The notes beneath the pieces are model-generated. The model ran no database searches. It saw only the letters and a program-made list of their open reading frames with translations, and was not told the DNA's origin. A stretch of 64,000 nucleotides of DNA from Acutalibacteraceae bacterium (lineage in GTDB: Bacteria > Bacillota > Clostridia > Oscillospirales > Acutalibacteraceae). The stretch spans positions 164,842 to 228,841 of the forward strand of contig JAZQJD010000026.1 of NCBI GenBank assembly GCA_045541435.1. The letters are read 5' to 3'. The translations under genes were made by a program, and so were the position numbers. Of this stretch, positions 1 to 64,000 are shown one piece after another. Within the stretch, counting starts at the first letter, position 1; every line of letters starts with the position of its first letter.

Positions 1-10
1 GGGTGATTTT

Positions 11-1228
11 ATGTTACAAAAAGATTTCAAACCGGTTCTCAGATTTATGGTTACAAGCGACGTTCACATTAAAGATGAACCTTGCATTGAAGAAGAAAGA
101 CTTGAAAAAGCAATAAAGAGAGTTTATCAGCTTTGTGAAGAAAGCGAAACCTATAATAAACTTGATGCTTTCTATTCAGTTGGTGACTTTGCAAACAGCG
201 GTACTGAAAACCAGATGAGGAAATTCAAGGAAATTGTTGAGAAGAATCTCAAGCCCGAAACCCAGTATGCTCTCACAATGGCAAGCCACGAATACCACAG
301 CGAAGGTGTTGAGGCAGCACACGAAAAATTCGCAAGAGTTTTTGACACACCCGTTGACCAGCACAGAATTATAAACGGCTTCCACTTTATCAGCATTACT
401 TGCTCACAGAGCTGCAATTTCCACGCAGATAAAATAGCTTTTGCAGCAAAAGAGCTTAAAAAGGCAAGAGAAGCAGACCCCAAGAAGCCTATTTTTGTTT
501 TCCAGCATCCCCATATTACAGACACTGTTTACGGCAGCATGCTCTGGGGTGAAGACGAGCTTTATGCTACATATATGGATTACCCTCAGATAATTAATTT
601 CTCAGGTCACTCCCATGCACCGATTAACAATCCCCGTTCAATCCATCAGAAGCACTTCACCTCTCTCGGCACAGGCTCTCTTTCATACACAGAGCTTGAC
701 GAATTTGACAAATACTACGGAACTGTTCCGCCAATGAAACACAACTTCGCTCAGTTCCTTATTGTTGAAGCGGACAAGGACGGCAGAGTAAGAATTTACC
801 CCTATGATATTTTCACAGACAATTTCTTCCCCTATATCTGGGAAATTGATGAACCCTGGAATCCCGAAAGCTTCAAATACACTGACGACATCCGCTTCAA
901 AACTGCAGTTACTCCCTATTTCGCAGAGGATGCAAAAATCGAATTCGACGACCTTGACGATGACGGCTTCAGACTTAAATTCCCTCAGGCAAAAATCGAT
1001 GAGGACTATGTCAATGATTACAAGGTTGTTGTTATTGAAAAAGCAACCAACACAATTGTTAAGCAGACAGTTATGTGGTCAGAATATTATTTCTACAATA
1101 TGCCCGAACACCTTGAAATTGCATACACAGATTTGAACCCTGATACAGAATACATTGTTAAGATTTATGCAGGTAGCTTCTGGAAAACAACTTCTGCTCC
1201 ACTTTGTGCAGAAATCAAAACTTTATAA
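11..1228 (+). CDS. Calcineurin-like metallophosphoesterase with a C-terminal Fn3/PAP-like domain
   Basis: GDFANSG and GHSH metallophosphoesterase motifs in the 405-aa ORF. RBS GGGTGA sits upstream of the ATG at 11. No signal peptide. Confidence 0.7.
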   Translation: MLQKDFKPVLRFMVTSDVHIKDEPCIEEERLEKAIKRVYQLCEESETYNKLDAFYSVGDFANSGTENQMRKFKEIVEKNLKPETQYALTMASHEYHSEGVEAAHEKFARVFDTPVDQHRIINGFHFISITCSQSCNFHADKIAFAAKELKKAREADPKKPIFVFQHPHITDTVYGSMLWGEDELYATYMDYPQIINFSGHSHAPINNPRSIHQKHFTSLGTGSLSYTELDEFDKYYGTVPPMKHNFAQFLIVEADKDGRVRIYPYDIFTDNFFPYIWEIDEPWNPESFKYTDDIRFKTAVTPYFAEDAKIEFDDLDDDGFRLKFPQAKIDEDYVNDYKVVVIEKATNTIVKQTVMWSEYYFYNMPEHLEIAYTDLNPDTEYIVKIYAGSFWKTTSAPLCAEIKTL

Positions 1229-1260
1229 TCTAATTTTATTTAAATAAAGGAGGAACATAC

Positions 1261-2730
1261 ATGGACCAAATTAAAGTTTCCGGAATGAGATTCCTTGACG
1301 AACACGGCAGAGAACGAATCTTCAGCGGTATGAACGTTGTTGATAAAAAGGATTTTGATGAAAAAGACCCCGGCTACGGCTACAAGGTTGATAAATTTCC
1401 TTTTGAAGAATTCCGTGCAAGAGGTTACGATATAATCCGTTTAGGATTCACCTGGGGTGCTATGGAGCCGAAGCCCGGTCACTACAACGAAAAGCTTATT
1501 TCCGACCTTTGTGCATTTCTTGATAAGTGCGAGGAATACGGCATTTATGCTTACCTTGATTGCCATCAGGATGTTTACTCCCCTTATTGCTATGGTGATG
1601 GTGCACCACGTTGGGCAACCTTAACAGATAAATATGTTCCCAAAAAGCAAATTGCTGTCTGGGCAGAACCATATTTTTACGGCAAGGCTTGTTTCAGAGC
1701 GTTTGATAATTTCTGGAACAATGCTCAGTACAACCGCAAAGGCTTACAGGACTATTTTGCAGATATGTGGAAGCACGTTGCAGCGGCGGTTAAAGATAAG
1801 CCTGCTCTTTTCGGATTTGACTTTTTCAATGAACCTCATCCGGGTGAAGACGGCGGTAAAATTTTCAGGACACTTATTAAAGGTTTAGTCAAAACTTCTA
1901 TCACAGATAAAAGAGTTGACCTTATAGAAATGGCAAAAATCGGTCTCTTCAGCGATGAAAAACCGAAAGCACTTGACCAATATCACGGCGAGGTATTCAG
2001 AAAGCTCTCCTCGGGTTGTGATGAGCTTGTAAGAAATTTTGATGAAAACCGATATTCTCCCTTTATCAGCAAAATGGCAACTGCGATAAGAGAGGTTACC
2101 GATAAGGGTATAATGTTTATGGAAAATAACTATTATTCCAATATGGGTATCCCCTGCTGTAACAAGCCCGTTAATGTTAAGGGTGAAAGGGAAAGCCAAC
2201 AGGTTTTCGCTCCTCACGCCTATGACCTTATGGTTGATACCCCCGCTTATAAATATGCTAACAACTCCCGAGTTGGTATGATTTTTGATGAACACAGAAA
2301 CACTCAGGTAAGACTTCAGGTTCCTTGTGTTGTTGGCGAATGGGGGTCTTGTGCAGAGGGTGACGGCTGGTATCCTCATATAAGATTCTTGCAGGATAAA
2401 TTTGACTCTTACAAATGGAGCAACACCTATTGGTGCTATTTTGACGGAATTTTAGAACAGGATTTTATGAAAGTATTTACCCGACCTCGTCCCAAGGCTG
2501 TTACAGGTGAAATTATTTCCTATAAATATGACCACGATGACGGTGAATTCAAATTAAAATATAATCAGACAGAAAAATTTAAGGTTCCCACAGTTGTTTA
2601 TGTTGACCGCAAGCCTAAAGAAATCAAATGCGACGGTAAATATAAAATAATTGAGCTTCCCGGTAATATCGGCTATGATATAGAATTCAAAACCGATATC
2701 GGTGAACAGGAAATTGAAATCAAATTTTAA
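1261..2730 (+). CDS. Glycoside hydrolase family 5 protein (cytoplasmic, no signal peptide)
   Basis: 489-aa ORF. NEP acid/base motif (FDFFNEPH) and GEWG nucleophile region are typical of GH5. RBS AAGGAGG precedes the ATG. Confidence 0.75.
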   Translation: MDQIKVSGMRFLDEHGRERIFSGMNVVDKKDFDEKDPGYGYKVDKFPFEEFRARGYDIIRLGFTWGAMEPKPGHYNEKLISDLCAFLDKCEEYGIYAYLDCHQDVYSPYCYGDGAPRWATLTDKYVPKKQIAVWAEPYFYGKACFRAFDNFWNNAQYNRKGLQDYFADMWKHVAAAVKDKPALFGFDFFNEPHPGEDGGKIFRTLIKGLVKTSITDKRVDLIEMAKIGLFSDEKPKALDQYHGEVFRKLSSGCDELVRNFDENRYSPFISKMATAIREVTDKGIMFMENNYYSNMGIPCCNKPVNVKGERESQQVFAPHAYDLMVDTPAYKYANNSRVGMIFDEHRNTQVRLQVPCVVGEWGSCAEGDGWYPHIRFLQDKFDSYKWSNTYWCYFDGILEQDFMKVFTRPRPKAVTGEIISYKYDHDDGEFKLKYNQTEKFKVPTVVYVDRKPKEIKCDGKYKIIELPGNIGYDIEFKTDIGEQEIEIKF

Positions 2731-2831
2731 CAAATACTTAATATAATTATAATTTAATAATGGGTATAGCCAATTTTCAAAGAAAACTGACTATACCCAT
2801 TAAGACGTTTAAGCTTTAAAAGAACGGGGGC

Positions 2832-4238
2832 TTGACTGTGACTGACCTTAATAAAATTGCCGAGGATATTATAGACCAAGGGAAAAAAGCAGTCTGCCGT
2901 GAAATCCCACCTTTTATAAGAGCAATAAATGCTTTGACTTTTCAACCATCAGAAAACGAGTACAACTACACAAACGGTAATATTTTTTACTATTCTCCGG
3001 AAGATATATGCAACAAATATAAAGCTAATAAAAACAGTATTGCAAGACTGTTAATACATTCATTATTGCATTGTGCTTTGCTTCATATTTACAACATAGA
3101 TTTCAAAAACAAAAAGCTTTGGGATTTTGCTTGCGATATATGCGTTGAAAAAATTATTAATGATGCAAAACTCACCTGCTCTGAAACAGAAAAATCTGCA
3201 ACTCAGAACAACATAATAAAAAAACTTTCAGACAAAATAAAGAATTTCACCGCTGAAAATATATACTACTATCTTATAACGGAATTCAAGTCAACCAATG
3301 ATTCGGAGCTATACACAGACCTGTTTTATGCCGACAATCACAACAGCTGGTATAAAAATTCACTTTTCGGTATATATGATGACAATGAAACCATTGAAGT
3401 GGAAGCTCGTTCAATTTACCAAAAAGAAGATGACAGAAGCGGTGAATCCCAAAGCAACGGAAAAACCTTAAGTAAGTTTTCAGACTCCAAGACAGAAAAC
3501 GCTGAGGATGCTTGGCGGGAAATCACAAAGCAAATACTCCGTGATGCAGATATTTTTCCATCTCAAATGGGAACAAATGCAGGCAACATTCTTCAAAATC
3601 TTGAAGCTGTAACCCGAGAAGAATATGATTATTCCGAATTATTGAAAAATTTCATTAAGGCTGATGAAGCTCTTGAAATTAATGACGATGAATTCGACTA
3701 TATTTATTACACATACGGACTTAAGCTTTACGAAAACATACCTTTAATCGAACCGCTTGAATATTCGGAAAGCGGAAAAATCAAGAAGCTTGTTATCGCA
3801 ATCGACACCTCAGGCTCTGTAATGGGTGAAATTGTTGAGGGATTTATAAGAAAAACATATTCAATACTCAACACCACTGATTTTTTCAGAAGCAATTTTG
3901 AAATACATATTATTCAGTGCGATTCCGTTATACAAAATATAGCCGTTATGAAATCCACGGCAGAACTTGAAGATTATATGAAAAACCTTATTTTGCAGGG
4001 CTTTGGCGGTACGGACTTCACGCCGGTTTTCCAATATGTTGATGAGCTTTATGAAAGCTCATCTGAAAAAGAATTAAACGGACTCATCTACTTTACCGAT
4101 GGTGACGGTATTTACCCCGAAAAAACACCACAATACAAAAATGTTTTTGTAATTCACGATAACGGCTTCGACAAAAGTCAGATACCTGTATGGGCAACAC
4201 CTTTATATATTGATAAAAACAAATTAATAGCTTTATAA
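2832..4238 (+). CDS. DUF2201-type protein: N-terminal putative metallopeptidase-like domain plus C-terminal VWA-like domain
   Basis: HSLLHCALLH motif in the N-terminal part. MIDAS-like DTSGS (LVIAIDTSGSVMG) in the C-terminal part. TTG start with GGGGG RBS. Confidence 0.65.
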   Translation: MTVTDLNKIAEDIIDQGKKAVCREIPPFIRAINALTFQPSENEYNYTNGNIFYYSPEDICNKYKANKNSIARLLIHSLLHCALLHIYNIDFKNKKLWDFACDICVEKIINDAKLTCSETEKSATQNNIIKKLSDKIKNFTAENIYYYLITEFKSTNDSELYTDLFYADNHNSWYKNSLFGIYDDNETIEVEARSIYQKEDDRSGESQSNGKTLSKFSDSKTENAEDAWREITKQILRDADIFPSQMGTNAGNILQNLEAVTREEYDYSELLKNFIKADEALEINDDEFDYIYYTYGLKLYENIPLIEPLEYSESGKIKKLVIAIDTSGSVMGEIVEGFIRKTYSILNTTDFFRSNFEIHIIQCDSVIQNIAVMKSTAELEDYMKNLILQGFGGTDFTPVFQYVDELYESSSEKELNGLIYFTDGDGIYPEKTPQYKNVFVIHDNGFDKSQIPVWATPLYIDKNKLIAL

Positions 4239-4256
4239 ACTGAAAGGGAATCTATT

Positions 4257-5507
4257 TTGCAATCCGCAGATAAAACATTAAGAATCTTTTTACCTGTAAT
4301 AAAAACAGATAAATATGCCTTCAATTCACAAATTGAAGACGTAGAGATGCTTCATACCGTAAAAGCAGTAAAAAGCTCTGCATTCTGCAACTGTTCCTCA
4401 TTAAAGAACATTAAATTTTCCGAAAAGCTTACAGAAATACAGAATTTCGCTTTTTTGAACTGCTCTTCATTGGAAAATGTTTTGCTCCCCTCTTCAGTAA
4501 AAAGCTTAGGTGAAGGAGTTTTCAAAAGCTGTACAAACCTAAAAAAAATCCAATTACCCAAAAATTTAAAAGAACTCCCCGCTAACTTTTTTGAAAACTG
4601 CAGAGGGCTTGAAACTATAATTTTACCCGAAGGTCTTGAAAGTATCGGGGAAGAATGCTTCAACGGATGCATTAATTTAAAAGAAATTGTTTTACCTAAA
4701 TCATTAAAATCAATAAAAAAGAAAGCATTTAAGCGTTGCAAACGCCTTGAATCCATTGTTTTTCCCAAAGGTCTGAAATATATCGGTGATATGGCTTTTG
4801 AGGGGTGTAACGCTCTTACAAACATAGTTTTCAAAGGGTCTCCGGAAAATATCGGAGCATCTGCATTTCCCGAAACTCCGTGCGTTTTGCCGAATGTAAC
4901 CGGAACGATGTATTCTTCCAGCTTTATGCAAAAAAGCGAATACGGATTATGCCCGACAGTTACTGTTCCAAAAGATATAAAGAACTTGTGCTTAGGTTTT
5001 GAAAATACACTTACCTACAAGCAAACCTGCGAAAACAAAACCTGCTACAACCACATTCTTTCTTTAGAAAAATATAACGGACGGCTTTTTATAAGTGAAA
5101 ATTTTTATTCATACAATGACAGAACTGATGCACTTATAAAAAACGGCGAGTTCGATTTTATTAAATATGATTCTCAATTTGATAAATCAGAAGAAAAGGA
5201 AAAGCCTATTATTGCTGCTTTCAGACTTTCCTACCCAATTAAACTTCAAGAAAAAACGAAAGCAATTTATCATAACCATTTATTACAAACAGCAGAATAC
5301 GCTGCAATTTTTGCAACAGAAAAAAACGAAGAAAAGGTCTTAAAATATCTGCTGGATAGCTTTGATTTAGAGTCAGAATTTTGTTCATTCTTATATGAAA
5401 AAGCCTCAAAAAACAGCTTTTTAAATTTACAACAGATTTTATCACAAAAGAAGAAAAAAACAGGCTTTGAAGAAATTGAATTTTTATATAATGAAATTTT
5501 AGGGTGA
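4257..5507 (+). CDS. Cytosolic leucine-rich-repeat (BspA-type LRR) protein
   Basis: Repeated ~23-aa LRR units (C.sL..I.lP..L..IG..AF..C..L). No signal peptide. TTG start. Overlaps the next gene by 4 nt. Confidence 0.55.
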   Translation: MQSADKTLRIFLPVIKTDKYAFNSQIEDVEMLHTVKAVKSSAFCNCSSLKNIKFSEKLTEIQNFAFLNCSSLENVLLPSSVKSLGEGVFKSCTNLKKIQLPKNLKELPANFFENCRGLETIILPEGLESIGEECFNGCINLKEIVLPKSLKSIKKKAFKRCKRLESIVFPKGLKYIGDMAFEGCNALTNIVFKGSPENIGASAFPETPCVLPNVTGTMYSSSFMQKSEYGLCPTVTVPKDIKNLCLGFENTLTYKQTCENKTCYNHILSLEKYNGRLFISENFYSYNDRTDALIKNGEFDFIKYDSQFDKSEEKEKPIIAAFRLSYPIKLQEKTKAIYHNHLLQTAEYAAIFATEKNEEKVLKYLLDSFDLESEFCSFLYEKASKNSFLNLQQILSQKKKKTGFEEIEFLYNEILG

Positions 5508-6814
5508 AATTTATGAATATAAAAGAAGCAACAATGCACATTAAAAACACCGTTATTGCATACCTGGAAAAAAATGAGGACGGCTCATTTTTCATTCCCG
5601 TTGAAAAACAGCGTCCCGTTTTCCTTTACGGCCCTCCCGGTATAGGTAAAACTGCGGTTATGGAGCAAATTGCAAACGAACTTAATATAGGTATTGTTTC
5701 ATATTCCATGACCCATCACACAAGGCAGAGTGCAATCGGTCTTCCCTTTATTGCAAAGAAAAGCTTTGACAAAAAAGAATACAGCGTTTCCGAATACACA
5801 ATGAGTGAAATTCTTGCATCTGTTTATGACTACATTGAAGAAACAGGCAAAAAGGAAGGTATTTTATTTCTTGATGAAATCAACTGCGTTTCAGAAACTC
5901 TTGCTCCGTCAATGTTAAGATTCCTGCAGTATAAAACCTTCGGCTCTCACGAGGTTCCGAAGGGCTGGATTGTTGTTACCGCAGGTAACCCACCCGAATA
6001 CAATAAATCTGTAAGAGAATACGATATTGCAACTCTTGACAGAATTAAGAAAATCGATGTTGAAGCAAGCTATGATGTCTGGAAAGAATACGCCGTAAAC
6101 AACAATGTTCACCCTGCAATAGTTGCTTTTTTAGATATTAAAAAGGATTGTTTTTATTCTATTGAAAATACCCCGGCAGGAAAAAAATTTGTTACTGCTC
6201 GTGGTTGGGAGGATTTATCAAGAATTATGTGCCTTTATGAGAAGAAAAGTCTCATAATTGATGCTTCTTTGATTGAACAATATATTCAATCCCCCTCTAT
6301 TGCTCAGGATTTTTCAAGCTATTACTCCGCCTTCAAAAAGCTTAAGGATGTTTTTGATGCTGAAAAAATTCTTAGCGGTTGTTTTGACAATGCTGTTATT
6401 GAAGAAATCAAAAATTTAAGCATTTCGGAAAAATTAGGTTTAATTAATATATTAAGCGACTACATAACACTTGAAGCTAAAGCTGTTATCGCTAAAAGCA
6501 ACTCAATAAAAGAAGCACTTAAGCTTTTAAAAGATAAAGAAGCAACTGAAGATAAAAAAGCAAGTGTAAAAGCAGATATCGAACAGCTTAAAGACGAAAC
6601 AAAAAAGCTTCAAGAAAAGCTTTCAAATGTTGTTGAGTTTATGAAATCTGCATTCGGAAATTCTCCCGAAACTGAAATTTTCATTTCAAATATTTCTTTA
6701 AATAAATCTTCCGCAACATTTCTAATGTCTTTCGGCTGCGAAAGCTTTGCAAGGCTTTCCGACAGAAGCGAATATGAGAAAAAGATAATTGAAGAACTTG
6801 ATGCTCTGATATAA
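5504..6814 (+). CDS. AAA (AAA_5/MoxR-like) ATPase with a C-terminal coiled-coil extension
   Basis: Walker A LYGPPGIGKT and Walker B ILFLDEIN. Start codon overlaps the LRR gene stop. Followed by a hairpin terminator at 6820-6850. Confidence 0.7.
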   Translation: MKFMNIKEATMHIKNTVIAYLEKNEDGSFFIPVEKQRPVFLYGPPGIGKTAVMEQIANELNIGIVSYSMTHHTRQSAIGLPFIAKKSFDKKEYSVSEYTMSEILASVYDYIEETGKKEGILFLDEINCVSETLAPSMLRFLQYKTFGSHEVPKGWIVVTAGNPPEYNKSVREYDIATLDRIKKIDVEASYDVWKEYAVNNNVHPAIVAFLDIKKDCFYSIENTPAGKKFVTARGWEDLSRIMCLYEKKSLIIDASLIEQYIQSPSIAQDFSSYYSAFKKLKDVFDAEKILSGCFDNAVIEEIKNLSISEKLGLINILSDYITLEAKAVIAKSNSIKEALKLLKDKEATEDKKASVKADIEQLKDETKKLQEKLSNVVEFMKSAFGNSPETEIFISNISLNKSSATFLMSFGCESFARLSDRSEYEKKIIEELDALI

Positions 6815-6852
6815 AGTCAGCACCCCGAACCAAATTGATTCGGGGTGTTGTT

Positions 6853-7548
6853 TTATGCCGCAATAGGTTCTGTTACGTATTCATTCAATTCTTCATCATA
6901 ATACTCTTCATACACTTCATAGTCTTCATACACTTCATAGTCTTCGTAATTATACTCATATCGTGAGTTATCCCATTCATTATTGTTATATTTTTCAATA
7001 ACCTCGTCAACAGGCATTCCGTTAATATATACGTTAACTACTTTAAACCTATTTTTATAAATCTTGAATACTACATAAGCCTGAGTTCCAGGACCTTCGC
7101 AAATACCGTCTTGTATATTTTCTTTTTCGTTTATTTTATTGTATAACTCATAGTAATCATATTCATACTGTGCTTTTGTAACTTCACTTTTATATTTAAA
7201 ACACCAATCCTCTTGGTACCAGCTATACATTCTGTCACGACTTATATACAAAGCTGTATCAGATATTGTTTCTGTTTCTTCACAGGTGTAAAATCCATCA
7301 CCACTATCATAAAAAATAAGATAGTCTTTTCCACCAAAATCACTCATTTTATCCCGAAGTTCTGAAATCTGGAACTCCACCTGATGTTCATCATAGTCTG
7401 CGTAATCAAGAAGCATTTTTATTTCCTGCCCTTTCTCTTCCAATTCCTTATTCTTGAAGGTTTCATACCCCCAGACACCTAAAGGAATTATAAACTGAAC
7501 TGCAAGTATTATTGAAAGAATTATTGTACCTTTTTTATTTTTCATCAT
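6853..7548 (-). CDS. Hypothetical single-pass membrane protein with an acidic Tyr/Glu-rich repeat tail
   Basis: N-terminal TM after MMKNKKG. C-terminal EDYEVYEDYEVYEEYYDEE is encoded by a 21-bp tandem DNA repeat near 6895-6940. RBS GGTGGA. Overlaps the stop of the upstream gene. Confidence 0.5.
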   Translation of the reverse strand: MMKNKKGTIILSIILAVQFIIPLGVWGYETFKNKELEEKGQEIKMLLDYADYDEHQVEFQISELRDKMSDFGGKDYLIFYDSGDGFYTCEETETISDTALYISRDRMYSWYQEDWCFKYKSEVTKAQYEYDYYELYNKINEKENIQDGICEGPGTQAYVVFKIYKNRFKVVNVYINGMPVDEVIEKYNNNEWDNSRYEYNYEDYEVYEDYEVYEEYYDEELNEYVTEPIAA

Positions 7549-8989
7549 CTTCCACCGCCTTTTCCAATTCAAGCTGTTCTTTTTTGATTTTCCTTGAGAT
7601 ACAGAAGTTTGCACCGAAAAGAGATGCACCGCTGATTAAGAACATAAGGCCAACCGTTACCATATTCCAATCGAAAGCAGAAAGCACGAAGAACATCAAA
7701 ACAAGTAGCATTATAAGACCAACATTAAGGTTAAAGTAGTTCTTTTCACTTGCGCCTTTGATGAGCATTACAAGACCTTCTGCAAATGTGATTGCGAAAA
7801 GGATAAGACCTATCCACACTACTGATTCAAATGCCGGGCTGAATAAAGCAATTACCGCACCTGCTGCACCAAGATAGCAGAAAATTGACTGATATTTATT
7901 TTTATCAAGAGATTTTTCGCCGATGATAAAGCCGATTGCAAGAGTTGCAACTGTTAAAATTATTGTTATAATGCTTTCGGGTTTAATTAAGTTTAACCAT
8001 CTGTTGATGTCGCTGTATGAATAAATAACATCATCCTGCAAATGAAAATAGGTTGAAGCTATTGAGCCAAACGCAGTTCCTAAAATACCTATTGGGTAAA
8101 ACGGCATTGACCAACCGTCGTTTTTATTCAATGCGTAAATACAAACTGCAAGTGCCAATGGCAAGGAGAAATAACCCCAATCAAGAATAAACAAGCTTAT
8201 TGCAATTACCATAGCACAAGCGGCTATTACTGAAATCCATGAAGAATATTCATATCTTGCATCTGCCACATTCTTTCTGTTGAAGAAAGTGAAAAGAAGT
8301 CCTGCACCAACTAAAGTAACCATTAAAACAGTTGTTAAAATTTCATTTCTTGTATACTCCATAACACCTATTGAGCCTGCTATTGAAAAGCCGTAGTAGA
8401 ACACCAAGGGTGAAACGACCTTAAAGAAGCACAATATCGGAAGAATCAGAACCGCATCAATAAGTAAGCACATTAAAGCACCTAAATGAAGCTCTAAAAC
8501 CATACTTAAAAGACCAACTGTTGCGGTAACGCCTGCGGACCATAAAATTGATGCGCCCTCTCTCCAGGCGATGTTATCAAATTTTTTCTTATAGGTATAA
8601 ACTGCACCCGCCTGCCCTAAAAGCAATGGCAAGAATGAAACGGTTGCTTTCATAATATTAGGAAATTTGTCCCAAAGGGCAACCATAAGAATTATTACGC
8701 CTGCACCGACGAACAAGGAGCCTAAAATAGAGAAAACCATAAACAAGGTTTTACTTGTTCTGACGCTTTCCTCTAATTGAGTGTTACGTTTTTCACCATA
8801 TAGCAGCTCTTCAACCTCAACACCGAAAAGCTCAGCGATTTTCTGAATCATATCCAAATCCGGTTGAGTTCTGTTATTTTCCCAGGATGAAACTGCCTGG
8901 CGGGAAACAAAGAGCTTTTGCGCCAGCTCCTCTTGACTCATGTTCTCTAACATTCGTAAGCGTTTGATGTTTTTTGAAATTTTAGTCAT
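7535..8989 (-). CDS. XRE-family HTH regulator fused to a polytopic membrane domain
   Basis: N-terminal HTH_3 (LRMLENMSQEELAQKLFVSRQAVSSWENNRTQP) followed by about 10 predicted TM helices. GAGGTG RBS favours the start at MTKISK. Confidence 0.65.
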   Translation of the reverse strand: MTKISKNIKRLRMLENMSQEELAQKLFVSRQAVSSWENNRTQPDLDMIQKIAELFGVEVEELLYGEKRNTQLEESVRTSKTLFMVFSILGSLFVGAGVIILMVALWDKFPNIMKATVSFLPLLLGQAGAVYTYKKKFDNIAWREGASILWSAGVTATVGLLSMVLELHLGALMCLLIDAVLILPILCFFKVVSPLVFYYGFSIAGSIGVMEYTRNEILTTVLMVTLVGAGLLFTFFNRKNVADARYEYSSWISVIAACAMVIAISLFILDWGYFSLPLALAVCIYALNKNDGWSMPFYPIGILGTAFGSIASTYFHLQDDVIYSYSDINRWLNLIKPESIITIILTVATLAIGFIIGEKSLDKNKYQSIFCYLGAAGAVIALFSPAFESVVWIGLILFAITFAEGLVMLIKGASEKNYFNLNVGLIMLLVLMFFVLSAFDWNMVTVGLMFLISGASLFGANFCISRKIKKEQLELEKAVEDDEK

Positions 8990-9204
8990 TTTCATCACCT
9001 CTAAAACCATATTTACATTTTATTTTGAAAATGTCATCATTTTTTTGAAAAACAGTTCGGCTACATTTTGTTGCGCCTTTATTCTGCAAGGCTTTTAGCC
9101 TATCCGTTTTTCTTGACTTTAGTATAACTCCGAAAAATAAAAAAACTGTCCGAATGTAACTTTCGGGCAGTTTTTTGTAACTTTTGGGTATTTTTCTATA
9201 ATTT

Positions 9205-10551
9205 TTAGTGTTTACTCTTATCGTCACGCTCTCGGATTACGAATCTAACGGGAGTACCCTCAAGACCGTAAACCTCACGAATCTGATTTTCAAGGTAACG
9301 CTGATAGCTATAGTGAAATAAATCCGCACTGTTAACGAAGCAAACGAATGTTGGTGGTCTTGTTGAGGCTTGGGTCATATAATAAATTTTAAGACGTTTG
9401 CCTTTATCTGTTGGTGGCTGAACTCGGAGAGTTGCCGCTGCAAGAATTTCATTGAGCTGACCTGTTTTGATTCGCATTGCATTCTGAGTATCAACGAATT
9501 TAATAAGCTCATAAAGTCTGTCTACTCGTTGACCTGTTTTTGCCGAAATGAAAATGATAGGAGCAAAGGACATAAACGAAAAATCCTTCATTAACTGTTT
9601 GCGGTAGGAGTCCATTGTTTTGCCATCCTTTGCATAGGCATCCCATTTATTAACCGCAATAATGCAGCCCTTACCCTGCTCTAAGGCACGGCCTGCAACC
9701 TTGCTGTCCTGCTCAGTAAAGCCCTCAAGGGCATCTATCATAATAACGCAGACATTGGCTCTTTCAACTGCCATATCTGTTCTCAGAACGCTGTATTTTT
9801 CAACCGCATCCTCAACCTTTGATTTACGGCGAAGACCTGCAGTATCAATGAACATAAATTTACCGTGTTCATTCTCAACAAAGCTATCAGTAGCATCTCT
9901 GGTTGTTCCTGCAATATTGGAAACAATCATTCTTTCTTCACCGATAATCTTGTTAACAAGCGAGGATTTACCAACATTGGGTTTACCGATAACCGCAACC
10001 TTAATATAGTCATCCTCGTCATTATCCTCTGTAAGATATTCTTCGGGAAGATGCTTCAAAACCTCGTCAAGAAGGTCGCCTGTTCCGTGGCCGTGAACAG
10101 AAGATACGGGGAACGGGTCTCCAAGACCAAGGTTATAGAATTCATAAAGCTCAGGTGGTGGTGCACCTAAGCCATCGCATTTATTAACTGCTAAAACAAT
10201 AGGTTTACCGCTTTTCTGAAGCATAGTTGCAACCTCTTCATCAGTTGCCACAACACCGTCACGAACATCAGTAACTAAGATAATTACATTGGCACTATCA
10301 ATGGCAAGCTGTGCTTGACGACGCATCTGAGAAAGAATAACATCATTTGAGTAAGGCTCAATACCGCCTGTATCAACAAGAAGCATATTATGCCCCAGCC
10401 ACTCGCAATCACCAAAAAGGCGGTCACGGGTAACACCGGGAGTATTATCAACAATCGCAAGGCGGGTACCTGTAAGCTTGTTGAAAAGTGTAGATTTACC
10501 TACATTAGGTCTGCCGACAATGGCAACAACCGGTCTTGCCATATTAAGCAC
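9205..10551 (-). CDS. der: Ribosome biogenesis GTPase Der (EngA)
   Basis: Two tandem GTPase domains (GRPNVGKS and GKPNVGKS P-loops) and a KH-like C-terminus. Confidence 0.95.
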   Translation of the reverse strand: MLNMARPVVAIVGRPNVGKSTLFNKLTGTRLAIVDNTPGVTRDRLFGDCEWLGHNMLLVDTGGIEPYSNDVILSQMRRQAQLAIDSANVIILVTDVRDGVVATDEEVATMLQKSGKPIVLAVNKCDGLGAPPPELYEFYNLGLGDPFPVSSVHGHGTGDLLDEVLKHLPEEYLTEDNDEDDYIKVAVIGKPNVGKSSLVNKIIGEERMIVSNIAGTTRDATDSFVENEHGKFMFIDTAGLRRKSKVEDAVEKYSVLRTDMAVERANVCVIMIDALEGFTEQDSKVAGRALEQGKGCIIAVNKWDAYAKDGKTMDSYRKQLMKDFSFMSFAPIIFISAKTGQRVDRLYELIKFVDTQNAMRIKTGQLNEILAAATLRVQPPTDKGKRLKIYYMTQASTRPPTFVCFVNSADLFHYSYQRYLENQIREVYGLEGTPVRFVIRERDDKSKH

Positions 10552-11896
10552 CTCCGTTTATTATTGTATAAAGCAATACTGCACCATCGTTTTCAACGGG
10601 TGTAACTTTTATTTTTAAATCTTTCGAAAGTTCATCAATCGTAACATCATCGAGGAATTTATCACCCTCGTTTCTTAAAGAAACTCTGGGAATCAAAAGC
10701 TCTTCTCCTAAATTCAAGTCCTTTAACTGTGCCTTAAAATCTGCACCGGTTATAAGACCTGCAACAGTAACAGTATCACCGAAAAAGTCATTTTTAATTT
10801 TTATTACATTTATTTTCAAGCCTTGAAATTTTTCTTCTGCCTTTTTACATAGGCTTGAAATAAGACTATGAGCCGCATAACCTGTTGCAACGGTAATATT
10901 GCGGTTTACCTCCTTAACTTCTGCATCTTCAAGAGCGTCAAGGAATTCTTCTTTTAACAAAGCACACATACCCACACCGTTATCAAGCTGGGAAAACTCA
11001 CCGTAATAATCTGCATCGGGAAGCTCACGCTCTGCTATGAGATAGAATTCATCAGAAGCATAAGCAAGAGTTTTTCCTCCGTTATAGAAAGAAAAATGCG
11101 CATTAAATTCATCAATTATATCAATAACATTTGACGCTTCTTCTTTGGTATAGCTTCTCAAGGGGTAAAGACCATCACGGAATTTTGTAAGACCTACGGG
11201 AACTGCGGCTACACTTTTAACACTCGGAGAAAGCTTTGAAAGCTCTTCCAAGGAAAAGCGGAGCTCATCGCCATCATTTATACCGGGACATAGAACAAGC
11301 TGAGTGTTCATTTCGATTCCGTTTTCAGAAAATCTATCAAGAATTTTAAGACTATCCCCTGCAAAACGATTTTTCATCATTTCAACACGGAGCTTGGGAT
11401 TCATTGTGTGAACGGAAATATTAATGGGTGAAATGTGCATATCAATAATTCGTTGCACTTCTCTTTCACAAAGTCCTGTTAAGGTTATATAGTTACCGAA
11501 AAGAAAGGACATTCTTGAATCATCGTCTTTAAAATAAAGGGTATCTCTCATACCCTTTGGCATCTGGTCAACAAAGCAGAAAACACATTTGTTTTTGCAG
11601 GAATGCTGCTTATCCATAAGATATGTTTTGAATTCAAGGCCAATATCGGCGTATTCGTCACTTTTTCTTATATTGATAACTACCGTTTCGCCGTTTCTTA
11701 AAATTTCTAACTTAAGCTTACGACTTTGAATATAAAAGCGGTAATCGAGAACATCAAATACTTCATGGCTATTGATTTTAACAAGCTCATCCCCTGCTAA
11801 AGCTCCTGCTTTTTCGCCATAGGAATCGGGACACACTTTTTCAATAATAACAGACATTCTTTCACCACATTTCATATTTTGATTATTACAGTCCAA
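10544..11896 (-). CDS. DUF512 protein with an N-terminal PDZ domain
   Basis: PDZ-like N-terminus followed by a Cys-rich CKNKCVFCF region. Sits upstream of der and overlaps it, the conserved Clostridia arrangement. Confidence 0.8.
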   Translation of the reverse strand: MDCNNQNMKCGERMSVIIEKVCPDSYGEKAGALAGDELVKINSHEVFDVLDYRFYIQSRKLKLEILRNGETVVINIRKSDEYADIGLEFKTYLMDKQHSCKNKCVFCFVDQMPKGMRDTLYFKDDDSRMSFLFGNYITLTGLCEREVQRIIDMHISPINISVHTMNPKLRVEMMKNRFAGDSLKILDRFSENGIEMNTQLVLCPGINDGDELRFSLEELSKLSPSVKSVAAVPVGLTKFRDGLYPLRSYTKEEASNVIDIIDEFNAHFSFYNGGKTLAYASDEFYLIAERELPDADYYGEFSQLDNGVGMCALLKEEFLDALEDAEVKEVNRNITVATGYAAHSLISSLCKKAEEKFQGLKINVIKIKNDFFGDTVTVAGLITGADFKAQLKDLNLGEELLIPRVSLRNEGDKFLDDVTIDELSKDLKIKVTPVENDGAVLLYTIINGGA

Positions 11897-11955
11897 TAGG
11901 GCGGGGAGAATTTTCCCACCGCCCTTTTAATCAGAAATACTATTGCACTTACAGA

Positions 11956-12138
11956 TTATTCTGCTACTTCGATAACCTGTTTGCCGTTGTAATAGCCACA
12001 TGCTGTGCAAAGTCTGTGAGGTCTTTTGAACTCACCGCATTTGGGGCACTTTACAAGTGCTGCTGCGTCCATTTTCCAAACGTTGGATCTTCTTTTGTCA
12101 CGTCTTGCTTTAGAAACTCTTCTCTTAGGTACTGCCAT
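11956..12138 (-). CDS. rpmF: 50S ribosomal protein L32
   Basis: MAVPKRRVSKARRDKRR N-terminus and the CPKCG...CTACG zinc ribbon. Confidence 0.9.
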   Translation of the reverse strand: MAVPKRRVSKARRDKRRSNVWKMDAAALVKCPKCGEFKRPHRLCTACGYYNGKQVIEVAE

Positions 12139-12175
12139 TAGTACTACCTCCTATAGAATTTAAATAATTAATAAC

Positions 12176-12670
12176 TTAGTCATCCAAAAGCTGTAAAAGC
12201 ACTTCCATTCGCGGATCGATTGGGGCTTTACAGTCACATTGGGATTTGTTAAGGTTCTTGCCGCAAGTTGAGCAAAGACCTTTACAATTTTCGTTGCAAA
12301 GGTATTTTGAGGGAAGAGCGAGATTAACATCTTCCTCAACAAGCTCGTCAAGGTTAAGTCGCATATTGGGCACCTCGAGGAAATCGTCATTATCGCCACT
12401 TTCGAGTGTAACAACGAGAGTATGCTCAACAGGGAATGAGAACTGCGAAATTACATTCTCCGCACAACGATCGCAAGGAGCTTCGTATTTAAGTGCGGCA
12501 CTTGCCTTGAGATTAACGATTCCTGCTTTGTTTTCAACGAAACCGCTTACCTTTACAGGCTCGGTAATAGGAGAAAAGCCCGACACCTCAATAGAGCTTA
12601 AGGAAAGCTCATAATCAAAGGGAATTTTCAACCCATCCGTATTAAAAACAGATTCAAGTTCGATAATCAT
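12176..12670 (-). CDS. yceD: YceD/DUF177 family protein
   Basis: Cys-rich C-terminus (CDRC, CSTCG) and its conserved position immediately upstream of rpmF. Confidence 0.8.
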   Translation of the reverse strand: MIIELESVFNTDGLKIPFDYELSLSSIEVSGFSPITEPVKVSGFVENKAGIVNLKASAALKYEAPCDRCAENVISQFSFPVEHTLVVTLESGDNDDFLEVPNMRLNLDELVEEDVNLALPSKYLCNENCKGLCSTCGKNLNKSQCDCKAPIDPRMEVLLQLLDD

Positions 12671-12777
12671 ATACTATACCTCTCAACATACCCAAGTATT
12701 ATATTATCTAAATCACATTTTGTCAATAAGAAAAGCAAAAAAATTCCCCTCTTTTGCAGAGGGGATTAAAAATCTCA

Positions 12778-13194
12778 TCAGATTTTCTGTGCACTCTCAA
12801 AGAGAGCTGCAGGAAGATTTGCTTCATCTTCGGAAACTGTGAAAACGATATCAATTTCATTATCAGCAGATACTTTGCTAAGCTTGATAATAAGAGCTGC
12901 AAAAGCATCATAATCTCTACCCACAATTTTGAATGTTGCATCAACGAAAATTTCTGTAATATCATGGTCCTGAGCGATAATACCGCAAACCATACCATAG
13001 AAAGCATCGCAACCCTCTACGCCGAATCTTTCGGTTTCGATAAGTCTTGCTTTGTGAGTTACTTCGTAAGTAAGTAAGGGAGATTTTTCAATGCAAACTA
13101 CTGTTCCGTTGGATTTTTCAACCGCCTCGTTAATGAGATTGATGAGTCTCTTTGTTTTGCCGGAACCTTTGTTGCCGATAATAAGTTTAATCAT
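12778..13194 (-). CDS. Small P-loop NTPase-like protein of unknown function
   Basis: Walker A GNKGSGKT at the N-terminus of a 138-aa ORF. GGAGG RBS. Followed by a hairpin terminator at 12735-12765. Confidence 0.4.
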   Translation of the reverse strand: MIKLIIGNKGSGKTKRLINLINEAVEKSNGTVVCIEKSPLLTYEVTHKARLIETERFGVEGCDAFYGMVCGIIAQDHDITEIFVDATFKIVGRDYDAFAALIIKLSKVSADNEIDIVFTVSEDEANLPAALFESAQKI

Positions 13195-13273
13195 AATGAT
13201 TTACCTCCGTTGTTTATAATCTCGCCTAATGGCGATTTTTCCAAATTTTTATGTAGCAGGAAATTCCTGCCAA

Positions 13274-14614
13274 TTAAGAAAGTCTTGCTTCAAGAGCTTT
13301 CTTATGCTCCTCATAGCCGGGTTTGCCGAGAAGAGCGAACATATTCTTCTTATAGCTTTCAACACCGGGCTGATCAAAAGGATTGATTCCTAAGATATAA
13401 CCGGATACCGCACAAGCTTTTTCAAGGAAATAAACGAGATAACCGAAATCATATTCATTCATTTCTGAAATTTCAAGAACCATATTGGGAACCTTACCGT
13501 CTGTATGAGCAAGGATTGTTCCGAGGAAGGCCTTCTGATTAACATAGTTAACTGATTTTCCTGCAACAAAATTAAATCCATCGCCATTTTCGGGGTCAAG
13601 ACCAATGATAAGCTCTTGCTTAGGTTTATCAAAGGTAACAACTGTTTCAAACATTACCCTTTCACCCTCTTGAACATACTGACCGAGAGAATGAAGATCA
13701 GTTGAGAAAACTGCAGATGAGGGGTAAAGACCTTTGCCGTTTTTACCTTCACTTTCGCCGTAAAGCTGTTTGAACCATTCATTCATCATTGTGTAATCGG
13801 GCTCATAGGAAATCATCATTTCCACAGACTTGCCTTTACGATAAAGAATGTTTCGCATTGCGGCATATTTATAACAGTCGTTTGTGAAAACGTCGCCGTC
13901 TGCAAATTTTTCACGGGCATCTGCCGCACCCTGCATCATCGAATCAATATTGATTCCTGCAACTGCGATAGGAAGAAGGCCAACTGCTGTTAAAACCGAA
14001 TATCTGCCACCGACATCATCGGGAATAACGAAGGTTTCATAGCCCTCTCTGTCGGAAAGCTCTTTAAGAGTTCCTCTTGCTTTATCGGTTGTAGCATAAA
14101 TTCTTTTCGCAGCTTCTTCTTTGCCGTATTTTTTTTCGAGCATTTCTTTAAATACTCTGAATGCGATTGTGGGTTCAGTAGTAGTACCCGATTTTGAAAT
14201 AACATTTACTGAAAAATCCTTGCCCTCACAAAGAGCGATAGCTTCTGCAAGTGCTGAAGAGGAAAGAGTATTTCCTGCAAAAATAATCTGAGGTTTTTCA
14301 AGCAAGTTACGGTTTTGGGATTTGCAAAATTCGATTGCCGCTCTGGCACCTAAATAAGAACCTCCGATACCGATAACAACGAGAACGTCACTATCATTTC
14401 GGATTTTCTCTGCGGCTTTTTTTATACGTGTGAACTCTTCCTTATCGTAGTCAACAGGTAAATCCAACCAACCAAGGAAGTCATTTCCTGCACCTGTGCG
14501 GGAGTTAAGAAGTTCAACCGCAGCCGTTACCTCGGGAGAAATACCCTGGACATCGTTTTCGTTAACAAAGCCCTCAAGATAGCGTGTGTTGAGTTTTACT
14601 GACAAATGTTTCAT
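13274..14614 (-). CDS. pgi: Glucose-6-phosphate isomerase
   Basis: Full-length similarity to Firmicutes PGI (446 aa), including the GGRYS motif. Confidence 0.9.
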
Positions 14615-14755
14615 CTCCTAAAAATTAACTATTGCATTAGTGTATCAGACAATAGTTATATTTGCTAATATTCTACAATAAAACGCTGCCGTTTTCAATA
14701 GAATTTTAAGATTTTTACAAAAATTTCTTACTTTTTAAAATACCTTAATGCATTA

Positions 14756-14914
14756 TTAACGAATTACATTCTCGTTTATTGTTGCATTTACCGAATACAA
14801 ATTACTCTTACCTTTTTCGATAACCGTAATACTCGCTGCAACAACTGTTGTAAGGAGCATTATTATAATTGCAAGAACGGTAAAAATATTAAAAAGCTTG
14901 TTAAATTCTTTCAT
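14756..14914 (-). CDS. Unannotated 52-aa single-TM small protein (MKEFNKLFNIFTVLAIIIMLLTTVVAASITVIEKGKSNLYSVNATINENVIR)
   Basis: ATG overlaps the spoIIP TGA stop in an ATGA arrangement. AAGGA RBS lies 8-12 nt upstream. The hydrophobic core looks like a TM helix. Below the 60-aa cutoff of the ORF track. Confidence 0.35.
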   Translation of the reverse strand: MKEFNKLFNIFTVLAIIIMLLTTVVAASITVIEKGKSNLYSVNATINENVIR

Positions 14915-16068
14915 TTTTCCATTTCCTTATCTAACATTTCCGATACAGCTTTTCCGATTAAAGACGCAGAATAAACCGCCTCTTCCAAGGTGTTTGCATC
15001 TGTGCCGAATTCAAGTAAAAGCGAACAGGGAGTAACATGCATATTATATTTTCTGTTACAAAAGAAAACAGGACGCATCAAGCCGTCATAGTTTTCCTCG
15101 ACCGTGTTCTGCAAATGAAGAGCGAAGGTAAGATTATCTTTCCAATTCGGAAAATCCTCAACTCCGTCGCCCTCACATCCGCTTATAATCATAACCTGTG
15201 CGGCTTTTTTACCATTTATTTCCGCCGTCGGCTTACACTTCGTACCGTTATCATAATGAATTGCATCTCTGTGAACATCAAGAGTTAACACTATAGACGG
15301 ATACTTTTCCAGATATTTTTCTACACTTACAAGAGAACGGGAATAAGCACCGTTATAACTGCTGTCATAAACAGTTTTATCGTGAATAACCTTATACCCT
15401 GCTTTTTGGAGTTCTTTAACAAGCTCTTCCCCTACTCTTACCATATTTTTACGAGAGTCTTTGGTTCGTGAATTATATTGATTTGAATACCAGCCTAAAT
15501 CAAGAAGCTCGTAACCCTCGGTTGTATGGGTATGATAAACCAGAATATACGGCTCATCCTTTGTTATTTTCTTATACTGCGGAGTTTGGTTTAAAAGATT
15601 TTTAATACTAATATTTTCATCGGTTTTGTTATTGACAGAAACCGCACCAAAGGAAGTACCCGTTGCACTTGTACAGAATTGTTGCTCTTTGATATCCCCT
15701 GTTTTCTTCAAATTTTTATAAAATCCTTTTGCTTCCTCCATAAGCTCAAGAATATCTGACGGTGCACCATTTTTATAGGTAACAACATTATATCCCCCGC
15801 CGCCAAAGCCCGACGGAGAAAAGGTTGTACTACTGTTATTAAATGCATTATTCACTGATAAATCCGCACTTTGAAAATCACTTTTCAACGAAAGCAAATC
15901 AGTTGCAGCATTTATTAATTTACCGCTTATATAATCACCACCATATATTACAGAAAAAACGAGTGAAGCACAAATTAATAAACAAAGAAAGCTATTAATA
16001 AAACTATTTTTACGTTTCAACAAAACACCTCCCCATATAACGTATGAGAGCATTTTGGTTAATATCAC
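14911..16068 (-). CDS. spoIIP: Stage II sporulation protein P (SpoIIP family)
   Basis: N-terminal TM and YHTHTTEGY motif. Lies downstream of gpr and overlaps it, the conserved gpr-spoIIP order. Confidence 0.8.
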   Translation of the reverse strand: MILTKMLSYVIWGGVLLKRKNSFINSFLCLLICASLVFSVIYGGDYISGKLINAATDLLSLKSDFQSADLSVNNAFNNSSTTFSPSGFGGGGYNVVTYKNGAPSDILELMEEAKGFYKNLKKTGDIKEQQFCTSATGTSFGAVSVNNKTDENISIKNLLNQTPQYKKITKDEPYILVYHTHTTEGYELLDLGWYSNQYNSRTKDSRKNMVRVGEELVKELQKAGYKVIHDKTVYDSSYNGAYSRSLVSVEKYLEKYPSIVLTLDVHRDAIHYDNGTKCKPTAEINGKKAAQVMIISGCEGDGVEDFPNWKDNLTFALHLQNTVEENYDGLMRPVFFCNRKYNMHVTPCSLLLEFGTDANTLEEAVYSASLIGKAVSEMLDKEMEK

Positions 16069-16943
16069 ATAAGAGCGTACAATTCCTTAGGTGTTAATGT
16101 GGGTTGCAGGGCGCAATTTATTGAAAGAGCCAAAAGATAGGAAGCATTTTTTACAAGTAAATCAATATCTTTCGGAGCAACAATCATCCTTTCACCATTT
16201 AAAAGCTTTGATTTATCAAGCTTTTCGGGTGAAATCCCCGAAAGCTCCGACGAAAGAGAAATTGCATCAACAACAGTTGGAACTCCAATGGCAATTACGG
16301 GCACGTCTAAAAAAACCTCGTCAATTCTTGCTCTTGTGTTACCTATGCCCGAACCGGGAGCTATACCCGTATCGGACATCTGCACAGTTGTGCCGAGCCT
16401 TTCAACGCTACCTGCCGCAAGAGCATCAACAGTAATTACGCATTGGGGCTTAACAGTCTCGCAGATGCTTTTTATATACTCCCCCGACTCTATTCCCGTT
16501 TTACCTAAAACACCTGCAGAAACTGCGGCTACAGGACGCAAATCCTCCGAAAAGCCTGCGGCTTTCTGCACCTCCTCATTAATATGTCTTGTGGCAAAAA
16601 TCTGTGATGCAGTATTAGGTCCGAGAGCATCGGATGTAATATCTTCGTTTCCAACTCCTGCCACAAGAACGGCACCATCACCCTTGGGCAAAAGCTGTTT
16701 TATACTTTCGGTAATGGCATTAAGTCTTCCGTCACTAACTGCAGCTTCATCGGAAAATGCATTCATTTCAAGGGTAATATATTTTCCTACACCTTTCCCT
16801 AATCTTTTTGCTGCCTCTTCAGTTTTAATCTCAATTATAGTTGTTTTACATTCATCATTTTCCGTTTTTGAAACCACGACACCCTCAATATCTTCATTAA
16901 TCATTTCCCTGCGTTCAAGAGCAAGGTCTGTTCTGAAATCCAA
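16065..16943 (-). CDS. gpr: Germination protease (spore endopeptidase GPR)
   Basis: MDFRTDLALERRE N-terminus characteristic of GPR, 292 aa. Confidence 0.9.
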   Translation of the reverse strand: MDFRTDLALERREMINEDIEGVVVSKTENDECKTTIIEIKTEEAAKRLGKGVGKYITLEMNAFSDEAAVSDGRLNAITESIKQLLPKGDGAVLVAGVGNEDITSDALGPNTASQIFATRHINEEVQKAAGFSEDLRPVAAVSAGVLGKTGIESGEYIKSICETVKPQCVITVDALAAGSVERLGTTVQMSDTGIAPGSGIGNTRARIDEVFLDVPVIAIGVPTVVDAISLSSELSGISPEKLDKSKLLNGERMIVAPKDIDLLVKNASYLLALSINCALQPTLTPKELYALM

Positions 16944-17075
16944 ATAATCACCTCAAAAATAGTATTGGTATGTAATTCCTTACTATACAAAAATAATATT
17001 TATAAGTAAAATATTGAAATACATATTATAATGTGTTAAAATATTGGGCGATATTTTGAAAAGGAAGTTTAATAT

Positions 17076-18170
17076 ATGAAACTTGGTATTGTTGGTCTTC
17101 CCAACGTTGGTAAAAGTACACTTTTTAATGCACTTACAAATGCTGGTGCTCAAGCAGCTAACTACGCTTTCTGCACAATCGAGCCCAATGTGGGCGTTGT
17201 TGCAGTTCCCGATAAACGTCTTGATGCCCTCTGTGAAATGTATAATCCTGTTAAGGTTACACCTGCAACAATCGAATTTGTTGATATTGCAGGTCTTGTT
17301 AAGGGTGCTTCAAAGGGCGAAGGCTTAGGCAACAAATTCCTTTCTCACATCCGTGAGGTTGACGCAATTATTCACGTTGTTCGCTGCTTTGATAATGACG
17401 ATATTATGCACGTTGACGGGTCTGTTGACCCCCAGAGAGATATTGAAACAATTAACCTTGAGCTTATCCTCTCTGATGCTGAAATTCTCCAGAGAAGAAT
17501 TGACAGAACAACGAAGGCTATGAAGGGCGATAAAACTCTCGCCGCAGAGCTTTCAATTCTCGAAAAAGTTAGAGAGGCACTTGACAACGGTATATGTGCA
17601 AGAGCAGTTGAGCTTAGAGACGATGAAAAGGAAATCCTTGATTCAGTTGCATTACTTACATCAAAGCCCGTTATTTACGCTTGTAATATGAGCGAAGAGG
17701 ACTTTGCTTCAAAAATCGAGTCCAATGCCCGTTATAATGCAGTTAAAGCTCTTGCAGAAGAGGAAGGCAGCCAGGTTCTTCCCATTTGCGCAGAGCTTGA
17801 AGCACAGATTGCAGAGCTTGACCCGGAAGAAAAAGAAATGTTTCTTTCTGAGCTTGGCGTTTCGACAGGCGGTCTTGATTTACTTATCGAAAGAAGCTAT
17901 GACCTCCTCGGTCTTATGAGCTACCTTACTGCAGGTCAGCCCGAAGTAAGAGCCTGGACAATTAAGAAAGGCACAAAAGCTCCTCAAGCTGCCGGAAAAA
18001 TCCACTCTGACTTTGAAAGAGGCTTCATTCGTGCAGAGGTTGTTTCCTTTGACGTGCTTATGGAATGCGGTTCAATGGCAGTTGCAAAGGAAAAGGGTCT
18101 TGTTCGCTCCGAAGGCAAAGAATATGTAATGCAGGATGGAGATATTGTTCTCTTTAGATTTAATGTTTGA
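17076..18170 (+). CDS. ychF: Ribosome-binding ATPase YchF
   Basis: [10 protein letters not shown]-loop and a TGS C-terminus, 364 aa. Confidence 0.95.
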
Positions 18171-18226
18171 TTTATAACTAATGAACCCCTTAAAACTGAC
18201 ATTCAGTTTTAAGGGGTTCTAAAATT

Positions 18227-19090
18227 TTATTCAGCCAATTTATAGTGTCTTAAATAAACACCGACTGTTTTATCATAGTCAAGAACATGGATAAATGTGC
18301 CGTCTTCCATCGGGAATACTGTTACGCCCTCTGCCTCGTTACCTGCCATAGAGGGAAGGGAACGGGTGCAAAGCTCTTTAACAATACCGCTTTCAACATC
18401 AACAGTCATAATCTTATCGTCGTTACTATGCTCAATATCGGAAGAGAGATAAAGAATGCCGTCATAAACCTCGCCGCCTTGAATACGAACAACCTGCTCT
18501 GACAAAGGAATCACATGTGAAAACTCCATTGTATCAAGGTCAAATGCAAGAATTTCATTTACCTCGTTAAACTGTGAGCAATAGAGATATCCGTTTTCGC
18601 CGTCAACGCAGCACCACGGAATACCATCCGGAAGATTATCATTAGGCAATTCGAAAACATCAACAACATGGAGTGTGCGGGAATCATAGGTTATAACAAG
18701 AGGTAAATCCTCTGCTTCATTTTCAACTGCCGCATAGATTTTGCCGTCATAGTAGCTTATTCCGCCTACATGGTCGCTACCATAGTTATCAATATATTCC
18801 TGAGGAATTGGAGAATCATTTTTAACGAGAACCTCCATAGTTTCCGCATTCCATTTTGCAATACTTGTCATACCGAAAGCGGTAAGAGAGCCCGATGTAT
18901 AAAAATATTTACCGTCAGTTGTAACACCCTGTCCCGACTTGAAAGCATCAAGAAAAACAAGCTTATCTTCTCTTACAAGCTCAACCTCGGGGGTGGCTGT
19001 TGCCTCGCCTGAATCCATAACACCTGTGAGAAGCATACAAATAGTAACTAAAATGCTTAAAAAAGCATCAATAATATGTATTCCTGTCAT
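18227..19090 (-). CDS. Hypothetical secreted or membrane-anchored protein (beta-rich)
   Basis: N-terminal signal/TM segment. No recognisable catalytic motifs. Followed by a bidirectional hairpin terminator at 18185-18225. Confidence 0.4.
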   Translation of the reverse strand: MTGIHIIDAFLSILVTICMLLTGVMDSGEATATPEVELVREDKLVFLDAFKSGQGVTTDGKYFYTSGSLTAFGMTSIAKWNAETMEVLVKNDSPIPQEYIDNYGSDHVGGISYYDGKIYAAVENEAEDLPLVITYDSRTLHVVDVFELPNDNLPDGIPWCCVDGENGYLYCSQFNEVNEILAFDLDTMEFSHVIPLSEQVVRIQGGEVYDGILYLSSDIEHSNDDKIMTVDVESGIVKELCTRSLPSMAGNEAEGVTVFPMEDGTFIHVLDYDKTVGVYLRHYKLAE

Positions 19091-19228
19091 ATTATCTACT
19101 CCTTAATTCAATATGTTAATAGCATATACTAAATTTTGTCTTTTTTCAAGTGTTTTTATTTTTAACCATTGATTATTAAAGCTATTAAATGTATAATGTC
19201 AAAAGAATTTATTATTTAAGGTGCAAAT

Positions 19229-19894
19229 ATGGAATATAAATACGAAATACACGCTCATACAAATAACACAAGCTGGTGCGGTCAATTAGACGCTGAAGAG
19301 CTTGTAAAGAAATATAAAGAAGCAGGCTATTCGGGAATTGTTATAACCGACCACTATTCCCCTATGACCTTTCACATTTCCGAGTTTTTTAACAAGAAGA
19401 AGGCTATCGACCATTTCCTTGAGGGCTACAGGAAGGCAAAAAATTTCGAAACAGAAGATTTCTCTGTTCTTCTTGGTGTTGAATTAAGATTTTATGCAAC
19501 TGTTAATGATTATTTAATCTATGGTGTTACGGAAGAAATGCTTTATGAACTCCCCTTCTTGCTTTCACTTTATATTAGGAAAGCAAGCAAATTATTCAGA
19601 GAAAAAGGTTGTATTTTTATTCAAGCACACCCGTTTAGACAGTTTATAAGAAGAGCTAACCCCAAATATCTTGACGGAATTGAGGTGTTTAACGGTAAAG
19701 CAGATAAAGAAGCAAACGATAACTCTCTAAAATGGGCAGAAGAAATAAAAGCGAAAATCAAAACAAGCGGTAGTGACTGCCACAGAGAAACAGGCGTTGG
19801 CTTAGGCGGAATAATAACAGGAGAGCCGATAAAAACAAACGATGATTTATTAAGAATCCTCAAAAGCGGGAATTATAAGTTAATAAGAAATTAA
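19229..19894 (+). CDS. PHP-domain metal-dependent phosphoesterase
   Basis: HAHT and ITDH His motifs at the N-terminus, typical of the PHP family. Confidence 0.7.
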   Translation: MEYKYEIHAHTNNTSWCGQLDAEELVKKYKEAGYSGIVITDHYSPMTFHISEFFNKKKAIDHFLEGYRKAKNFETEDFSVLLGVELRFYATVNDYLIYGVTEEMLYELPFLLSLYIRKASKLFREKGCIFIQAHPFRQFIRRANPKYLDGIEVFNGKADKEANDNSLKWAEEIKAKIKTSGSDCHRETGVGLGGIITGEPIKTNDDLLRILKSGNYKLIRN

Positions 19895-19950
19895 ATTTAG
19901 AATCACCGTTACTTACCAAAAATGTAAGTAACGGTGATTTTGTTATAGAT

Positions 19951-21522
19951 TTATTTAATCATTGATTCTTCCCATGAAGCATAGGGTTCGATACCGAAGA
20001 TAGTTGCAACTGTGGGAGCAACGTTTGCAAGACCGAATGCACCGTCTTTAAGCTCATAAGAATTTTTGCTGTAAACGATGAAAGGAACTTCGTTAAGGGA
20101 GTGTGCTGTTCTGGGAGCAATGTTACCCTTTTTGTCCTTTTCAAGCATTTCGTCAGCGTTACCGTGGTCAGCAGTAATAAGAACTGTTACACCGCATTTA
20201 TCTGCTGCTTTGAGAACTCTTGCAAGACCAAGGTCAACTGCTTCAACTGCTGTGATTGTTGCATCAAGGTTACCTGTATGGCCAACCATATCACCATTAG
20301 GGTAGTTGCAACGAATGAAATCATATTTACCGCTTTCCATAGCTTCGATAACTGCATCTGTAACCTCTGCAGATTTCATCCAGGGTCTTTCGTCAAAGGA
20401 AACCTTATCGGAAGGAATTTCCATATATGTTTCGAGCTCTTCTGAGAATTTGTCGCTCTTGTTACCGTTCCAGAAATATGTTACATGACCGTATTTCTGT
20501 GTTTCGGAAACTGCAAACTGATTCATACCCTTTGAAACAAGAAGCTCTGAAAGAGTATCTTTAATTTCTGGAGGATTAACAAGGAATCTTGCGGGAAGCT
20601 TAAGGTCACCGTCATACTGAAGCATACCTGCGTAAACAACATCGGGCTTTGCACCTCTGTCAAATGCAGTGAATTCCTCGTTATCAAATGCCATTGAAAG
20701 CTCAATAGCACGGTCACCACGGAAGTTGAAGAGAACTACGCTGTCCCCATCCTTGATTGCTCCAACGGGTTCACCGTTTTCAGCAATAACAAAGGGAGGT
20801 AAATCCTGGTCGATAACGCCATCGTTTTCTGCACGATAGGTTTCAATAGCCTCAGTTGCGCTTGCAAACTGTCTGCCGATGCCCTTAACGTGAGTATCCC
20901 AACCAAGCTTAACCATATTCCAGTTAGCTTCGTAACGGTCCATTGTAATAACCATTCTGCCGCCGCCCGATGCGATTTTACCGCAGAAACTATCATCATT
21001 AAGCTCAGCAAGAGCCTTTTCAAGCTCTGCAACGTAAACAAGACCGGATGTTGCAGGAACATCACGACCGTCAAGAAGAATATGAGCACGAACGCTCTTT
21101 ACACCCTCTGCTTTTGCCTGTTTGAGCATTGCAATAAGGTGGGAAATATTTGAGTGAACATTACCATCGGAAAGAAGACCGATAAAATGAAGAGTTGAGT
21201 TTTGCTCAACACAGTTGCCTGCAACCTCTTTCCAAGCAGTTGATTCATAGATTTTGCCGGATTCGATAGACTCATTAACAAGCTTTGCGCCTTGAGAATA
21301 AACCTGACCGCAACCGAGAGCATTATGACCAACCTCGCTGTTACCCATATCGTCATCAGAGGGAAGACCTACTGCCGAGCCATGAGCTTTAAGGCGAGTG
21401 TTGGGACATTCTTTAAGAAGCTTGTCAAGAACGGGTGTGTTAGCAAGTGTAACAGCGTCACCAAGACCTGTTTTTGAGTAACCAACACCGTCCATAACAA
21501 CTAAAAGTACTTTTTCAGACAT
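19951..21522 (-). CDS. gpmI: 2,3-bisphosphoglycerate-independent phosphoglycerate mutase
   Basis: MSEKVLLVVMDGVGYS N-terminus and length (523 aa) match iPGM. Confidence 0.95.
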   Translation of the reverse strand: MSEKVLLVVMDGVGYSKTGLGDAVTLANTPVLDKLLKECPNTRLKAHGSAVGLPSDDDMGNSEVGHNALGCGQVYSQGAKLVNESIESGKIYESTAWKEVAGNCVEQNSTLHFIGLLSDGNVHSNISHLIAMLKQAKAEGVKSVRAHILLDGRDVPATSGLVYVAELEKALAELNDDSFCGKIASGGGRMVITMDRYEANWNMVKLGWDTHVKGIGRQFASATEAIETYRAENDGVIDQDLPPFVIAENGEPVGAIKDGDSVVLFNFRGDRAIELSMAFDNEEFTAFDRGAKPDVVYAGMLQYDGDLKLPARFLVNPPEIKDTLSELLVSKGMNQFAVSETQKYGHVTYFWNGNKSDKFSEELETYMEIPSDKVSFDERPWMKSAEVTDAVIEAMESGKYDFIRCNYPNGDMVGHTGNLDATITAVEAVDLGLARVLKAADKCGVTVLITADHGNADEMLEKDKKGNIAPRTAHSLNEVPFIVYSKNSYELKDGAFGLANVAPTVATIFGIEPYASWEESMIK

Positions 21523-21578
21523 TTTATATCACCTTTATAAAAGGGCAGACATAAGGTCTGCCCTGCTTTTTATTTTAA

Positions 21579-22346
21579 TTAAACGCTTGCTGCTTTAACA
21601 ATTACAGAGAAATCTGCTGCTTTAAGAGATGCACCGCCGATAAGACCGCCGTCAACATCAACCTGAGCTAAAAGCTCTGCTGCGTTACCTGCATTCATAG
21701 AACCGCCATACTGAATTGTTACGCGGCTTGCACATTTGGGGCAATAGATTTCACCAAGAACCTCACGGATTGCATGGTTAACTTCATTTGCCTGCTCTGC
21801 TGTTGCAGTTTCGCCTGTACCAATAGCCCAAACGGGTTCGTAAGCGATGATAATTCTGTCAAGCTCTTCAGCTAAAACGCCTTGAAGAGCGATTTTTGTC
21901 TGAGAACGAACAACTTCCATTGTAACGCCTTTTTTACGTTCATCGAGAAGCTCGCCAACGCAAAGGATTACTGTAAGACCGCTGTCAAGAGCTGCTCTTA
22001 CTCTCTTATTAACTGTTTCATCAGTTTCGCCGAAATACTGTCTTCTTTCGGAGTGACCGATAATAACATATTCAACACCGATAGCTTTAAGCATGGGAGC
22101 AGAAACTTCACCTGTGAAAGCACCGCTTTCTGCCCAGTGGCAATTTTCTGCACCAATTTTGATATTGGAGCCTGCAGCTGCTTCCTGTGCTGCAAAAATG
22201 TCGATATAAGGAACGCAGAGAACTACGTCGCAATCAGCATCTGCAACAAGGGGTTTCATTTCGTTGATGATAGCTTTTGCTTCATCGGGAGTTTTGTTCA
22301 TTTTCCAGTTACCTGCGATAACTGCTTTACGAAGTGATTTATCCAT
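21579..22346 (-). CDS. tpiA: Triosephosphate isomerase
   Basis: AGNWKMN motif. Start moved to MDKSLRK, where an AAAGG RBS sits 9 nt upstream. Confidence 0.95.
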   Translation of the reverse strand: MDKSLRKAVIAGNWKMNKTPDEAKAIINEMKPLVADADCDVVLCVPYIDIFAAQEAAAGSNIKIGAENCHWAESGAFTGEVSAPMLKAIGVEYVIIGHSERRQYFGETDETVNKRVRAALDSGLTVILCVGELLDERKKGVTMEVVRSQTKIALQGVLAEELDRIIIAYEPVWAIGTGETATAEQANEVNHAIREVLGEIYCPKCASRVTIQYGGSMNAGNAAELLAQVDVDGGLIGGASLKAADFSVIVKAASV

Positions 22347-22547
22347 ATCAATTAAACCTTTCACTAAAAATTCGAAATTCGGAATTCGAAATTCGGAATT
22401 ATGTGGCTAAGCCATAATTAAAAGTATTTATTAAACTAACTGAGCAGTGATAAATAATAGAGTGCGCATAATGTGCTTTTTAGGCACCCCGAAGCGTATA
22501 AAGATACGCGAGTTCGGGTGACTAAAATGCGCAGGATGTGTGCTATA

Positions 22548-23759
22548 TTATTTATCGTTAACTGCTTCGATACCGGGAAGTGCTTTACCCTCAAGGAATT
22601 CGAGAGATGCGCCGCCACCTGTTGAGATGTGAGTCATCTTAGCACCGAAGCCGAGAGTGTTAACTGCTGCTGCAGAGTCGCCACCACCGATAATTGTAAC
22701 TGCATCTGTTTCAGCAAGAGATTTAGCAACTGCAATAGTACCTTTTGCAAGAACGGGGTTTTCGAAAACGCCCATAGGTCCGTTCCAAACAACTGTTTTT
22801 GCAGCTTTAACTGCTTCTGCATAAAGCTCTGCTGTTTTTGTACCGATATCAAGACCCATCATATCAGCAGGAATCTTGTCAGCATCGCAAACAGAAACTT
22901 CAATTTCAGCATCGATAGGATTGGGGAAATCCTTTGCGATTGTAACATCAACAGGAAGAAGAATCTGAACGCCTTTTTCCTCTGCTTTAGCAAGCATATC
23001 TTTACAATAGTCAATCTTTGTTTCATCAAGGAGAGATGTACCTACGCCATAGCCTTTAGCTGCAAGGAATGTGTAAGCCATACCGCCACCGATAATAAGA
23101 GTATCTGCTTTGTTAAGAAGATTCTCGATAACATTGAGCTTATCAGCAACCTTTGCACCACCGAGAATTGTAACGAAAGGTCTCTGAGGATCTTCAACAG
23201 CATTGCCAAGGTATTTGAGCTCTTTACCCATAAGGTAACCAACTGCAGCTTCTTCAACGAAGGAAGCAACACCAACTGTTGAGCAGTGTGCTCTGTGAGC
23301 AGCACCGAAAGCATCGTTTACATAGATATCGCAAAGAGAAGCAAGTTCTTTTGAGAATGCTTCACCATTCTTTGTTTCTTCGGGACGGAAACGAGTGTTC
23401 TGAAGAAGAACAACATCGCCATCTTTCATTTCTGCTACTGCCTTTTTAGCATTTTCGCCAACAACAACATCGTCTGCTGCGAAAACAACGTCCTTACCGA
23501 GAAGCTCGGAAAGTCTTTTTGCTACCGGAGCAAGGCTTTCTTTTTCATTGGGGCCGTTTTTAACTTTGCCGAGGTGAGAGCAAAGGATAACTTGAGCACC
23601 ATCATCGAGAAGCTTTTTGATTGTGGGGAGAGCGGCTGTAATACGGTTTTCGTCTGTAATAACGCCATCTTTAAGCGGAACGTTAAAATCGCAACGAACA
23701 AGTACCTTTTTGCCTTTTGCGTTGATATCATCAACTGTTTTCTTGTTTAAAAGACCCAT
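22548..23759 (-). CDS. pgk: Phosphoglycerate kinase
   Basis: RCDFNVP motif and length (403 aa). Confidence 0.95.
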
Positions 23760-23915
23760 TTTTGATTACTCCTTTTAACATTTTTATATTGTTAATTTTT
23801 TACCGAATATATTTTATACTAATTCCCCTATTTTTTCAAGAGAATTTCTCATTTTTCGACCTATCATTTTTAACATTCTTTTATAAGCTTGAACCCATAT
23901 TTTTGTTATGTTAGG

Positions 23916-24575
23916 CTAAACGGTCATTTTTTCTCTTATTTCTTTTAAAATTTTCTTTTCTCTTCTTGAAACCTGCACCTGTGACATTCCTAATTTACAG
24001 GCTACTTCCGTCTGAGTTTTTGACATAAAATATCGCAGTTCAATGAGCTTTCTGTCTTTTTCGTTAAGTTCATTTATACACTTATCAAGGGTTAATTTTT
24101 CATTGATTTTTTCTTCCTCGCTATCAACAGGTATCTCAAACTGTTTTTCATCATTTTCACTGTCACCCGAGGTAAGCGAAATAACAGGCTGAGATGCCAG
24201 TAAAAGCTCACTTGTTTCATAAACGCTCAGCCCTACTCTTTCCGCAATTTCTGTTAAAGTCGGTTCATACCCCTTTTCATTTTCGAGCCTTTCTTTTTCC
24301 AGCCAGATTTCTCTTGAACGCTCTTTTATTGACCGACTGACTTTAACAGCTCCTCCATCACGAAAAATTCGTTTCATTTCACCTAATATGGCAGGTACTG
24401 CATAGGTTGAAAAAACGAATCCAAGACTTTCATCGAATCCATCCGCTGCCTTAATAAGACCTACGCAACCCGCTTGAAACAAATCATCATACTCTACGCC
24501 CCGATTTTTAAACCTTTGAGCACAGGAATGAACAAGACCTAAATTATCATTTATTCTTTTTTCTCTTGGGGTCAT
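23916..24575 (-). CDS. sigF: Sporulation sigma factor SigF
   Basis: Sigma-70 regions 2-4. ATGA overlap with spoIIAB. Third gene of the spoIIA operon. Confidence 0.8.
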   Translation of the reverse strand: MTPREKRINDNLGLVHSCAQRFKNRGVEYDDLFQAGCVGLIKAADGFDESLGFVFSTYAVPAILGEMKRIFRDGGAVKVSRSIKERSREIWLEKERLENEKGYEPTLTEIAERVGLSVYETSELLLASQPVISLTSGDSENDEKQFEIPVDSEEEKINEKLTLDKCINELNEKDRKLIELRYFMSKTQTEVACKLGMSQVQVSRREKKILKEIREKMTV

Positions 24576-25006
24576 TTTGTTTTACCGCAAATTCTTTTCT
24601 CGATTGTTACTGTTGTGCCCACTCCCACCTTTGAGCGAACCCGAAGCTTATCGGAAAAGCTTTCCATAACAGAAAAGCCCAAGCCCGAGCGATCACCGCC
24701 AACGCTTGTATAAAGAGGCTCCCTCGCCTTTTCAACATCTTCAATTCCGCAACCTTTGTCACGAACAGTTATACGGACAATTCCCTCTTCAAAAACTGAA
24801 CAGGTTATGTAGATTTTTCCTATTGTGTTTTTATAGGCGTGAACAATGCAATTTGTTACCGCCTCGCTTACAACAGTTTTAATATCACCTAATTCTTCAA
24901 CTGTCATATCAAGCTGAGATGAAAAGGCTGAAACTGCCATACGGGAAAAGCTTTCATTAACAGAACGACTGTCGAACACCATTTTCAATTCATTTATCTT
25001 CTTCAT
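24572..25006 (-). CDS. spoIIAB: Anti-sigma F factor (Ser kinase) SpoIIAB
   Basis: GHKL ATPase motifs (GLGF) in a 144-aa ORF. Confidence 0.85.
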   Translation of the reverse strand: MKKINELKMVFDSRSVNESFSRMAVSAFSSQLDMTVEELGDIKTVVSEAVTNCIVHAYKNTIGKIYITCSVFEEGIVRITVRDKGCGIEDVEKAREPLYTSVGGDRSGLGFSVMESFSDKLRVRSKVGVGTTVTIEKRICGKTK

Positions 25007-25332
25007 ATATACACCTCATTTTTCATATTAATTTCGGCCAATTTTTCTATTCCGGACATTTTCATAATGGTGTAATCTCTTTTTGAAAGATTATTAACTT
25101 TCAATTTTTTACCCCTACCCGAAGCAAGACGATACCGCCCCATAACAAGACCTACTCCCGAGCTATCCATAAAGGTTACATCATAAAAATCGAGAACAAG
25201 AGCATTGATATTTTCAACGCTCACAAAGGCATCATCAATTTCATCTCTTATTCCCGGTACTGTATGGTGGTCTATTTCACCCTTAATAAATGCAGTTAAT
25301 GTGCCGTTTCTGTTTTTAAAAGTTACAGGCAT
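25003..25332 (-). CDS. spoIIAA: Anti-sigma F factor antagonist SpoIIAA (STAS domain)
   Basis: STAS domain with the phosphorylatable Ser region (FMDSSGVG). Confidence 0.8.
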   Translation of the reverse strand: MPVTFKNRNGTLTAFIKGEIDHHTVPGIRDEIDDAFVSVENINALVLDFYDVTFMDSSGVGLVMGRYRLASGRGKKLKVNNLSKRDYTIMKMSGIEKLAEINMKNEVYI

Positions 25333-25463
25333 ATTTACTCCTCCTTTTGAATATATTTTAAGTTTAACTTTTTACTACAGAGAAAATTGTCACATAAAGA
25401 CGAGAAAATAAAAAAAGAATTGTGTTACTCACTGATAACACAATTCTTTATAGTTATTAGGTT

Positions 25464-28400
25464 TTAGATAATTCCGTCTTCCTTCAAGAATTTGATAAGA
25501 CGCTCTGTATTCTTTCCGTCACGGAAATTAACAAGCTTTGAATACTTATTTTTCTGTTCTTCAGTCTGAAGATTGTTATAGTTTTTCTCAATAATCTCAC
25601 CGAGATTTTCATCGTTATAGGCAAAATCGCCGTAAACGTTTTCTTCATTAAGCATAAGAACAGTTGATGGACCATACTGCATCATACAATAATCTTTTTC
25701 TTCCCAATAGAATATTACTCTTGCACCACGATAGAAGGCATCATATGCTATTGAAGAATAGTCTGTAATAAGAACGGCGGTATCTTTAAGAATATCGTCA
25801 TATCTTGCATCAAGAACTATTTTCTTGGTAAGAGTTTCAGAAAGCTTACTGAGTTCATTCACAATAAGCGGATGAGGAAGAATTATAACCTTTTCTTTAA
25901 GCTGCTCGGGAACTGCATCATAAAGCTTCATAAGCATTTTAAAGTACGGAGTCTGAGTGAAGTCTGTTCTTGCTTCATTGATTTCCCACGGTCTCCAGGT
26001 AGGCATAATAACAATTTTGTCTGCATTTTCGTTATGAGTGTTACGGTCAAATTTAGGAAGACCGGTTATATAAATATCCTCGTCGTAGTGTCTTCCTAAT
26101 GTTGTAAAATGGTCAGCCTCTGCCTGAGATGAAACGACAACTCTGTATTTTCCGTTTAAATTTTTTCTCTTAAACATTTTTCGTGACTCGGAATTTAGAG
26201 AAACCATATACATAACACCATGCTGCAAGAATACATAGTTCAGATTTTTACTTGCAATTTTCTTCAAGGCAAGAAGATTGAAGGTTTTAAGATCAATCGA
26301 GTGGGCGATTGCCTCTGTACCTATGAATGTTTTGGATTTAAAGAAATACAAATAGTGCTTAAACGAATATTTATAAATAATATTGCTCAAGTATCTCTCC
26401 GGAATTCTGTCAAAAAACTCATAATCCTTAGTTACGATGAAATATGCATTTTTATAGCCCGAATCAATAAGGTTTTCAAAAAGCACGCTCGCACTTTCTT
26501 CATATTTTGAAGAGTTTTTCTCATAAAGAAGAACAAGCTTCTTTGCTTTTTCAGAATGCCATAAAAGTGACAGCCCATAAGCCACAACCTGCTTTACTCT
26601 GTGAGAAATTTTATCAGTAACATTAACTGAACGAACATAAATATTAAGTCTTTGCTTCTGAGATTGTCTGAAAATTGCAACAGTTGAGCTTTCTTTATCA
26701 ATATTCATCGGCCCACGAAGGCCAAGGAACATTTTAAGCAATGACCAATATATAATATGGCATTGAACAATAAAACCGTATTGGTCCTTATATTCAAGTG
26801 CAACCATATTTGTTGCAGGAAGATTTATAACATCCGACATAGGAACGCTGAAAGAATAAATACCAAAATGAGATTTTTTTGCTTTCTTTTTGGAAGCAAA
26901 ATACTTTGGCTTATAACGATTTTCGCCAACATAAATAACTGTATCTTTTAAAGCTACGGGTTTTGGAGTTGTAAGCCGGAACAAGCTGATGCATTTAAGC
27001 TTCCCTGCTTTATTATAATACAAGGGAAGGATATTCTTCATTCGGGATTTTTTCCTTAAACTCGCATGTGCCTCACCGGTTTCATTGTTCTCAACATAAG
27101 CCTTATTTTCTGCTTCAAAAAGGTCAACAGTTACAAAATTGTTTATCTTTTCGAACTTATAAACGAAATCATTAATTTTCTTCGTTTTGTTTGCAACTGC
27201 GAAGAAATCACCATGCTTTACATTTTTCTTTTCACCTTTAAGTTTATTGAGAAGTCCCGCAATAATTACATTACCGCAAGAAAAATCAACTACCATATTA
27301 GGCTCGAAGGAATAGAACATCCTCTTGGCTTCTCTTTCAAAGAAAGCTGAAAGAGTTTCACCGCAAACAACTTTACCAAATAATCTGAAAACAAGGAATA
27401 CAAAAAACTCCTTAAATGTGAATTGGAATGCATTTAATAATCCATAAAGTGTTATAGCAGGGTCAATAGCCTCTATTGCATCCTTTTTCTTCTGAGAAAG
27501 ATTACGACGATACGCAACAATATACTTATACTCCGGATTTTGCTCTTTAAAAATCCTCAAGCCATCAAAATGGGCATCGGGAAGCACACCTGCATAAACG
27601 AGGCAGATTTTCTTGTTTTCGGGATTTGTGGTTTCAATTTTATAAACTTCACTCTCCCCTGTTACAAGCATTTCAAAGAGTTTTTCGCAGCTATCTATAC
27701 TGCCGTTGGGACAATATTCATCCAAAAATTCTTGAGAAACCTCATAAGGCTTCTGCATTTCTTTGACTACATCTTCAACCTTTTCCACGATGGCAAAAGG
27801 CAAATCCTCAAAGGGCATATAGGTTCCGCGGGTGCTGAGATATTTTTCTTTATCATAAGCAAAAAGAATAACTTTTTTACCTGTAATAGCAAAATCGAAA
27901 AAAACGCTTGAATAGTCTGTAACAAGTCCGTCACAGGCATTCAAAATTTCATAGGTATCATAATCGCCGCTGAAATACTCAACATGCTTATATTTATCGC
28001 AATTAATTTCTGAAGACAAAAGAAAATGCAAATTCACAAGAAGAACGGAAGAATCATCCAGCTTTTCATCAAATTCTCTGAGAATTTCCTCTGTTTCCTT
28101 GATGCTTGCCGCCTTTTGAGTATCGTTTGCCGCATCTCTCCATGTGGGCATATATGCATAGATTTTCTTACCTTCGTAACCAAGCTTTTTCTTCATTTCC
28201 ACGCCTGCTTGAGCATCATAGAAAATATAGTTTCTCGGGTAATTGGCAATAAGACTTTTACCTTTGTAAATATCACGAAGATAATAGTCATCCATAAACA
28301 CGTTTCTTGTAAACTCGTTCGGAAAAAGTGCATAGTCACTCATAAGATAGTTTTTCTGAACATTACCGATTGAGCTAAGGCTTGATTTATTGGCTTTACC

Positions 28401-28817
28401 TAAAGTTTTCAAGGGTGTTCCATGCCATGTGTTAAAGAAAATCTGCTCTTCCCTTTTATTAAAATAAGGCGGAAATGAGTTATCTGTCATAACATATTTT
28501 GCTGTTGCAAGATGTTTAAGATATTGCTTTGAGTTTCTAACAGAGAGAATAACATCCTTAAAGCCATAAAACGCCATACGTTTTTTAGCCTTTTCGATGG
28601 TATCTTCCGTTACAACAAAGGCACAGGTATACTCAGCCCATCTGGGATTTGTTTTCAGCTCTTTAAGCATAGAAAACATATTACCGTTAATATTTGAGCC
28701 TTGTCCACCTTCTAAAAGAACAAGCTTTTCATCAATGGGCAATTTGCAATATTCAATATATGCGGGCTCACAATTATTCTTAAAGCTTTTTAATCTTTTG
28801 ATAATCTTTTTTACCAT
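25464..28817 (-). CDS. Tandem-domain CDP-glycerol glycerophosphotransferase (two TagF-like domains)
   Basis: Two TagF-type DYSS motif regions (LVTDYSSVFFDF and LITDYSSIAYDAF) in a 1117-aa ORF. Confidence 0.75.
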   Translation of the reverse strand: MVKKIIKRLKSFKNNCEPAYIEYCKLPIDEKLVLLEGGQGSNINGNMFSMLKELKTNPRWAEYTCAFVVTEDTIEKAKKRMAFYGFKDVILSVRNSKQYLKHLATAKYVMTDNSFPPYFNKREEQIFFNTWHGTPLKTLGKANKSSLSSIGNVQKNYLMSDYALFPNEFTRNVFMDDYYLRDIYKGKSLIANYPRNYIFYDAQAGVEMKKKLGYEGKKIYAYMPTWRDAANDTQKAASIKETEEILREFDEKLDDSSVLLVNLHFLLSSEINCDKYKHVEYFSGDYDTYEILNACDGLVTDYSSVFFDFAITGKKVILFAYDKEKYLSTRGTYMPFEDLPFAIVEKVEDVVKEMQKPYEVSQEFLDEYCPNGSIDSCEKLFEMLVTGESEVYKIETTNPENKKICLVYAGVLPDAHFDGLRIFKEQNPEYKYIVAYRRNLSQKKKDAIEAIDPAITLYGLLNAFQFTFKEFFVFLVFRLFGKVVCGETLSAFFEREAKRMFYSFEPNMVVDFSCGNVIIAGLLNKLKGEKKNVKHGDFFAVANKTKKINDFVYKFEKINNFVTVDLFEAENKAYVENNETGEAHASLRKKSRMKNILPLYYNKAGKLKCISLFRLTTPKPVALKDTVIYVGENRYKPKYFASKKKAKKSHFGIYSFSVPMSDVINLPATNMVALEYKDQYGFIVQCHIIYWSLLKMFLGLRGPMNIDKESSTVAIFRQSQKQRLNIYVRSVNVTDKISHRVKQVVAYGLSLLWHSEKAKKLVLLYEKNSSKYEESASVLFENLIDSGYKNAYFIVTKDYEFFDRIPERYLSNIIYKYSFKHYLYFFKSKTFIGTEAIAHSIDLKTFNLLALKKIASKNLNYVFLQHGVMYMVSLNSESRKMFKRKNLNGKYRVVVSSQAEADHFTTLGRHYDEDIYITGLPKFDRNTHNENADKIVIMPTWRPWEINEARTDFTQTPYFKMLMKLYDAVPEQLKEKVIILPHPLIVNELSKLSETLTKKIVLDARYDDILKDTAVLITDYSSIAYDAFYRGARVIFYWEEKDYCMMQYGPSTVLMLNEENVYGDFAYNDENLGEIIEKNYNNLQTEEQKNKYSKLVNFRDGKNTERLIKFLKEDGII

Positions 28818-28852
28818 TTCTAAACTCCATCAGATACAATGAAATATTTCAA

Positions 28853-29284
28853 TTATGTTCTCGGAACCTGGTCAACCCCATCAACAGTTTCTTGGAGCTG
28901 AAGGTCATTTTTAATCATTGTTGTTGAAACACCGGGGGTTCTTTCAAGGAATTTAACCTCGCAATATTCTTTAAGATAGTCAAATTTATCGCTACCTGCC
29001 CAGTCATCCCCCATAACAACGACATCAATTTTATAATCCTTAATATCTTGAATTTTCTGTTCCCAGTTATTTTCGGGAATAACAAGGTCAACATATCTGA
29101 TTGCTTCAAGCATTTTTTTGCGGGTTTCATAGCTATGGTATGCTTTTTTACCCTTTGTAGCGTTGAATTCATCCGTCGAAAGAGCAACAACAAGATAGTC
29201 ACCTAACTCTTTTGCTCTTTTCAAAATTCTGATATGTCCGTAATGCAATAAATCAAATGTACCATAGGTTAAAATTCTTTTCAT
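28853..29284 (-). CDS. tagD: Glycerol-3-phosphate cytidylyltransferase
   Basis: YGTFDLLHYGHIRIL nucleotidyltransferase motif in a 143-aa ORF. Confidence 0.9.
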   Translation of the reverse strand: MKRILTYGTFDLLHYGHIRILKRAKELGDYLVVALSTDEFNATKGKKAYHSYETRKKMLEAIRYVDLVIPENNWEQKIQDIKDYKIDVVVMGDDWAGSDKFDYLKEYCEVKFLERTPGVSTTMIKNDLQLQETVDGVDQVPRT

Positions 29285-29299
29285 TTTAATACCCCTCTA

Positions 29300-30397
29300 T
29301 CACAATTTGTTGCAAATAATACCTGCTAATTTTTTGGTATTATCTGTACCTTTATTTTCAACATATTTATCTGAAAACCTTTTAAGGTTATCAAAATCAT
29401 AATCATCATTCTGAATTGAGTTAATTAACTCATTTTCTTTTTCAAAACAAGCATCTGAAAATTCATTTTTTATTTCAATATTCAAGCCCTTTTCTGCTTT
29501 ATACTTCTCATAATCGGGAACATAAAACCACAATGGCTTATCCAACAACGAACACTCAATAGCAGTTGCAGAATAATCAGAAATTATACCATCTGAAAGC
29601 TTCGCCAAATCATAGGTTGAAAAACTGCCGTTAAATGCATATTCCTGTGAAGTTTTTGTTGCGGGATGGGGCGAAACTACCAAAGCATATTCTTCGTTAT
29701 TCTTAAAAGCATCAAAAAGGTTTTTGATATAAAAAGTATCATCATCTCGGAATGTAGGCAGATATACGATTATCTTTTTATTTCTATACTGAGGATTAAG
29801 CTCAATAAACTCTTCATTGCGAGAATTGCCATCCAGAATAACATCAACTCTCGGGAGAGATGCAATTAAAATTTGATTTTCCGTGCAACCAAATGCCTCA
29901 CAATAAAACCCACCGGTTTTCTTTGATGGTGCAATTACAAAATCATAGTTTTTATGCATAGACATTGCTTTTGCAACACCCAAATCCCTGCCTTGTGCTT
30001 TTCCGGCAGACTGCAGGCTGAATTTTTTAACCGCACCTAAAGCGTGCCATATCTGAAATACGGTTAGACTTTCTTTATGATTGAGGCAAGAAACGGGAAT
30101 TGAATAAGTATCTGTTACAGCTACTTTAGCAGATGCTATTTCCCACATATCTCTTAAAATAAAGAAAATATAAGAAACAGAAAGACCACTTTCATTTTCA
30201 AGACGACGAAGTCTGAAAACCTGCTTTGTTTCAGGTGAAATTTTTGAAATTTCATCCGAAAGCATTTTCATATCCTCGGATTTTTCGTTGCTTTGACGAG
30301 AAAGCCAGACTATTTTATTTTCTGTTTTTCTGAGTTTCATAAAGGCATAAAGAGCTCTTATGAAAACAACAAAAAGTTTTATAATTATCAATTTCAT
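29300..30397 (-). CDS. CDP-glycerol glycerophosphotransferase (TagB/TagF family)
   Basis: Single TagF-like domain with an ISDYSAT motif. Confidence 0.75.
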   Translation of the reverse strand: MKLIIIKLFVVFIRALYAFMKLRKTENKIVWLSRQSNEKSEDMKMLSDEISKISPETKQVFRLRRLENESGLSVSYIFFILRDMWEIASAKVAVTDTYSIPVSCLNHKESLTVFQIWHALGAVKKFSLQSAGKAQGRDLGVAKAMSMHKNYDFVIAPSKKTGGFYCEAFGCTENQILIASLPRVDVILDGNSRNEEFIELNPQYRNKKIIVYLPTFRDDDTFYIKNLFDAFKNNEEYALVVSPHPATKTSQEYAFNGSFSTYDLAKLSDGIISDYSATAIECSLLDKPLWFYVPDYEKYKAEKGLNIEIKNEFSDACFEKENELINSIQNDDYDFDNLKRFSDKYVENKGTDNTKKLAGIICNKL

Positions 30398-30496
30398 AAA
30401 ACACCTTACAAAATCATATATAGTCTATTATATTTTATTCTAATTATATCGGTTTGTCAAGGTAACACAATGTATTGAAAAAAAGAAAGCTGTATG

Positions 30497-30700
30497 ATAG
30501 AATAGCTTTGTTATCAGGGGAAACAGGTGAAAATCCTGTACGAGCCCGTCGCCGTGAGGTGCATTATTGTTTTTATTCTACCTGTTGCCGCAAAGCAGGG
30601 ACAAGCCATTGGATTTTTCCGAGAAGGCGAATTAAAACGCACTAAGTCGAAATACCCGTTAACGCTAACTCTTTTAAAGACATTGTCTTGACTGCGAGTG
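30497..30700 (+). ncRNA. Cobalamin (B12) riboswitch
   Basis: GGGAAACAGGTGAAAATCC...GCCCGTCGCCGTGA core, a downstream GCCATTGG...GAGAAGGC segment and an AGTCGAAATACC B12-box-like segment. Located in the 5' leader of a DUF4430/ECF-S operon. Confidence 0.7.
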
Positions 30701-30746
30701 CCGGTTTTAACCAAAAGAGGAATATTTTTATAAAGGAGTTTTCAAA

Positions 30747-31214
30747 ATGAAAATGACACGCAGTAAAAAAGCGTTGTCGTTCATCCTTTGTATCGTGCTT
30801 ATTGCGGCTATTGCACTGTTTACAACTGCATGTAACGACAACAAAACAGACGATACTACCTCCACAACAAACGATGCGGTATCAACAACAGAAAGTCCTG
30901 AAGCAACCGTTCTTGGCAAGGGTGAAACCAAATTCACCTTCACAGTGACAGACCTTGAGGGCAAGGAAACAGTTTTTGAAATCAACACAGATAAGAAAAC
31001 TGTTGGCGAAGCACTTTTAGAGCTTGAGCTTATTGCAGGTGAGCAAGGTAATCCTGGACTTCTGGTAAATACCGTAAACGGCAAAACACTCGACTACAAC
31101 AAAGACGGTGCTTACTGGGCGTTTTATATTGATGGCGAATATGCAACAAACGGTGTTGACACAACCGAAATAGTTGCAGGAACTACTTATACATTCAAGG
31201 CTGAAAAAGCATGA
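30747..31214 (+). CDS. DUF4430 lipoprotein (B12-binding accessory, BtuG-like)
   Basis: Lipobox (TTAC) followed by a low-complexity linker and a DUF4430-like C-terminus. Sits downstream of the riboswitch. Confidence 0.7.
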   Translation: MKMTRSKKALSFILCIVLIAAIALFTTACNDNKTDDTTSTTNDAVSTTESPEATVLGKGETKFTFTVTDLEGKETVFEINTDKKTVGEALLELELIAGEQGNPGLLVNTVNGKTLDYNKDGAYWAFYIDGEYATNGVDTTEIVAGTTYTFKAEKA

Positions 31215-31732
31215 AACTAAAGCTTAAAGAGGCGGTAATTTTTGGTATGCTGGGTGCGGTTATGTATGCATCAAAGGTGTTACTTGATGTTTTACCCAAC
31301 ATTCATCTAATAGGTACTTTTATCGTAGCAATAACTATTGTTTACAGAAAAAAAGCCCTATACCCTATTTACATTTTTGTGTTCCTTACAGGGCTTCTTG
31401 GTGGCTTTAATATGTGGTGGATTCCCTACTTATACATCTGGGCACTCCTTTGGGGCGTGGTAATACTTTTACCCAAAAAACTCCCACCGAAAGCAGCACC
31501 GATTATATATGCGGTCGTTTGCTCCTTGCACGGTTTTTTATATGGCGTTATTTATGCACCTGCACAAGCTCTGATGTTCGGGCTTGATTTTAAAGGAATG
31601 ATTGCTTGGATTGCAGCAGGTCTTCCATTCGATTTAATTCACGGTGTAAGTAATTTCATAAGCGGATTGCTTTTGATTGTGCCTATTATTTCAGTTCTGA
31701 AAGTTGCAGAAAAAACTGCAAGAAAAACATAA
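31211..31732 (+). CDS. ECF transporter S-component (putative cobalamin-specific, CbrT-like)
   Basis: Small ORF with about 5 TM helices that overlaps the DUF4430 gene stop. Followed by a terminator. Confidence 0.65.
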   Translation: MKLKLKEAVIFGMLGAVMYASKVLLDVLPNIHLIGTFIVAITIVYRKKALYPIYIFVFLTGLLGGFNMWWIPYLYIWALLWGVVILLPKKLPPKAAPIIYAVVCSLHGFLYGVIYAPAQALMFGLDFKGMIAWIAAGLPFDLIHGVSNFISGLLLIVPIISVLKVAEKTARKT

Positions 31733-31735
31733 AAA

Positions 31736-31780
31736 ACGACTGTTTCTAATTACAGATTAGAAACAGTCGTTATTCTTATT
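31736..31780 (+). terminator. Rho-independent terminator
   Basis: Hairpin ACGACTGTTTCTAAT...ATTAGAAACAGTCGT followed by a T-rich tail. Confidence 0.7.
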
Positions 31781-31920
31781 AATAATCATCTATACGGGCT
31801 GTTAGATTTAGATGCAGAAGCCGTTTTCTCGCTTCGAAGGTGTATACAGATACTCCGAGTGAGCAAAAAACGGCTAAAAAGATTTTAATCTTTTGTTCTG
31901 CGCTAAATATAGCAGTCCGA

Positions 31921-32571
31921 TTATACCATTTTTTCTTGTTTGACTTTGTGGTCGATTACGTGTCTTGATTTAAGCTCATTCATTATATCATCAACTGAAA
32001 TACCCATTTCAATCATAAGAACAAGAACATGATACATAAGGTCGGAAATCTCATAAATTGTTTCTGCTTTATCATCTGCTTTACCTGCGATGATAACCTC
32101 AGTACATTCTTCGCCAACCTTTTTGAGAATTTTATCAATCCCCTTTTCAAAAAGGTAGGTTGTATAAGAACCTTCCTTTGGATCAAGCTTTCTGCCCTCA
32201 ATAGTTTCAACAAGGCTCTGAACGCTGAATGCAGGTGATATTTCTTCGTTTTCAAAAACCGTATTGAAGAAGCAGCTTTCCTCGCCTGTGTGACAAGCAG
32301 GACCATCCTTTTTAACTCTTACTGTAAGAGCATCCATATCGCAGTCTGCGGTAATGCTTACAATATGCTGATAGTTTCCGCTTGTTTCACCTTTGAGCCA
32401 AAGCTCCTGCCTTGAACGGCTCCAGAAGCAAGTCCTTTTCTTTTCGAGAGAAATCATAAGGCTTTCCTTATTCATATATGCAAGAGTGAGAACCTCACTT
32501 GTTTCATCATCTACAACTATTGCAGGAATAAGACCTTTTTCATCAAATTTAAGCTTTTCTATATCAAACAT
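31921..32571 (-). CDS. hisIE: Bifunctional phosphoribosyl-AMP cyclohydrolase / phosphoribosyl-ATP pyrophosphatase
   Basis: HisI-like N-terminal half and HisE-like C-terminal half in a 216-aa ORF. Confidence 0.9.
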
Positions 32572-32572
32572 A

Positions 32573-33331
32573 TTATAACCTCACTGTTATGTTATTCTCG
32601 TTAAGAGTTTTCTTTAAATCGTCTATTGTTACTTCGCCATAGTGGAAAATTGATGCCGCAAGACCTGCGCTCACATCGGGAACAGTATTGAACAAATCAA
32701 CAAAATCCTGCTTCCCCCCTGCACCGCCCGATGCAATTACGGGTACATTCACAATATCGCAAACTGCCTTGAGCATTTCGATATCGAAGCCTTTTTTAAC
32801 ACCGTCGGTATCAATAGAGTTTACAACAATTTCACCGGCACCGTTATTCACGCCACGTTTAATCCATTCAAGTGCATCAAGGCCTGTGTTTTCTCTTCCG
32901 CCCTTGGCAAAGACCTTAAACTGTCCGTCAACCCTTTTCACGTCAACTGAAAGAACAACACACTGATCGCCGTATTTTTCAGCTGCTGCATGAATTAAAT
33001 CGGGATTTCTTATAGCACCCGAGTTAACGCTGACTTTATCTGCACCGCATTTTAAAACTCTGTCAAAATCATCGAGAGTATTAATACCGCCGCCAACTGT
33101 TAAAGGTATAAAAACCTTTGAAGCGGTTTGGGTAAGAATATCTGTAAAAAGCTTTCTTCCGTCAGAGGAAGCTGTTATGTCATAGAAAACAAGCTCGTCT
33201 GCTCCGTGAGAGCTGTAATATTCTGCCAACTGAACAGGTGAAGAAATCTCATTTAAATCTTTAAAATTTGTACCTTTAACAACGGTTCCGTTTCTTACAT
33301 CAAGGCATGGAATAATTCTTTTTGTAATCAT
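32573..33331 (-). CDS. hisF: Imidazole glycerol phosphate synthase cyclase subunit
   Basis: RIIPCLDV N-terminus in a 252-aa ORF. Confidence 0.95.
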
Positions 33332-34041
33332 TTTACTGCCTCCAAAGCCTCTCTTATTTTAATTGCGCCTGTGTAATAGGCTTTGCCGATAATTGCTCCG
33401 AAAAGGTTCATTTTATTAAGAGCGATTATATCATCAAGAGTTGAAACTCCGCCCGATGCAATTATATTAACGCTGAACTTTTCCGAAAGCTCTTTATAAA
33501 GCTCTCTGTTAGTACCCTGCATTGCACCGTCCTTGGAAATATCCGTGCAAATAACAGTTGAAACACCGATTTTCTGGAGCTTTTCAAAGAACTCAAATGT
33601 GCCGTATTCGGATTTTTCAACCCAACCTTTAATGGCAACCTTACCGTCTTTTATATCTGCACCAACTGCAATTTTATCACCGTAGGTTGCAACAGCAGTT
33701 TTAAGAAACTCTTCATCAGTTACTGCTGCCGTACCCAAAATAACACGGGTAACTCCTGCATCAAGATAGGCTTTAACGGTTTCCATTGAACGAATACCGC
33801 CACCAACCTCAACATTCAAGGATGTATTTTCAACAAAACTTTTTATTATATCAATATTGGGTGTTCCGCCGTCACGAGCGCCCTCAAGGTCAACTGTGTG
33901 AAGCTCGGTTGCACCTTGACTTTCAAAATCCTTTGCAATTTCAATAGGATTTTCGGAGTAGACTGTTAAATCATTATAGTTACCCTTTAAAAGCCTGACA
34001 GCCTTACCCTCATATAAATCTATTGCGGGAAAAATTTTCAT
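33328..34041 (-). CDS. hisA: ProFAR isomerase
   Basis: IFPAIDL N-terminus in a 237-aa ORF. Confidence 0.9.
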   Translation of the reverse strand: MKIFPAIDLYEGKAVRLLKGNYNDLTVYSENPIEIAKDFESQGATELHTVDLEGARDGGTPNIDIIKSFVENTSLNVEVGGGIRSMETVKAYLDAGVTRVILGTAAVTDEEFLKTAVATYGDKIAVGADIKDGKVAIKGWVEKSEYGTFEFFEKLQKIGVSTVICTDISKDGAMQGTNRELYKELSEKFSVNIIASGGVSTLDDIIALNKMNLFGAIIGKAYYTGAIKIREALEAVK

Positions 34042-34050
34042 TGTATTACC

Positions 34051-34662
34051 TCATATTTCACAGAATGCTTTCAAAATTGAAAGACCTACATCCCCACTCT
34101 TTTCGGGATGGAACTGACAACCAAAAATGTTGCCCTTGCCAACTGCCGCAGTTACAGGAATACCATATTCGGAAGTAGCAATAACGGATTCGTCACAATC
34201 GGTTGCATAATAAGAATGAACAAAATAAACGAAGTCCCCATCATTTATGTATTTGAAAATCGGGCTTTTCTCTCCTACAAAATCAAGAGCATTCCAACCC
34301 ATATGGGGAATGTTAAGGTTTTCGGGAATTTTATTTTCTAAAGGAATCACATTCCCCTTAAGAAAGCCTAAACCCTCATACTCACCATATTCAAAGCCTT
34401 TCTCAAAAAGCAGCTGCATACCAAGGCAAATCCCTAAAAATGGCTTTCCTTTTTCAGCTTCCTCTGTGATAAGCTCAACTAAACCCGATGAACGAAGCTT
34501 TTTAGCCGCATCACCAAATGCACCAACACCGGGAAGAATGATTCTGTCTGCCTCTTTTATTACATTTTCATCACTTGTTACAACTGCTTCAACACCTATT
34601 TTCTTTAATGAGCATTGGAGAGAGAACAAATTACCGACACCATAGTCAATTATTGCAACCAT
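34051..34662 (-). CDS. hisH: Imidazole glycerol phosphate synthase glutamine amidotransferase subunit
   Basis: Class I glutamine amidotransferase motif GICLGMQ. Confidence 0.9.
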   Translation of the reverse strand: MVAIIDYGVGNLFSLQCSLKKIGVEAVVTSDENVIKEADRIILPGVGAFGDAAKKLRSSGLVELITEEAEKGKPFLGICLGMQLLFEKGFEYGEYEGLGFLKGNVIPLENKIPENLNIPHMGWNALDFVGEKSPIFKYINDGDFVYFVHSYYATDCDESVIATSEYGIPVTAAVGKGNIFGCQFHPEKSGDVGLSILKAFCEI

Positions 34663-35249
34663 TATAAAACTCCTTTGGATGAGGGTATCTCATTTTTCAT
34701 TGTTTCGTCAATAGCAACTGCCTTTTTAAGAGTACGGGCAACGGATTTAAATGCACCCTCAATCAAGTGATGAGAGTTAACTCCGTCAAGCTGTTTGATA
34801 TGAAGAGTTATTGCACTATTGAATGCAAATGCCACGAAAAACTCTCTTAAAAGCTCGGTATCAAAATCTCCTACCATTGGTGCAGGAATATTCATATAAT
34901 ACTGAAGATATGCTCTGCCGGAAATATCAACCGCAGAAAGAATGAGAGCTTCATCCATAGGAAGAATTGTGCTTCCGTAGCGATGAATACCTCTTTTATC
35001 GCCTATAGCTTCCTTAAAAGCCTGACCGAGAGCAATTCCGATATCTTCTGTTGTATGGTGTCCGTCAACCCAGATATCACCGCAACATTTAACGGTTAAA
35101 TCAAACCTTGAATGCTTAGCAAAAAGAATAAGCATATGGTCAAAAAAGCCGATACCCGAATCAATATCGCACTGACCTGTTCCGTCAAGGTTAAGCTTTA
35201 CATATATATCTGTTTCTGCAGTTTTTCTTTTAATTTCTGCTATGCGCAT
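34662..35249 (-). CDS. hisB: Imidazoleglycerol-phosphate dehydratase
   Basis: 195-aa IGPD fold with conserved His/Glu residues. Confidence 0.9.
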   Translation of the reverse strand: MRIAEIKRKTAETDIYVKLNLDGTGQCDIDSGIGFFDHMLILFAKHSRFDLTVKCCGDIWVDGHHTTEDIGIALGQAFKEAIGDKRGIHRYGSTILPMDEALILSAVDISGRAYLQYYMNIPAPMVGDFDTELLREFFVAFAFNSAITLHIKQLDGVNSHHLIEGAFKSVARTLKKAVAIDETMKNEIPSSKGVL

Positions 35250-36314
35250 TTAAACTGCCTCCATAATTTCTTTGATTTTTTCAATAAGAATTTGCATTTC
35301 CTCGAGAGTACCGATAGTTATGCGGTTAAAATCCTTAATTCTTTCTTTTGTGAAATGACGAACAAGAACGCCTTTGTCCTTAAGCTTTAAATAAAGCTCT
35401 TCACCATCAATTTTTTCTGACTTTGCAAAAACGAAGTTTGCTTTTGATGGTAACACCTCAAAACCAAGGGCTTCAAGCTCTTTCGTTGTGTAATCTCTTG
35501 TTTCAATAATCTTTTTGCAATTATCTGTATAATAACTCTGAGAATCTATTGCCGCCGCACCTAAAGAAAGAGTAAGGCGGTTTATGTTATAAGGGTTGGT
35601 TGAATAACGAAGCTTGTGCAAATCATTGATAATTTCTTTACTACCGATAGCAAAGCCTAAACGAGCACCCGCCATTGAGCGTGATTTTGAGAATGTTTGA
35701 ACAACTAAAAGGTTATCGTATTTCTTAATAAGATTTACTGCACTTTCTGCACCGAAATCCACATAAGCCTCATCAATTACAACAACATAATCGGGATTTG
35801 ATTTAATAACCTTTTCAATTTCTTCGAGGCTCAGTGCAAGTCCTGTTGGTGCATTGGGGTTTGCAATAAAAACGCCACCGACAACACCGCAGAAATTTTC
35901 GTAATCAATAGAGAAATCCTCTTCCAAGGGAATTTCTGTATAATCAGAGCCGTGAAGATTTGCAAAAACGCTGTAAAAGCCATAGGTTATATCTGCAAAA
36001 TACGACTTTCTGCCGTTGGCACAATATGCCATAAATGCAAAGTTCAGAATATCATCTGAGCCGTTTGCAAGGAAAACATTTTCTGTTTCCACGCCATAAA
36101 GGTCAGCAAGCTTTTTAGTAAGAATTTTACCGTCGGGGTCGGGGTAAAGTCTTAAAAGCTCTGCTTCGCCTTTATTTGCCTGCGCAAGTGTTTCGGGACT
36201 TGGCGGATATGGTGACTCATTAGTATTGAGTTTTATATATTTTTTATCCTGTGGCTGTTCACCGGGAACATAAGCCGCCAGGGAATTATATCTTTCGTCA
36301 AGGAATTTACTCAT
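35250..36314 (-). CDS. hisC: Histidinol-phosphate aminotransferase
   Basis: Start set at MSKFLDERY, where a GGGGGAAGAG RBS lies upstream. The longer ORF in the track runs through the structured intergenic insert. Confidence 0.85.
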   Translation of the reverse strand: MSKFLDERYNSLAAYVPGEQPQDKKYIKLNTNESPYPPSPETLAQANKGEAELLRLYPDPDGKILTKKLADLYGVETENVFLANGSDDILNFAFMAYCANGRKSYFADITYGFYSVFANLHGSDYTEIPLEEDFSIDYENFCGVVGGVFIANPNAPTGLALSLEEIEKVIKSNPDYVVVIDEAYVDFGAESAVNLIKKYDNLLVVQTFSKSRSMAGARLGFAIGSKEIINDLHKLRYSTNPYNINRLTLSLGAAAIDSQSYYTDNCKKIIETRDYTTKELEALGFEVLPSKANFVFAKSEKIDGEELYLKLKDKGVLVRHFTKERIKDFNRITIGTLEEMQILIEKIKEIMEAV

Positions 36315-36332
36315 TGGATTACTCTTCCCCCT

Positions 36333-36607
36333 GGGGTGAGTGAAACCGAACCAAATAAGCCTAAAATGTCCGATTTTACGCACCTTTGTAATTTTTTTGT
36401 CTCGTAATACGCCAGTATTACTTCGCCAAAGGAAATCCCAAATGCACGCAAACTCGGGCATTTTAGGTTCTGCGAAGTTTAATACTTGGCAATTTTTTCT
36501 GTAACAAGGCAAAACTCGCAGGAAGGCTTTCTCCTTTCAAGAGTTTTAACGATGTTACAGGGAAAAGTGACTGTATTAAACCTTGTTTGGTTCAGTTTCA
36601 CTCACCC
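36333..36607. repeat. Inverted-repeat-bounded structured element between hisD and hisC
   Basis: 19-20-bp terminal inverted repeats (GGGGTGAGTGAAACCGAACC at 36333-36352 and GGTTCAGTTTCACTCACCC at 36589-36607). Nested internal inverted repeats are also present. Confidence 0.6.
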
Positions 36608-37865
36608 TTATACTTACACTCTTTGCGTGAGCGTGAAGTCCTTCTTCAGTAGCAAAGCGAACCACTTTATCGCCCACCTCTTTAAGAGCTTCTCTGCTGA
36701 AATATGAAAACTGAGTTTTCTTAACAAAATCATCAACTGAAAGAGGGCTTGAAAATCTTGCAGTACCGCTTGTGGGTAATGTGTGGTTAGGACCTGCAAA
36801 ATAGTCACCGAGAGCCTCGGGACAGTTTTTTCCTAGAAACACAGAGCCTGCATTTTTAACATAACCCAAATATTCAAATGGATTATCAACACAGATTTCA
36901 AGGTGCTCCGGAGCTAAAATATTTGAGGTTTCCATAGCTTCAACAAGAGAATCTGTAATAATAATTTTGCCGTTTGTATCAATGGAGCAACGGGCAATTT
37001 CTGCTCTTGGGAGCAAAGGAATCTGAATTTCAAGCTGTTCGCTTACTTTATTTGCAAATTCTTCGCAATCTGTGATAAGAACTGCGGTTGCCATTTTATC
37101 GTGCTCTGCCTGTGAAAGTAAATCTGCCGCAATATGAGCAGGATTGTTTGTTCCGTCAGCAACAACAAGAATTTCACTTGGTCCTGCAATCATATCAATA
37201 TCAACTGTGCCGAAAACCTGCTTTTTAGCTTCTGCAACAAAAGCGTTACCGGGACCAACAATTTTATCAACCTTGGGCACACTTTCTGTTCCGTATGCAA
37301 GAGCAGCAACTGCCTGAGCACCACCGATTTTGAATATTCTGTCAACCCCTGCGATACTTGCAGCCGCAAGAATTACAGGCTTGATTTTACCTTCTTTTGC
37401 AGGTGTTACCATAACAATTTCAGAGCAACCTGCAATTTTAGCGGGAACGCAGTTCATAAGAACTGATGATGGGTAAGAAGCTGTACCACCGGGAACATAA
37501 AGACCAACCTTTTCAATGGGTAACACCTTCTGACCGATTATAACCCCAGCATTATCGTTTATAACAAAGGAGTTGCGAACCTGCCTTGAATGGAAAGCGG
37601 TAATATTCTCTTTAGCCTGCTTTAAGATTTCGATAAGTTCAGCATCGACTTGATTTAAAGCAGCTTCAATTTCTTCTTTGGTTACTTCAATAACATCATC
37701 AACCGCACCATCGAATTTCTTGCTGTATTCAACAAGAGCTTTATCGCCGTTTTCACGGACATTTTTTATTATATCAGCAACAATACCCTCAACATCAATG
37801 GTCTGCTCGCTTCTTTCAAGAATTTCTTCTGTTGAGATTTCGCTACGCTTGTATATTTTAATCAC
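36576..37865 (-). CDS. hisD: Histidinol dehydrogenase
   Basis: 429-aa ORF with full-length HisD similarity. Confidence 0.95.
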
Positions 37866-39454
37866 TGTTTTTCCCTCACAATTTCGTCTAATGAAGCTTT
37901 AAGTTTATCTATAATTTCAGATTTAAATTTATAGCTTGCTTTGTTTGAAATAAGCCTTGCGCTTATTGCCACAATAGTTTCTTTAGGCTCAAGACCGTTT
38001 TCAAGAAGAGTTGCACCTGTTTCAACAATATCGACAATAACATCGGAAAGGCCAAGAATGGGTGCAATTTCGATGGAGCCGTTAAGCTTTATAATATCAA
38101 TATCACGGCATTTATCTGCATAATAGCTTTTTGCAATATTGGTAAACTTTGTTGCAACTCTCAAGGTGCTTGTGCCGTTATCGGTAAACTCTTTTTTACC
38201 TGCAACACACATTCTGCATTTGCCCATATCCAAATCAAGAAGCTCATAAACATCGGGAGCATATTCAAGAAGAATATCCTTACCTGCAACGCCTATATCT
38301 GCCGCACCACGTTCAACATAAATTGCAACGTCAGAGGGCTTAACCCAGAAATAGCGAACCTTTTTCTCCGCATTTTCAAAGATAAGTCGGCGGTTTTTCT
38401 CGTGAATCTGAGGGCATTCAAACCCTGCACTTTCAAACATAGAATAAACCTTTTCACCCAGTCTTCCTTTAGGAAGAGCCACATTAAGCCAACCGTCGTC
38501 TGCAGTTTCTTCAACTTCTTCCTTATTTTCAAGAAGTCGGTCAACTTCATCAAGATAAACCGCAAAGCCGATTGCACCGGCTTTTTTATTAACTCGTTCC
38601 ATAAGCTTATCATATCTTCCGCCGGAAAGAACACTTGCGGGAACACCGTGAATAAAGCCTTTGAAAGCAATTCCGTTATAATAGTTCATATCATTAACCA
38701 ATGAACAATCAATATTGATATTATCTTCATAGCCTGCACCAATAAGCTTTTCACAAACCTTTGAAAGCTCGTTGAATGCATTCTGCATTTCGGAATTGAC
38801 AGCAACCGCACCGATTTTTTTGAGAACCTCAGAGGGCTTACCGCAGGCATTAACGATTTCGAGAAGCATATTAACAAGTGCTTCACCGATACCAAAGCTT
38901 TCGCAAAGTGTTTTTATAGCACCTGCATTTTTCTCTGCAATAGCAGAAAGTATCTCTGCTTTATTGCTCTCATTGAGCTCCATAGCATTAAAAATACCGC
39001 TTAAAAGACCTAAATGAGAAATATCAAGAACATAATTTTCGCTTATGGCATAAAGACTGCGGGCGGCAAGAATAATAACATCGCAAACATCGTTATCGGT
39101 AATGTCACCCATACATTCAATACCCGTTTGCATAATCTCACTGAAGCCACCTGCTTTTTTACTTTCACGGTAAACATTTTCATTGTAATAAACCTTTTGA
39201 ACTCCTTTAACGGAATCGTCAAGGTTTTTGATAATTGAAAAAGTTACGTCAGGCTTGAGAGCAAGGAGTCTGCCGTCTGTATCGGTAAAGGTAATACAAT
39301 TACCGCTTACAAGGAAGTCCTTGTTACTGCCATATAAATCATATTCCTCAAACTTGCTCATTTTGAAAGGCTTATAACCGAACTTTGTATAAAGAGAACG
39401 AAGCTCGAATATAATTCTTTCGGTGGGATTGAGAACAGAAGCATCAAAACTCAT
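37862..39454 (-). CDS. hisZG: Fused ATP phosphoribosyltransferase: HisZ regulatory subunit (N) plus HisG short form (C)
   Basis: The first ~315 aa are HisRS-paralog-like (HisZ). The last ~210 aa are HisG-short (LNVALPKGRL...). Read as a single uninterrupted ORF. Confidence 0.8.
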   Translation of the reverse strand: MSFDASVLNPTERIIFELRSLYTKFGYKPFKMSKFEEYDLYGSNKDFLVSGNCITFTDTDGRLLALKPDVTFSIIKNLDDSVKGVQKVYYNENVYRESKKAGGFSEIMQTGIECMGDITDNDVCDVIILAARSLYAISENYVLDISHLGLLSGIFNAMELNESNKAEILSAIAEKNAGAIKTLCESFGIGEALVNMLLEIVNACGKPSEVLKKIGAVAVNSEMQNAFNELSKVCEKLIGAGYEDNINIDCSLVNDMNYYNGIAFKGFIHGVPASVLSGGRYDKLMERVNKKAGAIGFAVYLDEVDRLLENKEEVEETADDGWLNVALPKGRLGEKVYSMFESAGFECPQIHEKNRRLIFENAEKKVRYFWVKPSDVAIYVERGAADIGVAGKDILLEYAPDVYELLDLDMGKCRMCVAGKKEFTDNGTSTLRVATKFTNIAKSYYADKCRDIDIIKLNGSIEIAPILGLSDVIVDIVETGATLLENGLEPKETIVAISARLISNKASYKFKSEIIDKLKASLDEIVREKQ

Positions 39455-39747
39455 TTTTCTTCTCCCCCTTTGAGCTTTTCGATTATCTTTTTATAACCAC
39501 CGTTACCATAGGAAAGGCAACGGTTAACCCTGCCGATTGTAGCAGAGCTTGCACCTGTTTCAGCAGTAATAGTTGAAAAGGTTTTACCCTCGTCAAGCTT
39601 CTTGGCAACACTAAGGCGTTGAGAAAGGGAAACAATTTCATTAATGGTGCATAAGTCCTCAAAAAACAAAGCACATTCCTCTTCATTTTCGAGGCTTAAT
39701 ATTGCTCTGTAAAGCTCGGTAACATCATTATTTTTTAAAGGTGTCAT
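39451..39747 (-). CDS. YerC/YecD-family TrpR-like DNA-binding protein (candidate his operon regulator)
   Basis: 98-aa TrpR-like HTH. Overlaps the hisZG start by 4 nt. First gene of the his transcription unit. Confidence 0.8.
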   Translation of the reverse strand: MTPLKNNDVTELYRAILSLENEEECALFFEDLCTINEIVSLSQRLSVAKKLDEGKTFSTITAETGASSATIGRVNRCLSYGNGGYKKIIEKLKGGEEK

Positions 39748-39962
39748 ATCTAAGACCTACGGCATTTTCTTAAAAGAAAAGCCCTTCCTTTCTGAAAAGT
39801 CTCATTTTTAAAAACGTGTTCATATGGTAGCACACTAAAGTGCTAAAGTCAATAGTCAAACACCATTATTTTTTCTGAAATTGAAATTTGTTAAAATGAA
39901 TAAAAACACTTGAAAAAATCAAGGGTTTTATATATAATACTAATTGCATTTTTAATATTTTT

Positions 39963-40038
39963 GCTGGAATAGCTCAGTTGGTAGAGCAGCTCATTCGTAA
40001 TGAGCAGGTCGCGTGTTCGAGTCACGTTTCCAGCTCCA
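39963..40038 (+). tRNA. tRNA-Thr (anticodon CGU)
   Basis: Cloverleaf folds by hand. 7-bp acceptor stem, D and T arms, anticodon loop TTCGTAA, and an encoded CCA. Confidence 0.9.
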
Positions 40039-40068
40039 AAAAAGACAGTCCTCGGACTGTCTTTTTTT
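40039..40068 (+). terminator. Rho-independent terminator after tRNA-Thr
   Basis: GACAGTCC-TCG-GACTGTC hairpin followed by TTTTTTT. Confidence 0.8.
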
Positions 40069-40071
40069 ATC

Positions 40072-40240
40072 CATTGCGAAAGCAATGGTATATCATCACA
40101 CTTTAGTGTGTATATCATCGCCAAAGGCGTATATCATCAACCACAGGTTGCATAATCTTTCGCAATGATGATATACAAAGCGTTGCTTTGGTGATATGCA
40201 ATTTCTGCAAAATTGATGATATACACACCTACGGTGTGAT
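40072..40240. repeat. Iteron-like array of 9-mer TATATCATC boxes, each beside a short hairpin
   Basis: Direct boxes at 40089, 40111 and 40130, with a degenerate fourth at ~40151. Exact inverted boxes GATGATATA at 40167 and 40215, plus a variant GTGATATGC near 40191. Each box abuts a different 4-6-bp-stem hairpin. Confidence 0.6.
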
Positions 40241-40475
40241 TTTTCTTACAAGAACTCAATGCAAGAATCCTGAACGAGCTCATTGAGAAAATTGTGGTAT
40301 CAGAAAAGGAAATTATAGACGGTGAAAAATATCAATGCGTGCATATATACTACAAGTTCGTAGGGTTGATGAGTATATAAAAAGAAGCTGATAAAATCAG
40401 CTCCTTGTTTATAAATTTATATATTGCTTTTATTTCAAAACAAAAAATTGTTTTGCACTTATTTTTTGTATAAAT

Positions 40476-41180
40476 TTAAACTTCTTCTGCTTCGTTCTTT
40501 TCGTTTTCAGCACCAAGAAAATCAATTTCGCCATTTTTATAAGCTTTTATAATTTTATTTAAAAGACTCCTTTTCAAAAAAACACTCTCAACCCAAAATC
40601 TTACAAATCTCCATTTTATGCCTTCTTCAGAAAACATCTTATAACTAGGTCTATTTATCTTTTTGGTAATATGTTTATCTATTCGCTTTTGCCACTTTTG
40701 AATATCTCCAATTAGCATCAAACCTACAAATTCATAGTTTGTTTCTCCAGTTTCATTCATAAATAATAGCAAGCACAATGTATATCTGTTCATAGCATAT
40801 AGATATGCTGATGTTGTTAAATCAAGATACCTTTCATGTTCTTCTCTACAATTTTGTATACCATCTAAAAATTCAATAAAAGTCTCCCTGCTTTCCATAA
40901 TTTCAGGATAATAAATATTATTAGAAAAAGTAGCATCCTCTGGCGTCTCTATATCATCACCAAACGAAAATATATCGATCGCAGCCGCTTTTAATTCCAC
41001 CTTTTTTACTTCTTCATACGCAGAAAAAATTTTTTCTCCCAATTTTTCTCTATAATTGATTTTTGTTTGTTTTTTTATTTTATGTAATTCAGCGATATGT
41101 GTAAGCAAAGCAGTAATTACAATAATTATCACTTTTTCTACTATGTCTTCTGTAAAAAAATCTTTTATAAGTTCAATCAT
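40476..41180 (-). CDS. Hypothetical protein (island cargo, no recognisable domain)
   Basis: 234-aa ORF. Second gene of a two-gene unit between the tRNA-Thr and its duplicated 3' end. Confidence 0.4.
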   Translation of the reverse strand: MIELIKDFFTEDIVEKVIIIVITALLTHIAELHKIKKQTKINYREKLGEKIFSAYEEVKKVELKAAAIDIFSFGDDIETPEDATFSNNIYYPEIMESRETFIEFLDGIQNCREEHERYLDLTTSAYLYAMNRYTLCLLLFMNETGETNYEFVGLMLIGDIQKWQKRIDKHITKKINRPSYKMFSEEGIKWRFVRFWVESVFLKRSLLNKIIKAYKNGEIDFLGAENEKNEAEEV

Positions 41181-41186
41181 ACTTAT

Positions 41187-41801
41187 TCACCTCAACTTAA
41201 CCTTAATTTCCGGACCAAAATTGAGTGGCTCAAAATCATCGTTAACTTCCCACAAATAACTATACAAATACAAGATATGTGTAGCATTGGATGGGTCGGT
41301 TTTGTATTGGCGATAATTAGCACAACTTGTCCAGAATTGTTCTGCAGTAAATCGTTCGGGAAGTGCTGATATAACTCTTGAAAAAGCTTCAACTTGTTCA
41401 TCCGAGAGCTTCATCCATACACTATTAACTGAAGGATTCGGCAAATCAGGTGCACTATCGAATTTCTGTTTAAGTTTTGGATTTTCAGCAAAGACTGTTT
41501 CAATGGATTGAAGGACATCATCTGCAACAAGTTTGCACCATTGTGCATCTACGAACTCACAACCATTGCTTGGTTTCATTTTTGCAGAAAATCCTTTTTT
41601 CAATATAATCCAATCACTAAGATGGTCACCTTTTTTCCATGATATTCCGTTATATGAGTAATCTTCATCTGCATATTTAGGGAAAACACCTACAACTTTC
41701 CAATAGCCTGAACTATATTGGGTAACCCAATCACCAACTTTAAAGGTTGAATATGTGTCATTTGTTTTTTCTTTCTTGTGGAATATATCAAACAAACCCA
41801 T
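41187..41801 (-). CDS. Hypothetical protein (island cargo, no recognisable domain)
   Basis: 204-aa ORF. A 6-nt gap separates it from the downstream ORF. Confidence 0.4.
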   Translation of the reverse strand: MGLFDIFHKKEKTNDTYSTFKVGDWVTQYSSGYWKVVGVFPKYADEDYSYNGISWKKGDHLSDWIILKKGFSAKMKPSNGCEFVDAQWCKLVADDVLQSIETVFAENPKLKQKFDSAPDLPNPSVNSVWMKLSDEQVEAFSRVISALPERFTAEQFWTSCANYRQYKTDPSNATHILYLYSYLWEVNDDFEPLNFGPEIKVKLR

Positions 41802-41896
41802 AAATATGCTCCTTAAAAACTATATTATATGTAGTAATTATATCACATACCATCTAACATTTCCATAGCCAATTAATATATCCTTAACTACAAGCA

Positions 41897-41930
41897 CAGG
41901 TCGCGTGTTCGAGTCCCGTTTCCAGCTACA
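41897..41930 (+). repeat. Duplicated 3' portion of tRNA-Thr (attR-like direct repeat)
   Basis: CAGGTCGCGTGTTCGAGTCcCGTTTCCAGCT matches tRNA positions 40008-40038 at 30 of 31 nt. Followed by the hairpin terminator CCGCACACGAAAGTGTACGGG plus T-run. Confidence 0.75.
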
Positions 41931-42085
41931 AAAATGCCGCACACGAAAGTGTACGGGATTTTTACTTATTCACTAATAATATTGATATTAAAATCTTAAA
42001 TATTTCTTAAGATTCTATCGATTTGTTGTTTTCTGTTCTTTTTACTGCTAAAATTGTGATATAGCAAGCTGAAAGGAGCGGTTTT

Positions 42086-42781
42086 ATGGCAAAGTTCAAA
42101 TCAAATAAGAAAATAATAAAAATACTTATAATTGTTGCAGTAATTCTTATCGTGGCAAGTGTTCTTTTAAACGGCATTAACTTAGTACCATTCAGATACA
42201 GAAATGTACCTGTTTCTTTCTTAACTCCTGATTTAACATGGAACAGTAAGCCGAGTGATATTATTTTAAAATATGATTTACCCGAAGATATCGGCGAAGT
42301 AAATGACATAACAGGTGAACGCACTTTCAAATTTAAGTTAAATTATGATGAAAAAGAAGTATCTTTATCAGCTGATAACAGAGGTGCTCTTAATAGCGAA
42401 CTCCACCGCTATTATTTCACTATAGATTGCAAAACACCCGAAGAAGCAAACAAATACTTTGACGAATGTCATAAAAAGATGATGGATTTATATAAAAATG
42501 AGCCGGATTTTAAGTTTGAAGGCACAGAAACTGAAACTGATTATGAATTCAAAGATGGTTCACCCTGCTCTTATTCCTCTTCATATAAAAACGGGAAAGA
42601 AGAAATTCTGATTATAGACGATGACGGAAACGAAATTCCGGTTGAAGAAGCAGATAATGTTATACAAGTGAAAACAAAGGTAAACAGCTATGATATGAGT
42701 AATACAGTAGGTGTCAACTGGTGGCTTTCTTATTCCGAAGGGGATTCTTCAGTTTATTTACAGGCTGAAATTATGTATTAA
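42086..42781 (+). CDS. Hypothetical N-terminally anchored membrane protein
   Basis: N-terminal TM (IIKILIIVAVILIVASVLL). Acidic extracytoplasmic domain. Confidence 0.4.
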   Translation: MAKFKSNKKIIKILIIVAVILIVASVLLNGINLVPFRYRNVPVSFLTPDLTWNSKPSDIILKYDLPEDIGEVNDITGERTFKFKLNYDEKEVSLSADNRGALNSELHRYYFTIDCKTPEEANKYFDECHKKMMDLYKNEPDFKFEGTETETDYEFKDGSPCSYSSSYKNGKEEILIIDDDGNEIPVEEADNVIQVKTKVNSYDMSNTVGVNWWLSYSEGDSSVYLQAEIMY

Positions 42782-42793
42782 GCTTATAATTCA

Positions 42794-42835
42794 AACCACT
42801 CCGTTTAACAGATTTTTCTGCTAAACGGAGTGGTT
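42794..42835. repeat. Conserved hairpin family, copy 1 (bidirectional terminator)
   Basis: CCGTTTAACAGA-TTTT-TCTGCTAAACGG core with a conserved A/C mismatch in the stem. Confidence 0.6.
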
Positions 42836-42846
42836 TGTTTCTTGAA

Positions 42847-43842
42847 TTATTTAATCACTGCATATTTAAAAATCTCTTGAGCTTCTTCTTTGGTAAAGCC
42901 TGCGAGCTTGATTGCGTAAATCTTGCTTAAATCTTCTTTTGACTGGAAATACAAAAGATAGGTTTCAGTATTTTCTTCTGAGAGAATATAATGTCCCTGT
43001 GCCACTGCCCTATTATTTTCGGAAACAATATAATGGGAGTTACCGTTACCCATCGGCAATACTGATATTGCCATACTTGAATAATAGGCGCACGCCTTTG
43101 TATAATTCTCAAATGAACATAAAAGCTTTGCTTCGGGCGGGTCGCTTGAAATAAAATCTTTTAGCATTTTATAATTATAAGGAACTGCAACCTCTGTACT
43201 GTACCCATAATTCTCTATACCCTTTTTAGCAATGGCATAAACTATCGGATATTTTAAAGATTGATTAAAATATTTTTTATGTTCATCCAATGTAGGAATC
43301 GGCACACCTTGATTTTCATCGTAAATAACAATATTTTTACCTTTACCAAAATCAAGAATGTAAGTTCTTTCTATCTTCTTTTCCTTGTATTCACCAATTT
43401 CTGCATCTATATATAAATTAAAGTATTCGTTACTGTAATTACTCCTTGTATTGTCACCACTTTCAAAAACCTGGCAGGTATCCGTAACACCGCTATAGCG
43501 ACCCTTATCAAATTCGATTTTATATAACATCAACGGCACTTTAAGAAACGCAAATACGCCCAACAAAACAAGCACAACTAAAAATACTGATACGGTTTTG
43601 ATTATTGCTTTTTTCTTATCCTTTTTAAACATATTACCAACTCCTTTTATCAATTCTGTTGAATCATTGTTTAAAGCTTTAATTTCGGGTTGATTTGTTA
43701 ACTGCTCATATTCCTTTCTGCAGGATGGGCAAATATCCAAATGATTTTTTATAATTTCCGTTGATTCCTTACTGCAAAGGTCATCTATATACAGAGGCAA
43801 TAAATCCTTTATTAAGGAACAGCTTTCTTTATTCACCTTCAC
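42847..43842 (-). CDS. Anti-sigma factor (zf-HC2 zinc finger, single TM, extracytoplasmic domain)
   Basis: CSLIKDLLPLYIDDLC...HLDICPSCRKEY zinc-finger anti-sigma motif, then a TM and a 230-aa external domain. Overlaps the sigma gene. Confidence 0.65.
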   Translation of the reverse strand: MKVNKESCSLIKDLLPLYIDDLCSKESTEIIKNHLDICPSCRKEYEQLTNQPEIKALNNDSTELIKGVGNMFKKDKKKAIIKTVSVFLVVLVLLGVFAFLKVPLMLYKIEFDKGRYSGVTDTCQVFESGDNTRSNYSNEYFNLYIDAEIGEYKEKKIERTYILDFGKGKNIVIYDENQGVPIPTLDEHKKYFNQSLKYPIVYAIAKKGIENYGYSTEVAVPYNYKMLKDFISSDPPEAKLLCSFENYTKACAYYSSMAISVLPMGNGNSHYIVSENNRAVAQGHYILSEENTETYLLYFQSKEDLSKIYAIKLAGFTKEEAQEIFKYAVIK

Positions 43843-44329
43843 TCATCCTTTCTTCGATTTGTTTTTTTGCTCTGAAATATGTTACTCTCGCCCAGTTTTC
43901 TGTTTTATCGAAAACATCGGCAATAGTGGAATATGGCATATCTCCCAGGATTTTCATATAAAAAACTTCCTTATAGGGAGTTTCCAATTTAACGGCTTCA
44001 GTTAGAATTCTTTTAACATTTTCATTTTTAATTGCATTTTCTTCGGGGGTATTGTCTGCAACTAAATTGGGGTAATCTGAAATACTTTCCGCTTGCTTTT
44101 TCCTTTTGGAATTAAGAAAAATATTTCTTGCAATACTGCAAAGCCAGGTTTCGATTTTGCAGTCGTTTTTAAATGTATCAATCTTTTTAATTGCGTTATA
44201 AAAGGTTTCCTGCGTTATATCTTCCGCCAAAGCTTCATTAAGGCATAAAGACAAGGCATAGCTTTTCACATATTTATAATGCAAATTACACATTTTTTCT
44301 AAATCATCCAAAGCCGTCCCCCCTTTCAT
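43829..44329 (-). CDS. ECF-subfamily sigma-70 factor
   Basis: Sigma region 2 and region 4 motifs in a 166-aa ORF. Translationally coupled to the anti-sigma gene. Confidence 0.75.
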   Translation of the reverse strand: MKGGTALDDLEKMCNLHYKYVKSYALSLCLNEALAEDITQETFYNAIKKIDTFKNDCKIETWLCSIARNIFLNSKRKKQAESISDYPNLVADNTPEENAIKNENVKRILTEAVKLETPYKEVFYMKILGDMPYSTIADVFDKTENWARVTYFRAKKQIEERMSEGE

Positions 44330-44447
44330 TTTTATTTTATATGTAACAAATCCGCTTCAACCTTTTTGATTTTCAACTATTAGAAACATAAAAAGGCATT
44401 TCATTACAAAAATTTTTAAATATTTTTCATTTTTATTGTAACATAAA

Positions 44448-44484
44448 AATCCGCTTAACAGAATATTATCTGCTAAACGGATTT
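44448..44484. repeat. Conserved hairpin family, copy 2 (terminator of the SPFH gene)
   Basis: CCGCTTAACAGA-ATATTA-TCTGCTAAACGG followed by a T-run. Confidence 0.6.
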
Positions 44485-44524
44485 GTTTTTATCATCAACT
44501 AATTATTTATATCCAAATGAATGA

Positions 44525-45916
44525 TTAAAGCTTTTCGCCACATTCAAGGCAGAATTTTGCACCTGTTGGAATTTCTGCACCGCATTTTGCACATTTAATA
44601 ATCAAGGATGCGCCACATTCCATACAGAACTTGCCTTTGGATGTCTTTTTACCACAAACAGGGCAAATCATTTCATTTTCTGCAAGGTTTTCTACCTTTG
44701 CACCACATTCAAGGCAGAATTTTGCATTAGCAGGTAAGGTATTGCCACATTTAGCGCATTTAATACTGCTTTCTGGAGTCTGGACGCTACCTGCAAAACC
44801 ATTGAAAACCTCACCTAACTGACCGCTCATTGCACCTGCTGCCTGAAGACCAACACCTAAGCCGACGATATCGCCCATCATACTGCCACCGGCACCATCG
44901 CCCCCCATATTGCCAAGACCTTCTGCAAATGCTTTCTGAACATCCGCCTGAACATATTCTTTTTCAGTAATACCTTTAGCAGCCATAATTTCAGCTTCTG
45001 CAAAGCCTGCCATTTTTGCTGCCTGTGCTTCTGTTTGCGCTTTAATAAGCTCACGCTCTGCTTCGCGTTTAGCGACCTCTGTTTCGGTTGTCTGTCGCTC
45101 AAGCTCAATCTGTCTCTGAGCTGCAGTAACCTCCGCCTCCGCCTCTGCTTTTGCAGTTCGGATTTCAGTTTCTGCCTCAACCATTCTCTTCTGGAATGAA
45201 ATTGTATGTAATTCTCGAATTTTCTTGAAGTTGAGGTCATCTTCGGGCAAAACAATTGTTGTCACATAAAGCTGAGGAATTGTTAAACCATATTCTTCAA
45301 AGCCGGGTATAAGTTCTTCTTTAAGAACTCCTGAAAGGTCTTCAAGTCTCTCATCTATTTCAAGAATATCTATTTCCCCCTGCTTGATAGCGATTGGAAG
45401 ATTCGCTTTAACTGCAGTTGAAATGAAAGGTCTGAAGCAGTCGTTAAGACTCTTTGTAAAGCCTTCCCTGCTATCGCCCCAGGCAATGCCGTTTGCAGTA
45501 CCAACAAGCTTTATAAGAAGCTTACGGGAATCGGAAACCTGAAGATTCATTTCACCGCTGGCACCTAACTCAAGGGGAACACCTGTAAGAGAATCAATAA
45601 AACGAACCTTACTGTCTGTGCCCCATTTAACAGACATCTGAACAGTTTTGTTAATGAAATAAACTTCGCAATGGAAAGGTGATTCCCCACCTGTTGCAAG
45701 GTTAAGAAGATTGCTGAGTAAGGGAATATTCTGTGTGGTGAGAGTATATCTTCCGGGTCCGAAAGAATCAAGTGCCTGACCGTTTTTAAAGAAAATTGCC
45801 TCCTGACTTTCGTGAACAATCAACTGTGAAAGAATATTAAAATCCTCTGCAGGATGCTTCCAGATAAATGTACTGTTATCGCCTTCATATTTAATAACAT
45901 CTATAATCTTTGCCAT
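44525..45916 (-). CDS. SPFH/band-7 (PF13421-like) protein with a coiled coil and three C-terminal zinc ribbons
   Basis: SPFH-like N-terminal domain, an Ala/Glu-rich coiled coil, and three CxxC...CxxCG ribbons (CAKCGNTL..FCLECG, CPVCGKK..FCMECG, CAKCGAEI..FCLECG). Confidence 0.65.
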   Translation of the reverse strand: MAKIIDVIKYEGDNSTFIWKHPAEDFNILSQLIVHESQEAIFFKNGQALDSFGPGRYTLTTQNIPLLSNLLNLATGGESPFHCEVYFINKTVQMSVKWGTDSKVRFIDSLTGVPLELGASGEMNLQVSDSRKLLIKLVGTANGIAWGDSREGFTKSLNDCFRPFISTAVKANLPIAIKQGEIDILEIDERLEDLSGVLKEELIPGFEEYGLTIPQLYVTTIVLPEDDLNFKKIRELHTISFQKRMVEAETEIRTAKAEAEAEVTAAQRQIELERQTTETEVAKREAERELIKAQTEAQAAKMAGFAEAEIMAAKGITEKEYVQADVQKAFAEGLGNMGGDGAGGSMMGDIVGLGVGLQAAGAMSGQLGEVFNGFAGSVQTPESSIKCAKCGNTLPANAKFCLECGAKVENLAENEMICPVCGKKTSKGKFCMECGASLIIKCAKCGAEIPTGAKFCLECGEKL

Positions 45917-45952
45917 ATTAAAGACCTCCTATTAATTTATGTCAATATATTT

Positions 45953-47689
45953 TTAATTAATTTTACTAACCAAAGCCCACAAAACTAGAATTAAGGAAAG
46001 AACCGCTACACCAATTAAAATTTTGGAGTAATGTTTTTTGTTTTTGTTATTATTCTTTCGTTCTTCTTCGGCTTTTTGGCGTTCAATACGCTCTTCCTCA
46101 GCCTTGTGTTCTCGCGCTATTCTGTCTGCTTGTTCCTTTGCTTTGATTTCTTCGATTCTTTTCTTACAAGCAATGATTTTTTCATCAGCATCTTTCCAAC
46201 CGGGAATTTCTTCAAGAAGCGCAATGGCGTTCACATACTTTGCGGTATTTGAGCCGGTCATATTCGCCTCAGCCTCAGAAAGAATTGTATCCTTTCTTGC
46301 AATCTCACCTTTTTCAAAGCATTCCTGAGATTTTTCCTTTGCATCGGCATAGTCCATAACCTCAATGAACATATATCCTGCATTTTCAAACATCTGCTCA
46401 GTTGTAGCACTTTCCATTATTTCAAGGGCGTTTTCATATAAATCCTTTTTACGAGCATCATCTAAACGCCTTGCAATAATTTTATTGCAGTTTTTAACTT
46501 TTTCTTTCAATTCGCTATCAGCAAACCGCATTATTTTTTCATAATTTTTATTATCGCTGAACGTTGTATAAAAGCTACTAAGATTTTCAAATTTTGAGAT
46601 TTCCAAATCAGCAAAAAGTTTACCTAAATATGCACTTGCGTTTTTAGGGTCTTGATTAAGTACAGCTTCAAAAAATTCATCCGCATTATCCCAATCCTGA
46701 TCTTCAAGAAAATGAAAGCCTCTCTCCAAAAGTGGTGCAACATCAACATTATCGTTATTCAAAACAATTTTTTCTTTTGAGGCTTTAACACGGGTTTTAT
46801 CAATAATGTGCTCGATACTTTCCATAAGGCTTCCGAAGAAAGTCACATCACCCATATCAAGAGCCTGCATATTTTTAAACTCTTTAGGAATGTCGTAGGC
46901 ATCCATATTCTTATAGCAAGGTATAAGCACCTTAGAAGAATTGTCGCCCATCATTGATATAAAACGAGACCACTCGTTTTTAACCCATACTGCATTGTAA
47001 TAATCGTGCTTTGTACCTATGGCAAGCATAATTTTTGCACTTGAAAGAGCCGCATAAATATATGGTTCATATTCCGTACCGGCAATCTCACGAAGAGAAG
47101 CTCTTGAAAAGAAAACTCGGTAACCGGCTCTCAAAAGCTCGGTATAAATATCCTGAGCTATAAGGCTATCCTCAGTTCGTGAACCGGTAATATCATCAAT
47201 TTCTTTATAACAAATGAAAATATCATAAGGTTCTTCATTTAAGGCTATATCAAGTATTTTCTTTTGAATTTTATCAATTGCTTTGGCTTCGTCACGGTAG
47301 ATGTTTTTTGCAGTTATATCAGCATACTCGCAAGCCTGCTGAAAATCATCATCTTCCATAATGGCAACAGGCAAGGTACGATGGCAGGTAGGAACCTTAC
47401 TTCCATTTCCGTCATCTACATATTCAATACCATACTTGCAAAGCACCAGCCCCCAATAGGCTTCAGCTTCATCACGAAATTCTGCAATAATACTTTCATA
47501 TATTCCGGCAGCTTTATCAAATTCACTTTTTATGCGAAGGTTATTGGCGCGAGAAAAAAGCGCAAGCTTTTTCTCATCATCCAATTTTGGCAGAGTCTGC
47601 TGTGTGCCACAATATTCGCAAGTGGCAACAGATTGATTATCCGAAATCTCCAACGCTCCCCCGCACATTTTACATTTAAAAATTGCCAT
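45953..47689 (-). CDS. Zinc-ribbon plus TIR-domain protein with TPR-like/coiled-coil regions and a C-terminal TM anchor
   Basis: N-terminal CKMCG...CEYCG ribbon. TIR motifs DIFICYKEID and WVKNEW (putative catalytic Glu). C-terminal coiled coil plus hydrophobic tail ILIGVAVLSLILVLWALV. Confidence 0.65.
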   Translation of the reverse strand: MAIFKCKMCGGALEISDNQSVATCEYCGTQQTLPKLDDEKKLALFSRANNLRIKSEFDKAAGIYESIIAEFRDEAEAYWGLVLCKYGIEYVDDGNGSKVPTCHRTLPVAIMEDDDFQQACEYADITAKNIYRDEAKAIDKIQKKILDIALNEEPYDIFICYKEIDDITGSRTEDSLIAQDIYTELLRAGYRVFFSRASLREIAGTEYEPYIYAALSSAKIMLAIGTKHDYYNAVWVKNEWSRFISMMGDNSSKVLIPCYKNMDAYDIPKEFKNMQALDMGDVTFFGSLMESIEHIIDKTRVKASKEKIVLNNDNVDVAPLLERGFHFLEDQDWDNADEFFEAVLNQDPKNASAYLGKLFADLEISKFENLSSFYTTFSDNKNYEKIMRFADSELKEKVKNCNKIIARRLDDARKKDLYENALEIMESATTEQMFENAGYMFIEVMDYADAKEKSQECFEKGEIARKDTILSEAEANMTGSNTAKYVNAIALLEEIPGWKDADEKIIACKKRIEEIKAKEQADRIAREHKAEEERIERQKAEEERKNNNKNKKHYSKILIGVAVLSLILVLWALVSKIN

Positions 47690-47833
47690 AAAATTACCTA
47701 CTTAAATCACAGTTTAAATATTACATTAAGATACAAGTATACATAATAATTATGAACTTTTCTGAATTTTATTTCTATTCGCATTTACTACAAAATTCGA
47801 CACTATTTTTTGACATTACAGAATTATATATAA

Positions 47834-47871
47834 AAACCCGTTTAACAGAATATACTCTGCTAAACAGGTTT
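47834..47871. repeat. Conserved hairpin family, copy 3 (terminator of the BlaR1-like gene)
   Basis: CCGTTTAACAGA-ATATAC-TCTGCTAAACAGG followed by a T-run. Confidence 0.6.
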
Positions 47872-47886
47872 ATATTTTTTATATAA

Positions 47887-50784
47887 TTATTTATCAAACA
47901 ACAACACTTTATAATTACTTGAAACTAATGATTCACTCTCTTCAAAAACGAAGCTTTGAACATTTTCTTTTTCATAATGCGGAACAAGTATGAAATACAA
48001 TTTATTTTCAATTTGATAAGTTTGAGGCGTTAAATCGTGGGGCTTTGATGAGGAAATAAATTTATTGTTTTTCTCTTGTAAATAAGTAACGCCTGAATTT
48101 GCATTAGCTACATATTCCACATATTTTTCTTCATCCATAGTTAAAAGATAATATTCCGGTTGAGGTTCGGTTTTATCTATGTTCTTGGTTTGAAGAATAG
48201 AAAGCTCTGTTTTTTCAATAATCTCATCTATTGTCTGCATCCTGCCGTCATTTTTAGGATTATATTCAGAGAGTAAAACTATTTCTTCGTTAATCACATT
48301 GAAAAAAGCGGTATTATCGAAAGTAATAATAATATTTCCTTCAATCCAGAAATCCTCATTTGCTTTTGTTCCGTTATATACCCAGACATTAAATATGGCA
48401 TCTTCAATATTGCCTGTTGGTGTATATCTGATTCTGAAATTCTTGACCAATATATTTTCAAAATCAGTATTTAATGTAAATTTAATGTTGGATAAAATTT
48501 CATCAAATTGAGTCTTATCTGCAGGAATATCATTTTTTGAAATTTCATCATAAGTGCTGTTATCAGTTTTTATTGCAAGATATACTGTTTCTCTGTTGTT
48601 TTGGGTCTCTTCAGTTTCTCCCCATCTATCAGCTTTACAATATATTTTTCCATCCTGCACTAATTCAATTCTTTCAATTTCATAGTTTTGATTGGATGAA
48701 TATATACCGTTTGCATAAACTGTAACCCTAAAATCACTGTTTAAGCCTATGCTTTTCAATCTGCCGTTGCTTGTATAAAACAGTTTCTCATCATGAACAA
48801 CAAATTGTGGTGTTTTTGTTCCTATTCTATCAACTAAAACAGGTCCATCCGAGTACGTTTTATCATTATAGCACAGCCCATAAAACTGTAATTCACTTGT
48901 AGCATCTATAATGGCATAATAATAGTTTCCATAAATATGCTTTAAATCACCCGTATTTTCATAATATAAATTCAAGCCTAAAAGCGAACTGATATTTATA
49001 GCATCATATTCACTTTCATCACCGATATAACTTGATAAAACATGCTGAAATGGTTTAACAGTAATTTCTTCATTAGCAAGATTATATGATGAAAGTATCA
49101 GCTTCATTTCCTCAATACTTGCAAACTTATTAAAGTGTAATATTTTTTGAGGATCTATTGATTTTGAAGTAAGGTAACATTCAAAATTATCTTGACTTAG
49201 CTTTGTAACATAAACTGTAACGCCGTTTTCTGTATTCAAGCCAAAGAAATGAGGATACTTTTCTTGTAATTTTTCAATTTCTTTTTCTGTGCTTTCATCT
49301 GAAACGATAATCGAGGTAGGTCCGTCTGCTCCGCCGATTATGCCTATTGAGGAGCTGCTGCCTTTATTTTGAGATTTTTCATAAACAACCTCAAGCACAT
49401 CAAATTCAACTTCAATTTTGGTGTCTCGTCTATTCTTAAACCATTTTTTCGGAACAGAGAATACAAATTCTGTACCCGGACCTTTTGAATGGCAATATGA
49501 AGAATAGTGGCTGAAATCACCTGTTGCATCATATACATCTATTTTTTCGCCTAATTCCAGACCACCTTCAAATTGTTTTGCTTCTAACACATAAATCGTA
49601 CCCTCATTAGGTATATCTTTGTAAGTTACATCAAAAGTCAAGGTAAACATATCTTCATGACTGTACACTTCTTTAAAATTAAATTCTACAAAATCGTTAT
49701 AAGTATCCCGACCCTTAACTTTATAAACTCCATCCTGTTCAAACATTTCATCAGTTAACAGTCCCGTAACAAAAAAGATAGAAAAATCCTTTTCATTTGC
49801 ACTAATAACATCAAAGCCATCTTCATTTAAAATCCTATTCACCTTATCGTTTACAGGGTTGCTGATAAAGCAAATTGCTAAAACAAAGCTTATTATTACC
49901 GCAATTAAAACAACCCAGAATGCAGGTTTTTTGTAGTTTAAAACGGACTTGATTCTGTCTTTAACTCCAACCTCACCGAATGCAACAGGACACGCCATAA
50001 TCATTCTTCTGTTTGCACTGCAATTTAATAATGCAGTAGAATAAAGCTTTTTAAAGTCTGTATCGTAATTTTTAATTACTTTTTCATCACAAGCAGATTC
50101 AATATCTCTGCAAAGGAAAATATACCACAGCCATATCGCAGGGTTAAACCAATAAATTGACAGAATCAAAAATGAAATTGGTTTTATGATATGGTCTTTA
50201 CGCTTCAAATGTGATTTTTCATGCTCCAAAACAAATTCCAAATCTTCTTCATTCAAGCCTGACGGAACATAGATTTTAGGTTTAATTATTCCTAAAATAA
50301 AGGGTGTTTCAATATTATCGCAATAATAGATATTATCTTTATAAAGAACCGATACAGATACCTTTCTCTTTAAAATCACAAAAGAAACAAGGCTGTAAAG
50401 TACCATCAGAATTAAACCTATAACCCATATATATGATGCTATGCCAACCGCAACCATTAAGGGATTCACACTATAGCTCGGGTAAGGTGCAACAGCATTT
50501 GAAATTACAGGATTCACAACGTTATTAACAATATCAACGCCCGTATCTATTTGCGGATTGCTTGAAACGGTAATATTAGTGGGAATCGTTTCTGCTGACG
50601 GAACAAGGCTTAAAACACTTTCAAAGCTAAAAGGAAGACAAAGCCTTAAACCAACAACACCCCATAACAGACAATTTACCCATTTAGGAACCTTCTTTAA
50701 AAGTGGTCGCAGAATGGTAAATGCCAAGACTGCCCAAGTAGCAGTAATGCTCATATTAACAAGGGTTAAAAATAAATCATTCAT
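47887..50784 (-). CDS. BlaR1/MecR1-like M56 peptidase signal transducer with a ~650-aa C-terminal sensor domain
   Basis: N-terminal 4-TM M56 domain with the HEKSHLKRKDH zinc motif. A large extracytoplasmic domain of unknown fold follows. Confidence 0.7.
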   Translation of the reverse strand: MNDLFLTLVNMSITATWAVLAFTILRPLLKKVPKWVNCLLWGVVGLRLCLPFSFESVLSLVPSAETIPTNITVSSNPQIDTGVDIVNNVVNPVISNAVAPYPSYSVNPLMVAVGIASYIWVIGLILMVLYSLVSFVILKRKVSVSVLYKDNIYYCDNIETPFILGIIKPKIYVPSGLNEEDLEFVLEHEKSHLKRKDHIIKPISFLILSIYWFNPAIWLWYIFLCRDIESACDEKVIKNYDTDFKKLYSTALLNCSANRRMIMACPVAFGEVGVKDRIKSVLNYKKPAFWVVLIAVIISFVLAICFISNPVNDKVNRILNEDGFDVISANEKDFSIFFVTGLLTDEMFEQDGVYKVKGRDTYNDFVEFNFKEVYSHEDMFTLTFDVTYKDIPNEGTIYVLEAKQFEGGLELGEKIDVYDATGDFSHYSSYCHSKGPGTEFVFSVPKKWFKNRRDTKIEVEFDVLEVVYEKSQNKGSSSSIGIIGGADGPTSIIVSDESTEKEIEKLQEKYPHFFGLNTENGVTVYVTKLSQDNFECYLTSKSIDPQKILHFNKFASIEEMKLILSSYNLANEEITVKPFQHVLSSYIGDESEYDAINISSLLGLNLYYENTGDLKHIYGNYYYAIIDATSELQFYGLCYNDKTYSDGPVLVDRIGTKTPQFVVHDEKLFYTSNGRLKSIGLNSDFRVTVYANGIYSSNQNYEIERIELVQDGKIYCKADRWGETEETQNNRETVYLAIKTDNSTYDEISKNDIPADKTQFDEILSNIKFTLNTDFENILVKNFRIRYTPTGNIEDAIFNVWVYNGTKANEDFWIEGNIIITFDNTAFFNVINEEIVLLSEYNPKNDGRMQTIDEIIEKTELSILQTKNIDKTEPQPEYYLLTMDEEKYVEYVANANSGVTYLQEKNNKFISSSKPHDLTPQTYQIENKLYFILVPHYEKENVQSFVFEESESLVSSNYKVLLFDK

Positions 50785-50798
50785 ATTTCGCCCACCTT

Positions 50799-51152
50799 TT
50801 AAAACTTGTCAATCATTCTTTTTATTTCTTCAATTTCTTTTTCACTGGGCTTTTTCCTTGAAGTAAACGCAGCAACAAACGCAGGCAACGAACCCGCAAA
50901 TGCTTCATCAACAAATTTCTCACTCTGAATTGCATAAAATTCATTTTTTGAAATAAGAGCTGTAACAATACTGTTTTCTGTTTTAAAAATACCTCTTTCA
51001 CAAAGCTTTTTTAAAACTGTGTATGTAGTTGTTCTTTTCCATTTAAGCTCCTTTTCGCAAAATGCAACAAGCTCCTTTGTTGTTAATGGTTCATTCTCCC
51101 AAACAATATCTGCAAAACGAGCCTCAACCATACCTAATTTAATTTCTGCCAT
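50799..51152 (-). CDS. BlaI/MecI/CopY-family transcriptional repressor
   Basis: Winged-helix N-terminus (TTKELV...TTYTVLKKLCERG), 117 aa. Operator-like dyads lie upstream at 51165-51215. Confidence 0.85.
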   Translation of the reverse strand: MAEIKLGMVEARFADIVWENEPLTTKELVAFCEKELKWKRTTTYTVLKKLCERGIFKTENSIVTALISKNEFYAIQSEKFVDEAFAGSLPAFVAAFTSRKKPSEKEIEEIKRMIDKF

Positions 51153-51300
51153 AAAAGAACCTCCCTTTGCTGTCTATTTACTATAGACTGCATTTATAGT
51201 CTATCACCGATAGACTGTTTTGTCAATAGTTAAATAAAACGAAAAAGAAACCGAAAGCAAATTACACTTTCGATTTCTTTACTTCTTAACTATTAACTGT

Positions 51301-53124
51301 TTATTTATGTCCGAACTGCTGTTTCATACGTTTTTCTTTTGAAAGGATTCTCTTTCTCAAACGAATGCTTTCGGGTGTTACTTCAAGGAGTTCGTCGTCA
51401 CCGATAAATTCCATTGACTGTTCAAGGGAAAGAACTGTATGGGGAACGAGGCGGAGTGCATCATCACTACCTGAAGCACGAGTGTTGGTCATCTGCTTTT
51501 TCTTACAAACGTTGCAGACAATATCTTCATTCTTTGCACATTCGCCAACTATCATACCCTCATAAACGGGAACACCGGGACCAACGAAAAGACGTCCTCT
51601 GTCCTGTGTATTGAAAAGACCGTAGCCTGTGGTTTCACCTGCTTCGTGAACAACGATTGAGCCACGCTCACGCATTTGAATATCGCCCTTATATTCCTCA
51701 TAACCTGCGAAGAGGTTATTCATAATACCGTTACCGTTTGTATCGGTCATAAACTCTGAGCGATAACCGATAAGGCCACGTGCGGGAATTTTGAATTCGA
51801 TATGAGTTGAGCCGCCGTCACGAACATCCATATTTTCAAGCTCGCCCTTACGAGAACCGATTTTCTCCATAACCGCACCGACATAGCTTTCGGGCACTTC
51901 AACAATAAGAAGCTCCATAGGCTCTAAAAGCTCACCGTTAGGGCCTTTTTTATAAATAACCTGAGGACGAGAAACCTGGAATTCATAACCTTGACGGCGC
52001 ATTGTTTCAATAAGAATTGAAAGGTGCAATTCACCACGACCGCTGACCTTGAAGGAATCGGTTGTATCGGTTTCTTCAACTCTCATACTAACATTGGTTT
52101 CAACCTCTTTGAAAAGGCGGGCACGGATGTTACGGGATGTAACAAATTTACCCTCCTGCCCTGCAAAGGGGCTATCGTTAACCATAAAGTTCATTGAAAT
52201 TGTGGGTTCATCAATTTCAACAAAGGGAAGTGCTTCGGGGTAATCCTTATCGCAAGCAGTTTCACCGATATTAAGCTCATTTATACCCGAAACTGCAACT
52301 AAATCGCCCATTTTTGCTTCCTGGCATTCAACTCTTGCGAGACCTTCAAATGTATAAAGCTTAACTATTTTAGCATTGGTCTGACCGCCATCCTTATTGC
52401 AAAGAACAACCTGCTGACCGACCTTAACAGAGCCTCTTTCAACTCTGCCCACACCGATTCTTCCGAGATAATCGTCATAATCAAGGCTTGAGAATAGAAG
52501 CTGTAAGGGTCCGTCAATATCGCCCTCGGGAGCATCAATGTTTTCGAGAATAGAATCAAGAAGAGGACGCATATCCCCCTCTCGAACATCAGCATCAAGA
52601 GAAGCGTAACCATCACGGCCGGAAGCAAAAACAACAGGAAATTCAATTTGGTCGTCATTTGCGCCAAGCTCAATAAACAAGTCAAGAACCTCGTCAATAA
52701 CCTCCATGGGTCTTGCACCGGGACGGTCAACTTTATTTATAACAACAATGGCTTTTTTGCCGAGAGCAAGTGCTTTTTTAAGAACAAAACGAGTCTGAGG
52801 CATACAGCCCTCAAATGCGTCTACAAGTAAAAGAACACCGTCAACCATCATCATAATACGCTCAACCTCTCCGCCGAAGTCAGCGTGGCCGGGAGTGTCA
52901 ACAATATTGATTTTAACACCCTTATAATGAATACCTGTATTCTTTGAAAGAATTGTTATTCCTCTTTCTTTTTCAAGGTCGTTGGAGTCCATAACCCTTT
53001 CATCAACCTGCTCATTGGAACGGAAAATACCGCTTTGATGAAGAAGCTGGTCAACAAGAGTTGTTTTACCGTGGTCAACGTGAGCAATAATTGCTATATT
53101 CCTTATATCTTCTCTTTTCTGCAC
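51301..53124 (-). CDS. typA: Translational GTPase TypA/BipA
   Basis: [11 protein letters not shown]1 motif and EF-G-like domains. GTG start with a GAAGGTGA RBS. The upstream ATG extension in the track is rejected. Confidence 0.95.
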
Positions 53125-53317
53125 CTTTTTCACCTTCAGATAACTTGAGTTTTTAACTATAGAATTATACCACTCAAGAAAGCTATAATCAAGTTTTTTA
53201 GTATTCTTAATCATAGAAATTCGACAAAAGAATGGTAAAACTATTATATATTTTGCCAAAAGGCATGCAATTATTGAAAAATAAGATTAATTTTGGTAAA
53301 ATAAATGCGGTGATAAA

Positions 53318-54112
53318 ATGAAATTTAAAAATGTGCTTATTGCAAGTGATTTTGACGGAACCTTGAAAAATGATGAGGGTATCATTACCCCCGATGTTAT
53401 AGAAAAAATACAATATTTTATTGAAAATGGTGGATTTTTTACCGTTTGTACAGGAAGAATTCACCAAGGCTTTCATTTATACAGTCCCGAATATATCAAT
53501 GCACCTGTTCTTTTGGGAAACGGTGCTATGGCACTTGATTATGAAAAGAATGAAGTAATTTTCAATGATGCAATAGGTTGTGAGGGGTTACCGGCAATAA
53601 ACGATGTTTTAAAAGCGTTTCCCGATATTTCAATAGAATTTTACAATTTTAATAAAGTCTGTGCAATAAACTTAAACTCACATTCAGAACAGCATTTTAC
53701 AAGTCAAGGTATTAATTTTGAAACTATAAATATTCCCGAGGAAGCCCCTCTCCCCTGGACAAAGGTTATGATTGCCGCCCACGGTTGTTCAAAAGAGGTT
53801 CAAGAAATACTTGATAAGCACCCGGAAATCAATTACCTTAAAACAACGGGAAATTATGTTGAAATTCTCAAAAAAGGCGTTGATAAAGGCACAGGTCTTT
53901 TAAAATTGGCAAAAGCCTTAGGTTGCAAGCCAAATGACACCTATGCCGCAGGTGATGGCTATAATGATGTTGAAATGCTAATTGCTTCAAATGGTGGATT
54001 TGTTCCCGAAAACGCTTCAGAAGAAGCACTTTCAGTTGCAAAATATGTAACAAGGTCAAATAACAACGGATGCATAGCGAATGCTATTGAGATATTAGAT
54101 GAACTATATTGA
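53318..54112 (+). CDS. Cof-type HAD-IIB hydrolase
   Basis: DFDGTL motif I and GDGYNDVEM motif III. Confidence 0.8.
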   Translation: MKFKNVLIASDFDGTLKNDEGIITPDVIEKIQYFIENGGFFTVCTGRIHQGFHLYSPEYINAPVLLGNGAMALDYEKNEVIFNDAIGCEGLPAINDVLKAFPDISIEFYNFNKVCAINLNSHSEQHFTSQGINFETINIPEEAPLPWTKVMIAAHGCSKEVQEILDKHPEINYLKTTGNYVEILKKGVDKGTGLLKLAKALGCKPNDTYAAGDGYNDVEMLIASNGGFVPENASEEALSVAKYVTRSNNNGCIANAIEILDELY

Positions 54113-54497
54113 TAACAGCAGATGGAATTCACTTTTCCATCTGCTGTTATTATTAATCTACTTTAATTTTGAGTCTTTACCACCACTCATAAAATCTCCG
54201 TTAACTACAAAAATGCCGAGCAGCAAAATCCCCACTTTAAATCTCTGATACAAGAGAATTCTTAAAAATTTCTTGCATTTCAACATATTTTTTCTGTATT
54301 TTGATTTTGGGGGTTGAAAATTCTTATCAATAGCAACTAAAATTCCAAGTAAAGAATTGTACCTATAAAGAATAGTGCAAACTAATAAGGTGGTATTTTT
54401 ATGAAAATTTGAATAATAATATAGCTTTCGAAGTTAGACCGGCTATTTTTATTTTGAAGCCAAAATATAATAAGCAAAAACCACAAGGGGGATTATT

Positions 54498-57400
54498 GTG
54501 AAAAAGTTACTTTGTTTTATTTTATGCTTGATTCTTGCTTTTTCAAGTGTATCAGTTTTTGCACAGGCTTATGAGATTAATAACAACTCTCTTTCACCAC
54601 TTGAAGCCTTCACCCAAAAGCTCACCCAACTTACAAAGGAATATAATTCTAACAGTGATATTTCAGTTTTTTCATCGTATACACTTGATGAAAACGAGAT
54701 TGCTCATAATGACTCAACAAAACGTCTGATTGTTAAAGCAAAAGGTAAAATAGACGCTCTTAACGCAGTTGAGCATATTGAGGGCTACAACGATTTACAT
54801 ATTCTTCAATTCGATTCTTATGGTGATATGGAAAGTGCTTTAGCCTTTTACGAAAACTGCGAAAATGTTATTTATGTTCAAGAGGATTGCGTCAACAAAA
54901 CTGCTGAATATGAAATAATTGAAGAAAATGTGCCCTTTACCGAAAACTCAAATAACGAAAACTCCGCTAATGAAGTTACTAATCCTATGCAGGACTGTGC
55001 TGATGCACAAGGCTTTACTGCTTTAAGAAAAAAACTTGCTGATGAGAATAAAGTTTATGAACAAGAAATCACTGTGGCTGTTATTGATACAGGCGTTGAA
55101 GCAGAGCACGAGCTTTTAGCAGGAAGAGTTGAGCCCACGGGCTTTGACTCTATTGATGGTGTTTCCTGCGCTGACAAGGAAGGTCACGGTACACATGTTG
55201 CAGGTATAATAGCTTCAAACACACTTGATAATGTAACAATAAGACCATACAGAGTTTTAAATGAAGATGGTGAGGGTACAGATGCTCAAGTAGTTTTAGG
55301 TATTGAAGTCGCTATAGAAGATGGTGTCGATGTAATAAATATGAGCCTTGGAAGACGGGGCGAAAGTGCTCTTATGGATGAGGCGATAAAGAAGGCAAAT
55401 GATGCAGGCATTGTAGTAGTTGTTGCAGCCGGTAACGAAGGCTTTTGTATGGATGCCATTCCTTGCACTCCCGCTTGTTGTGAAAATGTAATTACTGTTA
55501 CCGCATGTCATAAAAATATGTCTGTTACTATGCCTTTTTCAAACTTCGGTTCAATGTGTGAAACAGGTGCTATAGGTAATAGTGTGAAAAGCTCGTATCT
55601 TAATAATACCTATGCATATTTGTCAGGCACCTCTATGGCAGCACCGTTTGTTGCAGCCGGAGTAACTTACCTGTTGCTTGATAATCCGAATTTGACTTAT
55701 GAAGAGATTGTAGATACTATAGATAAATTTGAGTATAATACTTTTCTGTTCCTTGAATACATTCTTGAAGATGATATTGTACAATTACCCGAACCTGAGT
55801 TTAGTGTTGTGGGTGGTGACTTTACAGAGGAATTTTATTTAGAGCTTACCTGCGAGGATGAAACTGCAACTATTTACTATACTCGTGGTTCTTTTGATAA
55901 ATTCCAGGGACAAATTTATAGCGAACCATTGAAAATAAAATACAACACTACTATTACAGCATATACCGCAAAGCGTGGTGCAAAATCAAGCGAAAAGGTA
56001 ACACAGACATTCACAAGAGCATTTCCGACAGATGAATATATGTATGAAATCACCGAAGATGGAGTAATTACCGAATATCTGGGTCCATGCACCGCTGATG
56101 ATAAGGAGTTAATTATACCTGATACAATTAAAGGGATAACCCCAACAACAATAGGCATTAATGCATTCAAGGGAAAGCAATTTTTTGAATATATTACAGT
56201 ACCGGATACCGTAACCAAACTTGATAGTTGTGCTTTTCAAGGGTGTTACAACCTTAAATTCTTTACAGGTAAAGGTGTAACTGTTGTGGGCAGCGGAGCC
56301 TTTGAAGGATGTTACGACCTAATTGATTTTATAGGTGGCGAACTTGAGGAGATTGGTGGTAACGGTTTTAAAAATTGCGAATCTTTAAGATTTATTGACA
56401 CAAGAAATCTTACAAGAATAGAAGGAGGTGCATTCAGGGAATCAAGTGCAATACAAACACTTGTTTCAGATAAACTTACTTATATCGGTCCTCAAGCTTT
56501 TTACGCAACCGATATAAACACTGTAGAATGTCCCAATGTCACCGAAATAGGTTTGGCGGCTTTTTCAGAATGTGAAAATCTAGAAACTGTATTTATTCCC
56601 AAAGTTACGGAACTCTCCGATGAACTTTTCGGCCCAAATATAAAAGAGGTTTATGCACCTTTAGTTGAACGAATAGGTGCATTCACCTTTGCTTATTCGA
56701 CAAACCTTAAAGAAGTGAATTTTCCTTTGGTAACCTATATATCTTGGAGTGCTTTTAAGGGGTGCGACCAAATAAAATCGTTTGATTTTCCGTTATTAAC
56801 ATATATAGGCGAAGAGGCTTTTAGAGATTGTACTGCACTCGAAAGCATTAACGCCCATTCGGTGACACATCTGGATAATTATGCTTTTATGAATTGTTCT
56901 TCATTAAAAGAGTTTGATTGTTCCTTGGTAACTGACTTTGGTATGAATGTTTTCAAGGGTTGCTCTTCACTTAAGGAGCTTGAGTTCGATTCTAATTTAA
57001 TCATTTATCGGGATACCTTTTATGATGAAATTACTGTAAACAAGGTTATTTTTAATAATCCTAAAAAAATTGTTGCATTTCCCTCCAATGTTCCCGTAGC
57101 TCTGCCGTCATCCCTTACGGATATTGTTGAGGATGACCCTGAAAATGTAATAATTTACGGAACAAAGGGCAGTTACGCCGAGGATTGGGCTTCTGACTAT
57201 GACCAGACTTTTATAGAAATAACTCCTCAGAGTGCAATATTTAATGATATCGAACCTTATTTCTTACCGGGTGATGAACCTCTTTATTTTGATGTGATAG
57301 GCCTTAACAGAACATATCAATGGTATGGTAATAATGAAAAATCCACCTCGAACGGTACTGCTATAAAAGGTGCTACAAACAGTAAATTTTCCCCGGCGGA

Positions 57401-57905
57401 TTATGATACAAAGTATAATTATTATTACTGTGTTGCAACAAGCAAAGATGGTGCGAACGATACTGTTTATATAACAAGCGACCTTTGCACATATTGCCAT
57501 ATTCCAATAAAGCCCAAAGTAAATACAACAATAAACTTTGAAAATTCGATGCTTTTTACATCTGAAACCGCAAAAACACTTCTTACCGACCTCGTTACCT
57601 TCGGTGAAGTTGGAAAAAATATACCCATCCCCTCTTACACATCAGGAACAAATGATTATTTCGGCACCGGCTCATATTTCATAATTTATTCAAACGGCAC
57701 GCCAAAATACACCTTCAATATTGTGGTCTACGGTGATTTAAATGGCGATAGTATTTGCGATGTAATTGATTGTTCCGAAGTAGCAAGAGCTGTTAATGGT
57801 CATAAGGAATTATCCGGCTTATATCATAATGCCGCCGATACTGACTCGAACGGTGAAATTGATATTTCAGACTATCAGTATATTGTTAACAGAGCATTAA
57901 AATAA
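54498..57905 (+). CDS. Secreted S8 subtilisin-like protease with BspA-type LRRs and a C-terminal type-I dockerin
   Basis: Signal peptide. Asp/His/Ser triad motifs (DTGV, HGTHVAG, GTSMAAP). LRR units in the middle. C-terminal GDLNGDSICDVID...DTDSNGEIDISD Ca-binding dockerin repeats. GTG start with AAGGGGGA RBS. Confidence 0.8.
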   Translation: MKKLLCFILCLILAFSSVSVFAQAYEINNNSLSPLEAFTQKLTQLTKEYNSNSDISVFSSYTLDENEIAHNDSTKRLIVKAKGKIDALNAVEHIEGYNDLHILQFDSYGDMESALAFYENCENVIYVQEDCVNKTAEYEIIEENVPFTENSNNENSANEVTNPMQDCADAQGFTALRKKLADENKVYEQEITVAVIDTGVEAEHELLAGRVEPTGFDSIDGVSCADKEGHGTHVAGIIASNTLDNVTIRPYRVLNEDGEGTDAQVVLGIEVAIEDGVDVINMSLGRRGESALMDEAIKKANDAGIVVVVAAGNEGFCMDAIPCTPACCENVITVTACHKNMSVTMPFSNFGSMCETGAIGNSVKSSYLNNTYAYLSGTSMAAPFVAAGVTYLLLDNPNLTYEEIVDTIDKFEYNTFLFLEYILEDDIVQLPEPEFSVVGGDFTEEFYLELTCEDETATIYYTRGSFDKFQGQIYSEPLKIKYNTTITAYTAKRGAKSSEKVTQTFTRAFPTDEYMYEITEDGVITEYLGPCTADDKELIIPDTIKGITPTTIGINAFKGKQFFEYITVPDTVTKLDSCAFQGCYNLKFFTGKGVTVVGSGAFEGCYDLIDFIGGELEEIGGNGFKNCESLRFIDTRNLTRIEGGAFRESSAIQTLVSDKLTYIGPQAFYATDINTVECPNVTEIGLAAFSECENLETVFIPKVTELSDELFGPNIKEVYAPLVERIGAFTFAYSTNLKEVNFPLVTYISWSAFKGCDQIKSFDFPLLTYIGEEAFRDCTALESINAHSVTHLDNYAFMNCSSLKEFDCSLVTDFGMNVFKGCSSLKELEFDSNLIIYRDTFYDEITVNKVIFNNPKKIVAFPSNVPVALPSSLTDIVEDDPENVIIYGTKGSYAEDWASDYDQTFIEITPQSAIFNDIEPYFLPGDEPLYFDVIGLNRTYQWYGNNEKSTSNGTAIKGATNSKFSPADYDTKYNYYYCVATSKDGANDTVYITSDLCTYCHIPIKPKVNTTINFENSMLFTSETAKTLLTDLVTFGEVGKNIPIPSYTSGTNDYFGTGSYFIIYSNGTPKYTFNIVVYGDLNGDSICDVIDCSEVARAVNGHKELSGLYHNAADTDSNGEIDISDYQYIVNRALK

Positions 57906-57970
57906 TTTTTTAAAATAAATAAAACATCGGACAGTTACAATTCAAGATTGTAACTGTCCGAGTTTTAATA

Positions 57971-60382
57971 TTAGTACTTATCTGTTATTGCTTTTGCATT
58001 GGAATATGCACTATAGGTTTTGCTCTTATAAGCTTTTATCTTGTAGGTGTATTTCTTACCCTTCTTTGCAGATTTATCTGTGTAAGTTACCTTTGTTAAA
58101 CCTTTTACAGTTGCTATTCTTGAATAAGAGCCTGTACCTGTTTTGCGGTAAACCATATAACCTTCAGAACCTGTTACCTTACTCCAAGTAAGCTTAACGC
58201 CACTCTTTGTGCTTGATGGTGTTTTTAAGGTTGGGTCTGCAAGGTAATATTTTGAAAGTGAGCTTGAAAGTGAAGAGTTACCTGCTTCATTCTGTGATTT
58301 TACTGCATAATAATATTTAGTTCCGGATTTTGCAGTTTTATCGGTATAATAGGTTTTGCTTGTAGTACCGATATATTTCCAATCACTCTTACTTGTTTTA
58401 CGGTAAACTCTGTATTTGTCAGCACCGGTTACCTTACTCCATTTTGTTAAAACACCGTATTCGGTGTTAGAAATAGATTTAAGCTTAGGTTTTGCTGCTT
58501 TAAGCTGCGGAATTTCAGCAGTTTTAATTGTTTTGCCGCAAAGCTTACATTCTTTATGTTTTTTACCTGCACTATTTACAGTTGCCTTTTTATCTGTAAT
58601 CCATGATGATGAAACGTGATTATGAATCAATTCCTTAATATCGGGAACATCAGTTGTTGAAATAGTTTCCCATGAAATAAATTTCACATCGGTTCCGTCA
58701 AATTCAACAGTAATTTTAAGACACTTAAGTATTTCACCTGCATAACCATCGTTCATAACATAATCTACGCCTTCAACTGCTCCGGCAGGCTTTTCATAAG
58801 CCATTTCAAGAGTGTAGCCGTATATCTCGTATAAACCGTTTCCGAGATTCTTATAGCCTTTTGTTGCGTAGGTAATGCTATCGCCGAATCCACCAGCATC
58901 AGGCATATCGTATGTATTGGTTTCCGTGTGGTAAACAGGTTCGTGATCAGTATCATTTCTTAATACATTTATATCACTAATATTAAAGTGCTTTAATGCT
59001 TCTGCTTCATAAACCTCGGCAGGAATTGCAAAATAACGAATGGTATATGAACCGGACCCATAATCTTTTTCTATTTCATATGAATCATAATCATAGATAT
59101 TGAGCTTATCTGTTGTGTACCATTTTATATGCTTGGGAGAAAATTCATAGATATTATCTTCACCATTGAAAGCAACTGACCACCAAAGCTTGAACATTTC
59201 TGAGTGGAAAACATCGGTAAAGTTTTTGCCAAGAGCAGGAATTACTGTTAAATCTTTTCTGTCACCACATCCGGAACAGAGGTGAGATTTTCTGCCGTCT
59301 TCGTCCTCAGTTGCTCTCCAATCAATAACCCAATCTGTTGAATAGTTATGCTCTGTTTTTTCAATAGTCTCAGTTTCGCAAGTAAAGCCACAAATTGAGC
59401 AAACTTTAATTCTCGAGCCTTCTCTCTTACAATTAGCTTCTTTTTCAATAATCCAATCAGATGGTGTATGAGTGTGATTTTCTTCAACAAATGCGATATT
59501 ACTATTTTTAGCAAATCTTTCAGCTGTTGAACCTTTTTTTCCATAAACGGTGAGAATATCTGAACTAACCACTCTACCCTCATCATTCTCCCAATAACCA
59601 AATGCATTTTCATAAATGTTTGTGCTTTCGTTATAAACTGTAACGGAAGTGATATTCTTACAGTTATAAAAGCATTCAGTATCAATTTCTTCCACGCTAT
59701 AAGGGAAAACAAGAGAAGTCAATGCTTCACATCTATGGAAAGCCATATAACCAATATATTCTAATCCATTGTTAAATGTAACGTTAGCAAGGTTGAGGCA
59801 CTGATTAAAAGCATAATCTTGAATCCTTGTTACACTTGCAGGAATAGTAATTCCGGATAACGCTTTGCAGCAGAAGAACGCATATCTTCCAATACTGGAA
59901 ATATTGTTACCTAAAACTACAGTTTCAAGCTTATCGCAACTATAAAATGTATTTTCATGGATTCCATTTACATTATTACCGATAACAGCGCTCCGGAGAT
60001 TATCGCAATCATAAAAAACCTCTTCTCCCATATATACAACATTATCGGGAATCGTAACTGAGGTAAGATTATCACATTGATTAAAAGCACCCTCATCAAT
60101 ACTTTTAACTGTATCAGGTATCACAACTGAAGTTATATCCGAATTAGAAAAAGCATACTCACCTATACGTGTAACAGGATAACCGTTATATGTAGCCGGA
60201 ATAACAACTTCCCCATCAGAATTGCCTAAATACTCTACTAAAGTATAGTCTTCATCGCCACCGTCATAGTACAAATAAAAATCTTCTGCATCGGCAGCGC
60301 CTACTGTTACGGGTATGCCGGATACCATACCCAGAACAATTACTAATGATAAAAATAATCCTAAAATTCTTTTCATATGCAT
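57971..60382 (-). CDS. Secreted BspA-type LRR protein with C-terminal Fn3-like repeats
   Basis: Signal peptide, many LRR units, and two Fn3-like Tyr/Lys-rich modules at the C-terminus. Confidence 0.55.
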   Translation of the reverse strand: MHMKRILGLFLSLVIVLGMVSGIPVTVGAADAEDFYLYYDGGDEDYTLVEYLGNSDGEVVIPATYNGYPVTRIGEYAFSNSDITSVVIPDTVKSIDEGAFNQCDNLTSVTIPDNVVYMGEEVFYDCDNLRSAVIGNNVNGIHENTFYSCDKLETVVLGNNISSIGRYAFFCCKALSGITIPASVTRIQDYAFNQCLNLANVTFNNGLEYIGYMAFHRCEALTSLVFPYSVEEIDTECFYNCKNITSVTVYNESTNIYENAFGYWENDEGRVVSSDILTVYGKKGSTAERFAKNSNIAFVEENHTHTPSDWIIEKEANCKREGSRIKVCSICGFTCETETIEKTEHNYSTDWVIDWRATEDEDGRKSHLCSGCGDRKDLTVIPALGKNFTDVFHSEMFKLWWSVAFNGEDNIYEFSPKHIKWYTTDKLNIYDYDSYEIEKDYGSGSYTIRYFAIPAEVYEAEALKHFNISDINVLRNDTDHEPVYHTETNTYDMPDAGGFGDSITYATKGYKNLGNGLYEIYGYTLEMAYEKPAGAVEGVDYVMNDGYAGEILKCLKITVEFDGTDVKFISWETISTTDVPDIKELIHNHVSSSWITDKKATVNSAGKKHKECKLCGKTIKTAEIPQLKAAKPKLKSISNTEYGVLTKWSKVTGADKYRVYRKTSKSDWKYIGTTSKTYYTDKTAKSGTKYYYAVKSQNEAGNSSLSSSLSKYYLADPTLKTPSSTKSGVKLTWSKVTGSEGYMVYRKTGTGSYSRIATVKGLTKVTYTDKSAKKGKKYTYKIKAYKSKTYSAYSNAKAITDKY

Positions 60383-60465
60383 CCTCCTTTAATTTATCAT
60401 AATAATATTATATCACAAATCCGTTCTAAGTCAATAGAATTTCTTGCACTTTACTAAATATCAAT

Positions 60466-61749
60466 CTACTGTTTTCTTAGTATCATAACAGTAGTAATAA
60501 ACTCTTTATTTTCTTCATCATATTCCCAGCTATAATCACCTTCATATTTTTCCAAAGCATTTTTAACACTTTTTATTCCCAGGCCGTGAAAACGCTTATT
60601 GTCTTTTGTTGTTTTTAAAAGCTCACCTTTTGAATTAGGCTTTGTATCGCAACTATTTTTCACCACAATTACATCATAGGTATTTCTATAATCCGTAGTA
60701 AGCTCTATATTTTTCAAAACTGACTTTTCTGCCGATTCAACAGCATTATCAAGAATGTTGCCTAAAATAGTCACCAAGTCGTACATTTCTATACTTTTTA
60801 GATTAGATAAACGCACATCATGAGTAAAATTTATCTTTTTAATCTCGCATTCAGTAATATATTTATTTATTATTACATCAAGATGATGGTTTCCGCTTGA
60901 AGAAAGCTTACTATATTCATTCAGCCCATCTGTAAGCTTTTGGAGATATTCGGCTATTTCTTCGTTATCAGTAAGATTTTTTATTGCTGAAAGGTGTTTC
61001 TTTGTGTCGTGAGCATAAATCATTAAATTATTATTTTGATACTCTAACAATTCATAATATTTATTATCACTTTCTCGTTCTTGGTTTATAATCCTCAGTT
61101 CTTCAAGCTCTTGCTCTTTACTGCTTGACTGTTGCTGATAAATGCAAATAACAATAATTGATATTAACATAACAAAACCTGTAAAAGATACCAGCAGCTT
61201 AAAAGCATTTGACATTTGTAAGTTGCTTCCCATAAGAACAAAAACTCCGCTGTTTATAAAAATTGAGATAATAAGGGATACTAAAATTGAACTACTTTTA
61301 CCGAAATTCGTTTTACTGAATATTGAAGTCAGAATTTTTATTGAAAGGAAAAGAATAGTCTTTGAGCATATAATCAGAAGCATATATGAGTATGGGTCCT
61401 GCGTAAAGAACATCAGATTTCCCTTTGTTATAGCCGAAAGCAACGCAACTGTAGCATATTCACTGACAGAGACTAAAGCTACAAATATTAAGGCAATCCA
61501 TAAAGATATAGTGTTTTTTTGCTTATATAAGAATTTACCAAAAAAGAATTGGAACAAAAACAAAGTCACACAGTTAATAAAAAAATTATAATCAAATCCA
61601 AGATTTATGACACCCATAACTATATAACTTATGCTGATTATTATAAACTTTTTCATTTTTTTATTAGAAGGATTCAGACTTTCGTACATTATAAAAGATA
61701 TTAAACCTTCAATAATTTGTAATATAAAATGTAAAATTGTTGTACTCAT
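60466..61749 (-). CDS. AgrC/HPK10-like membrane sensor histidine kinase
   Basis: About 6 N-terminal TM helices and a C-terminal GHKL ATPase (HGLGIKSVKNALEKYEG). Confidence 0.7.
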   Translation of the reverse strand: MSTTILHFILQIIEGLISFIMYESLNPSNKKMKKFIIISISYIVMGVINLGFDYNFFINCVTLFLFQFFFGKFLYKQKNTISLWIALIFVALVSVSEYATVALLSAITKGNLMFFTQDPYSYMLLIICSKTILFLSIKILTSIFSKTNFGKSSSILVSLIISIFINSGVFVLMGSNLQMSNAFKLLVSFTGFVMLISIIVICIYQQQSSSKEQELEELRIINQERESDNKYYELLEYQNNNLMIYAHDTKKHLSAIKNLTDNEEIAEYLQKLTDGLNEYSKLSSSGNHHLDVIINKYITECEIKKINFTHDVRLSNLKSIEMYDLVTILGNILDNAVESAEKSVLKNIELTTDYRNTYDVIVVKNSCDTKPNSKGELLKTTKDNKRFHGLGIKSVKNALEKYEGDYSWEYDEENKEFITTVMILRKQ

Positions 61750-62445
61750 TTATTTTCCTCTTAAATAATTAAACCAATATTTTCTAAAGTCTGCCTGCTT
61801 GCGTGTAGCTATGGAAATTCTATCTTTATTCACAAGCAACTCAGTATAAGAATATTTAGTTACATAATTCAAATTAACAAAAAAACTATTATGAACGAGA
61901 TAAAAGTAAGTTTGCGGTAATTTTTCAATCCAATTATCAAGATTACCGCTTGTTTCATAAACCTTATTTTTGGTTACTATATATAACTTACGATTTTCTC
62001 TTTTTACATAACAAATATCATTAACAAATACTTTTACCTGCTCCTTTCCATCTTTTAAGTAAATATCAACCATATTTGTGTTAAGATAGGTCATCGCTTT
62101 ATCTAAACCGGCATAAACTCTTTCCTCGTCAAAGGGTTTATTAAAGAACCGGAAAACCCTTAAATCCATAGCGTCATCTTGAAACTCATTGTGGTTCGTA
62201 ACAAAAAATAATATTATATTTTCATTTCGTTTTTTTAAGGTTTCTGCTAATTTTAAGCCGTCAACCTTTTCCATTTGTATGTCTAAAAATGCTAAATCAT
62301 AAATTTCTTCATTCTCAATAACGGATTTTGAAGATGTTGTTGATACTATTAAGTATTTAAACATTTTATTTTTCATATAGTTTTCAACTGTAACAGTTAA
62401 CTTATCTAAAGAAGCTTTATCATCATCGCACAGTAAAATTTTCAA
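61750..62445 (-). CDS. LytTR-family response regulator
   Basis: Receiver domain (LLCDDD...LDIQM) plus a LytTR DNA-binding domain. TTG start with GAAGGTGA RBS. A TTGACT-17-TATTAT promoter lies upstream. Confidence 0.85.
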   Translation of the reverse strand: MKILLCDDDKASLDKLTVTVENYMKNKMFKYLIVSTTSSKSVIENEEIYDLAFLDIQMEKVDGLKLAETLKKRNENIILFFVTNHNEFQDDAMDLRVFRFFNKPFDEERVYAGLDKAMTYLNTNMVDIYLKDGKEQVKVFVNDICYVKRENRKLYIVTKNKVYETSGNLDNWIEKLPQTYFYLVHNSFFVNLNYVTKYSYTELLVNKDRISIATRKQADFRKYWFNYLRGK

Positions 62446-62620
62446 GTAATCACCTTCTTTTACTCTTTATAAAAATAATACCATCATACTAATATCAAGT
62501 CAATTAAATAAATAATGTAACATATTCCCGAGAAAATGTATCTGTTTTTACAAAATGCAAGAAAAATCGGTTAAAACGCAAGAAAACAGGTGGTCAAAAA
62601 GATTTGACCACCTAAAAAGA

Positions 62621-63451
62621 TTAATCTGCTTTAATTTTTGCTTCTTTTCCGTCTTTAAGAAGTTGTTTAAGGGTTTCTGCATCGTCATTTTTCATAGCAT
62701 CGCTGTATTTTTGAAGCTCAGCAATAATATTATCGAGCTCAAAAATAAGGTTATCTTTGTTATCAAGGAAAAGCTCAGTCCACATATTTTCATTAAGGTA
62801 TGCAACACGGGTCAAATCCTTGTAGCTACCTGCAGAAATACCTTTTCTTTCAATAGCTGAGGGGCTTTTAACGAAAGCATTTGAAACAACGTGAGCAAGC
62901 TGAGAGGTGAAAGCTATAAGCTTATCGTGCTTTTGAGGTGTCATAACAGAAACTCGTCCGAACCCTAATTGCATTATAACCTCTCTGGCATTGGCAAGAG
63001 TTAAAATATCTTCATTTTCTTTTGGAGTTAAAACAAAGGGAGCATTATAAAACATTGTATCCTTTGAATTTTCAAAGCCGGAAAATTGTGTACCTGCCAT
63101 TGGATGACCACCAACAAATGAGAAATTATGCTTGTCTGCTATCTCAAAGCATTTTTCACAAACGGAACGCTTAACACCTGCGCAGTCAATAACTGTTGCA
63201 CCATCTTTGAAAACAGATGCATTTTTCTCAACAAATTCAATTACTGCTTCGGGGTAGAGAGGAATAAATATGTAATCACAAATTGCTATTCTTTTTTCAG
63301 TCAACTCTCCGTCAATACTCTTTTCTGAAATTGCGTTTTTTACGGTTTTCGGGTCAATATCATAGCCATATACCTTAAACTTTGTGTTCTTCTTTGCAGA
63401 TTTTGCAATAGAACCACCAATTAGACCAAGACCAACAACACCAATATTCAT
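62621..63451 (-). CDS. tyrA: Prephenate dehydrogenase
   Basis: NAD-binding VVGLGLIGGS motif. Start at MNIGVVG with a GGGAGG RBS. Terminator hairpin AGGTGGTCAAA...TTTGACCACCT lies downstream. Confidence 0.85.
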   Translation of the reverse strand: MNIGVVGLGLIGGSIAKSAKKNTKFKVYGYDIDPKTVKNAISEKSIDGELTEKRIAICDYIFIPLYPEAVIEFVEKNASVFKDGATVIDCAGVKRSVCEKCFEIADKHNFSFVGGHPMAGTQFSGFENSKDTMFYNAPFVLTPKENEDILTLANAREVIMQLGFGRVSVMTPQKHDKLIAFTSQLAHVVSNAFVKSPSAIERKGISAGSYKDLTRVAYLNENMWTELFLDNKDNLIFELDNIIAELQKYSDAMKNDDAETLKQLLKDGKEAKIKAD

Positions 63452-63765
63452 AATATTTCCTCCCAAGAATTAAAAAATCAAAATAAAAACAAAAATCCCT
63501 TGCAGTGATTATACTGCAAGGGAAAATAAACGATAAAAAACAGCAGCACAAATCACTATTACTTATTAAACAAAGTAATAGTAATAATAGTATGTAACTG
63601 CATTAAACTGTTTCATAACCGTTTTTCCTCTCATTTTTTCTAAATAGTAGCACTAAAAAGTATATTTGTCAATGTTTTTATTTAAATAAAAATAAAAAAG
63701 TCGGAACTTAATCCGACTTTGGTTTTTATATACCCTGAAAACTGAATAAAGAGAAAGCGAAGAAA

Positions 63766-64000
63766 CAAACGAAATGGTCAAGCCCTCGACCTATTAGTAC
63801 TGCTTAGCTGAACACGTCACCGTGCTTACACACGCAGCCTATCAACCTCATAGTCCATAAGGGGTCTTACTAACTTAAGTTATGGGAAATCTAATCTTGG
63901 AGATGGCTTCACGCTTAGATGCTTTCAGCGTTTATCCAATCCGCACATAGCTACTCGGCCGTGCCACTGGCGTGACAACCGATGCACCAGCGGTGCGTCC
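63766..64000 (-). rRNA. rrl: 23S rRNA, 3' end (partial, runs off the window)
   Basis: The reverse complement contains the conserved domain-VI sequence GGATAAACGCTGAAAGCATCTAAGCGTGAAGCC and the GTACTAATAGGTCGAGGGCTTGACC 3' terminus. Confidence 0.85.

What the first reader, a model, noticed from the sequence alone, without database searches (positions are those of the whole stretch)
2832..6814. Three-gene operon: DUF2201 metallopeptidase-like/VWA protein, cytosolic BspA-type LRR protein and coiled-coil AAA ATPase
The genes are tightly linked (overlapping start and stop codons) and are not flanked by core genes. The first product combines an HSLLHCALLH putative metallopeptidase-like motif with a VWA MIDAS (DTSGS). 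The third is an AAA_5/MoxR-like ATPase with a ~200-aa C-terminal coiled-coil extension. VWA plus MoxR-type ATPase pairs are chaperone-like machines of largely unknown substrate. An LRR protein without a signal peptide between them is unusual and could be the substrate-recognition or sensor component. I do not recognise a described function for this three-part arrangement.
Basis: partly seen in the sequence, partly recalled or inferred. Interest (0 to 1): 0.55.

Follow-up and report, generated by a model that had tools for sequence, protein, structure and literature searches.

The report
MoxR ATPase, VWA partner, cytosolic LRR
A three-gene operon for an ATP-driven remodelling motor, its adaptor protein and a signal-peptide-less leucine-rich-repeat protein turns out to be one lineage's version of an apparently undescribed module found at about 600 places in gut and rumen Clostridia genomes, in which a very conserved motor pair sits next to fast-changing repeat proteins.

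Summary
The three genes are real and form one operon: 2838-4238, 4257-5507 and 5513-6814, ending in a strong terminator hairpin.

- **Gene 1** has a zincin-like N-domain fused to a VWA domain (Pfam DUF2201_N + DUF2201). The MIDAS metal site is intact. The catalytic Glu of HExxH is missing here and in all 70 related locus proteins, so it is probably not a peptidase.
- **Gene 2** has seven 23-residue BspA-type LRR_5 repeats, no signal peptide, and a rare 200-residue C-domain with no structural match.
- **Gene 3** is a very conserved MoxR-like (AAA_5) ATPase.

The LRR gene is not an accidental insertion. Among 81 related loci, 76% of genes lying between the VWA and ATPase genes are LRR_5 genes. 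That share falls to 0-7% three or more genes away. 66 of 81 loci have a repeat-protein partner within two genes, and 86 of 87 linked LRR proteins lack a clear signal peptide.

In sister lineages the LRR genes turn over much faster than the core pair. Flanking genes are mostly housekeeping, the module matches no known defence system, and it is nearly absent from phages and plasmids.

Best reading: a ternary MoxR/VWA machine that uses LRR proteins as specificity subunits. This is a new variant of a known kind; its function is untested.

The parts
2838..4238 (+). Gene 1 (D): zincin-like N-domain + VWA protein, 466-468 aa
   Evidence: ORF. Pfam DUF2201_N and DUF2201 both score above their cut-offs. 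The 466-aa database form is 100% identical. The AF2 model has pLDDT 75.8.
3057..3086 (+). H-x3-H-C-x3-H motif (HSLLHCALLH, aa 76-85): the zincin active-site helix with the catalytic Glu replaced by Ser
   Evidence: None of the 70 locus homologues has Glu at position 2. Distant DUF2201 proteins from Thermus and Bacillus phage G, and P0360, keep HExxH. The motif lies in predicted helix 68-82.
3666..3776 (+). Highly conserved segment (aa 279-315, EINDDEFDYIYYTYGLKLYENIPLIEPLEY) that is predicted with low confidence; a candidate partner-binding segment
   Evidence: Many invariant residues in alignment A2, yet pLDDT below 50 over 279-315. The binding role is inference.
3783..4235 (+). VWA domain with intact MIDAS (DTSGS at nt 3804-3818; TDG downstream)
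4257..5507 (+). Gene 2 (L): cytosolic LRR_5 protein, 416 aa, TTG start with GAAAGGGA ribosome-binding site at 4242-4249
   Evidence: ORF. The 416-aa database form is 100% identical. Ribosome-binding site read. No hydrophobic segment.
4401..4883 (+). Seven tandem 23-residue BspA-type LRR_5 repeats (aa 49-209)
   Evidence: Pfam LRR_5, 185.5 bits. Repeat register and per-position entropy.
4893..5504 (+). C-terminal domain of gene 2 (aa 213-416): beta-rich half plus helical half, restricted to a small clade
5513..6814 (+). Gene 3 (A): MoxR-like AAA_5 ATPase, 433 aa. Walker A GPPGIGKT at nt 5630-5653; Walker B ILFLDE at nt 5861-5878; invariant SYSMTHHTRQSAIGLP at nt 5699-5746
   Evidence: Pfam AAA_5 match spans profile positions 1-138 of 139. 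Nearest annotated relatives are 'MoxR family ATPase' at 25-29% identity. Motifs are invariant in 82 sequences. Start and ribosome-binding site read.
6380..6811 (+). C-terminal extension of the ATPase (aa 290-433): a variable-length charged stretch (about nt 6485-6637), then a conserved block (nt 6638-6748)
   Evidence: Indel of up to about 60 residues and low conservation in the middle, with conserved FGxSPE...FGCExF at the end. No structure was predicted for it.
6821..6856 (+). Intrinsic terminator hairpin plus U-tract directly after gene 3, shared with the convergent gene
   Evidence: RNA fold -22.6 kcal/mol, z -6.4, 0 of 200 shuffles fold as well. Sequence read.

Best explanation
The operon encodes a three-part cytoplasmic protein-remodelling machine of the MoxR/VWA type.

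- **Gene 3** is the ATP-driven motor. It is a MoxR-like AAA_5 ATPase and presumably a hexamer.
- **Gene 1** is its VWA partner. It uses an intact MIDAS metal site to grip a protein ligand. Its N-terminal zincin-like domain has lost the catalytic glutamate, so it more likely binds than cuts.
- **Gene 2**, the signal-peptide-less LRR_5 protein, is the dedicated third subunit. In this lineage it is a fixed partner with its own C-terminal domain. In sister lineages it is replaced by one to seven fast-changing LRR_5 or ankyrin-like-plus-LRR_5 proteins. I read these repeat proteins as interchangeable target-recognition subunits that present a bound protein to the VWA/ATPase core for ATP-dependent remodelling or release.

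**Shown:** domain identities, the operon, the conserved linkage, the absence of a signal peptide on the linked LRR proteins, and the loss of the catalytic Glu.

**Inferred:** physical contacts between the three proteins, the direction of action (adaptor rather than client), and the target.
For: **Domains and motifs**
- MIDAS DxSGS/TDG is conserved in 67 of 70 homologues.
- Walker A, Walker B and the stretch between them are invariant in 82 ATPases. The nearest annotated relatives are MoxR family ATPases, and in Thermus such an ATPase sits next to a DUF2201 protein.

**Linkage**
- The identical triad occurs with at least three different sets of flanking genes.
- In 81 loci, LRR_5 genes make up 38 of 50 genes between D and A. 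The share is 26% at +/-1 gene, 11% at +/-2, 4-7% at 3-5 genes and 0% at 6 or more.
- 66 of 81 loci have an LRR_5 or ankyrin-like partner within two genes. D precedes A in 67 of 68 loci.

**A distinct class of LRR proteins**
- Only 1 of 87 linked LRR proteins has a clear signal peptide.
- Both unlinked LRR_5 proteins in this window have signal peptides and extracellular domains.

**Conserved core, variable partners**
- L046 versus L049: ATPase 97% and VWA protein 94% identical, but LRR genes 33-94%.
- A fragmented partner gene lies between D and A in L036.

**Precedent**
- MoxR-vWA pairs are described as chaperone-cochaperone pairs with a system-specific third component (PMC8195603).
- The metallopeptidase-vWA fusion has been noted before (PMC7824862).
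- Inactive peptidase domains fused to vWA are common in ternary systems (PMC7159879).
Against: - There is no direct evidence that the three proteins touch. No fusions of the LRR protein with either core protein were seen; P0364-P0366 are internal duplications, not fusions.
- 15 of 81 loci show no partner nearby, although about five of these are cut by contig ends.
- Three homologues (L055, L060, L071) have a degenerate MIDAS yet keep an LRR gene between D and A. MIDAS-mediated binding therefore cannot be universal.
- In the window's own clade the LRR gene evolves at about the rate of the VWA gene. The concave-face repeat positions are neither more nor less variable than other variable positions (2.17 vs 1.94 bits, p = 0.22). 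The LRR surface therefore gives no signal about a ligand.
- LRR_5 genes are common in these genomes (three in this window alone), so some adjacency is expected by chance.
- Adaptor versus client cannot be separated with sequence data.
Confidence: 0.5

Rival explanations
1. It is a conflict (anti-phage or anti-invader) surveillance system. The cytosolic LRR_5 proteins would be diversifying receptors for foreign proteins. The MoxR/VWA pair would set the threshold or transmit the signal, as proposed for MoxR-vWA ternary systems, with the degenerate zincin domain in the effector or decoy position.
For: - LRR genes turn over far faster than the core and expand to arrays of up to seven paralogues that are 22-61% identical to each other.
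- Partner-gene fragments in L036 suggest birth-and-death evolution.
- A complete Septu system (PtuA E 2.4e-173, PtuB E 1.6e-69) is nested between D and the LRR gene in L025.
- Published MoxR-vWA ternary systems have a variable third sensing component and often carry inactive peptidase domains on the vWA protein.
Against: - No recognisable effector is present (no nuclease, TIR or pore-former; the peptidase lacks its Glu).
- There is no PADLOC match beyond the P-loop.
- The 127 neighbouring genes are mostly housekeeping, with only a handful of defence-model hits.
- The locus is syntenic and vertically stable in the window's clade.
- The ATPase is conserved to a degree more typical of core machinery.
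- Only 4 hits in 2.9 million viral contigs, and no close plasmid homologue.
- The bpMoxR model scores below its cut-off (20.7 vs 27), and the architecture differs from VMAP/iSTAND systems.
Confidence: 0.22
2. The LRR_5 proteins are the clients, not adaptors. The MoxR/VWA pair would fold, assemble or disassemble these repeat proteins, for example into a cytoplasmic or non-classically exported structure. This is how other MoxR/VWA pairs act on a protein encoded next to them.
For: - From established knowledge of CbbQ/CbbO-Rubisco and NorQ/NorD-NorB, MoxR/VWA pairs are often encoded beside their client. NorD VWA is among the structural matches.
- A MoxR-vWA pair has been proposed to assemble virion structures in jumbo phages and in an archaeal virus (PMC7824862).
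- The linked LRR proteins form a special signal-peptide-less class.
Against: - Known clients are metal-centre enzymes or structural proteins, not generic binding scaffolds.
- Many different LRR_5 and ankyrin-like proteins share one nearly invariant core, which is easier to explain if they are exchangeable adaptors.
- No structural or membrane gene is conserved with the module.
Confidence: 0.2
3. The LRR gene is an unrelated insertion between two genes of a DUF2201/AAA pair, with no functional link.
For: - LRR_5 genes are abundant in these genomes; there are three in this 64-kb window.
- About a fifth of related loci have the pair without an adjacent LRR gene.
Against: - The same triad is kept with different flanking genes at 40-83% LRR protein identity.
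- Enrichment is steep: 76% of genes inside the pair are LRR_5 genes, against 0-7% three or more genes away.
- The linked genes share strand and have tight spacing with their own ribosome-binding sites.
- The linked LRR proteins are a distinct cytosolic class.
- The gene is under purifying selection, dN/dS 0.12-0.19.
Confidence: 0.03
4. Gene 1 is an active metalloprotease that processes the LRR protein or its cargo, as its 'predicted metal-dependent peptidase' annotation suggests.
For: - Pfam DUF2201_N match.
- Three conserved His and a conserved downstream Asp/Glu (H76, H80, H85, D102, E106) could still hold a metal.
- Some sources name homologues 'predicted metal-dependent peptidase'.
Against: The general-base Glu of HExxH is replaced by Ser, Thr, Ala or an aliphatic residue in all 70 homologues from the loci. 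Distant family members keep it.
Confidence: 0.04

Closest known systems
MoxR AAA+ ATPase with a vWA cochaperone carrying an N-terminal metallopeptidase domain (Pfam DUF2201_N + DUF2201; noted in group 2.2 jumbo phages, PMC7824862)
   Same: The two-protein core has the same architecture. Bacillus phage G gp576 and a Thermus plasmid protein align over the whole length of gene 1. In Thermus the partner gene is annotated as a MoxR family ATPase.
   Different: - Those relatives keep HExxH; this lineage has lost the Glu.
- This module is chromosomal in Clostridia, not phage-borne.
- It has a linked LRR_5 third component, and its ATPase has an extra C-terminal extension.
- The proposed role of the phage version (virion assembly) was never tested and does not transfer.
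MoxR-vWA ternary conflict systems (VMAP, iSTAND, TERNS3; PMC7159879, PMC8195603)
   Same: A MoxR/vWA core plus a system-specific third component with recognition domains. Peptidase domains fused to the vWA protein are frequently inactive.
   Different: - The third component here is an LRR_5 protein, not VMAP, iSTAND or TERNS3.
- The extra domain is N-terminal, not C-terminal, to the vWA domain.
- No effector-associated or Death-like adaptor domains were found.
- The hosts are gut and rumen Clostridia rather than the multicellular cyanobacteria, actinobacteria and others named in those papers.
- The bpMoxR model scores below threshold.
CbbQ/CbbO, NorQ/NorD, BchI/BchD and midasin (Rea1) MIDAS systems
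   Different: There is no sequence-level relationship beyond the domain folds. Those systems act on defined enzymes or ribosome assembly factors; no such client is encoded here.
BspA-type LRR_5 surface proteins
   Same: The same repeat family, at a strong Pfam score.
   Different: BspA-type proteins are secreted or surface-anchored, like the two other LRR_5 proteins in this window. Gene 2 and 86 of 87 linked relatives lack a clear signal peptide.
NLR/STAND immune receptors (NTPase + LRR sensor)
   Same: An NTPase combined with cytosolic, fast-changing LRR modules. This is an analogy of logic only.
   Different: The ATPase is a MoxR-type AAA+, not a STAND NTPase (nSTAND3 19.6 bits against a cut-off of 27.2). 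The LRR and the ATPase are on separate polypeptides.

Membership tests
Pfam DUF2201_N / DUF2201 (COG3864-type VWA proteins) | Both Pfam models score above their gathering thresholds | tested here: met
   36.4 bits (cut-off 23.2) and 47.9 bits (cut-off 26.4).
Zincin metallopeptidase (catalytically competent) | HExxH with the general-base Glu | tested here: not met
   The motif is HSLLH here. None of the 70 locus homologues has Glu, whereas Thermus, phage G and P0360 homologues have HExxH.
VWA domain with functional MIDAS | VWA fold and the DxSxS...T...D metal-site residues | tested here: met
MoxR-like AAA+ ATPase (Pfam AAA_5) | AAA_5 model above threshold over its full length; Walker A and B; DEIN...NP...LDR pattern | tested here: met
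   AAA_5 36.4 bits (cut-off 22), covering profile positions 1-138 of 139. Motifs are invariant. tblastn gives 25-29% identity to annotated MoxR family ATPases, E 1e-19 to 1e-20.
MoxR-like AAA+ ATPase (Pfam AAA_5) | Hexameric ring and ATP hydrolysis | not testable with these tools
   This needs biochemistry or multimer modelling.
LRR_5 (BspA-type leucine-rich repeat) | Tandem repeats of about 23 residues matching the LRR_5 model | tested here: met
   185.5 bits. Seven repeats are in register at aa 49-209.
BspA-like surface adhesins | Signal peptide or surface anchoring | tested here: not met
   No hydrophobic segment in gene 2. Only 1 of 87 linked relatives has a clear signal peptide. This rests on a hydropathy heuristic, not a trained predictor.
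MoxR-vWA ternary conflict systems (VMAP/iSTAND/TERNS3) | A third component of VMAP, iSTAND or TERNS3 type, with effector domains C-terminal to the vWA domain | tested here: not met
   The third gene is LRR_5 only. The extra domain of gene 1 is N-terminal. bpMoxR scores 20.7, below 27. There are no models for VMAP or TERNS3 in the libraries used, so their absence is judged from Pfam only.
Known anti-phage defence systems (PADLOC-DB v2) | Match to any system's protein models | tested here: not met
   Genes 1 and 2 have no hits. Gene 3 has only P-loop-length matches to IetA (residues 33-66).
Defence-island resident | Neighbours enriched in defence genes across relatives | tested here: not met
   Of 127 neighbours within two genes, only a few match defence models: Septu in one locus, and mad2/3/8, WYL and MTase in one to three each. 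The rest are housekeeping. No formal background rate was computed.

The most novel reading that the evidence does not exclude
The module is a split, NLR-like cytosolic surveillance system of Clostridia. In this reading, arrays of rapidly diversifying, signal-peptide-less LRR_5 receptors capture foreign (phage or mobile-element) proteins and hand them to an almost invariant MoxR/VWA engine. The engine's pseudo-peptidase domain would act as the docking or decoy site. That would make LRR-based intracellular recognition a bacterial trait with a new kind of motor.
Probability: 0.2. Interest if true: 0.85.

Novelty: new variant of a known kind. Interest (0 to 1): 0.6.

Why it matters
MoxR/VWA pairs are widespread, but few have a known client or adaptor. 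This module offers a case where the partner is encoded next door and can be swapped by nature: one near-invariant motor pair with dozens of different cytosolic LRR or ankyrin-like proteins. It occurs at about 600 places or more in a collection holding one genome per species, mostly gut and rumen Clostridia.

It also defines a class of intracellular BspA-type LRR proteins, a repeat family usually treated as surface adhesins. If the LRR proteins are recognition subunits, the system could show how a MoxR machine is targeted. If they recognise foreign proteins, it would be an LRR-based intracellular sensing system in bacteria.

The consistent loss of the catalytic Glu also corrects the routine annotation 'predicted metal-dependent peptidase' for this lineage.

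Tried and rejected
- **Exact-sequence look-ups failed.** Looking up the window ATPase and its 100% identical database form returned nothing. Homologues were used instead.
- **PDB sequence searches.** Only P-loop matches for the ATPase profile and none for gene 1.
- **Zincin fold of gene 1 not confirmed.** The fold search of gene 1 was dominated by its VWA half, so the zincin fold of the N-domain rests on the Pfam match and the predicted helix/strand order, not on a structural match.
- **Profile comparison of the C-domain with the ankyrin-like module of other partner proteins.** P = 0.011, probability 3.7%, so inconclusive.
- **Test for a special pattern on the LRR concave face.** No difference, p = 0.22.
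- **Fusion (Rosetta-stone) idea.** The 870-910-aa proteins containing the C-domain are internal duplications, not fusions with the ATPase.
- **Horizontal transfer by composition.** The operon's GC (0.34) lies within the window's range of 0.32-0.42.
- **Promoter and terminator scan.** Not above shuffled expectation, and it missed the terminator that direct reading and folding found.
- **Literature searches.** Searches for DUF2201, COG3864/TM0930 and LRR_5 found no functional study.

Full report
**What is in the window**

Three same-strand ORFs lie at 2832-4238, 4257-5507 and 5504-6814. Database forms and ribosome-binding sites place the starts as follows.
- Gene 1 starts at GTG 2838; the 466-aa form is 100% identical.
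- Gene 2 starts at TTG 4257, with GAAAGGGA 8 nt upstream.
- Gene 3 starts at ATG 5513, with AGGGTG upstream. All database relatives begin MNIKEAT.

The genes are therefore separated by 18 and 5 nt rather than overlapping.

Directly after gene 3 there is a hairpin of -22.6 kcal/mol (z -6.4) followed by a U-tract. A 100-nt spacer separates gene 1 from the upstream GH5 gene. The three genes thus form one operon.

Against orthologues, dN/dS is 0.10-0.14 for gene 1, 0.12-0.19 for gene 2 and 0.07-0.13 for gene 3. The operon's GC content is not unusual for the window. The organism is an uncultured gut or rumen member of the Oscillospiraceae/Acutalibacteraceae group, judging from the record titles of the closest loci.

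**Gene 1 (called D here)**

Pfam gives DUF2201_N ('putative metallopeptidase') and DUF2201 ('VWA-like'), both above threshold.

An AlphaFold2 model (pLDDT 75.8) has three parts:
- a well-predicted N-domain (aa 1-175);
- a low-confidence acidic linker;
- a C-terminal alpha/beta domain.

The motif HSLLHCALLH sits in the predicted helix 68-82. It keeps three His but has Ser where HExxH has the catalytic Glu. None of the 70 homologues taken from related loci has Glu there. Distant DUF2201 proteins do keep HExxH: one on a Thermus plasmid next to a MoxR family ATPase, Bacillus phage G gp576, and one metagenomic homologue, P0360. The loss is therefore derived and lineage-wide, and the domain is most likely non-catalytic.

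A strongly conserved segment (aa 279-315) is predicted with low confidence. I take it as a candidate partner-binding segment. This is inference.

**Gene 2 (called L here)**

Residues 49-209 are seven 23-residue LRR_5 repeats. There is no signal peptide or other hydrophobic segment.

Residues 213-416 form a separate domain.
- An exhaustive search of 1.84 billion representative proteins found it in only 14 clusters, always after an LRR region.
- Its model (pLDDT 79.2) has a beta-rich half and a helical half.

**Gene 3 (called A here)**

The Pfam AAA_5 match covers the whole model. Walker A (GPPGIGKT), Walker B (ILFLDE) and the DEIN...GNPPEYN...LDR pattern are invariant. The nearest annotated relatives are 'MoxR family ATPase' proteins at 25-29% identity over residues 36-290.

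Across 82 homologues from several Clostridia families, residues 31-180 have 83-90% column identity. This includes an invariant SYSMTHHTRQSAIGLP between the Walker motifs.

Beyond about residue 290 there is a charged, poorly conserved stretch with indels of up to about 60 residues, followed by a conserved terminal block.

**Is the LRR gene part of the system?**

The same D-L-A triad, with the same LRR + C-domain protein, occurs with at least three unrelated sets of flanking genes:
- metallophosphatase/GH5 on one side and an HTH-DUF2157 gene on the other;
- nucleoside metabolism genes and a cytidylate-kinase-like gene;
- GH92 and Rnf genes.

LRR protein identity falls as low as 40% among these triads.

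The best 80 were fetched. I called ORFs in these loci and classified them with phmmer and jackhmmer. The share of genes that are LRR_5, by position relative to the D/A pair, is:

| Position | LRR_5 genes |
|---|---|
| between D and A | 38 of 50 (76%) |
| one gene away | 26% |
| two genes away | 11% |
| three to five genes away | 4-7% |
| six or more genes away | 0% |

The few non-LRR genes between D and A include:
- a DUF6273 protein, a domain that is fused to LRR_5 elsewhere;
- an ankyrin-like protein related to the N-domains of other partner proteins;
- one nested Septu system.

Counting LRR_5 and the ankyrin-like module together, 66 of 81 loci have a partner within two genes, and several of the rest are cut by contig ends. 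D precedes A in 67 of 68 loci. Partners lie between D and A in 36 loci, after the pair in 21 and before it in 12.

Only 1 of 87 linked LRR proteins has a clear signal peptide. By contrast, the window's two unlinked LRR_5 proteins both have signal peptides and extracellular domains. One carries subtilase S8 and dockerin domains and the other a GH85_C domain. The linked proteins are therefore a distinct cytosolic class.

**Conserved core, variable partners**

In the window's clade the LRR gene is single-copy and diverges at about the rate of D. For example, one comparison gives A 87%, D 76-77% and L 78-79% identity.

In sister clades the partners change much faster than the core.
- L046 versus L049: A 97%, D 94%, but LRR genes 33%, 94%, 49%, 50% and 83%.
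- L035 versus L039: A 87%, D 72%, LRR genes 26-28%.
- Arrays hold up to seven paralogues that are 22-61% identical to each other.
- L036 holds fragments of a partner gene between D and A.

**Context**

No PADLOC model matches genes 1 or 2. Gene 3 matches only over its P-loop.

The 127 neighbours within two genes of the module in about 60 diverse loci are mostly housekeeping genes: tRNA synthetases, FBPase, topoisomerase IV and transporters. Only a few match defence models. Septu occurs in one locus, and mad2/3/8, WYL and MTase in one to three loci each.

Only 4 of 2.9 million viral contigs carry the ATPase. No plasmid carries a close homologue.

**Literature**

- A MoxR-vWA pair whose vWA protein has an N-terminal metallopeptidase domain was noted in jumbo phages and proposed to act in virion assembly (PMC7824862).
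- MoxR-vWA ternary conflict systems have a variable third component and frequently carry inactive peptidase domains on the vWA protein (PMC7159879 and PMC8195603).
- I found nothing linking LRR_5 proteins to this pair.

**Interpretation**

The best-supported reading is a ternary MoxR/VWA remodelling machine in which cytosolic LRR_5 proteins are the third, specificity-giving subunit. Here that subunit is a fixed partner with its own C-domain. I put confidence at about 0.5.

The main alternatives are:
- the LRR proteins are clients rather than adaptors (0.2);
- the whole module is a conflict or surveillance system with LRR receptors (0.22).

The second alternative fits the partner turnover. It lacks an effector, a defence-island context and mobility.

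An unrelated insertion (0.03) and an active protease (0.04) are largely excluded.

The finding is a new variant of a known kind. The core pair is known as a type. The LRR_5 linkage, the cytosolic LRR class and the lineage-wide loss of the catalytic Glu appear to be new.

Noticed in passing
window 54498-57905 (+) and 57971-60382 (-): Two convergent secreted LRR_5 proteins with clear signal peptides. One is 1135 aa with subtilase S8 + CHB_HEX_C_1 + LRR_5 + dockerin. The other is 803 aa with LRR_5 + GH85_C. They served as the contrast to the cytosolic gene 2.
   Followed up: partly
window 6853-7629 (-) and 7535-9010 (-): An HTH_3 + DUF2157 membrane protein (491 aa) is followed by a family-less 258-aa protein with one hydrophobic segment and an acidic Tyr/Glu-rich tail. 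The pair is convergent with the operon and shares its terminator. The same pair sits next to the triad in relatives L001 and L002, so it is a conserved neighbour of unknown relation.
   Followed up: partly
L025:2780-4729: A complete Septu defence system (PtuA E 2.4e-173, PtuB E 1.6e-69) is nested between the VWA gene and the LRR and ATPase genes of a related module in a Lachnospiraceae MAG. The same MAG carries a second copy of the module (L081).
   Followed up: partly
L091 (Thermus oshimai plasmid pTHEOS01, 62046-70726): A distant MoxR ATPase + DUF2201 pair with intact HExxH is flanked by a leucine-rich-repeat-variant (LRV) protein, a 746-aa protein with no Pfam match and a UvrD-like helicase. 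Repeat-protein neighbours may therefore be a wider theme for this pair.
   Followed up: no
L021-L084, N-termini of many partner proteins (e.g. L030:938-2863): A second class of partner has a helical N-domain of about 400 residues that looks ankyrin-like, placed ahead of the LRR_5 repeats. Part of this domain (about 100-140 residues) recurs inside many other linked proteins and in some LRR-less neighbours (L026, L043, L056, L058, L075).
   Followed up: partly
L022:5039-6460, L084:5736-8384 and two further neighbours: DUF6273 is the most frequent Pfam family among non-LRR neighbours (4 of 127). In L084 it is fused to LRR_5. DUF4132 appears in two neighbours.
   Followed up: no
L055, L060, L071 (VWA genes): Three homologues have a degenerate MIDAS motif but keep an LRR gene between the VWA and ATPase genes. 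This argues against a universal MIDAS-dependent contact.
   Followed up: no
L001/L011: 12256-13485 (-): A second signal-peptide-less LRR_5 protein (409 aa) lies about 3 kb downstream of the triad on the other strand, between 589-aa and 206-aa proteins with no Pfam match.
   Followed up: no
window 25464-28817 (-) and 47887-50784 (-): A 1117-aa protein with two CDP-glycerol glycerophosphotransferase domains (teichoic-acid type) and a 965-aa BlaR1-like M56 peptidase protein.
   Followed up: no

Follow-up and report, generated by a model that had tools for sequence, protein, structure and literature searches.

Why are hisD and hisC separated by 261 nt in an Acutalibacteraceae genome whose his operon is otherwise tightly packed? 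The question arises from an earlier note on the 64,000-nt stretch of DNA analyzed here (the window), which put the distance between the two genes at about 260 nt. The measured distance from the hisD stop to the hisC start is 261 nt. Three kinds of explanation had been offered, namely a MITE-like insertion, an RNA processing or stability element, and a structure controlling the translation of hisC. The analysis below indicates that the gap is probably a MITE-like, non-autonomous mobile element of 274 nt that has 26-bp terminal inverted repeats and carries no gene.

An inverted-repeat insert at the hisD-hisC junction

The coordinates of the junction are collected in Table 1. Positions within the element are numbered in the orientation of the his mRNA (- strand), with position 1 at 36607. 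The gap had been described as bounded by a 19-bp inverted repeat. The repeat is real, but this length is short. Each arm is 26 nt long, and the arms are 222 nt apart and complementary at 24 of 26 positions (92%) in the window copy and at 25 of 26 in the copies of L009 (a GTDB Acutalibacteraceae MAG) and L066 (an NCBI MAG). A search of the window with the 19-mer of the arm allowing up to 3 mismatches returned exactly two occurrences, where 0.03 were expected, and a third copy of the arm is absent from the 64-kb window. The terminal inverted repeat ranks third-longest among all inverted repeats within 600 nt in the whole window. A 108-nt palindrome at 22449-22556 was considered as a relative of the element and rejected because its similarity is no better than that of shuffles.

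The hisD-proximal arm consists of the last two bases of an Arg codon and most of the VSETEPNKV tail of HisD. The assignment of this tail to the repeat was correct: the element completes the Arg codon and then encodes VSETEPNKV and a stop. The other arm had been placed 8 nt before the hisC ribosome-binding site, which is approximate only. The arm stops 19 nt ahead of the hisC ATG, and the purine-rich GGGGGAAGAG starts 2 nt past it. The nested inverted repeats reported inside the gap exist and form hairpin B, but the equally long hairpin A had been overlooked.

Table 1. Coordinates of the genes and element parts at the hisD-hisC junction of the window
Feature	Position	Strand	Details
hisD (histidinol dehydrogenase)	36576..37865	-	429 codons including the element-derived tail; stop TAA 36578-36576; PF00815 in orthologues
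hisC (histidinol-phosphate aminotransferase)	35250..36314	-	354 codons; ATG 36314-36312; 354-aa orthologues carry PF00155
Whole element, 274 nt, MITE-like non-coding palindromic insert	36334..36607	.	26-bp inverted repeat; absent from orthologous sites L010, L014, L015, L065, L067
Terminal inverted repeat, hisD-proximal arm, GGGTGAGTGAAACTGAACCAAACAAG on - strand	36582..36607	-	invariant in all hisD-site copies
Terminal inverted repeat, hisC-proximal arm, CTTATTTGGTTCGGTTTCACTCACCC on - strand	36334..36359	-	changes together with its partner arm in L085 (both sides altered in 5 pairs)
Hairpin A, element positions 27-131	36477..36581	-	base holds the new hisD stop codon
Hairpin B, element positions 141-248	36360..36467	-	apex GTAATAC-TGGC-GTATTAC; compensatory changes in diverged copies L075, L085
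Element-encoded HisD tail VSETEPNKV and new stop TAA	36576..36605	-	from translation; replaces native 2-5 residue tails (GEE, TENQN, TEK, others)
Remnant of pre-insertion hisD 3' end, CAG GGG GAA GAG TAA TCCA	36315..36333	-	from comparison with empty site L014

Filled and empty junctions in relatives

The hisD-hisC junction was compared in relatives. Genus-wide conservation had been named in advance as the finding that would favor a structured RNA over a mobile element; the spacer is not conserved, and most relatives are without it. The closest relatives (HisD 97% identical) have no VSETEPNKV tail, and hisD and hisC are 1-4 nt apart in them. The contigs with this spacing are L010-L015, L065, and L067. 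The best 120 HisD relatives (88-97% identical) end in ...SVSIR followed by 2-5 residues, and 0 of 120 carries the element-encoded tail. Complete elements occupy the site in the window, L009, L066, and L072, and partial ones in L073 and L074 (L072-L076 come from ENA metagenomes). This presence/absence polymorphism at orthologous sites is one of the properties by which a MITE is recognized.

The element entered directly after ...AGT ATA AG, only a few bases short of the original hisD stop, and the left junction ...AGTGTAAGTATAAG/G (the slash marking the element boundary here and below) is identical at every filled locus. Past the insert, the window reads GGG GAA GAG TAA TCCA ATG, which matches the empty allele L014 (...ATA AGA GGG GAA GAA TAA TCTT ATG). 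The remnant downstream of the element is of the type encoding GEE and a stop (GGGRGAAGAGTAAT) in the window, L072, L073, and L009. In L066 it is of the type encoding ENQN and a stop and agrees base for base with the coding sequence of empty L067. The alignment of filled and empty alleles thus shows an insertion into the 3' end of hisD that left the original tail, stop, and hisC ribosome-binding site downstream. The remnant in the window keeps the old GEE and stop codons together with the native purine-rich ribosome-binding site, undamaged by the insertion. The repeat arm happens to be in frame, and HisD therefore gains a 9-residue tail and a stop.

Near-identical elements between diverged flanks

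The four complete hisD-site copies (window, L072, L009, and L066) differ at 0-6 of 274 positions. The 400-nt flanks on each side differ by 8.8-9.2% between filled loci and by 9.3-10.0% between filled and empty loci, and the four-fold degenerate sites of hisD in the four filled loci have diverged by 20-32%. The island of near-identity among the filled loci coincides with the repeat tips. Mismatches in the flanks occur every ~10-12 nt and resume at +274/+279 on one side of the element and at -8/-20/-50 on the other. A near-identical element between diverged flanks rules out neutral vertical co-inheritance. From these alignments, we infer that the element is recent or recently homogenized in each carrier lineage. 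Occupancy of the same site across ~25% neutral divergence needs an extra assumption, for which strong target preference, recombination spread, and gene conversion from other copies are the candidates. The histories left may be repeated insertion at a preferred site, an old insertion refreshed by gene conversion, or very short recombination tracts.

A single old insertion between hisD and hisC is compatible with a MITE and would ascribe the near-identity of the copies to gene conversion, or to recombination that spread the filled allele, instead of repeated insertion. The identical left junctions and the one remnant type shared by the window, L072, L073, and L009 agree with this history, and the mosaic, star-like appearance of the flanking genes points to frequent recombination. 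The flanks at 10-50 nt from the element are nevertheless already as diverged as the remaining gene sequence, and the filled alleles do not cluster, being about as far from one another as from the empty ones. If homologous recombination transferred the element, it must therefore have used very short tracts on each occasion. The right flank of L066 can be read both ways: it could be a recombinant joined within the shared GGAGAA, and the identity of its remnant to empty L067 fits a separate recent insertion. We hold a single insertion to be possible, but would not bet on it.

Related copies at other loci

A full HMMER search with the 54-aa + strand ORF of the element led to P0155, a 115-aa phantom protein that arises by spurious read-through of an element copy at a second locus, L085. 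This copy is complete (275 nt) and 91% identical. Upstream of it, at a distance of 36 nt, is a gene for a large serine recombinase with Resolvase, Recombinase, and Zn_ribbon_recom domains; the copy also adjoins a Mn-catalase fragment. The L085 locus recurs on three further contigs. Across the L085-type contigs, the phantom protein has 1 change in 85 residues in its element part versus 6 in 30 in its flank part.

Two short metagenome contigs, L075 and L076, carry the same HisD, enter the element, and exit into unrelated flanks. L076 exits via the tip ...CACTCACTC into the AGGAGG-ATG of another gene. L075 exits via a right half that is only ~85% identical; beyond it lie a promoter-like region and a gene with a G+C content of 53%, compared to 37% in the window, and the L075 flank is accordingly from another genome. 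Homologues of the gene downstream of the L075 copy are only 39-68% identical and lie on contigs of ~1-3 kb. Both contigs are best read from their sequences as assemblies that crossed over inside a repeat. L074 stops at about element position 63 and L073 begins at about position 35, contig breaks that are expected at repeats.

Searching for further copies by the repeat-tip pattern, as had been proposed, yielded nothing new. Exact-tip scans of 185,579 species genomes, the JGI metagenomes, and IMG/VR, using GGGTGAGTGAAACNGAACC for genome contigs and GGGTGAGTGAAACNGAAC for metagenome and viral contigs, matched only the same locus, in one related MAG (L009). The other copies escaped these scans because their tips, the most variable part of the family, have diverged (GAGTGAGTGGATTC...), and they came to light only by way of a called ORF and of chimeric contigs. 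A further 57 scanned stretches contained lone chance matches with no partner arm and no further similarity. Scans of viral contigs with a longer arm pattern and with interior motifs gave only chance matches in phage coding sequence, and blastn of the element against plasmids and phages gave no match. No single genome was shown to hold more than one copy: there is one in the 64-kb window and one exact-tip copy in the L009 MAG. Exact look-ups of HisD, HisC, and the TrpR-like protein of the window gave either no record or short contigs only. A full-text literature search for the repeat sequence returned nothing relevant.

The empty sites in the closest relatives, the identity island that ends at the repeat tips, and the related copies in unrelated flanks support the option of a MITE-like insertion. 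The size, lack of coding capacity, terminal inverted repeats, and insertion polymorphism are all features of MITEs. Against this option stand the lone copy in the window and the exact-tip scans that returned one locus, the lack of a clean target-site duplication, the failure to find a transposase with matching ends, and the occupied hisD site shared by diverged lineages. On this reading, the element is a previously undescribed family of palindromic mobile repeats, an ordinary kind of selfish DNA that is unusually well conserved.

Target site and mode of movement

TAA adjoins both resolved left ends, and TA is located within 0-1 nt of four of the five distinct right ends (CCC/TAGGG, CTC/TTAGGG, CTC/TTAGGAGG, and CCC/TAAAAAG). 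The window-type right end is CAGGG. IS630/Tc1-like elements and Correia elements make TA duplications, and by analogy the TA at the ends possibly fits a target duplication of this kind. TAAG and CTTA are complementary, so the flanking TA could also be an extension of the repeat. Excising the element together with one TA gives a sequence that is 1-4 nt off every observed empty site, which leaves the TA duplication unproven. No partner transposase with matching ends was found; a transposase encoded elsewhere presumably moves the element in trans.

The large serine recombinase gene at L085 ends 36 nt from the element copy, which raises the alternative of a mini-element moved by a site-specific recombinase such as this one, or by another homing mechanism. 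Reuse of the hisD site with an identical left junction would suit such a mechanism, as would the lack of an unambiguous target duplication and the short motifs that recur in similar form around the element at different loci (AGTA(T)AA outside one end, (T)TAGGRA outside the other). The adjacency is a single one at one locus, however, and the gene faces the element with its 3' end, which is unusual for an attachment-site arrangement. No recombinase was found near hisD in the window, and 26-bp terminal inverted repeats with TA ends are more typical of DDE transposons. Movement by a recombinase or another homing mechanism is very improbable on this evidence.

Predicted fold, covariation, and strand signals

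The earlier note had named a lack of folding support as a reason to abandon a structured insert, and the support obtained is strong. The his-sense RNA of the 274-nt element has a predicted folding energy of -112.4 kcal/mol (z = -8.7), the antisense RNA -115.2 kcal/mol (z = -11.3), and the single-stranded DNA -68.5 kcal/mol (z = -10.5); 0 of 200 shuffles folds as well as the element. The predicted fold is a three-way junction composed of the terminal helix and two imperfect hairpins of ~105 nt. Both strands of the window copy fold about equally well, in contrast to the L009, L066, and L085 copies, where the fold of the sense strand is more stable than that of the antisense strand by 11-13 kcal/mol. 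The hisC ribosome-binding site pairs with the hisC coding sequence in the model, whether the 5' arm is blocked or not.

Hairpin A, which includes CTCTTGAAAGGAGAAAGCCTTCCTGCGAGTTTTGCC, is the most conserved part of the family. Identity between the window and L085 copies is 65% and 77% in the terminal arms, 97% in hairpin A, and 90% in hairpin B. Across six aligned sequences, pairing is kept in 98% of cells, and both sides have changed in 8 pairs, 5 of these in the terminal helix. None of 500 shuffles reaches 8 double-sided changes, and slid controls are only 30-48% paired. Paired change in the arms does not discriminate between the readings, because it is expected for two binding sites of one transposase and also for an RNA helix. 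An interior that is better conserved than the arms is the opposite of the pattern predicted for an element whose transposition depends on its ends alone, and this counts against the MITE reading. G.U pairs, which can form on the his-sense strand alone, number 7-11 versus 0-2 A.C oppositions in every copy. At both fully resolved loci, the element has the same orientation and directly follows the 3' end of a gene (hisD at one, the recombinase gene at the other); in L075 and L076 its orientation is that of the gene downstream. The G.U excess, the sense-strand folding, and the orientation are a hint of selection at the RNA level, and only a hint because the structure was derived from the sense strand and the copies are few and related.

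These signals bear on a second explanation, in which the element is primarily a functional structured RNA (an mRNA stabilizer, a processing site, or an sRNA) that is kept by selection, with the terminal stem as an RNA helix and mobility as a secondary property. The well conserved hairpins, the arms that change by compensatory pairs, and an element divergence of 0-2% where neutral sites have diverged by 20-32% are what commend it. Most close relatives, though, have an intact and tightly packed his operon without the element, which is therefore not needed for his regulation, and the copies adjoin functionally unrelated genes. The common orientation 3' of a gene and the better sense-strand fold in three copies speak for an RNA, but the window copy folds equally on both strands, and the G.U count is biased toward the strand used to derive the structure. 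Near-perfect long hairpins typify mobile palindromes and not folded ncRNAs, and no credible Rfam match was found, even at E ≤ 10. We consider a primarily RNA-level function rather unlikely.

A mixed form would make the element a mobile carrier of a strand-specific RNA module, in which hairpins A and B are constrained and the terminal helix is free to co-vary, with delivery preferentially to gene 3' ends, or repeatedly to the hisD site through a targeting mechanism. We likewise doubt this form. If it were true, 0-2% divergence amid 20-32% neutral divergence would reflect function or homing and not just recent spread. Roles in RNA processing or stability or in translational coupling, the other options of the earlier note, are compatible with a MITE as secondary effects.

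Coding capacity, RNA families, and gene calls

The ORFs of the element are at most 54 aa or are otherwise extensions that depend on the flanks, and no ORF is conserved. Six-frame translation of the element matched nothing among 5.8 billion protein clusters. Promoter and terminator scans of the element gave nothing above the shuffle expectation, with no predicted promoter toward hisC. The frame of hisC is open through the element up to 36512, and public gene callers consequently lengthen HisC to 403/404 aa, or to 369 aa in L066, where a different frame is used. The extended HisC is an artefact and not a conserved ORF.

The suggested Rfam check for a structured RNA family came back negative. Nothing credible was found at the gathering score or at E ≤ 10 with models that included T-box, riboswitch, intron, and ribozyme families; the best hit had E = 0.075 and 19.8 bits versus a cut-off of 45. 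A cis-regulatory his RNA (T-box, attenuator, or riboswitch) was rejected on the absence of the insert from the best 120 HisD relatives and from nine sequenced empty junctions, and on the lack of an Rfam match at the gathering score.

The GT...AG ends permit the element to be viewed as a self-splicing intron in hisD whose removal would restore the short HisD tail. Joining ...ATAAGG to GGGGAAGAGTAA in the window does restore SIRGEE and a stop, a coincidence; the same boundaries fail to restore the frame in L066. The element has only three long helices without a catalytic core, matches no group I, group II, or ribozyme model at E ≤ 10, and has copies that lie outside genes. The negative Rfam result and the inconsistent exon junctions of the window and L066 led us to drop the intron, whose probability is close to nil.

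Consequences for the operon and for sequence databases

The element accounts for the odd 261-nt gap in the his operon. The operon probably still works, with a highly structured spacer of this length transcribed inside the his mRNA. By analogy with Correia and ERIC elements, the insertion may have cost the operon its tight 1-4 nt hisD-hisC coupling, the 26-bp stem may be subject to RNase III-type processing, and the stability of the his mRNA may be altered. The coexistence of filled and empty alleles is a natural experiment on a -112 kcal/mol structure versus the coupling and mRNA stability of two essential biosynthetic genes.

The element also accounts for wrong public gene calls, namely HisC of 369-404 aa, HisD with a foreign tail, and the 115-aa phantom protein, and it illustrates how repeats yield chimeric and broken metagenome contigs. 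Its hosts are uncultured gut Acutalibacteraceae and Oscillospirales. Two properties go slightly beyond the textbook MITE, namely the higher conservation of the interior relative to the ends and the reuse of the hisD site.

Comparison with known repeat families

Correia elements, the MITEs of Neisseria, resemble the element in being small and non-coding with terminal inverted repeats of ~26 bp, and they are often co-transcribed with their neighbors. Correia repeats are 26 bp long and come with a TA duplication. There is no sequence similarity between the two, and Correia elements are 100-200 nt long, whereas the element described here is 274 nt with two long internal hairpins. Correia elements are also present in more than 100 copies per genome, compared to the one copy seen in the 64-kb window. 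Correia transcripts fold into a long hairpin closed by the repeats, RNase III cleaves the stem, and promoters or IHF sites may be present within the elements (PMC10969869). MITEs in general are shorter than 500 bp, have inverted repeats of 4-30 bp, and give stable stem-loop transcripts, and their direct repeats may fade with time (PMC10969869).

ERIC/IRU elements of enterobacteria and yersiniae are imperfect palindromes within transcription units, often at gene 3' ends, and the element is likewise located 3' of a gene at both resolved loci. The effect of ERIC on mRNA level is orientation-dependent and operates through RNase E (PMC10969869). ERIC differs in its length of ~127 bp, its restriction to Gammaproteobacteria, and its tens to hundreds of copies, and no homology to the element was found. 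The Rickettsia palindromic elements (RPE) are mobile repeats that insert in frame into coding sequence, where a housekeeping enzyme acquires a peptide encoded by the repeat (PMC10969869), much as HisD acquires VSETEPNKV and a stop from the repeat arm. An RPE is ~150 bp long and is read through as an internal peptide, whereas only the first 32 nt of the element are translated and the protein ends within it.

In QMITE2 of Coxiella burnetii, the repeats measure 23-29 bp, the transcript has a predicted energy of about -113 kcal/mol, and copies are found preferentially in 3' untranslated regions (PMC10969869). Repeat length, folding energy, and 3' location all closely parallel those of the element. 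QMITE2 has clear direct repeats of 7-9 bp, unlike the element, for which none are seen; the hosts are unrelated, and no similarity in sequence was found. RUP, BOX, and SPRITE of pneumococcus are grouped with QMITE2 as close systems, again from unrelated organisms and with no sequence similarity found. On the best-supported reading, that of a MITE-like non-autonomous transposon, the element would by analogy work like Correia, ERIC, QMITE2, and RPE, as a palindromic repeat that is co-transcribed with its neighbors, sits at the 3' ends of genes, and can extend a host protein by a repeat-encoded peptide.

HisC gene calls across the insert

The hisC reading frame is open for 66 codons upstream (window 35250-36512, - strand) and runs through the 274-nt palindromic insert between hisD and hisC, the his element. 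Because of this open frame, public records call HisC at 369 to 404 residues rather than 354: 403 in P0147, which is identical to the window sequence, 404 in P0142, and 369 in P0135. The over-long calls are an annotation artefact of the insert.

A copy beside a serine recombinase

A full copy of the element lies on metagenome contig L085, 36 nt 3' of a gene for a large serine recombinase (477 aa), and directly adjoins a truncated Mn-catalase ORF. The same recombinase/element/Mn-catalase arrangement is found on three other contigs, and at this type of locus the element portion is better conserved than the adjoining flank. The mobile element that bears the recombinase may be one vehicle by which the repeat spreads.

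Contigs that leave or break inside the element

Two short metagenome contigs, L075 and L076, encode an identical HisD and pass out of the element into DNA unrelated to the his locus. In L075 the G+C content of this flank is 53%, and the element half on that side is ~85% identical. Both contigs have the look of chimeras assembled across copies of the repeat, a caution for MAG binning near the his element. Two further contigs with the hisD-site element, L074 and L073, end or begin inside it, as typically happens where a repeat makes the assembly graph branch.

Coordinates of elements, contig junctions and neighboring features
Feature	Location	Strand	Details
Hairpin	window 5063-5165		arms 35 nt, 74% complementary; loop 33 nt
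Imperfect palindrome, 108 nt	window 22449-22556		arms 41 nt, 78% complementary
Cobalamin riboswitch	window 30480-30673	+	Rfam match
his operon start	window 37862-39747	-	TrpR-like gene and HisZ-like/HisG protein gene
tRNA gene	window 39963-40035	+	Rfam match; directly upstream of his operon
23S rRNA gene 3' end	window 63774-64000	-	Rfam match; at window edge
Full element copy	L085 3490-3766		91% identical; ENA ERZ13616637 NODE_17367
Exit into unrelated DNA	L075 1477-2204; L076 1477-1810		short metagenome contigs
Contig end inside element	L074 3546-3661		stops at about element position 63
Contig start inside element	L073 1-284		begins at about element position 35

Other features of the window

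The 108-nt palindrome starts exactly at the stop of a gene (22548..23759, - strand), with another gene (21579..22364) downstream, and has an apex hairpin (GCGTAT-AAAG-ATACGC) nested inside. It may be a further palindromic element between genes; in sequence it resembles the his element no more than shuffles do. RNA features were called by Rfam at the gathering score.

The first gene of the his operon encodes a 98-aa TrpR-like protein (PF01371) and overlaps a gene whose 530-aa product carries HisZ-like (tRNA-synt_His) and HisG domains. This operon-head pair, a small repressor-like gene and a fused regulatory/catalytic ATP-phosphoribosyltransferase, is kept at all related loci.

Follow-up and report, generated by a model that had tools for sequence, protein, structure and literature searches.

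A predicted HisR operator over the core promoter of a hisR-led histidine operon in an Acutalibacteraceae bacterium

The DNA that was analysed, a stretch of 64,000 nucleotides from an Acutalibacteraceae bacterium (in the following, the window), carries a complete histidine operon with the gene order hisR-(ZG)-D-C-B-H-A-F-(IE), the downstream genes being recognised by Pfam matches (Table 1). The his genes either overlap or are separated by 0-10 nt, with the exception of an insert between hisD and hisC (hisD to hisIE span 31921..37865). The stop codon of hisR (TGA, 39453..39451) overlaps the start codon of the fused his(ZG) gene (ATG, 39454..39452) in an ATGA motif, and hisR adjoins his(ZG) in all close relatives. 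This overlap and the gene order bear out the first-pass annotation of the locus, in which a yerC-like gene overlapping the start of hisZG had been proposed as the first his cistron.

Table 1. Features of the hisR-his locus and its surroundings, in window coordinates.
Feature	Position	Strand	Sequence or remark
hisR, TrpR-family repressor gene of the yerC/yecD type (98 aa)	39451..39747	minus	first cistron of operon
his(ZG), HisZ-HisG fusion (530 aa)	37862..39454	minus	PF13393 and PF01634; TIGR00443 and TIGR00070
hisD	36576-37865	minus	Pfam match
hisC	35250-36314	minus	Pfam match
hisB	34662-35249	minus	Pfam match
hisH	34051-34662	minus	Pfam match
hisA	33328-34041	minus	Pfam match
hisF	32573-33331	minus	Pfam match
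hisIE	31921-32571	minus	Pfam match
Predicted sigma-70-type promoter of the hisR-his operon	39824..39852	minus	consensus scan
5' leader	39748..39792	minus	GAAAGGA, variable hairpin, then about 13 unpaired nt before ATG
Primary HisR box, candidate (20 bp)	39823..39842		TATGGTAGCACACTAAAGTG; minus strand CACTTTAGTGTGCTACCATA; overlaps -10 hexamer
Secondary HisR box, candidate	39831..39850		minus strand GACTTTAGCACTTTAGTGTG; 8 bp upstream of primary box
Dyad TAGCAC-N6-GTGCTA	39828..39845	no strand	TAGCACACTAAAGTGCTA; single occurrence in window; direct sequence read
Array hairpin	40097..40110	plus	CACACTTTAGTGTG; carries shared 12-mer; outside HisR system

The product of hisR matches the Trp_repressor family in a Pfam search (PF01371, 3.6e-27, 94.7 bits against a cut-off of 27) and, over positions 2-88 of the 88 positions of the model, the YerC/YecD-specific family TIGR02531 (8.4e-35, 119.1 bits against a cut-off of 42.2). 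Its relatives in the PDB are 3FRW, 3KOR and 3G1C (at about 1e-27), the last of which was treated as HisR in a study of the HisR regulon of Firmicutes (Ashniev et al. 2022, BMC Genomics 23:558, PMC9413887), where HisR corresponds to B. subtilis YerC. Conserved recognition-helix residues and an acidic helix 2 with five Glu and one Asp have been described as traits of HisR (PMC9413887). In the protein encoded here, the recognition helix contains A-T-x-x-R (SATIGRV), the equivalents of TrpR Ala80, Thr81 and Arg84, and helix 2 contains the acidic run LENEEECALFFEDLCTINE; the protein departs at two residues of the recognition region, with F for the conserved Y and with ATIGRV instead of ATISRV (Gly for Ser). 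Judged by its sequence, the 98-aa YerC/YecD protein is HisR, the already described histidine repressor, and the two family matches, the recognition-helix residues and the his-operon context agree with the earlier suggestion of a histidine repressor role for this TrpR-family protein.

The predicted promoter is composed of TTGACT (39852-39847), a 17-nt spacer and TGcTACCAT with the -10 hexamer at 39829-39824, and transcription would start near 39817. A phylogenetic footprint was obtained from 55 related loci, all belonging to one Acutalibacteraceae clade, so that their conservation counts only in part as independent evidence. TTGAC and TACYAT vary little or not at all in these loci, and the conserved block extends from TTGAC via TACYAT to about ATGAACACG, while its flanks vary freely and no conservation is found upstream of the -35 element. 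In the 5' leader, a conserved GAAAGGA (39792-39786) is followed by a variable, co-varying hairpin (39783-39761; alignment of the 55 loci), which lies at a distance of 0-3 nt behind the motif in 53 of the 55 loci (median z of -2.4 in per-locus folds); in the two loci that lack the hairpin, the GAAAGGA motif is located 7-13 nt from the ATG. Neither the T-box (RF00230) nor the His leader (RF00514) has a match at the gathering score in the window, or even at E <= 5 between 39700 and 40450, and in the leader and the neighbouring repeat array no Rfam family besides tRNA was found at either the gathering score or E <= 5. A match to Gut-1 on the opposite strand of the array (23 bits, against a gathering score of 50) was dismissed.

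A HisR weight matrix was built from 158 published Eubacteriales sites (training median 16.0 bits, 5th percentile 8.95 bits). Its best match in the window, the primary box, scores 18.0 bits, compared to 11.6 bits for the next unrelated match; 18.0 bits are expected only 0.02 times per random 64 kb, and the match to the HisR site model is thus far above chance. The box is located 76-95 nt before the ATG (-95..-76), within the 215 bp of spacer that immediately precede hisR, and lies inside the range of -350..+50 from a his or hisR start that was searched for HisR sites in PMC9413887. The published sites tatggtagcacgctaaagtg and catggtagcacactaaagtg are near-identical to it, and published his-operon sites of Blautia producta, E. 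ramulus, C. leptum and Clostridium sp. SN17 hardly differ from it. The box is kept in all 55 loci, with scores of 15.0-22.1 bits. Its right half (TACCATA, 39829-39823) agrees poorly with the general half-site consensus and doubles as the -10 hexamer, and therefore the promoter alone explains part of the conservation of TACCATA. The secondary box, at 11.6 bits tied second best in the window, has an extra half-site (GACTTTAG) that overlaps the -35 hexamer and is likewise kept in 55/55 loci. Further matches were considered as additional HisR targets in the window, but the next ones are AT-rich or intragenic and were treated as false positives, among them matches at 18527 and 18555 inside an open reading frame and one at 60390, which precedes a gene for a BspA-type LRR surface protein.

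The reading that we favor, with a probability of about 0.85, is that HisR together with L-histidine binds a composite operator over the core promoter and shuts off hisR-his(ZG)DCBHAF(IE). L-histidine would serve as the co-repressor, and HisR dimers would bind with the primary box over the -10 element and the secondary box, perhaps occupied by a second dimer, adding a half-site over the -35 element. Binding would block RNA polymerase, that is, repression would occur by promoter occlusion, and as a consequence histidine would turn off the biosynthetic genes as well as the repressor gene, in an autoregulatory negative feedback. The analysis established the family of the protein, the layout of the operon, the site match and its conservation, and histidine-dependent binding is taken from the literature on an orthologue, the R. 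gnavus HisR, which binds its box only with L-histidine (fluorescence polarisation; PMC9413887). The promoter stretch flagged in the first-pass annotation is therewith supported as a predicted autoregulatory operator.

The conserved block might also be nothing but a strong promoter, with no repressor acting there and with the operon either regulated at another point or unregulated. The -35 and -10 hexamers do account for 12 of the conserved positions. However, the 17-nt spacer, which a promoter leaves unconstrained, is nearly invariant and reads TTTAGCRCTTTAGYGTG, the block fits a site model that was derived independently, with a score that random windows rarely reach, a repressor gene is encoded right behind it, and the search for an RNA leader element in Rfam, both in the window and at 39700-40450, gave none. 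We consider this explanation unlikely.

Slightly less probable still is the proposal that the YerC-like protein recognises the 18-bp dyad itself (centre at 39836.5) as its operator. The repeat does exist, it is perfect and it lies between the -35 and -10 elements. Its arms are perfect, however, in only 22 of the 55 loci, and carry one uncompensated mismatch in 23 and two in 10; none of the variants TAGCGC, TACCGC, TAACGC and TAGTGC has a matching change in the opposite arm. The centre of the dyad is 4 bp away from that of the HisR box (39832.5), and 20-mers in the register of the dyad score between -19 and -38 bits on the HisR model. Perfect 6-N6-6 dyads are not rare, with 46 in the window compared to 26.5 +/- 5.4 in shuffled sequences. 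Two HisR boxes at a distance of 8 bp already predict the dyad: positions 6-11 (TAGCAT) of the palindromic consensus CACTTTAGCATGCTAAAGTG are the reverse complement of positions 10-15 (ATGCTA), and thus any two such boxes 8 bp apart automatically give a 6-N6-6 dyad, which here is composed of positions 6-11 of the upstream box and positions 10-15 of the downstream box. In one locus (L054), the right arm has changed to GTGGTAAAGTA, by which the HisR score rises to 22.1 bits and the dyad is broken. Upstream of the his operons of relatives it is the HisR boxes that are conserved (55/55) and not the perfect dyad, which appears to be a geometric by-product of two overlapping HisR boxes and, being off-register, would not be the recognition element.

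It had further been suggested that HisR binds to, or is titrated by, the iteron-like array on the other side of a tRNA (40066-40246) via a 12-mer shared with the dyad, which we regard as highly improbable. The 12-mer, CACACTAAAGTG, is indeed shared, and it occurs exactly twice in the window, at 39831-39842 (+) and 40099-40110 (-), although the hairpin that contains it lies at 40097-40110 and not, as first given, at 40100-40113. With one mismatch or less there are three matches (0.21 expected), the third being in an old tRNA terminator (41940-41951). The sharing had been judged unlikely by chance; yet inverted 12-mer pairs within 300 nt are unremarkable, with about 3.4 pair positions per 64 kb expected by chance and 47 observed in the window, which merge into 16 separate pairs, most of them terminator hairpins. 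On the HisR model the hairpin reaches no more than -1.06 bits, and it has a single TTTA without an inverted partner half-site at the spacing TTTA-N6-TAAA. The array is part of a 1.9-kb mobile island in tRNA-Thr, flanked by 38-nt tRNA-Thr repeats. All 55 related loci have the operator, but only a dozen or so carry the array. The dispersed family to which the array belongs was found in 66 metagenome contigs, with neither hisR nor the operator in the contig DNA examined; in viral contigs the array core had 0 matches. The hairpin module has at least 24 variants that co-vary with compensating stems, the present hairpin being one of them; the loop is TTCA in one related locus (L014) and the module is absent from another (L037). 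Paired helices of TATATCATC and GATGATATA were also considered in the array, and by eye these variant 9-mers lack consistent compensation. Identity of the 12-mer is kept in only 2 of the 12 related loci that have both operator and array, and operator variants and hairpin variants do not co-vary. The link is best regarded as a coincidence, brought about by a mobile element landing next door.

A role of the dyad as an RNA hairpin (an attenuator or stability element) in a transcript from further upstream can be dismissed with similar assurance, in spite of a weaker promoter-like sequence, TTAACA-18-AATAAT, at 39894-39865, as this match is kept only in the closest relatives, the arms show no compensatory change in the 55 loci, the stem has just 6 bp without a U-run behind it, and no Rfam family matches.

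The arrangement of the predicted HisR operator resembles that of another member of the same protein family. E. coli TrpR and the HisR described here have in common the fold, a co-repressor-dependent helix-turn-helix and, as predicted for HisR, an operator over the core promoter and autoregulation. They differ in the ligand (tryptophan versus histidine), in the half-site (GNACT versus yACTTTA) and in the distance between half-centres within a box, which is 10 bp for HisR and 8 bp for TrpR. TrpR dimers reportedly bind the trp, aroH and trpR operators in tandem, 8 bp apart, and the 8-bp period of half-sites is common to the TrpR operators and the operator predicted here. Extra half-sites are enriched at +8 and +16 in other hisR promoters (t = 7.0 and 4.5; 17 loci), and half-sites in the 8-bp phase are also visible, by eye, in published alignments from Clostridium, Butyrivibrio and Eubacterium. 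These alignments display them without remark. It is possible, at somewhat less than even odds, that HisR operators are arrays of yACTTTAG-type half-sites with a period of 8 bp rather than single 20-bp palindromes; two or three HisR dimers would then bind side by side like TrpR, occupying at the present locus the stretch of promoter between -35 and about +1.

The locus agrees with the described HisR regulon of Firmicutes in the protein family (PF01371 and TIGR02531), in the 20-bp palindromic box (consensus cacTTTAnnnnnnTAAAgtg), in the near-identical site sequences, and in having the his operon and hisR as targets. In the Ruminococcaceae/Oscillospiraceae of that study (PMC9413887), hisR is listed as a target of its own next to the his operon, whereas here and in the 55 genomes of the Acutalibacteraceae clade it heads the operon and overlaps the fused his(ZG) gene. 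Operons of the his genes led by hisR are known from Carboxydothermus hydrogenoformans, hisRZGDCBHAF(IE), and Peptococcaceae, hisR-hisZ, as well as from Negativicutes and most HisR-bearing Proteobacteria (PMC9413887). They likewise have hisR directly upstream of or inside the his operon and a HisR box in front, so that one site controls the regulator and the pathway; they belong to a different lineage, whereas here hisZ and hisG are fused and hisR and his(ZG) share ATGA.

The regulator, the box and the hisR-led his operons are therefore already in the literature, and the main result is a correct annotation of what would be a new instance in the Acutalibacteraceae clade. The only addition to current knowledge would be the 8-bp phasing of the extra half-sites, which are unmentioned in PMC9413887, where single 20-bp boxes are handled. 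If true, the phasing would extend the tandem-binding mechanism of TrpR to HisR and would improve site models. The case also teaches that a perfect dyad, however striking, may be no more than a by-product, and a shared 12-mer likewise. For the Acutalibacteraceae clade, the analysis suggests that one promoter occluded by HisR controls the whole histidine pathway together with its own repressor.

The protein encoded at the head of the his operon matches the Trp_repressor family (PF01371) at 3.6e-27 and the YerC/YecD-specific model TIGR02531 at 119 bits (cut-off 42), and its nearest solved structures are 3FRW, 3KOR and 3G1C (E ~1e-27). Its acidic helix 2 (LENEEECALFFEDLCTINE) and the A-T-x-x-R of its recognition helix are, apart from minor changes at two residues (Phe replaces Tyr, Gly replaces Ser), those described for HisR, the name given to YerC orthologues by Ashniev et al. 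2022 (PMC9413887). The first-pass annotation was largely correct in what it observed, and was right to call the protein a TrpR-family histidine repressor. HisR regulons have been reconstructed across 395 Firmicutes genomes, yielding the 20-bp palindromic box cacTTTAnnnnnnTAAAgtg, and in fluorescence polarisation experiments R. gnavus HisR bound its box only with L-histidine (PMC9413887). In Peptococcaceae, Negativicutes, some Thermoanaerobacteraceae (for example, hisRZGDCBHAF(IE) in C. hydrogenoformans) and most HisR-bearing Proteobacteria, the gene either immediately precedes the his operon or lies within it (PMC9413887). The hisR gene and operator of the window are a new lineage example of this known regulator-operator pair.

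Features of the hisR region in window coordinates
Feature	Position	Strand	Remark
his(ZG), hisZ and hisG as a single 530-aa ORF	37862-39454	minus	fusion
hisR ORF, 98 aa	39747..39451	minus	PF01371 and TIGR02531
hisR promoter, extended -10 TGcTACCAT	hexamer 39829-39824	minus	after 17-nt spacer
GTGCTA arm of dyad	39833..39828		downstream box positions 10-15
hisR promoter, -35 TTGACT	39852-39847	minus	
tRNA-Thr(CGU)	39963-40038		divergent from hisR; has its own promoter
Array hairpin CACACTTTAGTGTG	40097-40110		3 nt off the position first annotated

The TGA of hisR (39453..39451) overlaps the ATG (39454..39452) of the HisZ-HisG fusion gene, which directly follows hisR in close relatives. The fusion is kept across the whole clade and had been listed earlier for Faecalibacterium, Oscillibacter, Intestinibacillus and E. 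coprostanoligenes (PMC9413887). The operon continues with hisD, hisC, hisB, hisH, hisA, hisF and hisIE to 31921, with gaps of 0-10 nt or overlaps, the sole exception being an insertion of ~272 bp between hisD and hisC (36335-36606, inside the minus-strand operon). Terminal inverted repeats of 22-26 nt (GGTGAGTGAAACTGAACCAAA / TTTGGTTCGGTTTCACTCACC) flank this insert, which has a predicted fold of -116.5 kcal/mol (z = -8.9), has rewritten the last hisD codons and had no match in Rfam; six close relatives lack it, and only a few nucleotides separate their hisD stop from the hisC ATG. The insert resembles a MITE within the his transcript. A cobalamin riboswitch (48.8 bits, 30480-30673, plus strand) lies just past the operon; at the window edge is the 3'-terminal part of a 23S rRNA gene (63774-64000, minus strand).

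The operator was located by scanning the whole window with a symmetrised weight matrix built from 158 published Eubacteriales HisR sites. The top match, TATGGTAGCACACTAAAGTG at 39823-39842, scores 18.0 bits (training-site median, 16.0), the next unrelated match is far lower (11.6 bits), and matches of at least 18 bits occur 0.02 times per sequence in 200 random 64-kb sequences of the same dinucleotide make-up. This primary box is nearly letter-identical to published his-operon sites of Blautia producta (tatggtagcacgctaaagtg) and E. ramulus (catggtagcacactaaagtg), and is also similar to those of C. leptum and Clostridium sp. SN17. A second box (39831-39850; GACTTTAGCACTTTAGTGTG on the minus strand), offset upstream by 8 bp, reaches 11.6 bits, tied second in the window. 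Because of the arrangement of -35, spacer and -10 on the minus strand, the upstream box overlaps the -35 and the primary box the -10. No RNA-based control element for the his operon was found.

A scan of species-representative genomes gave 80 loci, 54 of which had usable upstream DNA (HisR 72-98% identical, nearly all from MAGs labelled Acutalibacteraceae) and, with the window, made up 55 promoters. All 55 have the primary box (15.0-22.1 bits) and an extra half-site, GACTTTA. The conserved alignment block extends from TTGAC to about ATGAACACG; upstream of the -35 and in most of the hisR leader the sequences vary freely, and the ATG lies 67-153 nt away.

The operator had been sought in the correct promoter stretch, but the element proposed there, the dyad TAGCAC-N6-GTGCTA (TAGCACACTAAAGTGCTA, 39828-39845), is not what is recognized: 20-mers in the dyad register score -19 to -38 bits on the HisR matrix, and the dyad is perfect in 22 promoters (one arm mismatch in 23, two in 10, always one-sided), as against a HisR box present in all 55. 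In the palindromic HisR consensus CACTTTAGCATGCTAAAGTG, positions 6-11 (TAGCAT) are the reverse complement of positions 10-15 (ATGCTA), and the 8-bp offset puts TAGCAC of the upstream box (39845..39840, its positions 6-11) 6 nt from the GTGCTA arm; the perfect 6-N6-6 dyad thus arises simply from the overlap of two boxes. Such dyads are not rare (46 in the window versus 26.5 in shuffles). At one related locus, L054, the right arm is GTGGTAAAGTA, which breaks the dyad further and lifts the HisR score to 22.1 bits, so it is the HisR box, not the dyad, that is under selection.

The proposed regulation combines the protein family, gene layout, site match and conservation established in this analysis with the histidine dependence seen in the R. 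gnavus experiment. Histidine-bound HisR would occupy the composite operator, presumably including the second box, and would exclude RNA polymerase from a promoter with a probable transcription start near 39817; the result would be repression of the nine-gene operon, hisR itself included.

In the hisR leader (39748-39792, minus strand), a conserved GAAAGGA is followed after 0-3 nt by a hairpin in 53 of the 55 loci; the hairpin sequence varies with compensating changes, and a median of 12 unpaired nucleotides precede the ATG. In the two hairpin-less loci, the distance between GAAAGGA and the ATG is 7-13 nt. Past the hairpin, GGT or GGTGA occurs in many loci, and both pieces together resemble AGAAAGGAGGTGA. 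The pattern suggests that a hairpin bridges the Shine-Dalgarno sequence, as in gene 38 of phage T4.

A link between the regulator and the iteron-like array beyond the tRNA gene had been proposed from a shared 12-mer, and is unsupported. The 12-mer CACACTAAAGTG from the dyad region does recur on the opposite strand within the array hairpin (40099-40110); the hairpin lies 3 nt from its annotated position. It contains a single CACTTTA half-site and lacks a second one at the spacing that is required (best HisR score, -1.06 bits). All 55 loci have the operator, and no more than about a dozen have the array. In array-bearing loci, CGCTTTAG(T/C)GTG is a frequent form of the operator, with the hairpin unchanged as CACACTTTAGTGTG; one locus (L014) has the hairpin loop TTCA, another (L037) is without the hairpin module, and the 12-mer identity is kept in 2 of 12. 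About 3.4 inverted 12-mer pair positions at most 300 nt apart are expected by chance per window, so one such coincidence is unremarkable. An exact-pattern scan of metagenome contigs yielded 66 further copies of the array family; neither hisR nor the operator was found beside them in the contig sequence examined, and few are near tRNA-Thr.

The array (~40066-40246) lies just past the tRNA terminator, inside a 1.9-kb island bounded by the tRNA-Thr 3' end (40005-40042) and its 38-nt direct repeat (41897-41934), the signature left by an element that integrated into a tRNA gene. Behind the repeat is an apparent old terminator with a one-mismatch copy of the 12-mer, CACACGAAAGTG. A coding remnant (~40262-40382, ...ELNARILNELIEKIVVSEKEIIDGEKYQCVHIYYKFVGLMSI*) was identified by its sequence pattern, and not by a database match, as the C-terminus of a large serine recombinase; two minus-strand island ORFs (40476-41180 and 41187-41801) have no Pfam matches. 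Partial tRNA repeats also occur in relatives, but at other distances, which makes the tRNA-Thr gene a recurrent integration site. The array family is dispersed in gut and rumen metagenomes (loci L004, L014, L016, L018, L024, L038, L041, L043, L051 and L081-L146). In each copy a conserved hairpin, CCATTGCGAAAGCAATGG, is followed by 2-4 units that join TATATCATC to a short hairpin, then by a central CTTTCGCAAT and by 2-4 units that join GATGATATA to a short hairpin; a -10-like box, then a Shine-Dalgarno sequence and ATG, often come next. Stems compensate, unit number varies, the first hairpin occurs in at least 24 sequence variants, and the z-score of the RNA fold is -7.5. Rfam gave no matching family and no phage copies were found; a structured RNA, a single-stranded DNA site and a protein-binding array are all candidates for its nature.

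In 17 hisR promoters (from loci L057-L080, about 13 independent), scores at each offset were compared with randomised flanks in which the primary site was kept. Enrichment of extra HisR half-sites is confined to two offsets, +8 (mean excess 10.7 bits, t = 7.0) and +16 (12.7 bits, t = 4.5). TrpR dimers stack with an 8-bp period on the trp and aroH operators. The HisR half-site pattern has the same period, and by analogy suggests that HisR dimers may stack likewise. The phasing can be read in Additional file 5 of PMC9413887 for C. sporogenes (gATAAACT ATAAAACT ATAAAAGT), Butyrivibrio (aACTTTAG TTCTTTAT) and C. propionicum (CTAAAGTG GTAAACTG). Tandem HisR sites are not mentioned in that study (PMC9413887), and the 8-bp phasing of the half-sites is a slight step beyond the literature.

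Follow-up and report, generated by a model that had tools for sequence, protein, structure and literature searches.

A tRNA-Thr(CGU) gene of an Acutalibacteraceae bacterium adjoins a probable integrative cassette that has lost its recombinase gene

The stretch of DNA analysed in this work (the window, 64 kb) contains a single tRNA gene, a tRNA-Thr with anticodon CGT, which ARAGORN placed at 39963-40038 on the + strand and for which the Rfam tRNA model gave 68.8 bits. Both results confirm the intact tRNA-Thr(CGU) ending at 40038 described in the initial annotation; the gene would form the B-O part of the attL side in the model described below. Its first 42 nt were 100% identical in every related locus listed. 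A promoter-like site of the tRNA gene (TTGAAA, 17-nt spacer, TATAAT), matching the consensus in 11 of 12 positions, is located on the + strand at 39910-39938, and the motif was also kept 5' of the tRNA in the related locus L002.

The 3' end of the tRNA gene is repeated downstream. A repeat finder detected a direct repeat of 38 nt with two mismatches, in the same orientation, between 40005-40042 and 41897-41934; the repeat had been reported before as 31 nt long with one mismatch, of which the orientation was right and the length and mismatch count had to be corrected. We refer to the repeat as the core (O). Copy 1 (+ strand) consists of the tRNA 3' end plus AAAA, whereas copy 2 (+ strand, on the putative attR side, P-O-B') appears to be a displaced and decaying tRNA 3' end. 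Coincidental similarity, mentioned earlier as a possible objection, was not borne out: a 21-nt pattern of the repeat, with up to three mismatches allowed, occurred in only two places in the 64 kb, and shuffled sequences predicted none. One of the copy 2 mismatches, A to C at 41916, disrupts a pair of the T-stem, and the other turns the encoded CCA into ACA; therefore copy 2 is a non-functional fragment. Both mismatches were private to the window in comparison with the related loci. As had been claimed, each copy is followed by its own terminator, a hairpin with a T-run. The first, at 40038-40067 (+ strand), is a perfect 14-bp inverted repeat preceding the T-run and would be an element-borne terminator for the tRNA, at the start of the P' arm; the second, at 41937-41956, is different. 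Among related copies of the module the stem sequence of the tRNA-proximal terminator varied, and the hairpin was always formed.

The sequences on the two sides of copy 2 differ in origin. Directly 5' of it, at 41880-41896 (+ strand), is the motif ATCCTTAACTACAAGCA, which is conserved in related loci and which we assign to the element side (P-arm). The motif (15-17 nt, about 17 nt in the window) does not resemble the tRNA in the corresponding positions, and CTTAAMTACAACCA preceded 27 of 32 internal cores in the related loci. On the 3' side a terminator hairpin and TTTTTACTTATTCACTAAT (41935-41985, + strand; B' flank) were found, and the same sequence occurs right after the intact tRNA in L029, where the tRNA is joined directly to the window's flank from 41935 onward. 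L029 thus represents an empty site. In L037 and L026 the intact tRNA is followed by the TTTTTTACTTATTCACTATT tract, but with a different terminator stem in between, and in L012, L027 and L030 the B' flank follows the last core. L014 is emptier than L029, L037 and L026; it does not have the 231-aa gene (see below) at all. The alignment to related genomes that had been proposed as a check thus identified Acutalibacteraceae in which the tRNA is joined to the distal flank. Taken together, the empty sites and the conserved arms support the earlier suggestion that the repeats are attL and attR sites created by site-specific integration into the tRNA 3' end. Since copy 2 has a conserved non-tRNA motif on its 5' side and the native tRNA flank on its 3' side, it is not the remnant of a tandem tRNA, and the existence of empty sites shows that the fragment is not present in all relatives as part of such an array.

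Between the tRNA terminator and the first gene-like sequence lies an array of repeats and hairpins (40070-40238, + strand), which is supported by motif clustering, folding and covariation. It had been described as iteron-like; the repeats are real, but they belong to a dyad hairpin/repeat structure related to the Gut-1 motif and are not simple iterons. The dyad is built of six 9-mers interleaved with covarying hairpins: three copies of TATATCATC are followed by three inverted copies (GATGATATAC / GGTGATATGC), with a different small hairpin between repeats. Five exact copies of GATGATATAC, three on the minus and two on the plus strand, occur between 40088 and 40224 and nowhere else in the window; with at most one mismatch 11 matches were found, compared with 3.4 expected. 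The folding z-score of the array was -7.5. RNAalifold gave a consensus in which 13 of 45 pairs showed compensatory change and 98.6% of the cells could pair; none of 500 shuffles attained the observed value and the slid controls collapsed. Few of the compensatory changes are independent events, as most go back to the divergence of two variants. The G-U pairs were mostly on the + strand (roughly 28 G-U cells versus 4 A-C cells), which weakly favours transcription of the array as RNA. The array exists in four sequence variants of one architecture, and in the relatives of this neighbourhood it was always located between the core plus terminator and the recombinase tail described below. With the Rfam Gut-1 model the window array scored 23.2 bits, and the two halves of the L015 array 44.7 and 39.2 bits (E 1e-5 and 3e-4), all under the gathering score of 50. 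Our best guess is that the array acts in cis as a site of the element, either as accessory binding sites of attP or as a transfer/ssDNA fold, and is not a free-standing sRNA.

The array is followed by the relic of a large serine recombinase gene (40243-40380, + strand). The last 45 codons are left and there is no start codon; the encoded tail matched Pfam PF14287 (DUF4368) with an E value of 2e-14 over profile positions 25-65 of 67 and is of the TnpX/TndX-like class. The insert had been called integrase-less and was considered a degraded integrative element. It has no functional integrase or transfer gene, but the claim has to be modified in view of this relic; the second claim is supported, with both att sites kept and the recombinase present as a relic only. 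All 21 tail copies examined were truncated near the same point, some also with frameshifts or stop codons, and the position, orientation and truncation point were the same in all four array variants. Substitutions in the tail were biased to third codon positions (410/190/788), and a second, internal fragment of a recombinase was found in the L085 array. Two other interpretations of the tail were considered and rejected. It is not what remains on one side of a recombinase gene interrupted by integration: the core, the terminator and the array (with stop codons) intervene, and the 5' half is absent at the other end of the element. Nor is it likely to be a stand-alone small gene; in the window it has neither a start codon nor a ribosome-binding site, and several copies contain frameshifts or stops, although the third-position bias does not fit this fully.

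A protein search with the 45-aa tail yielded truncated fragments only. An intact gene was obtained by scanning metagenome DNA contigs with a pattern of the tail: of six loci found, five were truncated tails accompanied by the same type of array, and the remaining one, on a single contig (L094), encodes an intact recombinase of 543 aa, whose 3' end is 95% identical to the window tail at the nucleotide level. The protein has Resolvase, Recombinase, Zn_ribbon and DUF4368 domains and the motif YCRLSSDD, and its closest solved relative is TnpX. Its junction to the following 231-aa gene is the same as in the module-bearing cassettes. However, within 630 nt upstream of the L094 gene neither a core nor a hairpin array was found, and the gene is part of a different element, with a CI-like repressor and a LuxR-type regulator; therefore the tail in the window could be debris of an unrelated transposon. 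The search for homologous elements with an intact integrase, suggested together with the initial annotation, thus produced an intact recombinase, without a core linked to it. Neither the hairpin array nor the tail nor the L094 recombinase was found when viral contigs were scanned. Using tblastn and phmmer with two query proteins, one serine and one tyrosine recombinase (a search of limited sensitivity for the tyrosine type), we detected no further recombinase of either type in the window or in about 100 loci. As no intact recombinase was seen in or near any array of the related loci, we infer the enzyme from relics only.

The remaining part of the insert is occupied by two minus-strand genes, ORF234 (40476-41180, 234 aa in the ORF list) and ORF204 (41187-41801, 204 aa). 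Upstream of ORF204, at 41837-41865 on the minus strand, there is a promoter-like site (TGGAAA, 17-nt spacer, TG-TATAAT) matching the consensus in 10 of 12 positions and having an extended -10 element; a bidirectional terminator-like hairpin (40382-40406, both strands), identified in a terminator scan, closes the operon. That the two ORFs have no recognisable domains was confirmed: searches of Pfam, PADLOC, PHROGs and NCBIfam gave weak sub-threshold stretches only. ORF204 belongs to a large family of hypothetical Clostridia proteins of about 202 aa, with 185 matches at E <= 1e-3 in a cluster-representative database; for ORF234 only three relatives were found among 5.8 billion cluster representatives. 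The two genes occur together only in the window and in L025: relatives of ORF204 stand without ORF234 in L004-L009 and L090-L093, and relatives of ORF234 are found elsewhere without ORF204. Remote homology searches and structure prediction, which had been recommended, were run and were uninformative: the ORF204 family profile had no significant match to PDB sequences, and the AF2 model of ORF234 (pLDDT 41, a low-confidence and mostly helical fold) was unusable. Exact-protein look-ups for ORF204, ORF234, the product of the 231-aa gene and P0121 returned no record. The idea that the ORFs are toxin/antitoxin or defence cargo was not supported, as there was no conserved pairing and no match to a PADLOC or other defence or toxin/antitoxin model. 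A 76% identical relative of ORF234 follows GmrSD/HNH and EcoRI-methylase genes. A role of ORF204 as polymorphic-toxin immunity protein was also considered and was rejected, because the placement after Imm44 and DUF6054 genes was seen in L004-L006 only and other contexts differ.

Forty related loci contain between one and three cores, which never differ in orientation; 24 of these loci have two or three cores with unrelated cargo genes in between, and the number and content of the core-bounded intervals differ among species. (The contigs L001-L003, carrying YerC, end short of the island.) The resulting order of cores and arms, B-O-P'...P-O-P'...P-O-B', is the pattern that would be expected from tandem accretion. 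The P' module is 88-94% identical across many loci and is mostly tRNA-proximal: the recombinase tail was located within 400 nt of 19 of 36 full tRNA copies and of 2 of 32 internal cores. The same picture would result from an old relic that was inherited vertically. In about 90 loci no cassette has kept the integration module. In L027-type loci the first tRNA-Thr(CGU) gene is followed about 90 nt further on by another one; the first is cut off precisely at the edge of the core, where an inverted P-arm continues the sequence, an arrangement that we read as a recombination product and not as a gene array.

Beyond the B' flank the window carries the 231-aa gene (42086-42781, + strand), which other genomes carry as cassette cargo. 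It has cores on both sides in L039 and L051, stands directly 3' of the module in L013, L032, L039 and L099, and in L094 follows the intact recombinase gene. The gene is probably an older cassette, which has lost its right end in the window, so that the window would contain one complete cassette and this probable older one.

The complete cassette is also present in L025, another species, and comparison of the two loci provides an estimate of its relative age. Between L025 and the window dS was 0.06 for ORF204 and 0.14 for ORF234, whereas for the flanks (his genes, yerC, the sigma and anti-sigma genes and the SPFH gene) it was 0.42-0.93, i.e. the values of the cassette are 4-10 times lower. By this measure the cassette is far younger than its flanks and therefore moved after the hosts had diverged. 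The right junction in L025 is again exactly at the core and is followed by different DNA. At the level of sequence comparison, these data establish recent horizontal exchange of the cassette; no excised or circular form was seen. Purely vertical inheritance is contradicted so far by the dS values and by the empty sites.

Insertion relative to the empty sites, conservation of the arms and the existence of cassette arrays in relatives are likewise established by aligning the loci. In the most plausible interpretation, which we consider probable, 40039-41934 is a decayed, recombinase-less integrative cassette of CIME-like type that entered the 3' end of tRNA-Thr(CGU) through site-specific recombination. 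The attL site would consist of the 5' part of the tRNA (B), the 38-nt core (O) and the arm P', and attR of P, O and the native flank B'. P' would include the terminator, the Gut-1-like hairpin/repeat array and the tail of the recombinase gene, and P the approximately 17-nt motif described above, giving a predicted P-O-P' layout of CCTTAACTACAACCA followed by the core and the terminator/array. Excision would create a junction between the tRNA and TGCCGCACACGAAAGTGTACGG, and the circle would carry the junction …AACTACAAGCA + core + GACAGTCCTCGGACTGTC. The near-palindrome AACC-ATA-GGTC, at the core's 5' edge, may be the site of crossover; this sequence and the inverted P-arm junction of the L027-type loci hint at exchange by a serine recombinase at a central dinucleotide. 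As the element would bring a replacement tRNA 3' end together with a terminator, the tRNA stays functional, and the displaced original 3' end (copy 2) would be free to drift. ORF204 and ORF234 would constitute a self-contained minus-strand operon with its own promoter-like site and terminator. The putative builder of the arrays is a TnpX/TndX-like large serine recombinase, the gene of which would formerly have been located 3' of the hairpin array; today the cassette could presumably move only with a recombinase provided in trans or by a neighbouring element.

An alternative is that the cassettes were integrated by a tyrosine integrase encoded elsewhere, in which case the 9-mers would be arm-type or Xis-type sites of attP and the serine tail Tn4451/Tn5397-like debris. 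On this account a transposon landed beside the array and was later deleted, leaving the tail. An identity block of this size that restores the tRNA is typical of tyrosine integrases and classic for islands at tRNA 3' ends, and the 38-nt block fits this description. The 9-10-mers, repeated on both strands at about 45-200 bp from the core, are similar to arm-type sites, yet a search with one query, of limited sensitivity, detected no tyrosine recombinase in the window or in about 100 loci. Similarly, the DUF4368 recombinases are mostly multi-targeting transposases and the L094 gene does not adjoin a core, as would suit transposon debris, but a chance neighbour is difficult to reconcile with a tail that keeps one position, one orientation and one truncation point whichever of the four array variants precedes it, with the second recombinase fragment in another array, and with the fact that such arrays are known from serine recombinases at ssrA and rlmH. 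On balance we regard integration by a tyrosine enzyme as unlikely, though it deserves more weight than the explanations that follow.

It is much less probable that the hairpin array, alone or together with the tail, constitutes a MITE-like non-autonomous transposon which sits beside the tRNA terminator and is independent of the cassette. The six subterminal repeats would then be transposase-binding sites, and the cassette would be bounded by the two cores only. The dyad of about 170 nt with inverted outer repeats has the appropriate form, the repeats change in concert across the four variants as expected for co-evolution with a binding protein, and some Gut-1 seeds follow terminators of protein-coding genes and not of tRNAs. 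However, in this neighbourhood the array invariably lies between core plus terminator and tail, and the truncated tails from the metagenome scan (five, the sixth being the intact L094 gene) were in the same setting. Moreover, there is no evident target-site duplication, no candidate transposase is known, and the small hairpins covary, which a model of duplex binding sites does not require. Finally, the second tRNA fragment can hardly have arisen by local duplication or be left over from tandem tRNA genes, with ordinary chromosomal DNA in between. The closely spaced second tRNA-Thr(CGU) of the L027-type relatives seems to speak for it, but the first tRNA of these loci stops at the edge of the core and runs into an inverted P-arm. 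The P-arm motif, and not tRNA sequence, precedes the fragment in the window, empty sites exist, the intervals vary in number and content between species, and by dS the cassette is far younger than its flanks.

If the decayed cassette is accepted as the best reading, the element is an ordinary decayed genomic island, a further case of the CIME, recombinase-less SCC and ssrA-island kind. The tRNA-Thr(CGU) gene of uncultured Acutalibacteraceae, known mostly from animal-gut metagenome assemblies, then emerges as a hot spot for small accessory-gene cassettes, which appear to be stacked and exchanged between species with no recombinase aboard. The results would also assign a site-specific target, a tRNA gene, to DUF4368 serine recombinases of a clade described as multi-targeting transposases. 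They place the orphan Gut-1 motif for the first time in a genomic context, 3' of the tRNA/att core and terminator at the left end of a cassette; with this context and four co-varying versions its function becomes testable as DNA site or as RNA. More speculatively, and in our estimate doubtful, Gut-1-type dyad arrays could be the cis-acting 'handle' of recombinase-less cassettes that TnpX-like recombinases stack at tRNAs in trans. The arrays come in several specificity variants and the hosts are gut Clostridia. If this were true, the cassettes would form an integron-like system built on a serine recombinase, and the Gut-1 'RNA' would be a DNA or ssDNA site (accessory sites of attP, or an oriT/sso-like fold).

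Several known systems share features with the locus. The transposons Tn4451 and Tn5397 (TnpX and TndX) insert at many GA-containing sites and carry their own recombinase. Both the relic and its intact homologue fall in the same clade of DUF4368-bearing large serine recombinases; unlike these transposons, the element described here has no recombinase, a single tRNA core and a 38-nt identity block. Most DUF4368 recombinases are multi-targeting and not site-specific (PMC10083194). The Gut-1 RNA motif (Rfam RF01706) was reported without a function or a genomic context (Weinberg et al. 2010, PMC2864571). Gut-1 and the array have in common at least three small variable hairpins, a repeated heptamer or nonamer between them and a preceding terminator hairpin; the seed sequences also show an inverted second half, and one seed is located directly 3' of a tRNA. 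They differ in the repeat word, which is GATGATATA here and GUGAUAU or GUGAAAU in Gut-1, and in that the Rfam model covers one half of the dyad, with which the window and its best relative reached the scores given above.

The SCCmec and ccr-less pseudo-SCC elements at staphylococcal rlmH/orfX are cassettes of serine recombinases which are stacked, many of them without recombinase genes. As at the tRNA-Thr locus, variable cargo is inserted at one chromosomal site with short direct repeats in between, and the recombinase is often lost; the target gene, host clade and recombinase subfamily are different, and the NCBIfam CcrB model gave only 159 bits against a cutoff of 900. CIMEs and accretion were defined for streptococcal elements of the ICESt1/ICESt3 type (Pavlovic 2004, Bellanger 2011, reviewed in PMC5704250). 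These also have lost the integration and transfer genes, have kept attL and attR, and are arranged in tandem at the 3' end of a conserved gene. In contrast to the present case, in which the putative enzyme is deduced and mobility is seen by comparing genomes, they use tyrosine integrases and their cis-mobilization was shown experimentally.

The closest parallel is provided by the ssrA islands of Dehalococcoides, which have a serine recombinase beside attL, 20-bp repeats of the ssrA 3' end and a 15-bp motif upstream of each repeat (PMC3146451); the same work linked this recombinase to CcrB. The islands form tandem arrays, and some are without integration genes and were read as cis-mobilizable (McMurdie et al. 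2011, PMC3146451). The present system differs in its target, tRNA-Thr(CGU) in Acutalibacteraceae, in its recombinase, a 45-codon relic which is TnpX/TndX-like with DUF4368 and not CcrB-like, and in the Gut-1-like hairpin array of the attL arm, a feature undescribed for ssrA islands. In both systems, however, the elements stand in tandem downstream of a tRNA or tRNA-like gene and are bounded by direct repeats of its 3' end, each repeat is preceded by a conserved element-side motif of about 15 nt that does not align with the gene, and insertion appears to occur in the T-arm region; the serine recombinase of about 540 aa beside attL in Dehalococcoides may have its counterpart here in the relic and its 543-aa homologue.

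The window contains a single tRNA gene, tRNA-Thr(CGU), located on the plus strand at 39963-40038 (Rfam tRNA model, 68.8 bits). The last 34 nt of this gene and the four A's that follow (40005-40042) are repeated in the same orientation, with two mismatches, at 41897-41934. A 21-nt pattern derived from this 38-nt repeat (the core) had no further match in the 64 kb with up to three mismatches allowed, and none was expected by chance. Of the mismatches in the second copy, one disrupts a T-stem pair and the other removes the encoded CCA, thus this copy is a dead tRNA fragment. A separate hairpin with a T-run follows each copy (40038-40067 and 41937-41956), which confirms the duplicated tRNA 3' end with individual terminators reported in the initial annotation.

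The his operon and a TrpR/YerC-like gene lie upstream of the tRNA gene. In metagenome contigs encoding an identical YerC-like protein (L001-L003, aligned to window 39860-39960), an extra hairpin-rich insertion of ~230 nt (…CTGCGGTACGCATAAATGCGTACC…CCCCTACCCACATAAAATGTAGGGG…), absent from the window, sits between yerC and the tRNA promoter. The downstream neighbours are a gene for a 231-aa protein, an anti-sigma/ECF-sigma pair, an SPFH-zinc-ribbon gene and a TIR-TPR gene. The last two, both on the minus strand, encode an SPFH/Band-7 protein with C-terminal double zinc ribbons (44525-45916) and a TIR-TPR protein with an N-terminal zinc ribbon (45953-47689). This gene pair, a few kb from the island, has a defence-like look; PADLOC gave no match for it.

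The insert begins with the first terminator, which is followed by a 170-nt array of repeats and hairpins (40070-40238), an open frame of 45 codons without start codon (40243-40380, the tail) and a bidirectional hairpin (40382-40406). Next come two minus-strand cargo genes, ORF234 and then ORF204, with a promoter-like site at 41865-41837, and finally the motif ATCCTTAACTACAAGCA (41880-41896), directly adjoined by the second core. The open frame matches Pfam DUF4368 (E 2e-14), a domain found at the C-terminus of large serine recombinases of the TndX-like clade (PMC10083194). Because of this relic, the earlier description of the insert as integrase-less holds only insofar as a functional gene is missing.

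A genome scan anchored on the YerC-like gene yielded 80 loci, nearly all from metagenome-assembled genomes of Acutalibacteraceae and other Oscillospirales. Comparison with these relatives, proposed earlier as a check, revealed three empty sites: in L029 the sequence following the second core of the window lies directly 3' of the intact tRNA, and L037 and L026 have the same downstream tract as the window behind a different terminator stem. In L014 the tRNA runs straight to the anti-sigma terminator. The core was present in 40 loci, 24 of which had two or three copies. Multiple cores shared one orientation and were separated by intervals of ~0.9-9 kb with unrelated cargo, encoding a Fic-like protein, a serpin, ECF sigma factors, a two-component system, radical-SAM and beta-lactamase-like proteins and many small membrane or unknown proteins. 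Internal cores were preceded by CTTAAMTACAACCA in 27 of 32 cases, which is unlike the tRNA at those positions, and the native flank often followed the last core. With O for the core, B and B' for the chromosomal sides and P and P' for the element arms, the order B-O-P' … P-O-P' … P-O-B' is the one that accretion, the repeated site-specific integration of elements, should produce. It excludes a remnant of a tandem tRNA array, and together with the empty sites and the conserved element-side motif it upholds the interpretation of the two cores as attL and attR.

Two other arrangements were seen at tRNA genes. In L027 (9560-9860, minus strand) a tRNA-Thr of the window type breaks off exactly after ...GAGCAGGTC, where an inverted copy of the P-arm motif (TGGTTGTATTTAAGGAT) takes over; ~90 nt further on lies a second tRNA-Thr(CGU), which is complete but differs in its acceptor stem and T-arm, and after that the module, i.e. 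terminator hairpin, array and tail. The same layout, found also in L011, L016, L021, L022, L028, L031 and L085, looks like the product of recombination at a nearly palindromic crossover site, by which the tRNA would have been replaced by an element-borne one. An island in L004, which carries an 87% identical ORF204 homologue along with type I restriction-modification genes, Mrr, an HTH-TPR gene, DUF6054 and Imm44, closes (10780-10990) with a pair of partial 3' ends from another tRNA (…GGGTGTTCGAATCACCTCACTCCGACCA), and the same terminator stands after both. Apparently a further tRNA-linked site of accretion lies here.

The same cassette was found in the same place, with 95-96% identity, in L025, a different species-level genome whose his genes are ~89-92% identical to those of the window. 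Synonymous divergence between the two was 0.06 for ORF204 and 0.14 for ORF234, as against 0.42-0.93 for hisB, hisD, hisZG, yerC and the sigma, anti-sigma and SPFH genes. On its right the L025 cassette also ends precisely with a core, behind which stands a second module instead of B'. The low divergence and the position of this junction show that the cassette was exchanged after the hosts had diverged, with the junction at the core. A tail was present within 400 nt in 19 of 36 scorable full tRNA copies, B' followed directly in 4 of the 36, and a module was found after only 2 of 32 internal cores. Module-bearing cassettes may be the family active at present, each newcomer taking the true tRNA site and displacing older cassettes outward, a reading that agrees with the low synonymous divergence. 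Alternatively, the module may be an old resident beside the tRNA.

All 21 tail copies examined were truncated at about the same codon, several with frameshifts or stop codons, and a protein search with the tail returned short fragments only. A DNA pattern scan of metagenome contigs identified in L094 an intact 543-aa protein with Resolvase, Recombinase, Zn_ribbon_recom and DUF4368 domains. The last 137 nt of its gene are 95% identical to window 40247-40383, and its junction to a homologue of the 231-aa gene is the same as in module-bearing cassettes. TnpX is its closest solved relative, and its NCBIfam CcrB score was far below the cutoff. A further internal fragment of this recombinase (aa 295-376, 98% identical) lies in the L085 array. 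Apart from these, searches with two query proteins (tblastn and phmmer) detected no serine or tyrosine recombinase, either in the window or in any of the loci. From these similarities we infer, at about even odds, that a TnpX-like serine recombinase is the most likely builder of the arrays. Against this builder it counts that no core adjoins the L094 gene and that recombinases of the DUF4368 clade are described as multi-targeting for the most part (PMC10083194). Pairwise differences between tails at codon positions 1/2/3 numbered 410/190/788; this third-position bias, present despite the missing start codon and the frameshifted copies, is unexpected in a pseudogene. Functional genes may have given rise to such tails repeatedly. 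Between array variants the tail is more conserved (0.90) than the hairpin array (0.61).

The array consists of three TATATCATC words and then three inverted words (GATGATATAC, GGTGATATGC, GATGATATAC), with a different small hairpin between each. The repeated words of the supposed iteron-like array are real, but they form inverted halves interleaved with covarying hairpins, a structure related to the Gut-1 motif. Single-strand folding was far better than that of shuffled sequence (z -7.5). In the consensus fold of 16 copies word 1 pairs with 6, 2 with 5 and 3 with 4, and the side hairpins are kept. Compensatory changes occurred in 13 of 45 pairs, mostly from one split between two variants and thus representing few independent events, and 98.6% of cells pair. 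No shuffle reached the observed value, and the signal was lost on sliding the partners. This architecture recurs in at least four variants that differ in their words (TATATCATC in A, TATGTAATC in B, ATGAAATA in C and ACTTCATT in D); their hairpin sequences vary, and the adjoining tail is ~90% identical (measured for A and B). The concerted change of all words within a variant would point to a sequence-specific binder, and the preserved hairpins to a folded RNA or single-stranded DNA.

The Rfam Gut-1 model (RF01706, gathering score 50) aligned with half of the window array at 23.2 bits and with both halves of variant C in L015 at 44.7 and 39.2 bits (E 1e-5 and 3e-4), which is below the gathering score. 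The published seed alignment with flanks contains a terminator hairpin, then small hairpins with a repeated word (GUGAUAU or GUGAAAU) and lastly an inverted half (PMC2864571), the same layout as here, and one seed sequence lies directly 3' of a tRNA end. The motif was described from human gut metagenomes with its function reported as unknown and nothing further (PMC2864571); no later paper on it was found in the literature searched. It is mainly the conserved, unexplained hairpin/repeat module and its link to this orphan motif that make the locus interesting.

ORF204 is a member of a large clostridial family of hypothetical proteins, ~202 aa in length (185 database matches at E ≤ 1e-3), and its nucleotide similarity to other loci stops at the gene borders. 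ORF234 has three relatives and its structure model was unusable. The closest relative (76% identical) directly follows a GmrSD_N/HNH gene, before which an EcoRI-type methylase gene is found in L102 and L103; the L100 neighbourhood (566-5369) also has a tyrosine integrase and a D5_N/DUF5906 primase close by, a satellite-like or island-like setting. Thus ORF204 and ORF234 are separate accessory genes of mobile, defence-rich neighbourhoods. They are not conserved as a pair and matched no defence or toxin-antitoxin model, hence the suggestion that they form such a pair is not supported. The 231-aa gene 3' of the second core (42086-42846 region) is cassette cargo in other genomes: it is flanked by cores in L039 and L051, and in L094 it comes directly after the intact recombinase gene. 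The window copy lacks the P-arm and core on its right and leads directly into the anti-sigma terminator.

We conclude that the insert is an integrative cassette, now decayed, within an accretion array linked to a tRNA. Among described systems the Dehalococcoides ssrA islands come closest. They combine a serine recombinase of ~540 aa next to attL with 20-bp repeats of the tRNA-like gene's 3' end, a conserved 15-bp motif preceding each repeat, and tandem arrays; those of them without integration genes were read as cis-mobilizable (PMC3146451). The concept of cis-mobilizable elements (CIMEs) and accretion comes from streptococcal ICEs (PMC5704250). The tRNA-Thr cassette differs from the known systems in host, target and recombinase subfamily. 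Recombinase-less pseudo-SCC cassettes of staphylococci are a further analogue. The tRNA-Thr cassettes are also set apart by having no intact integration genes in any sampled array and by carrying a Gut-1-like array in the attL arm.
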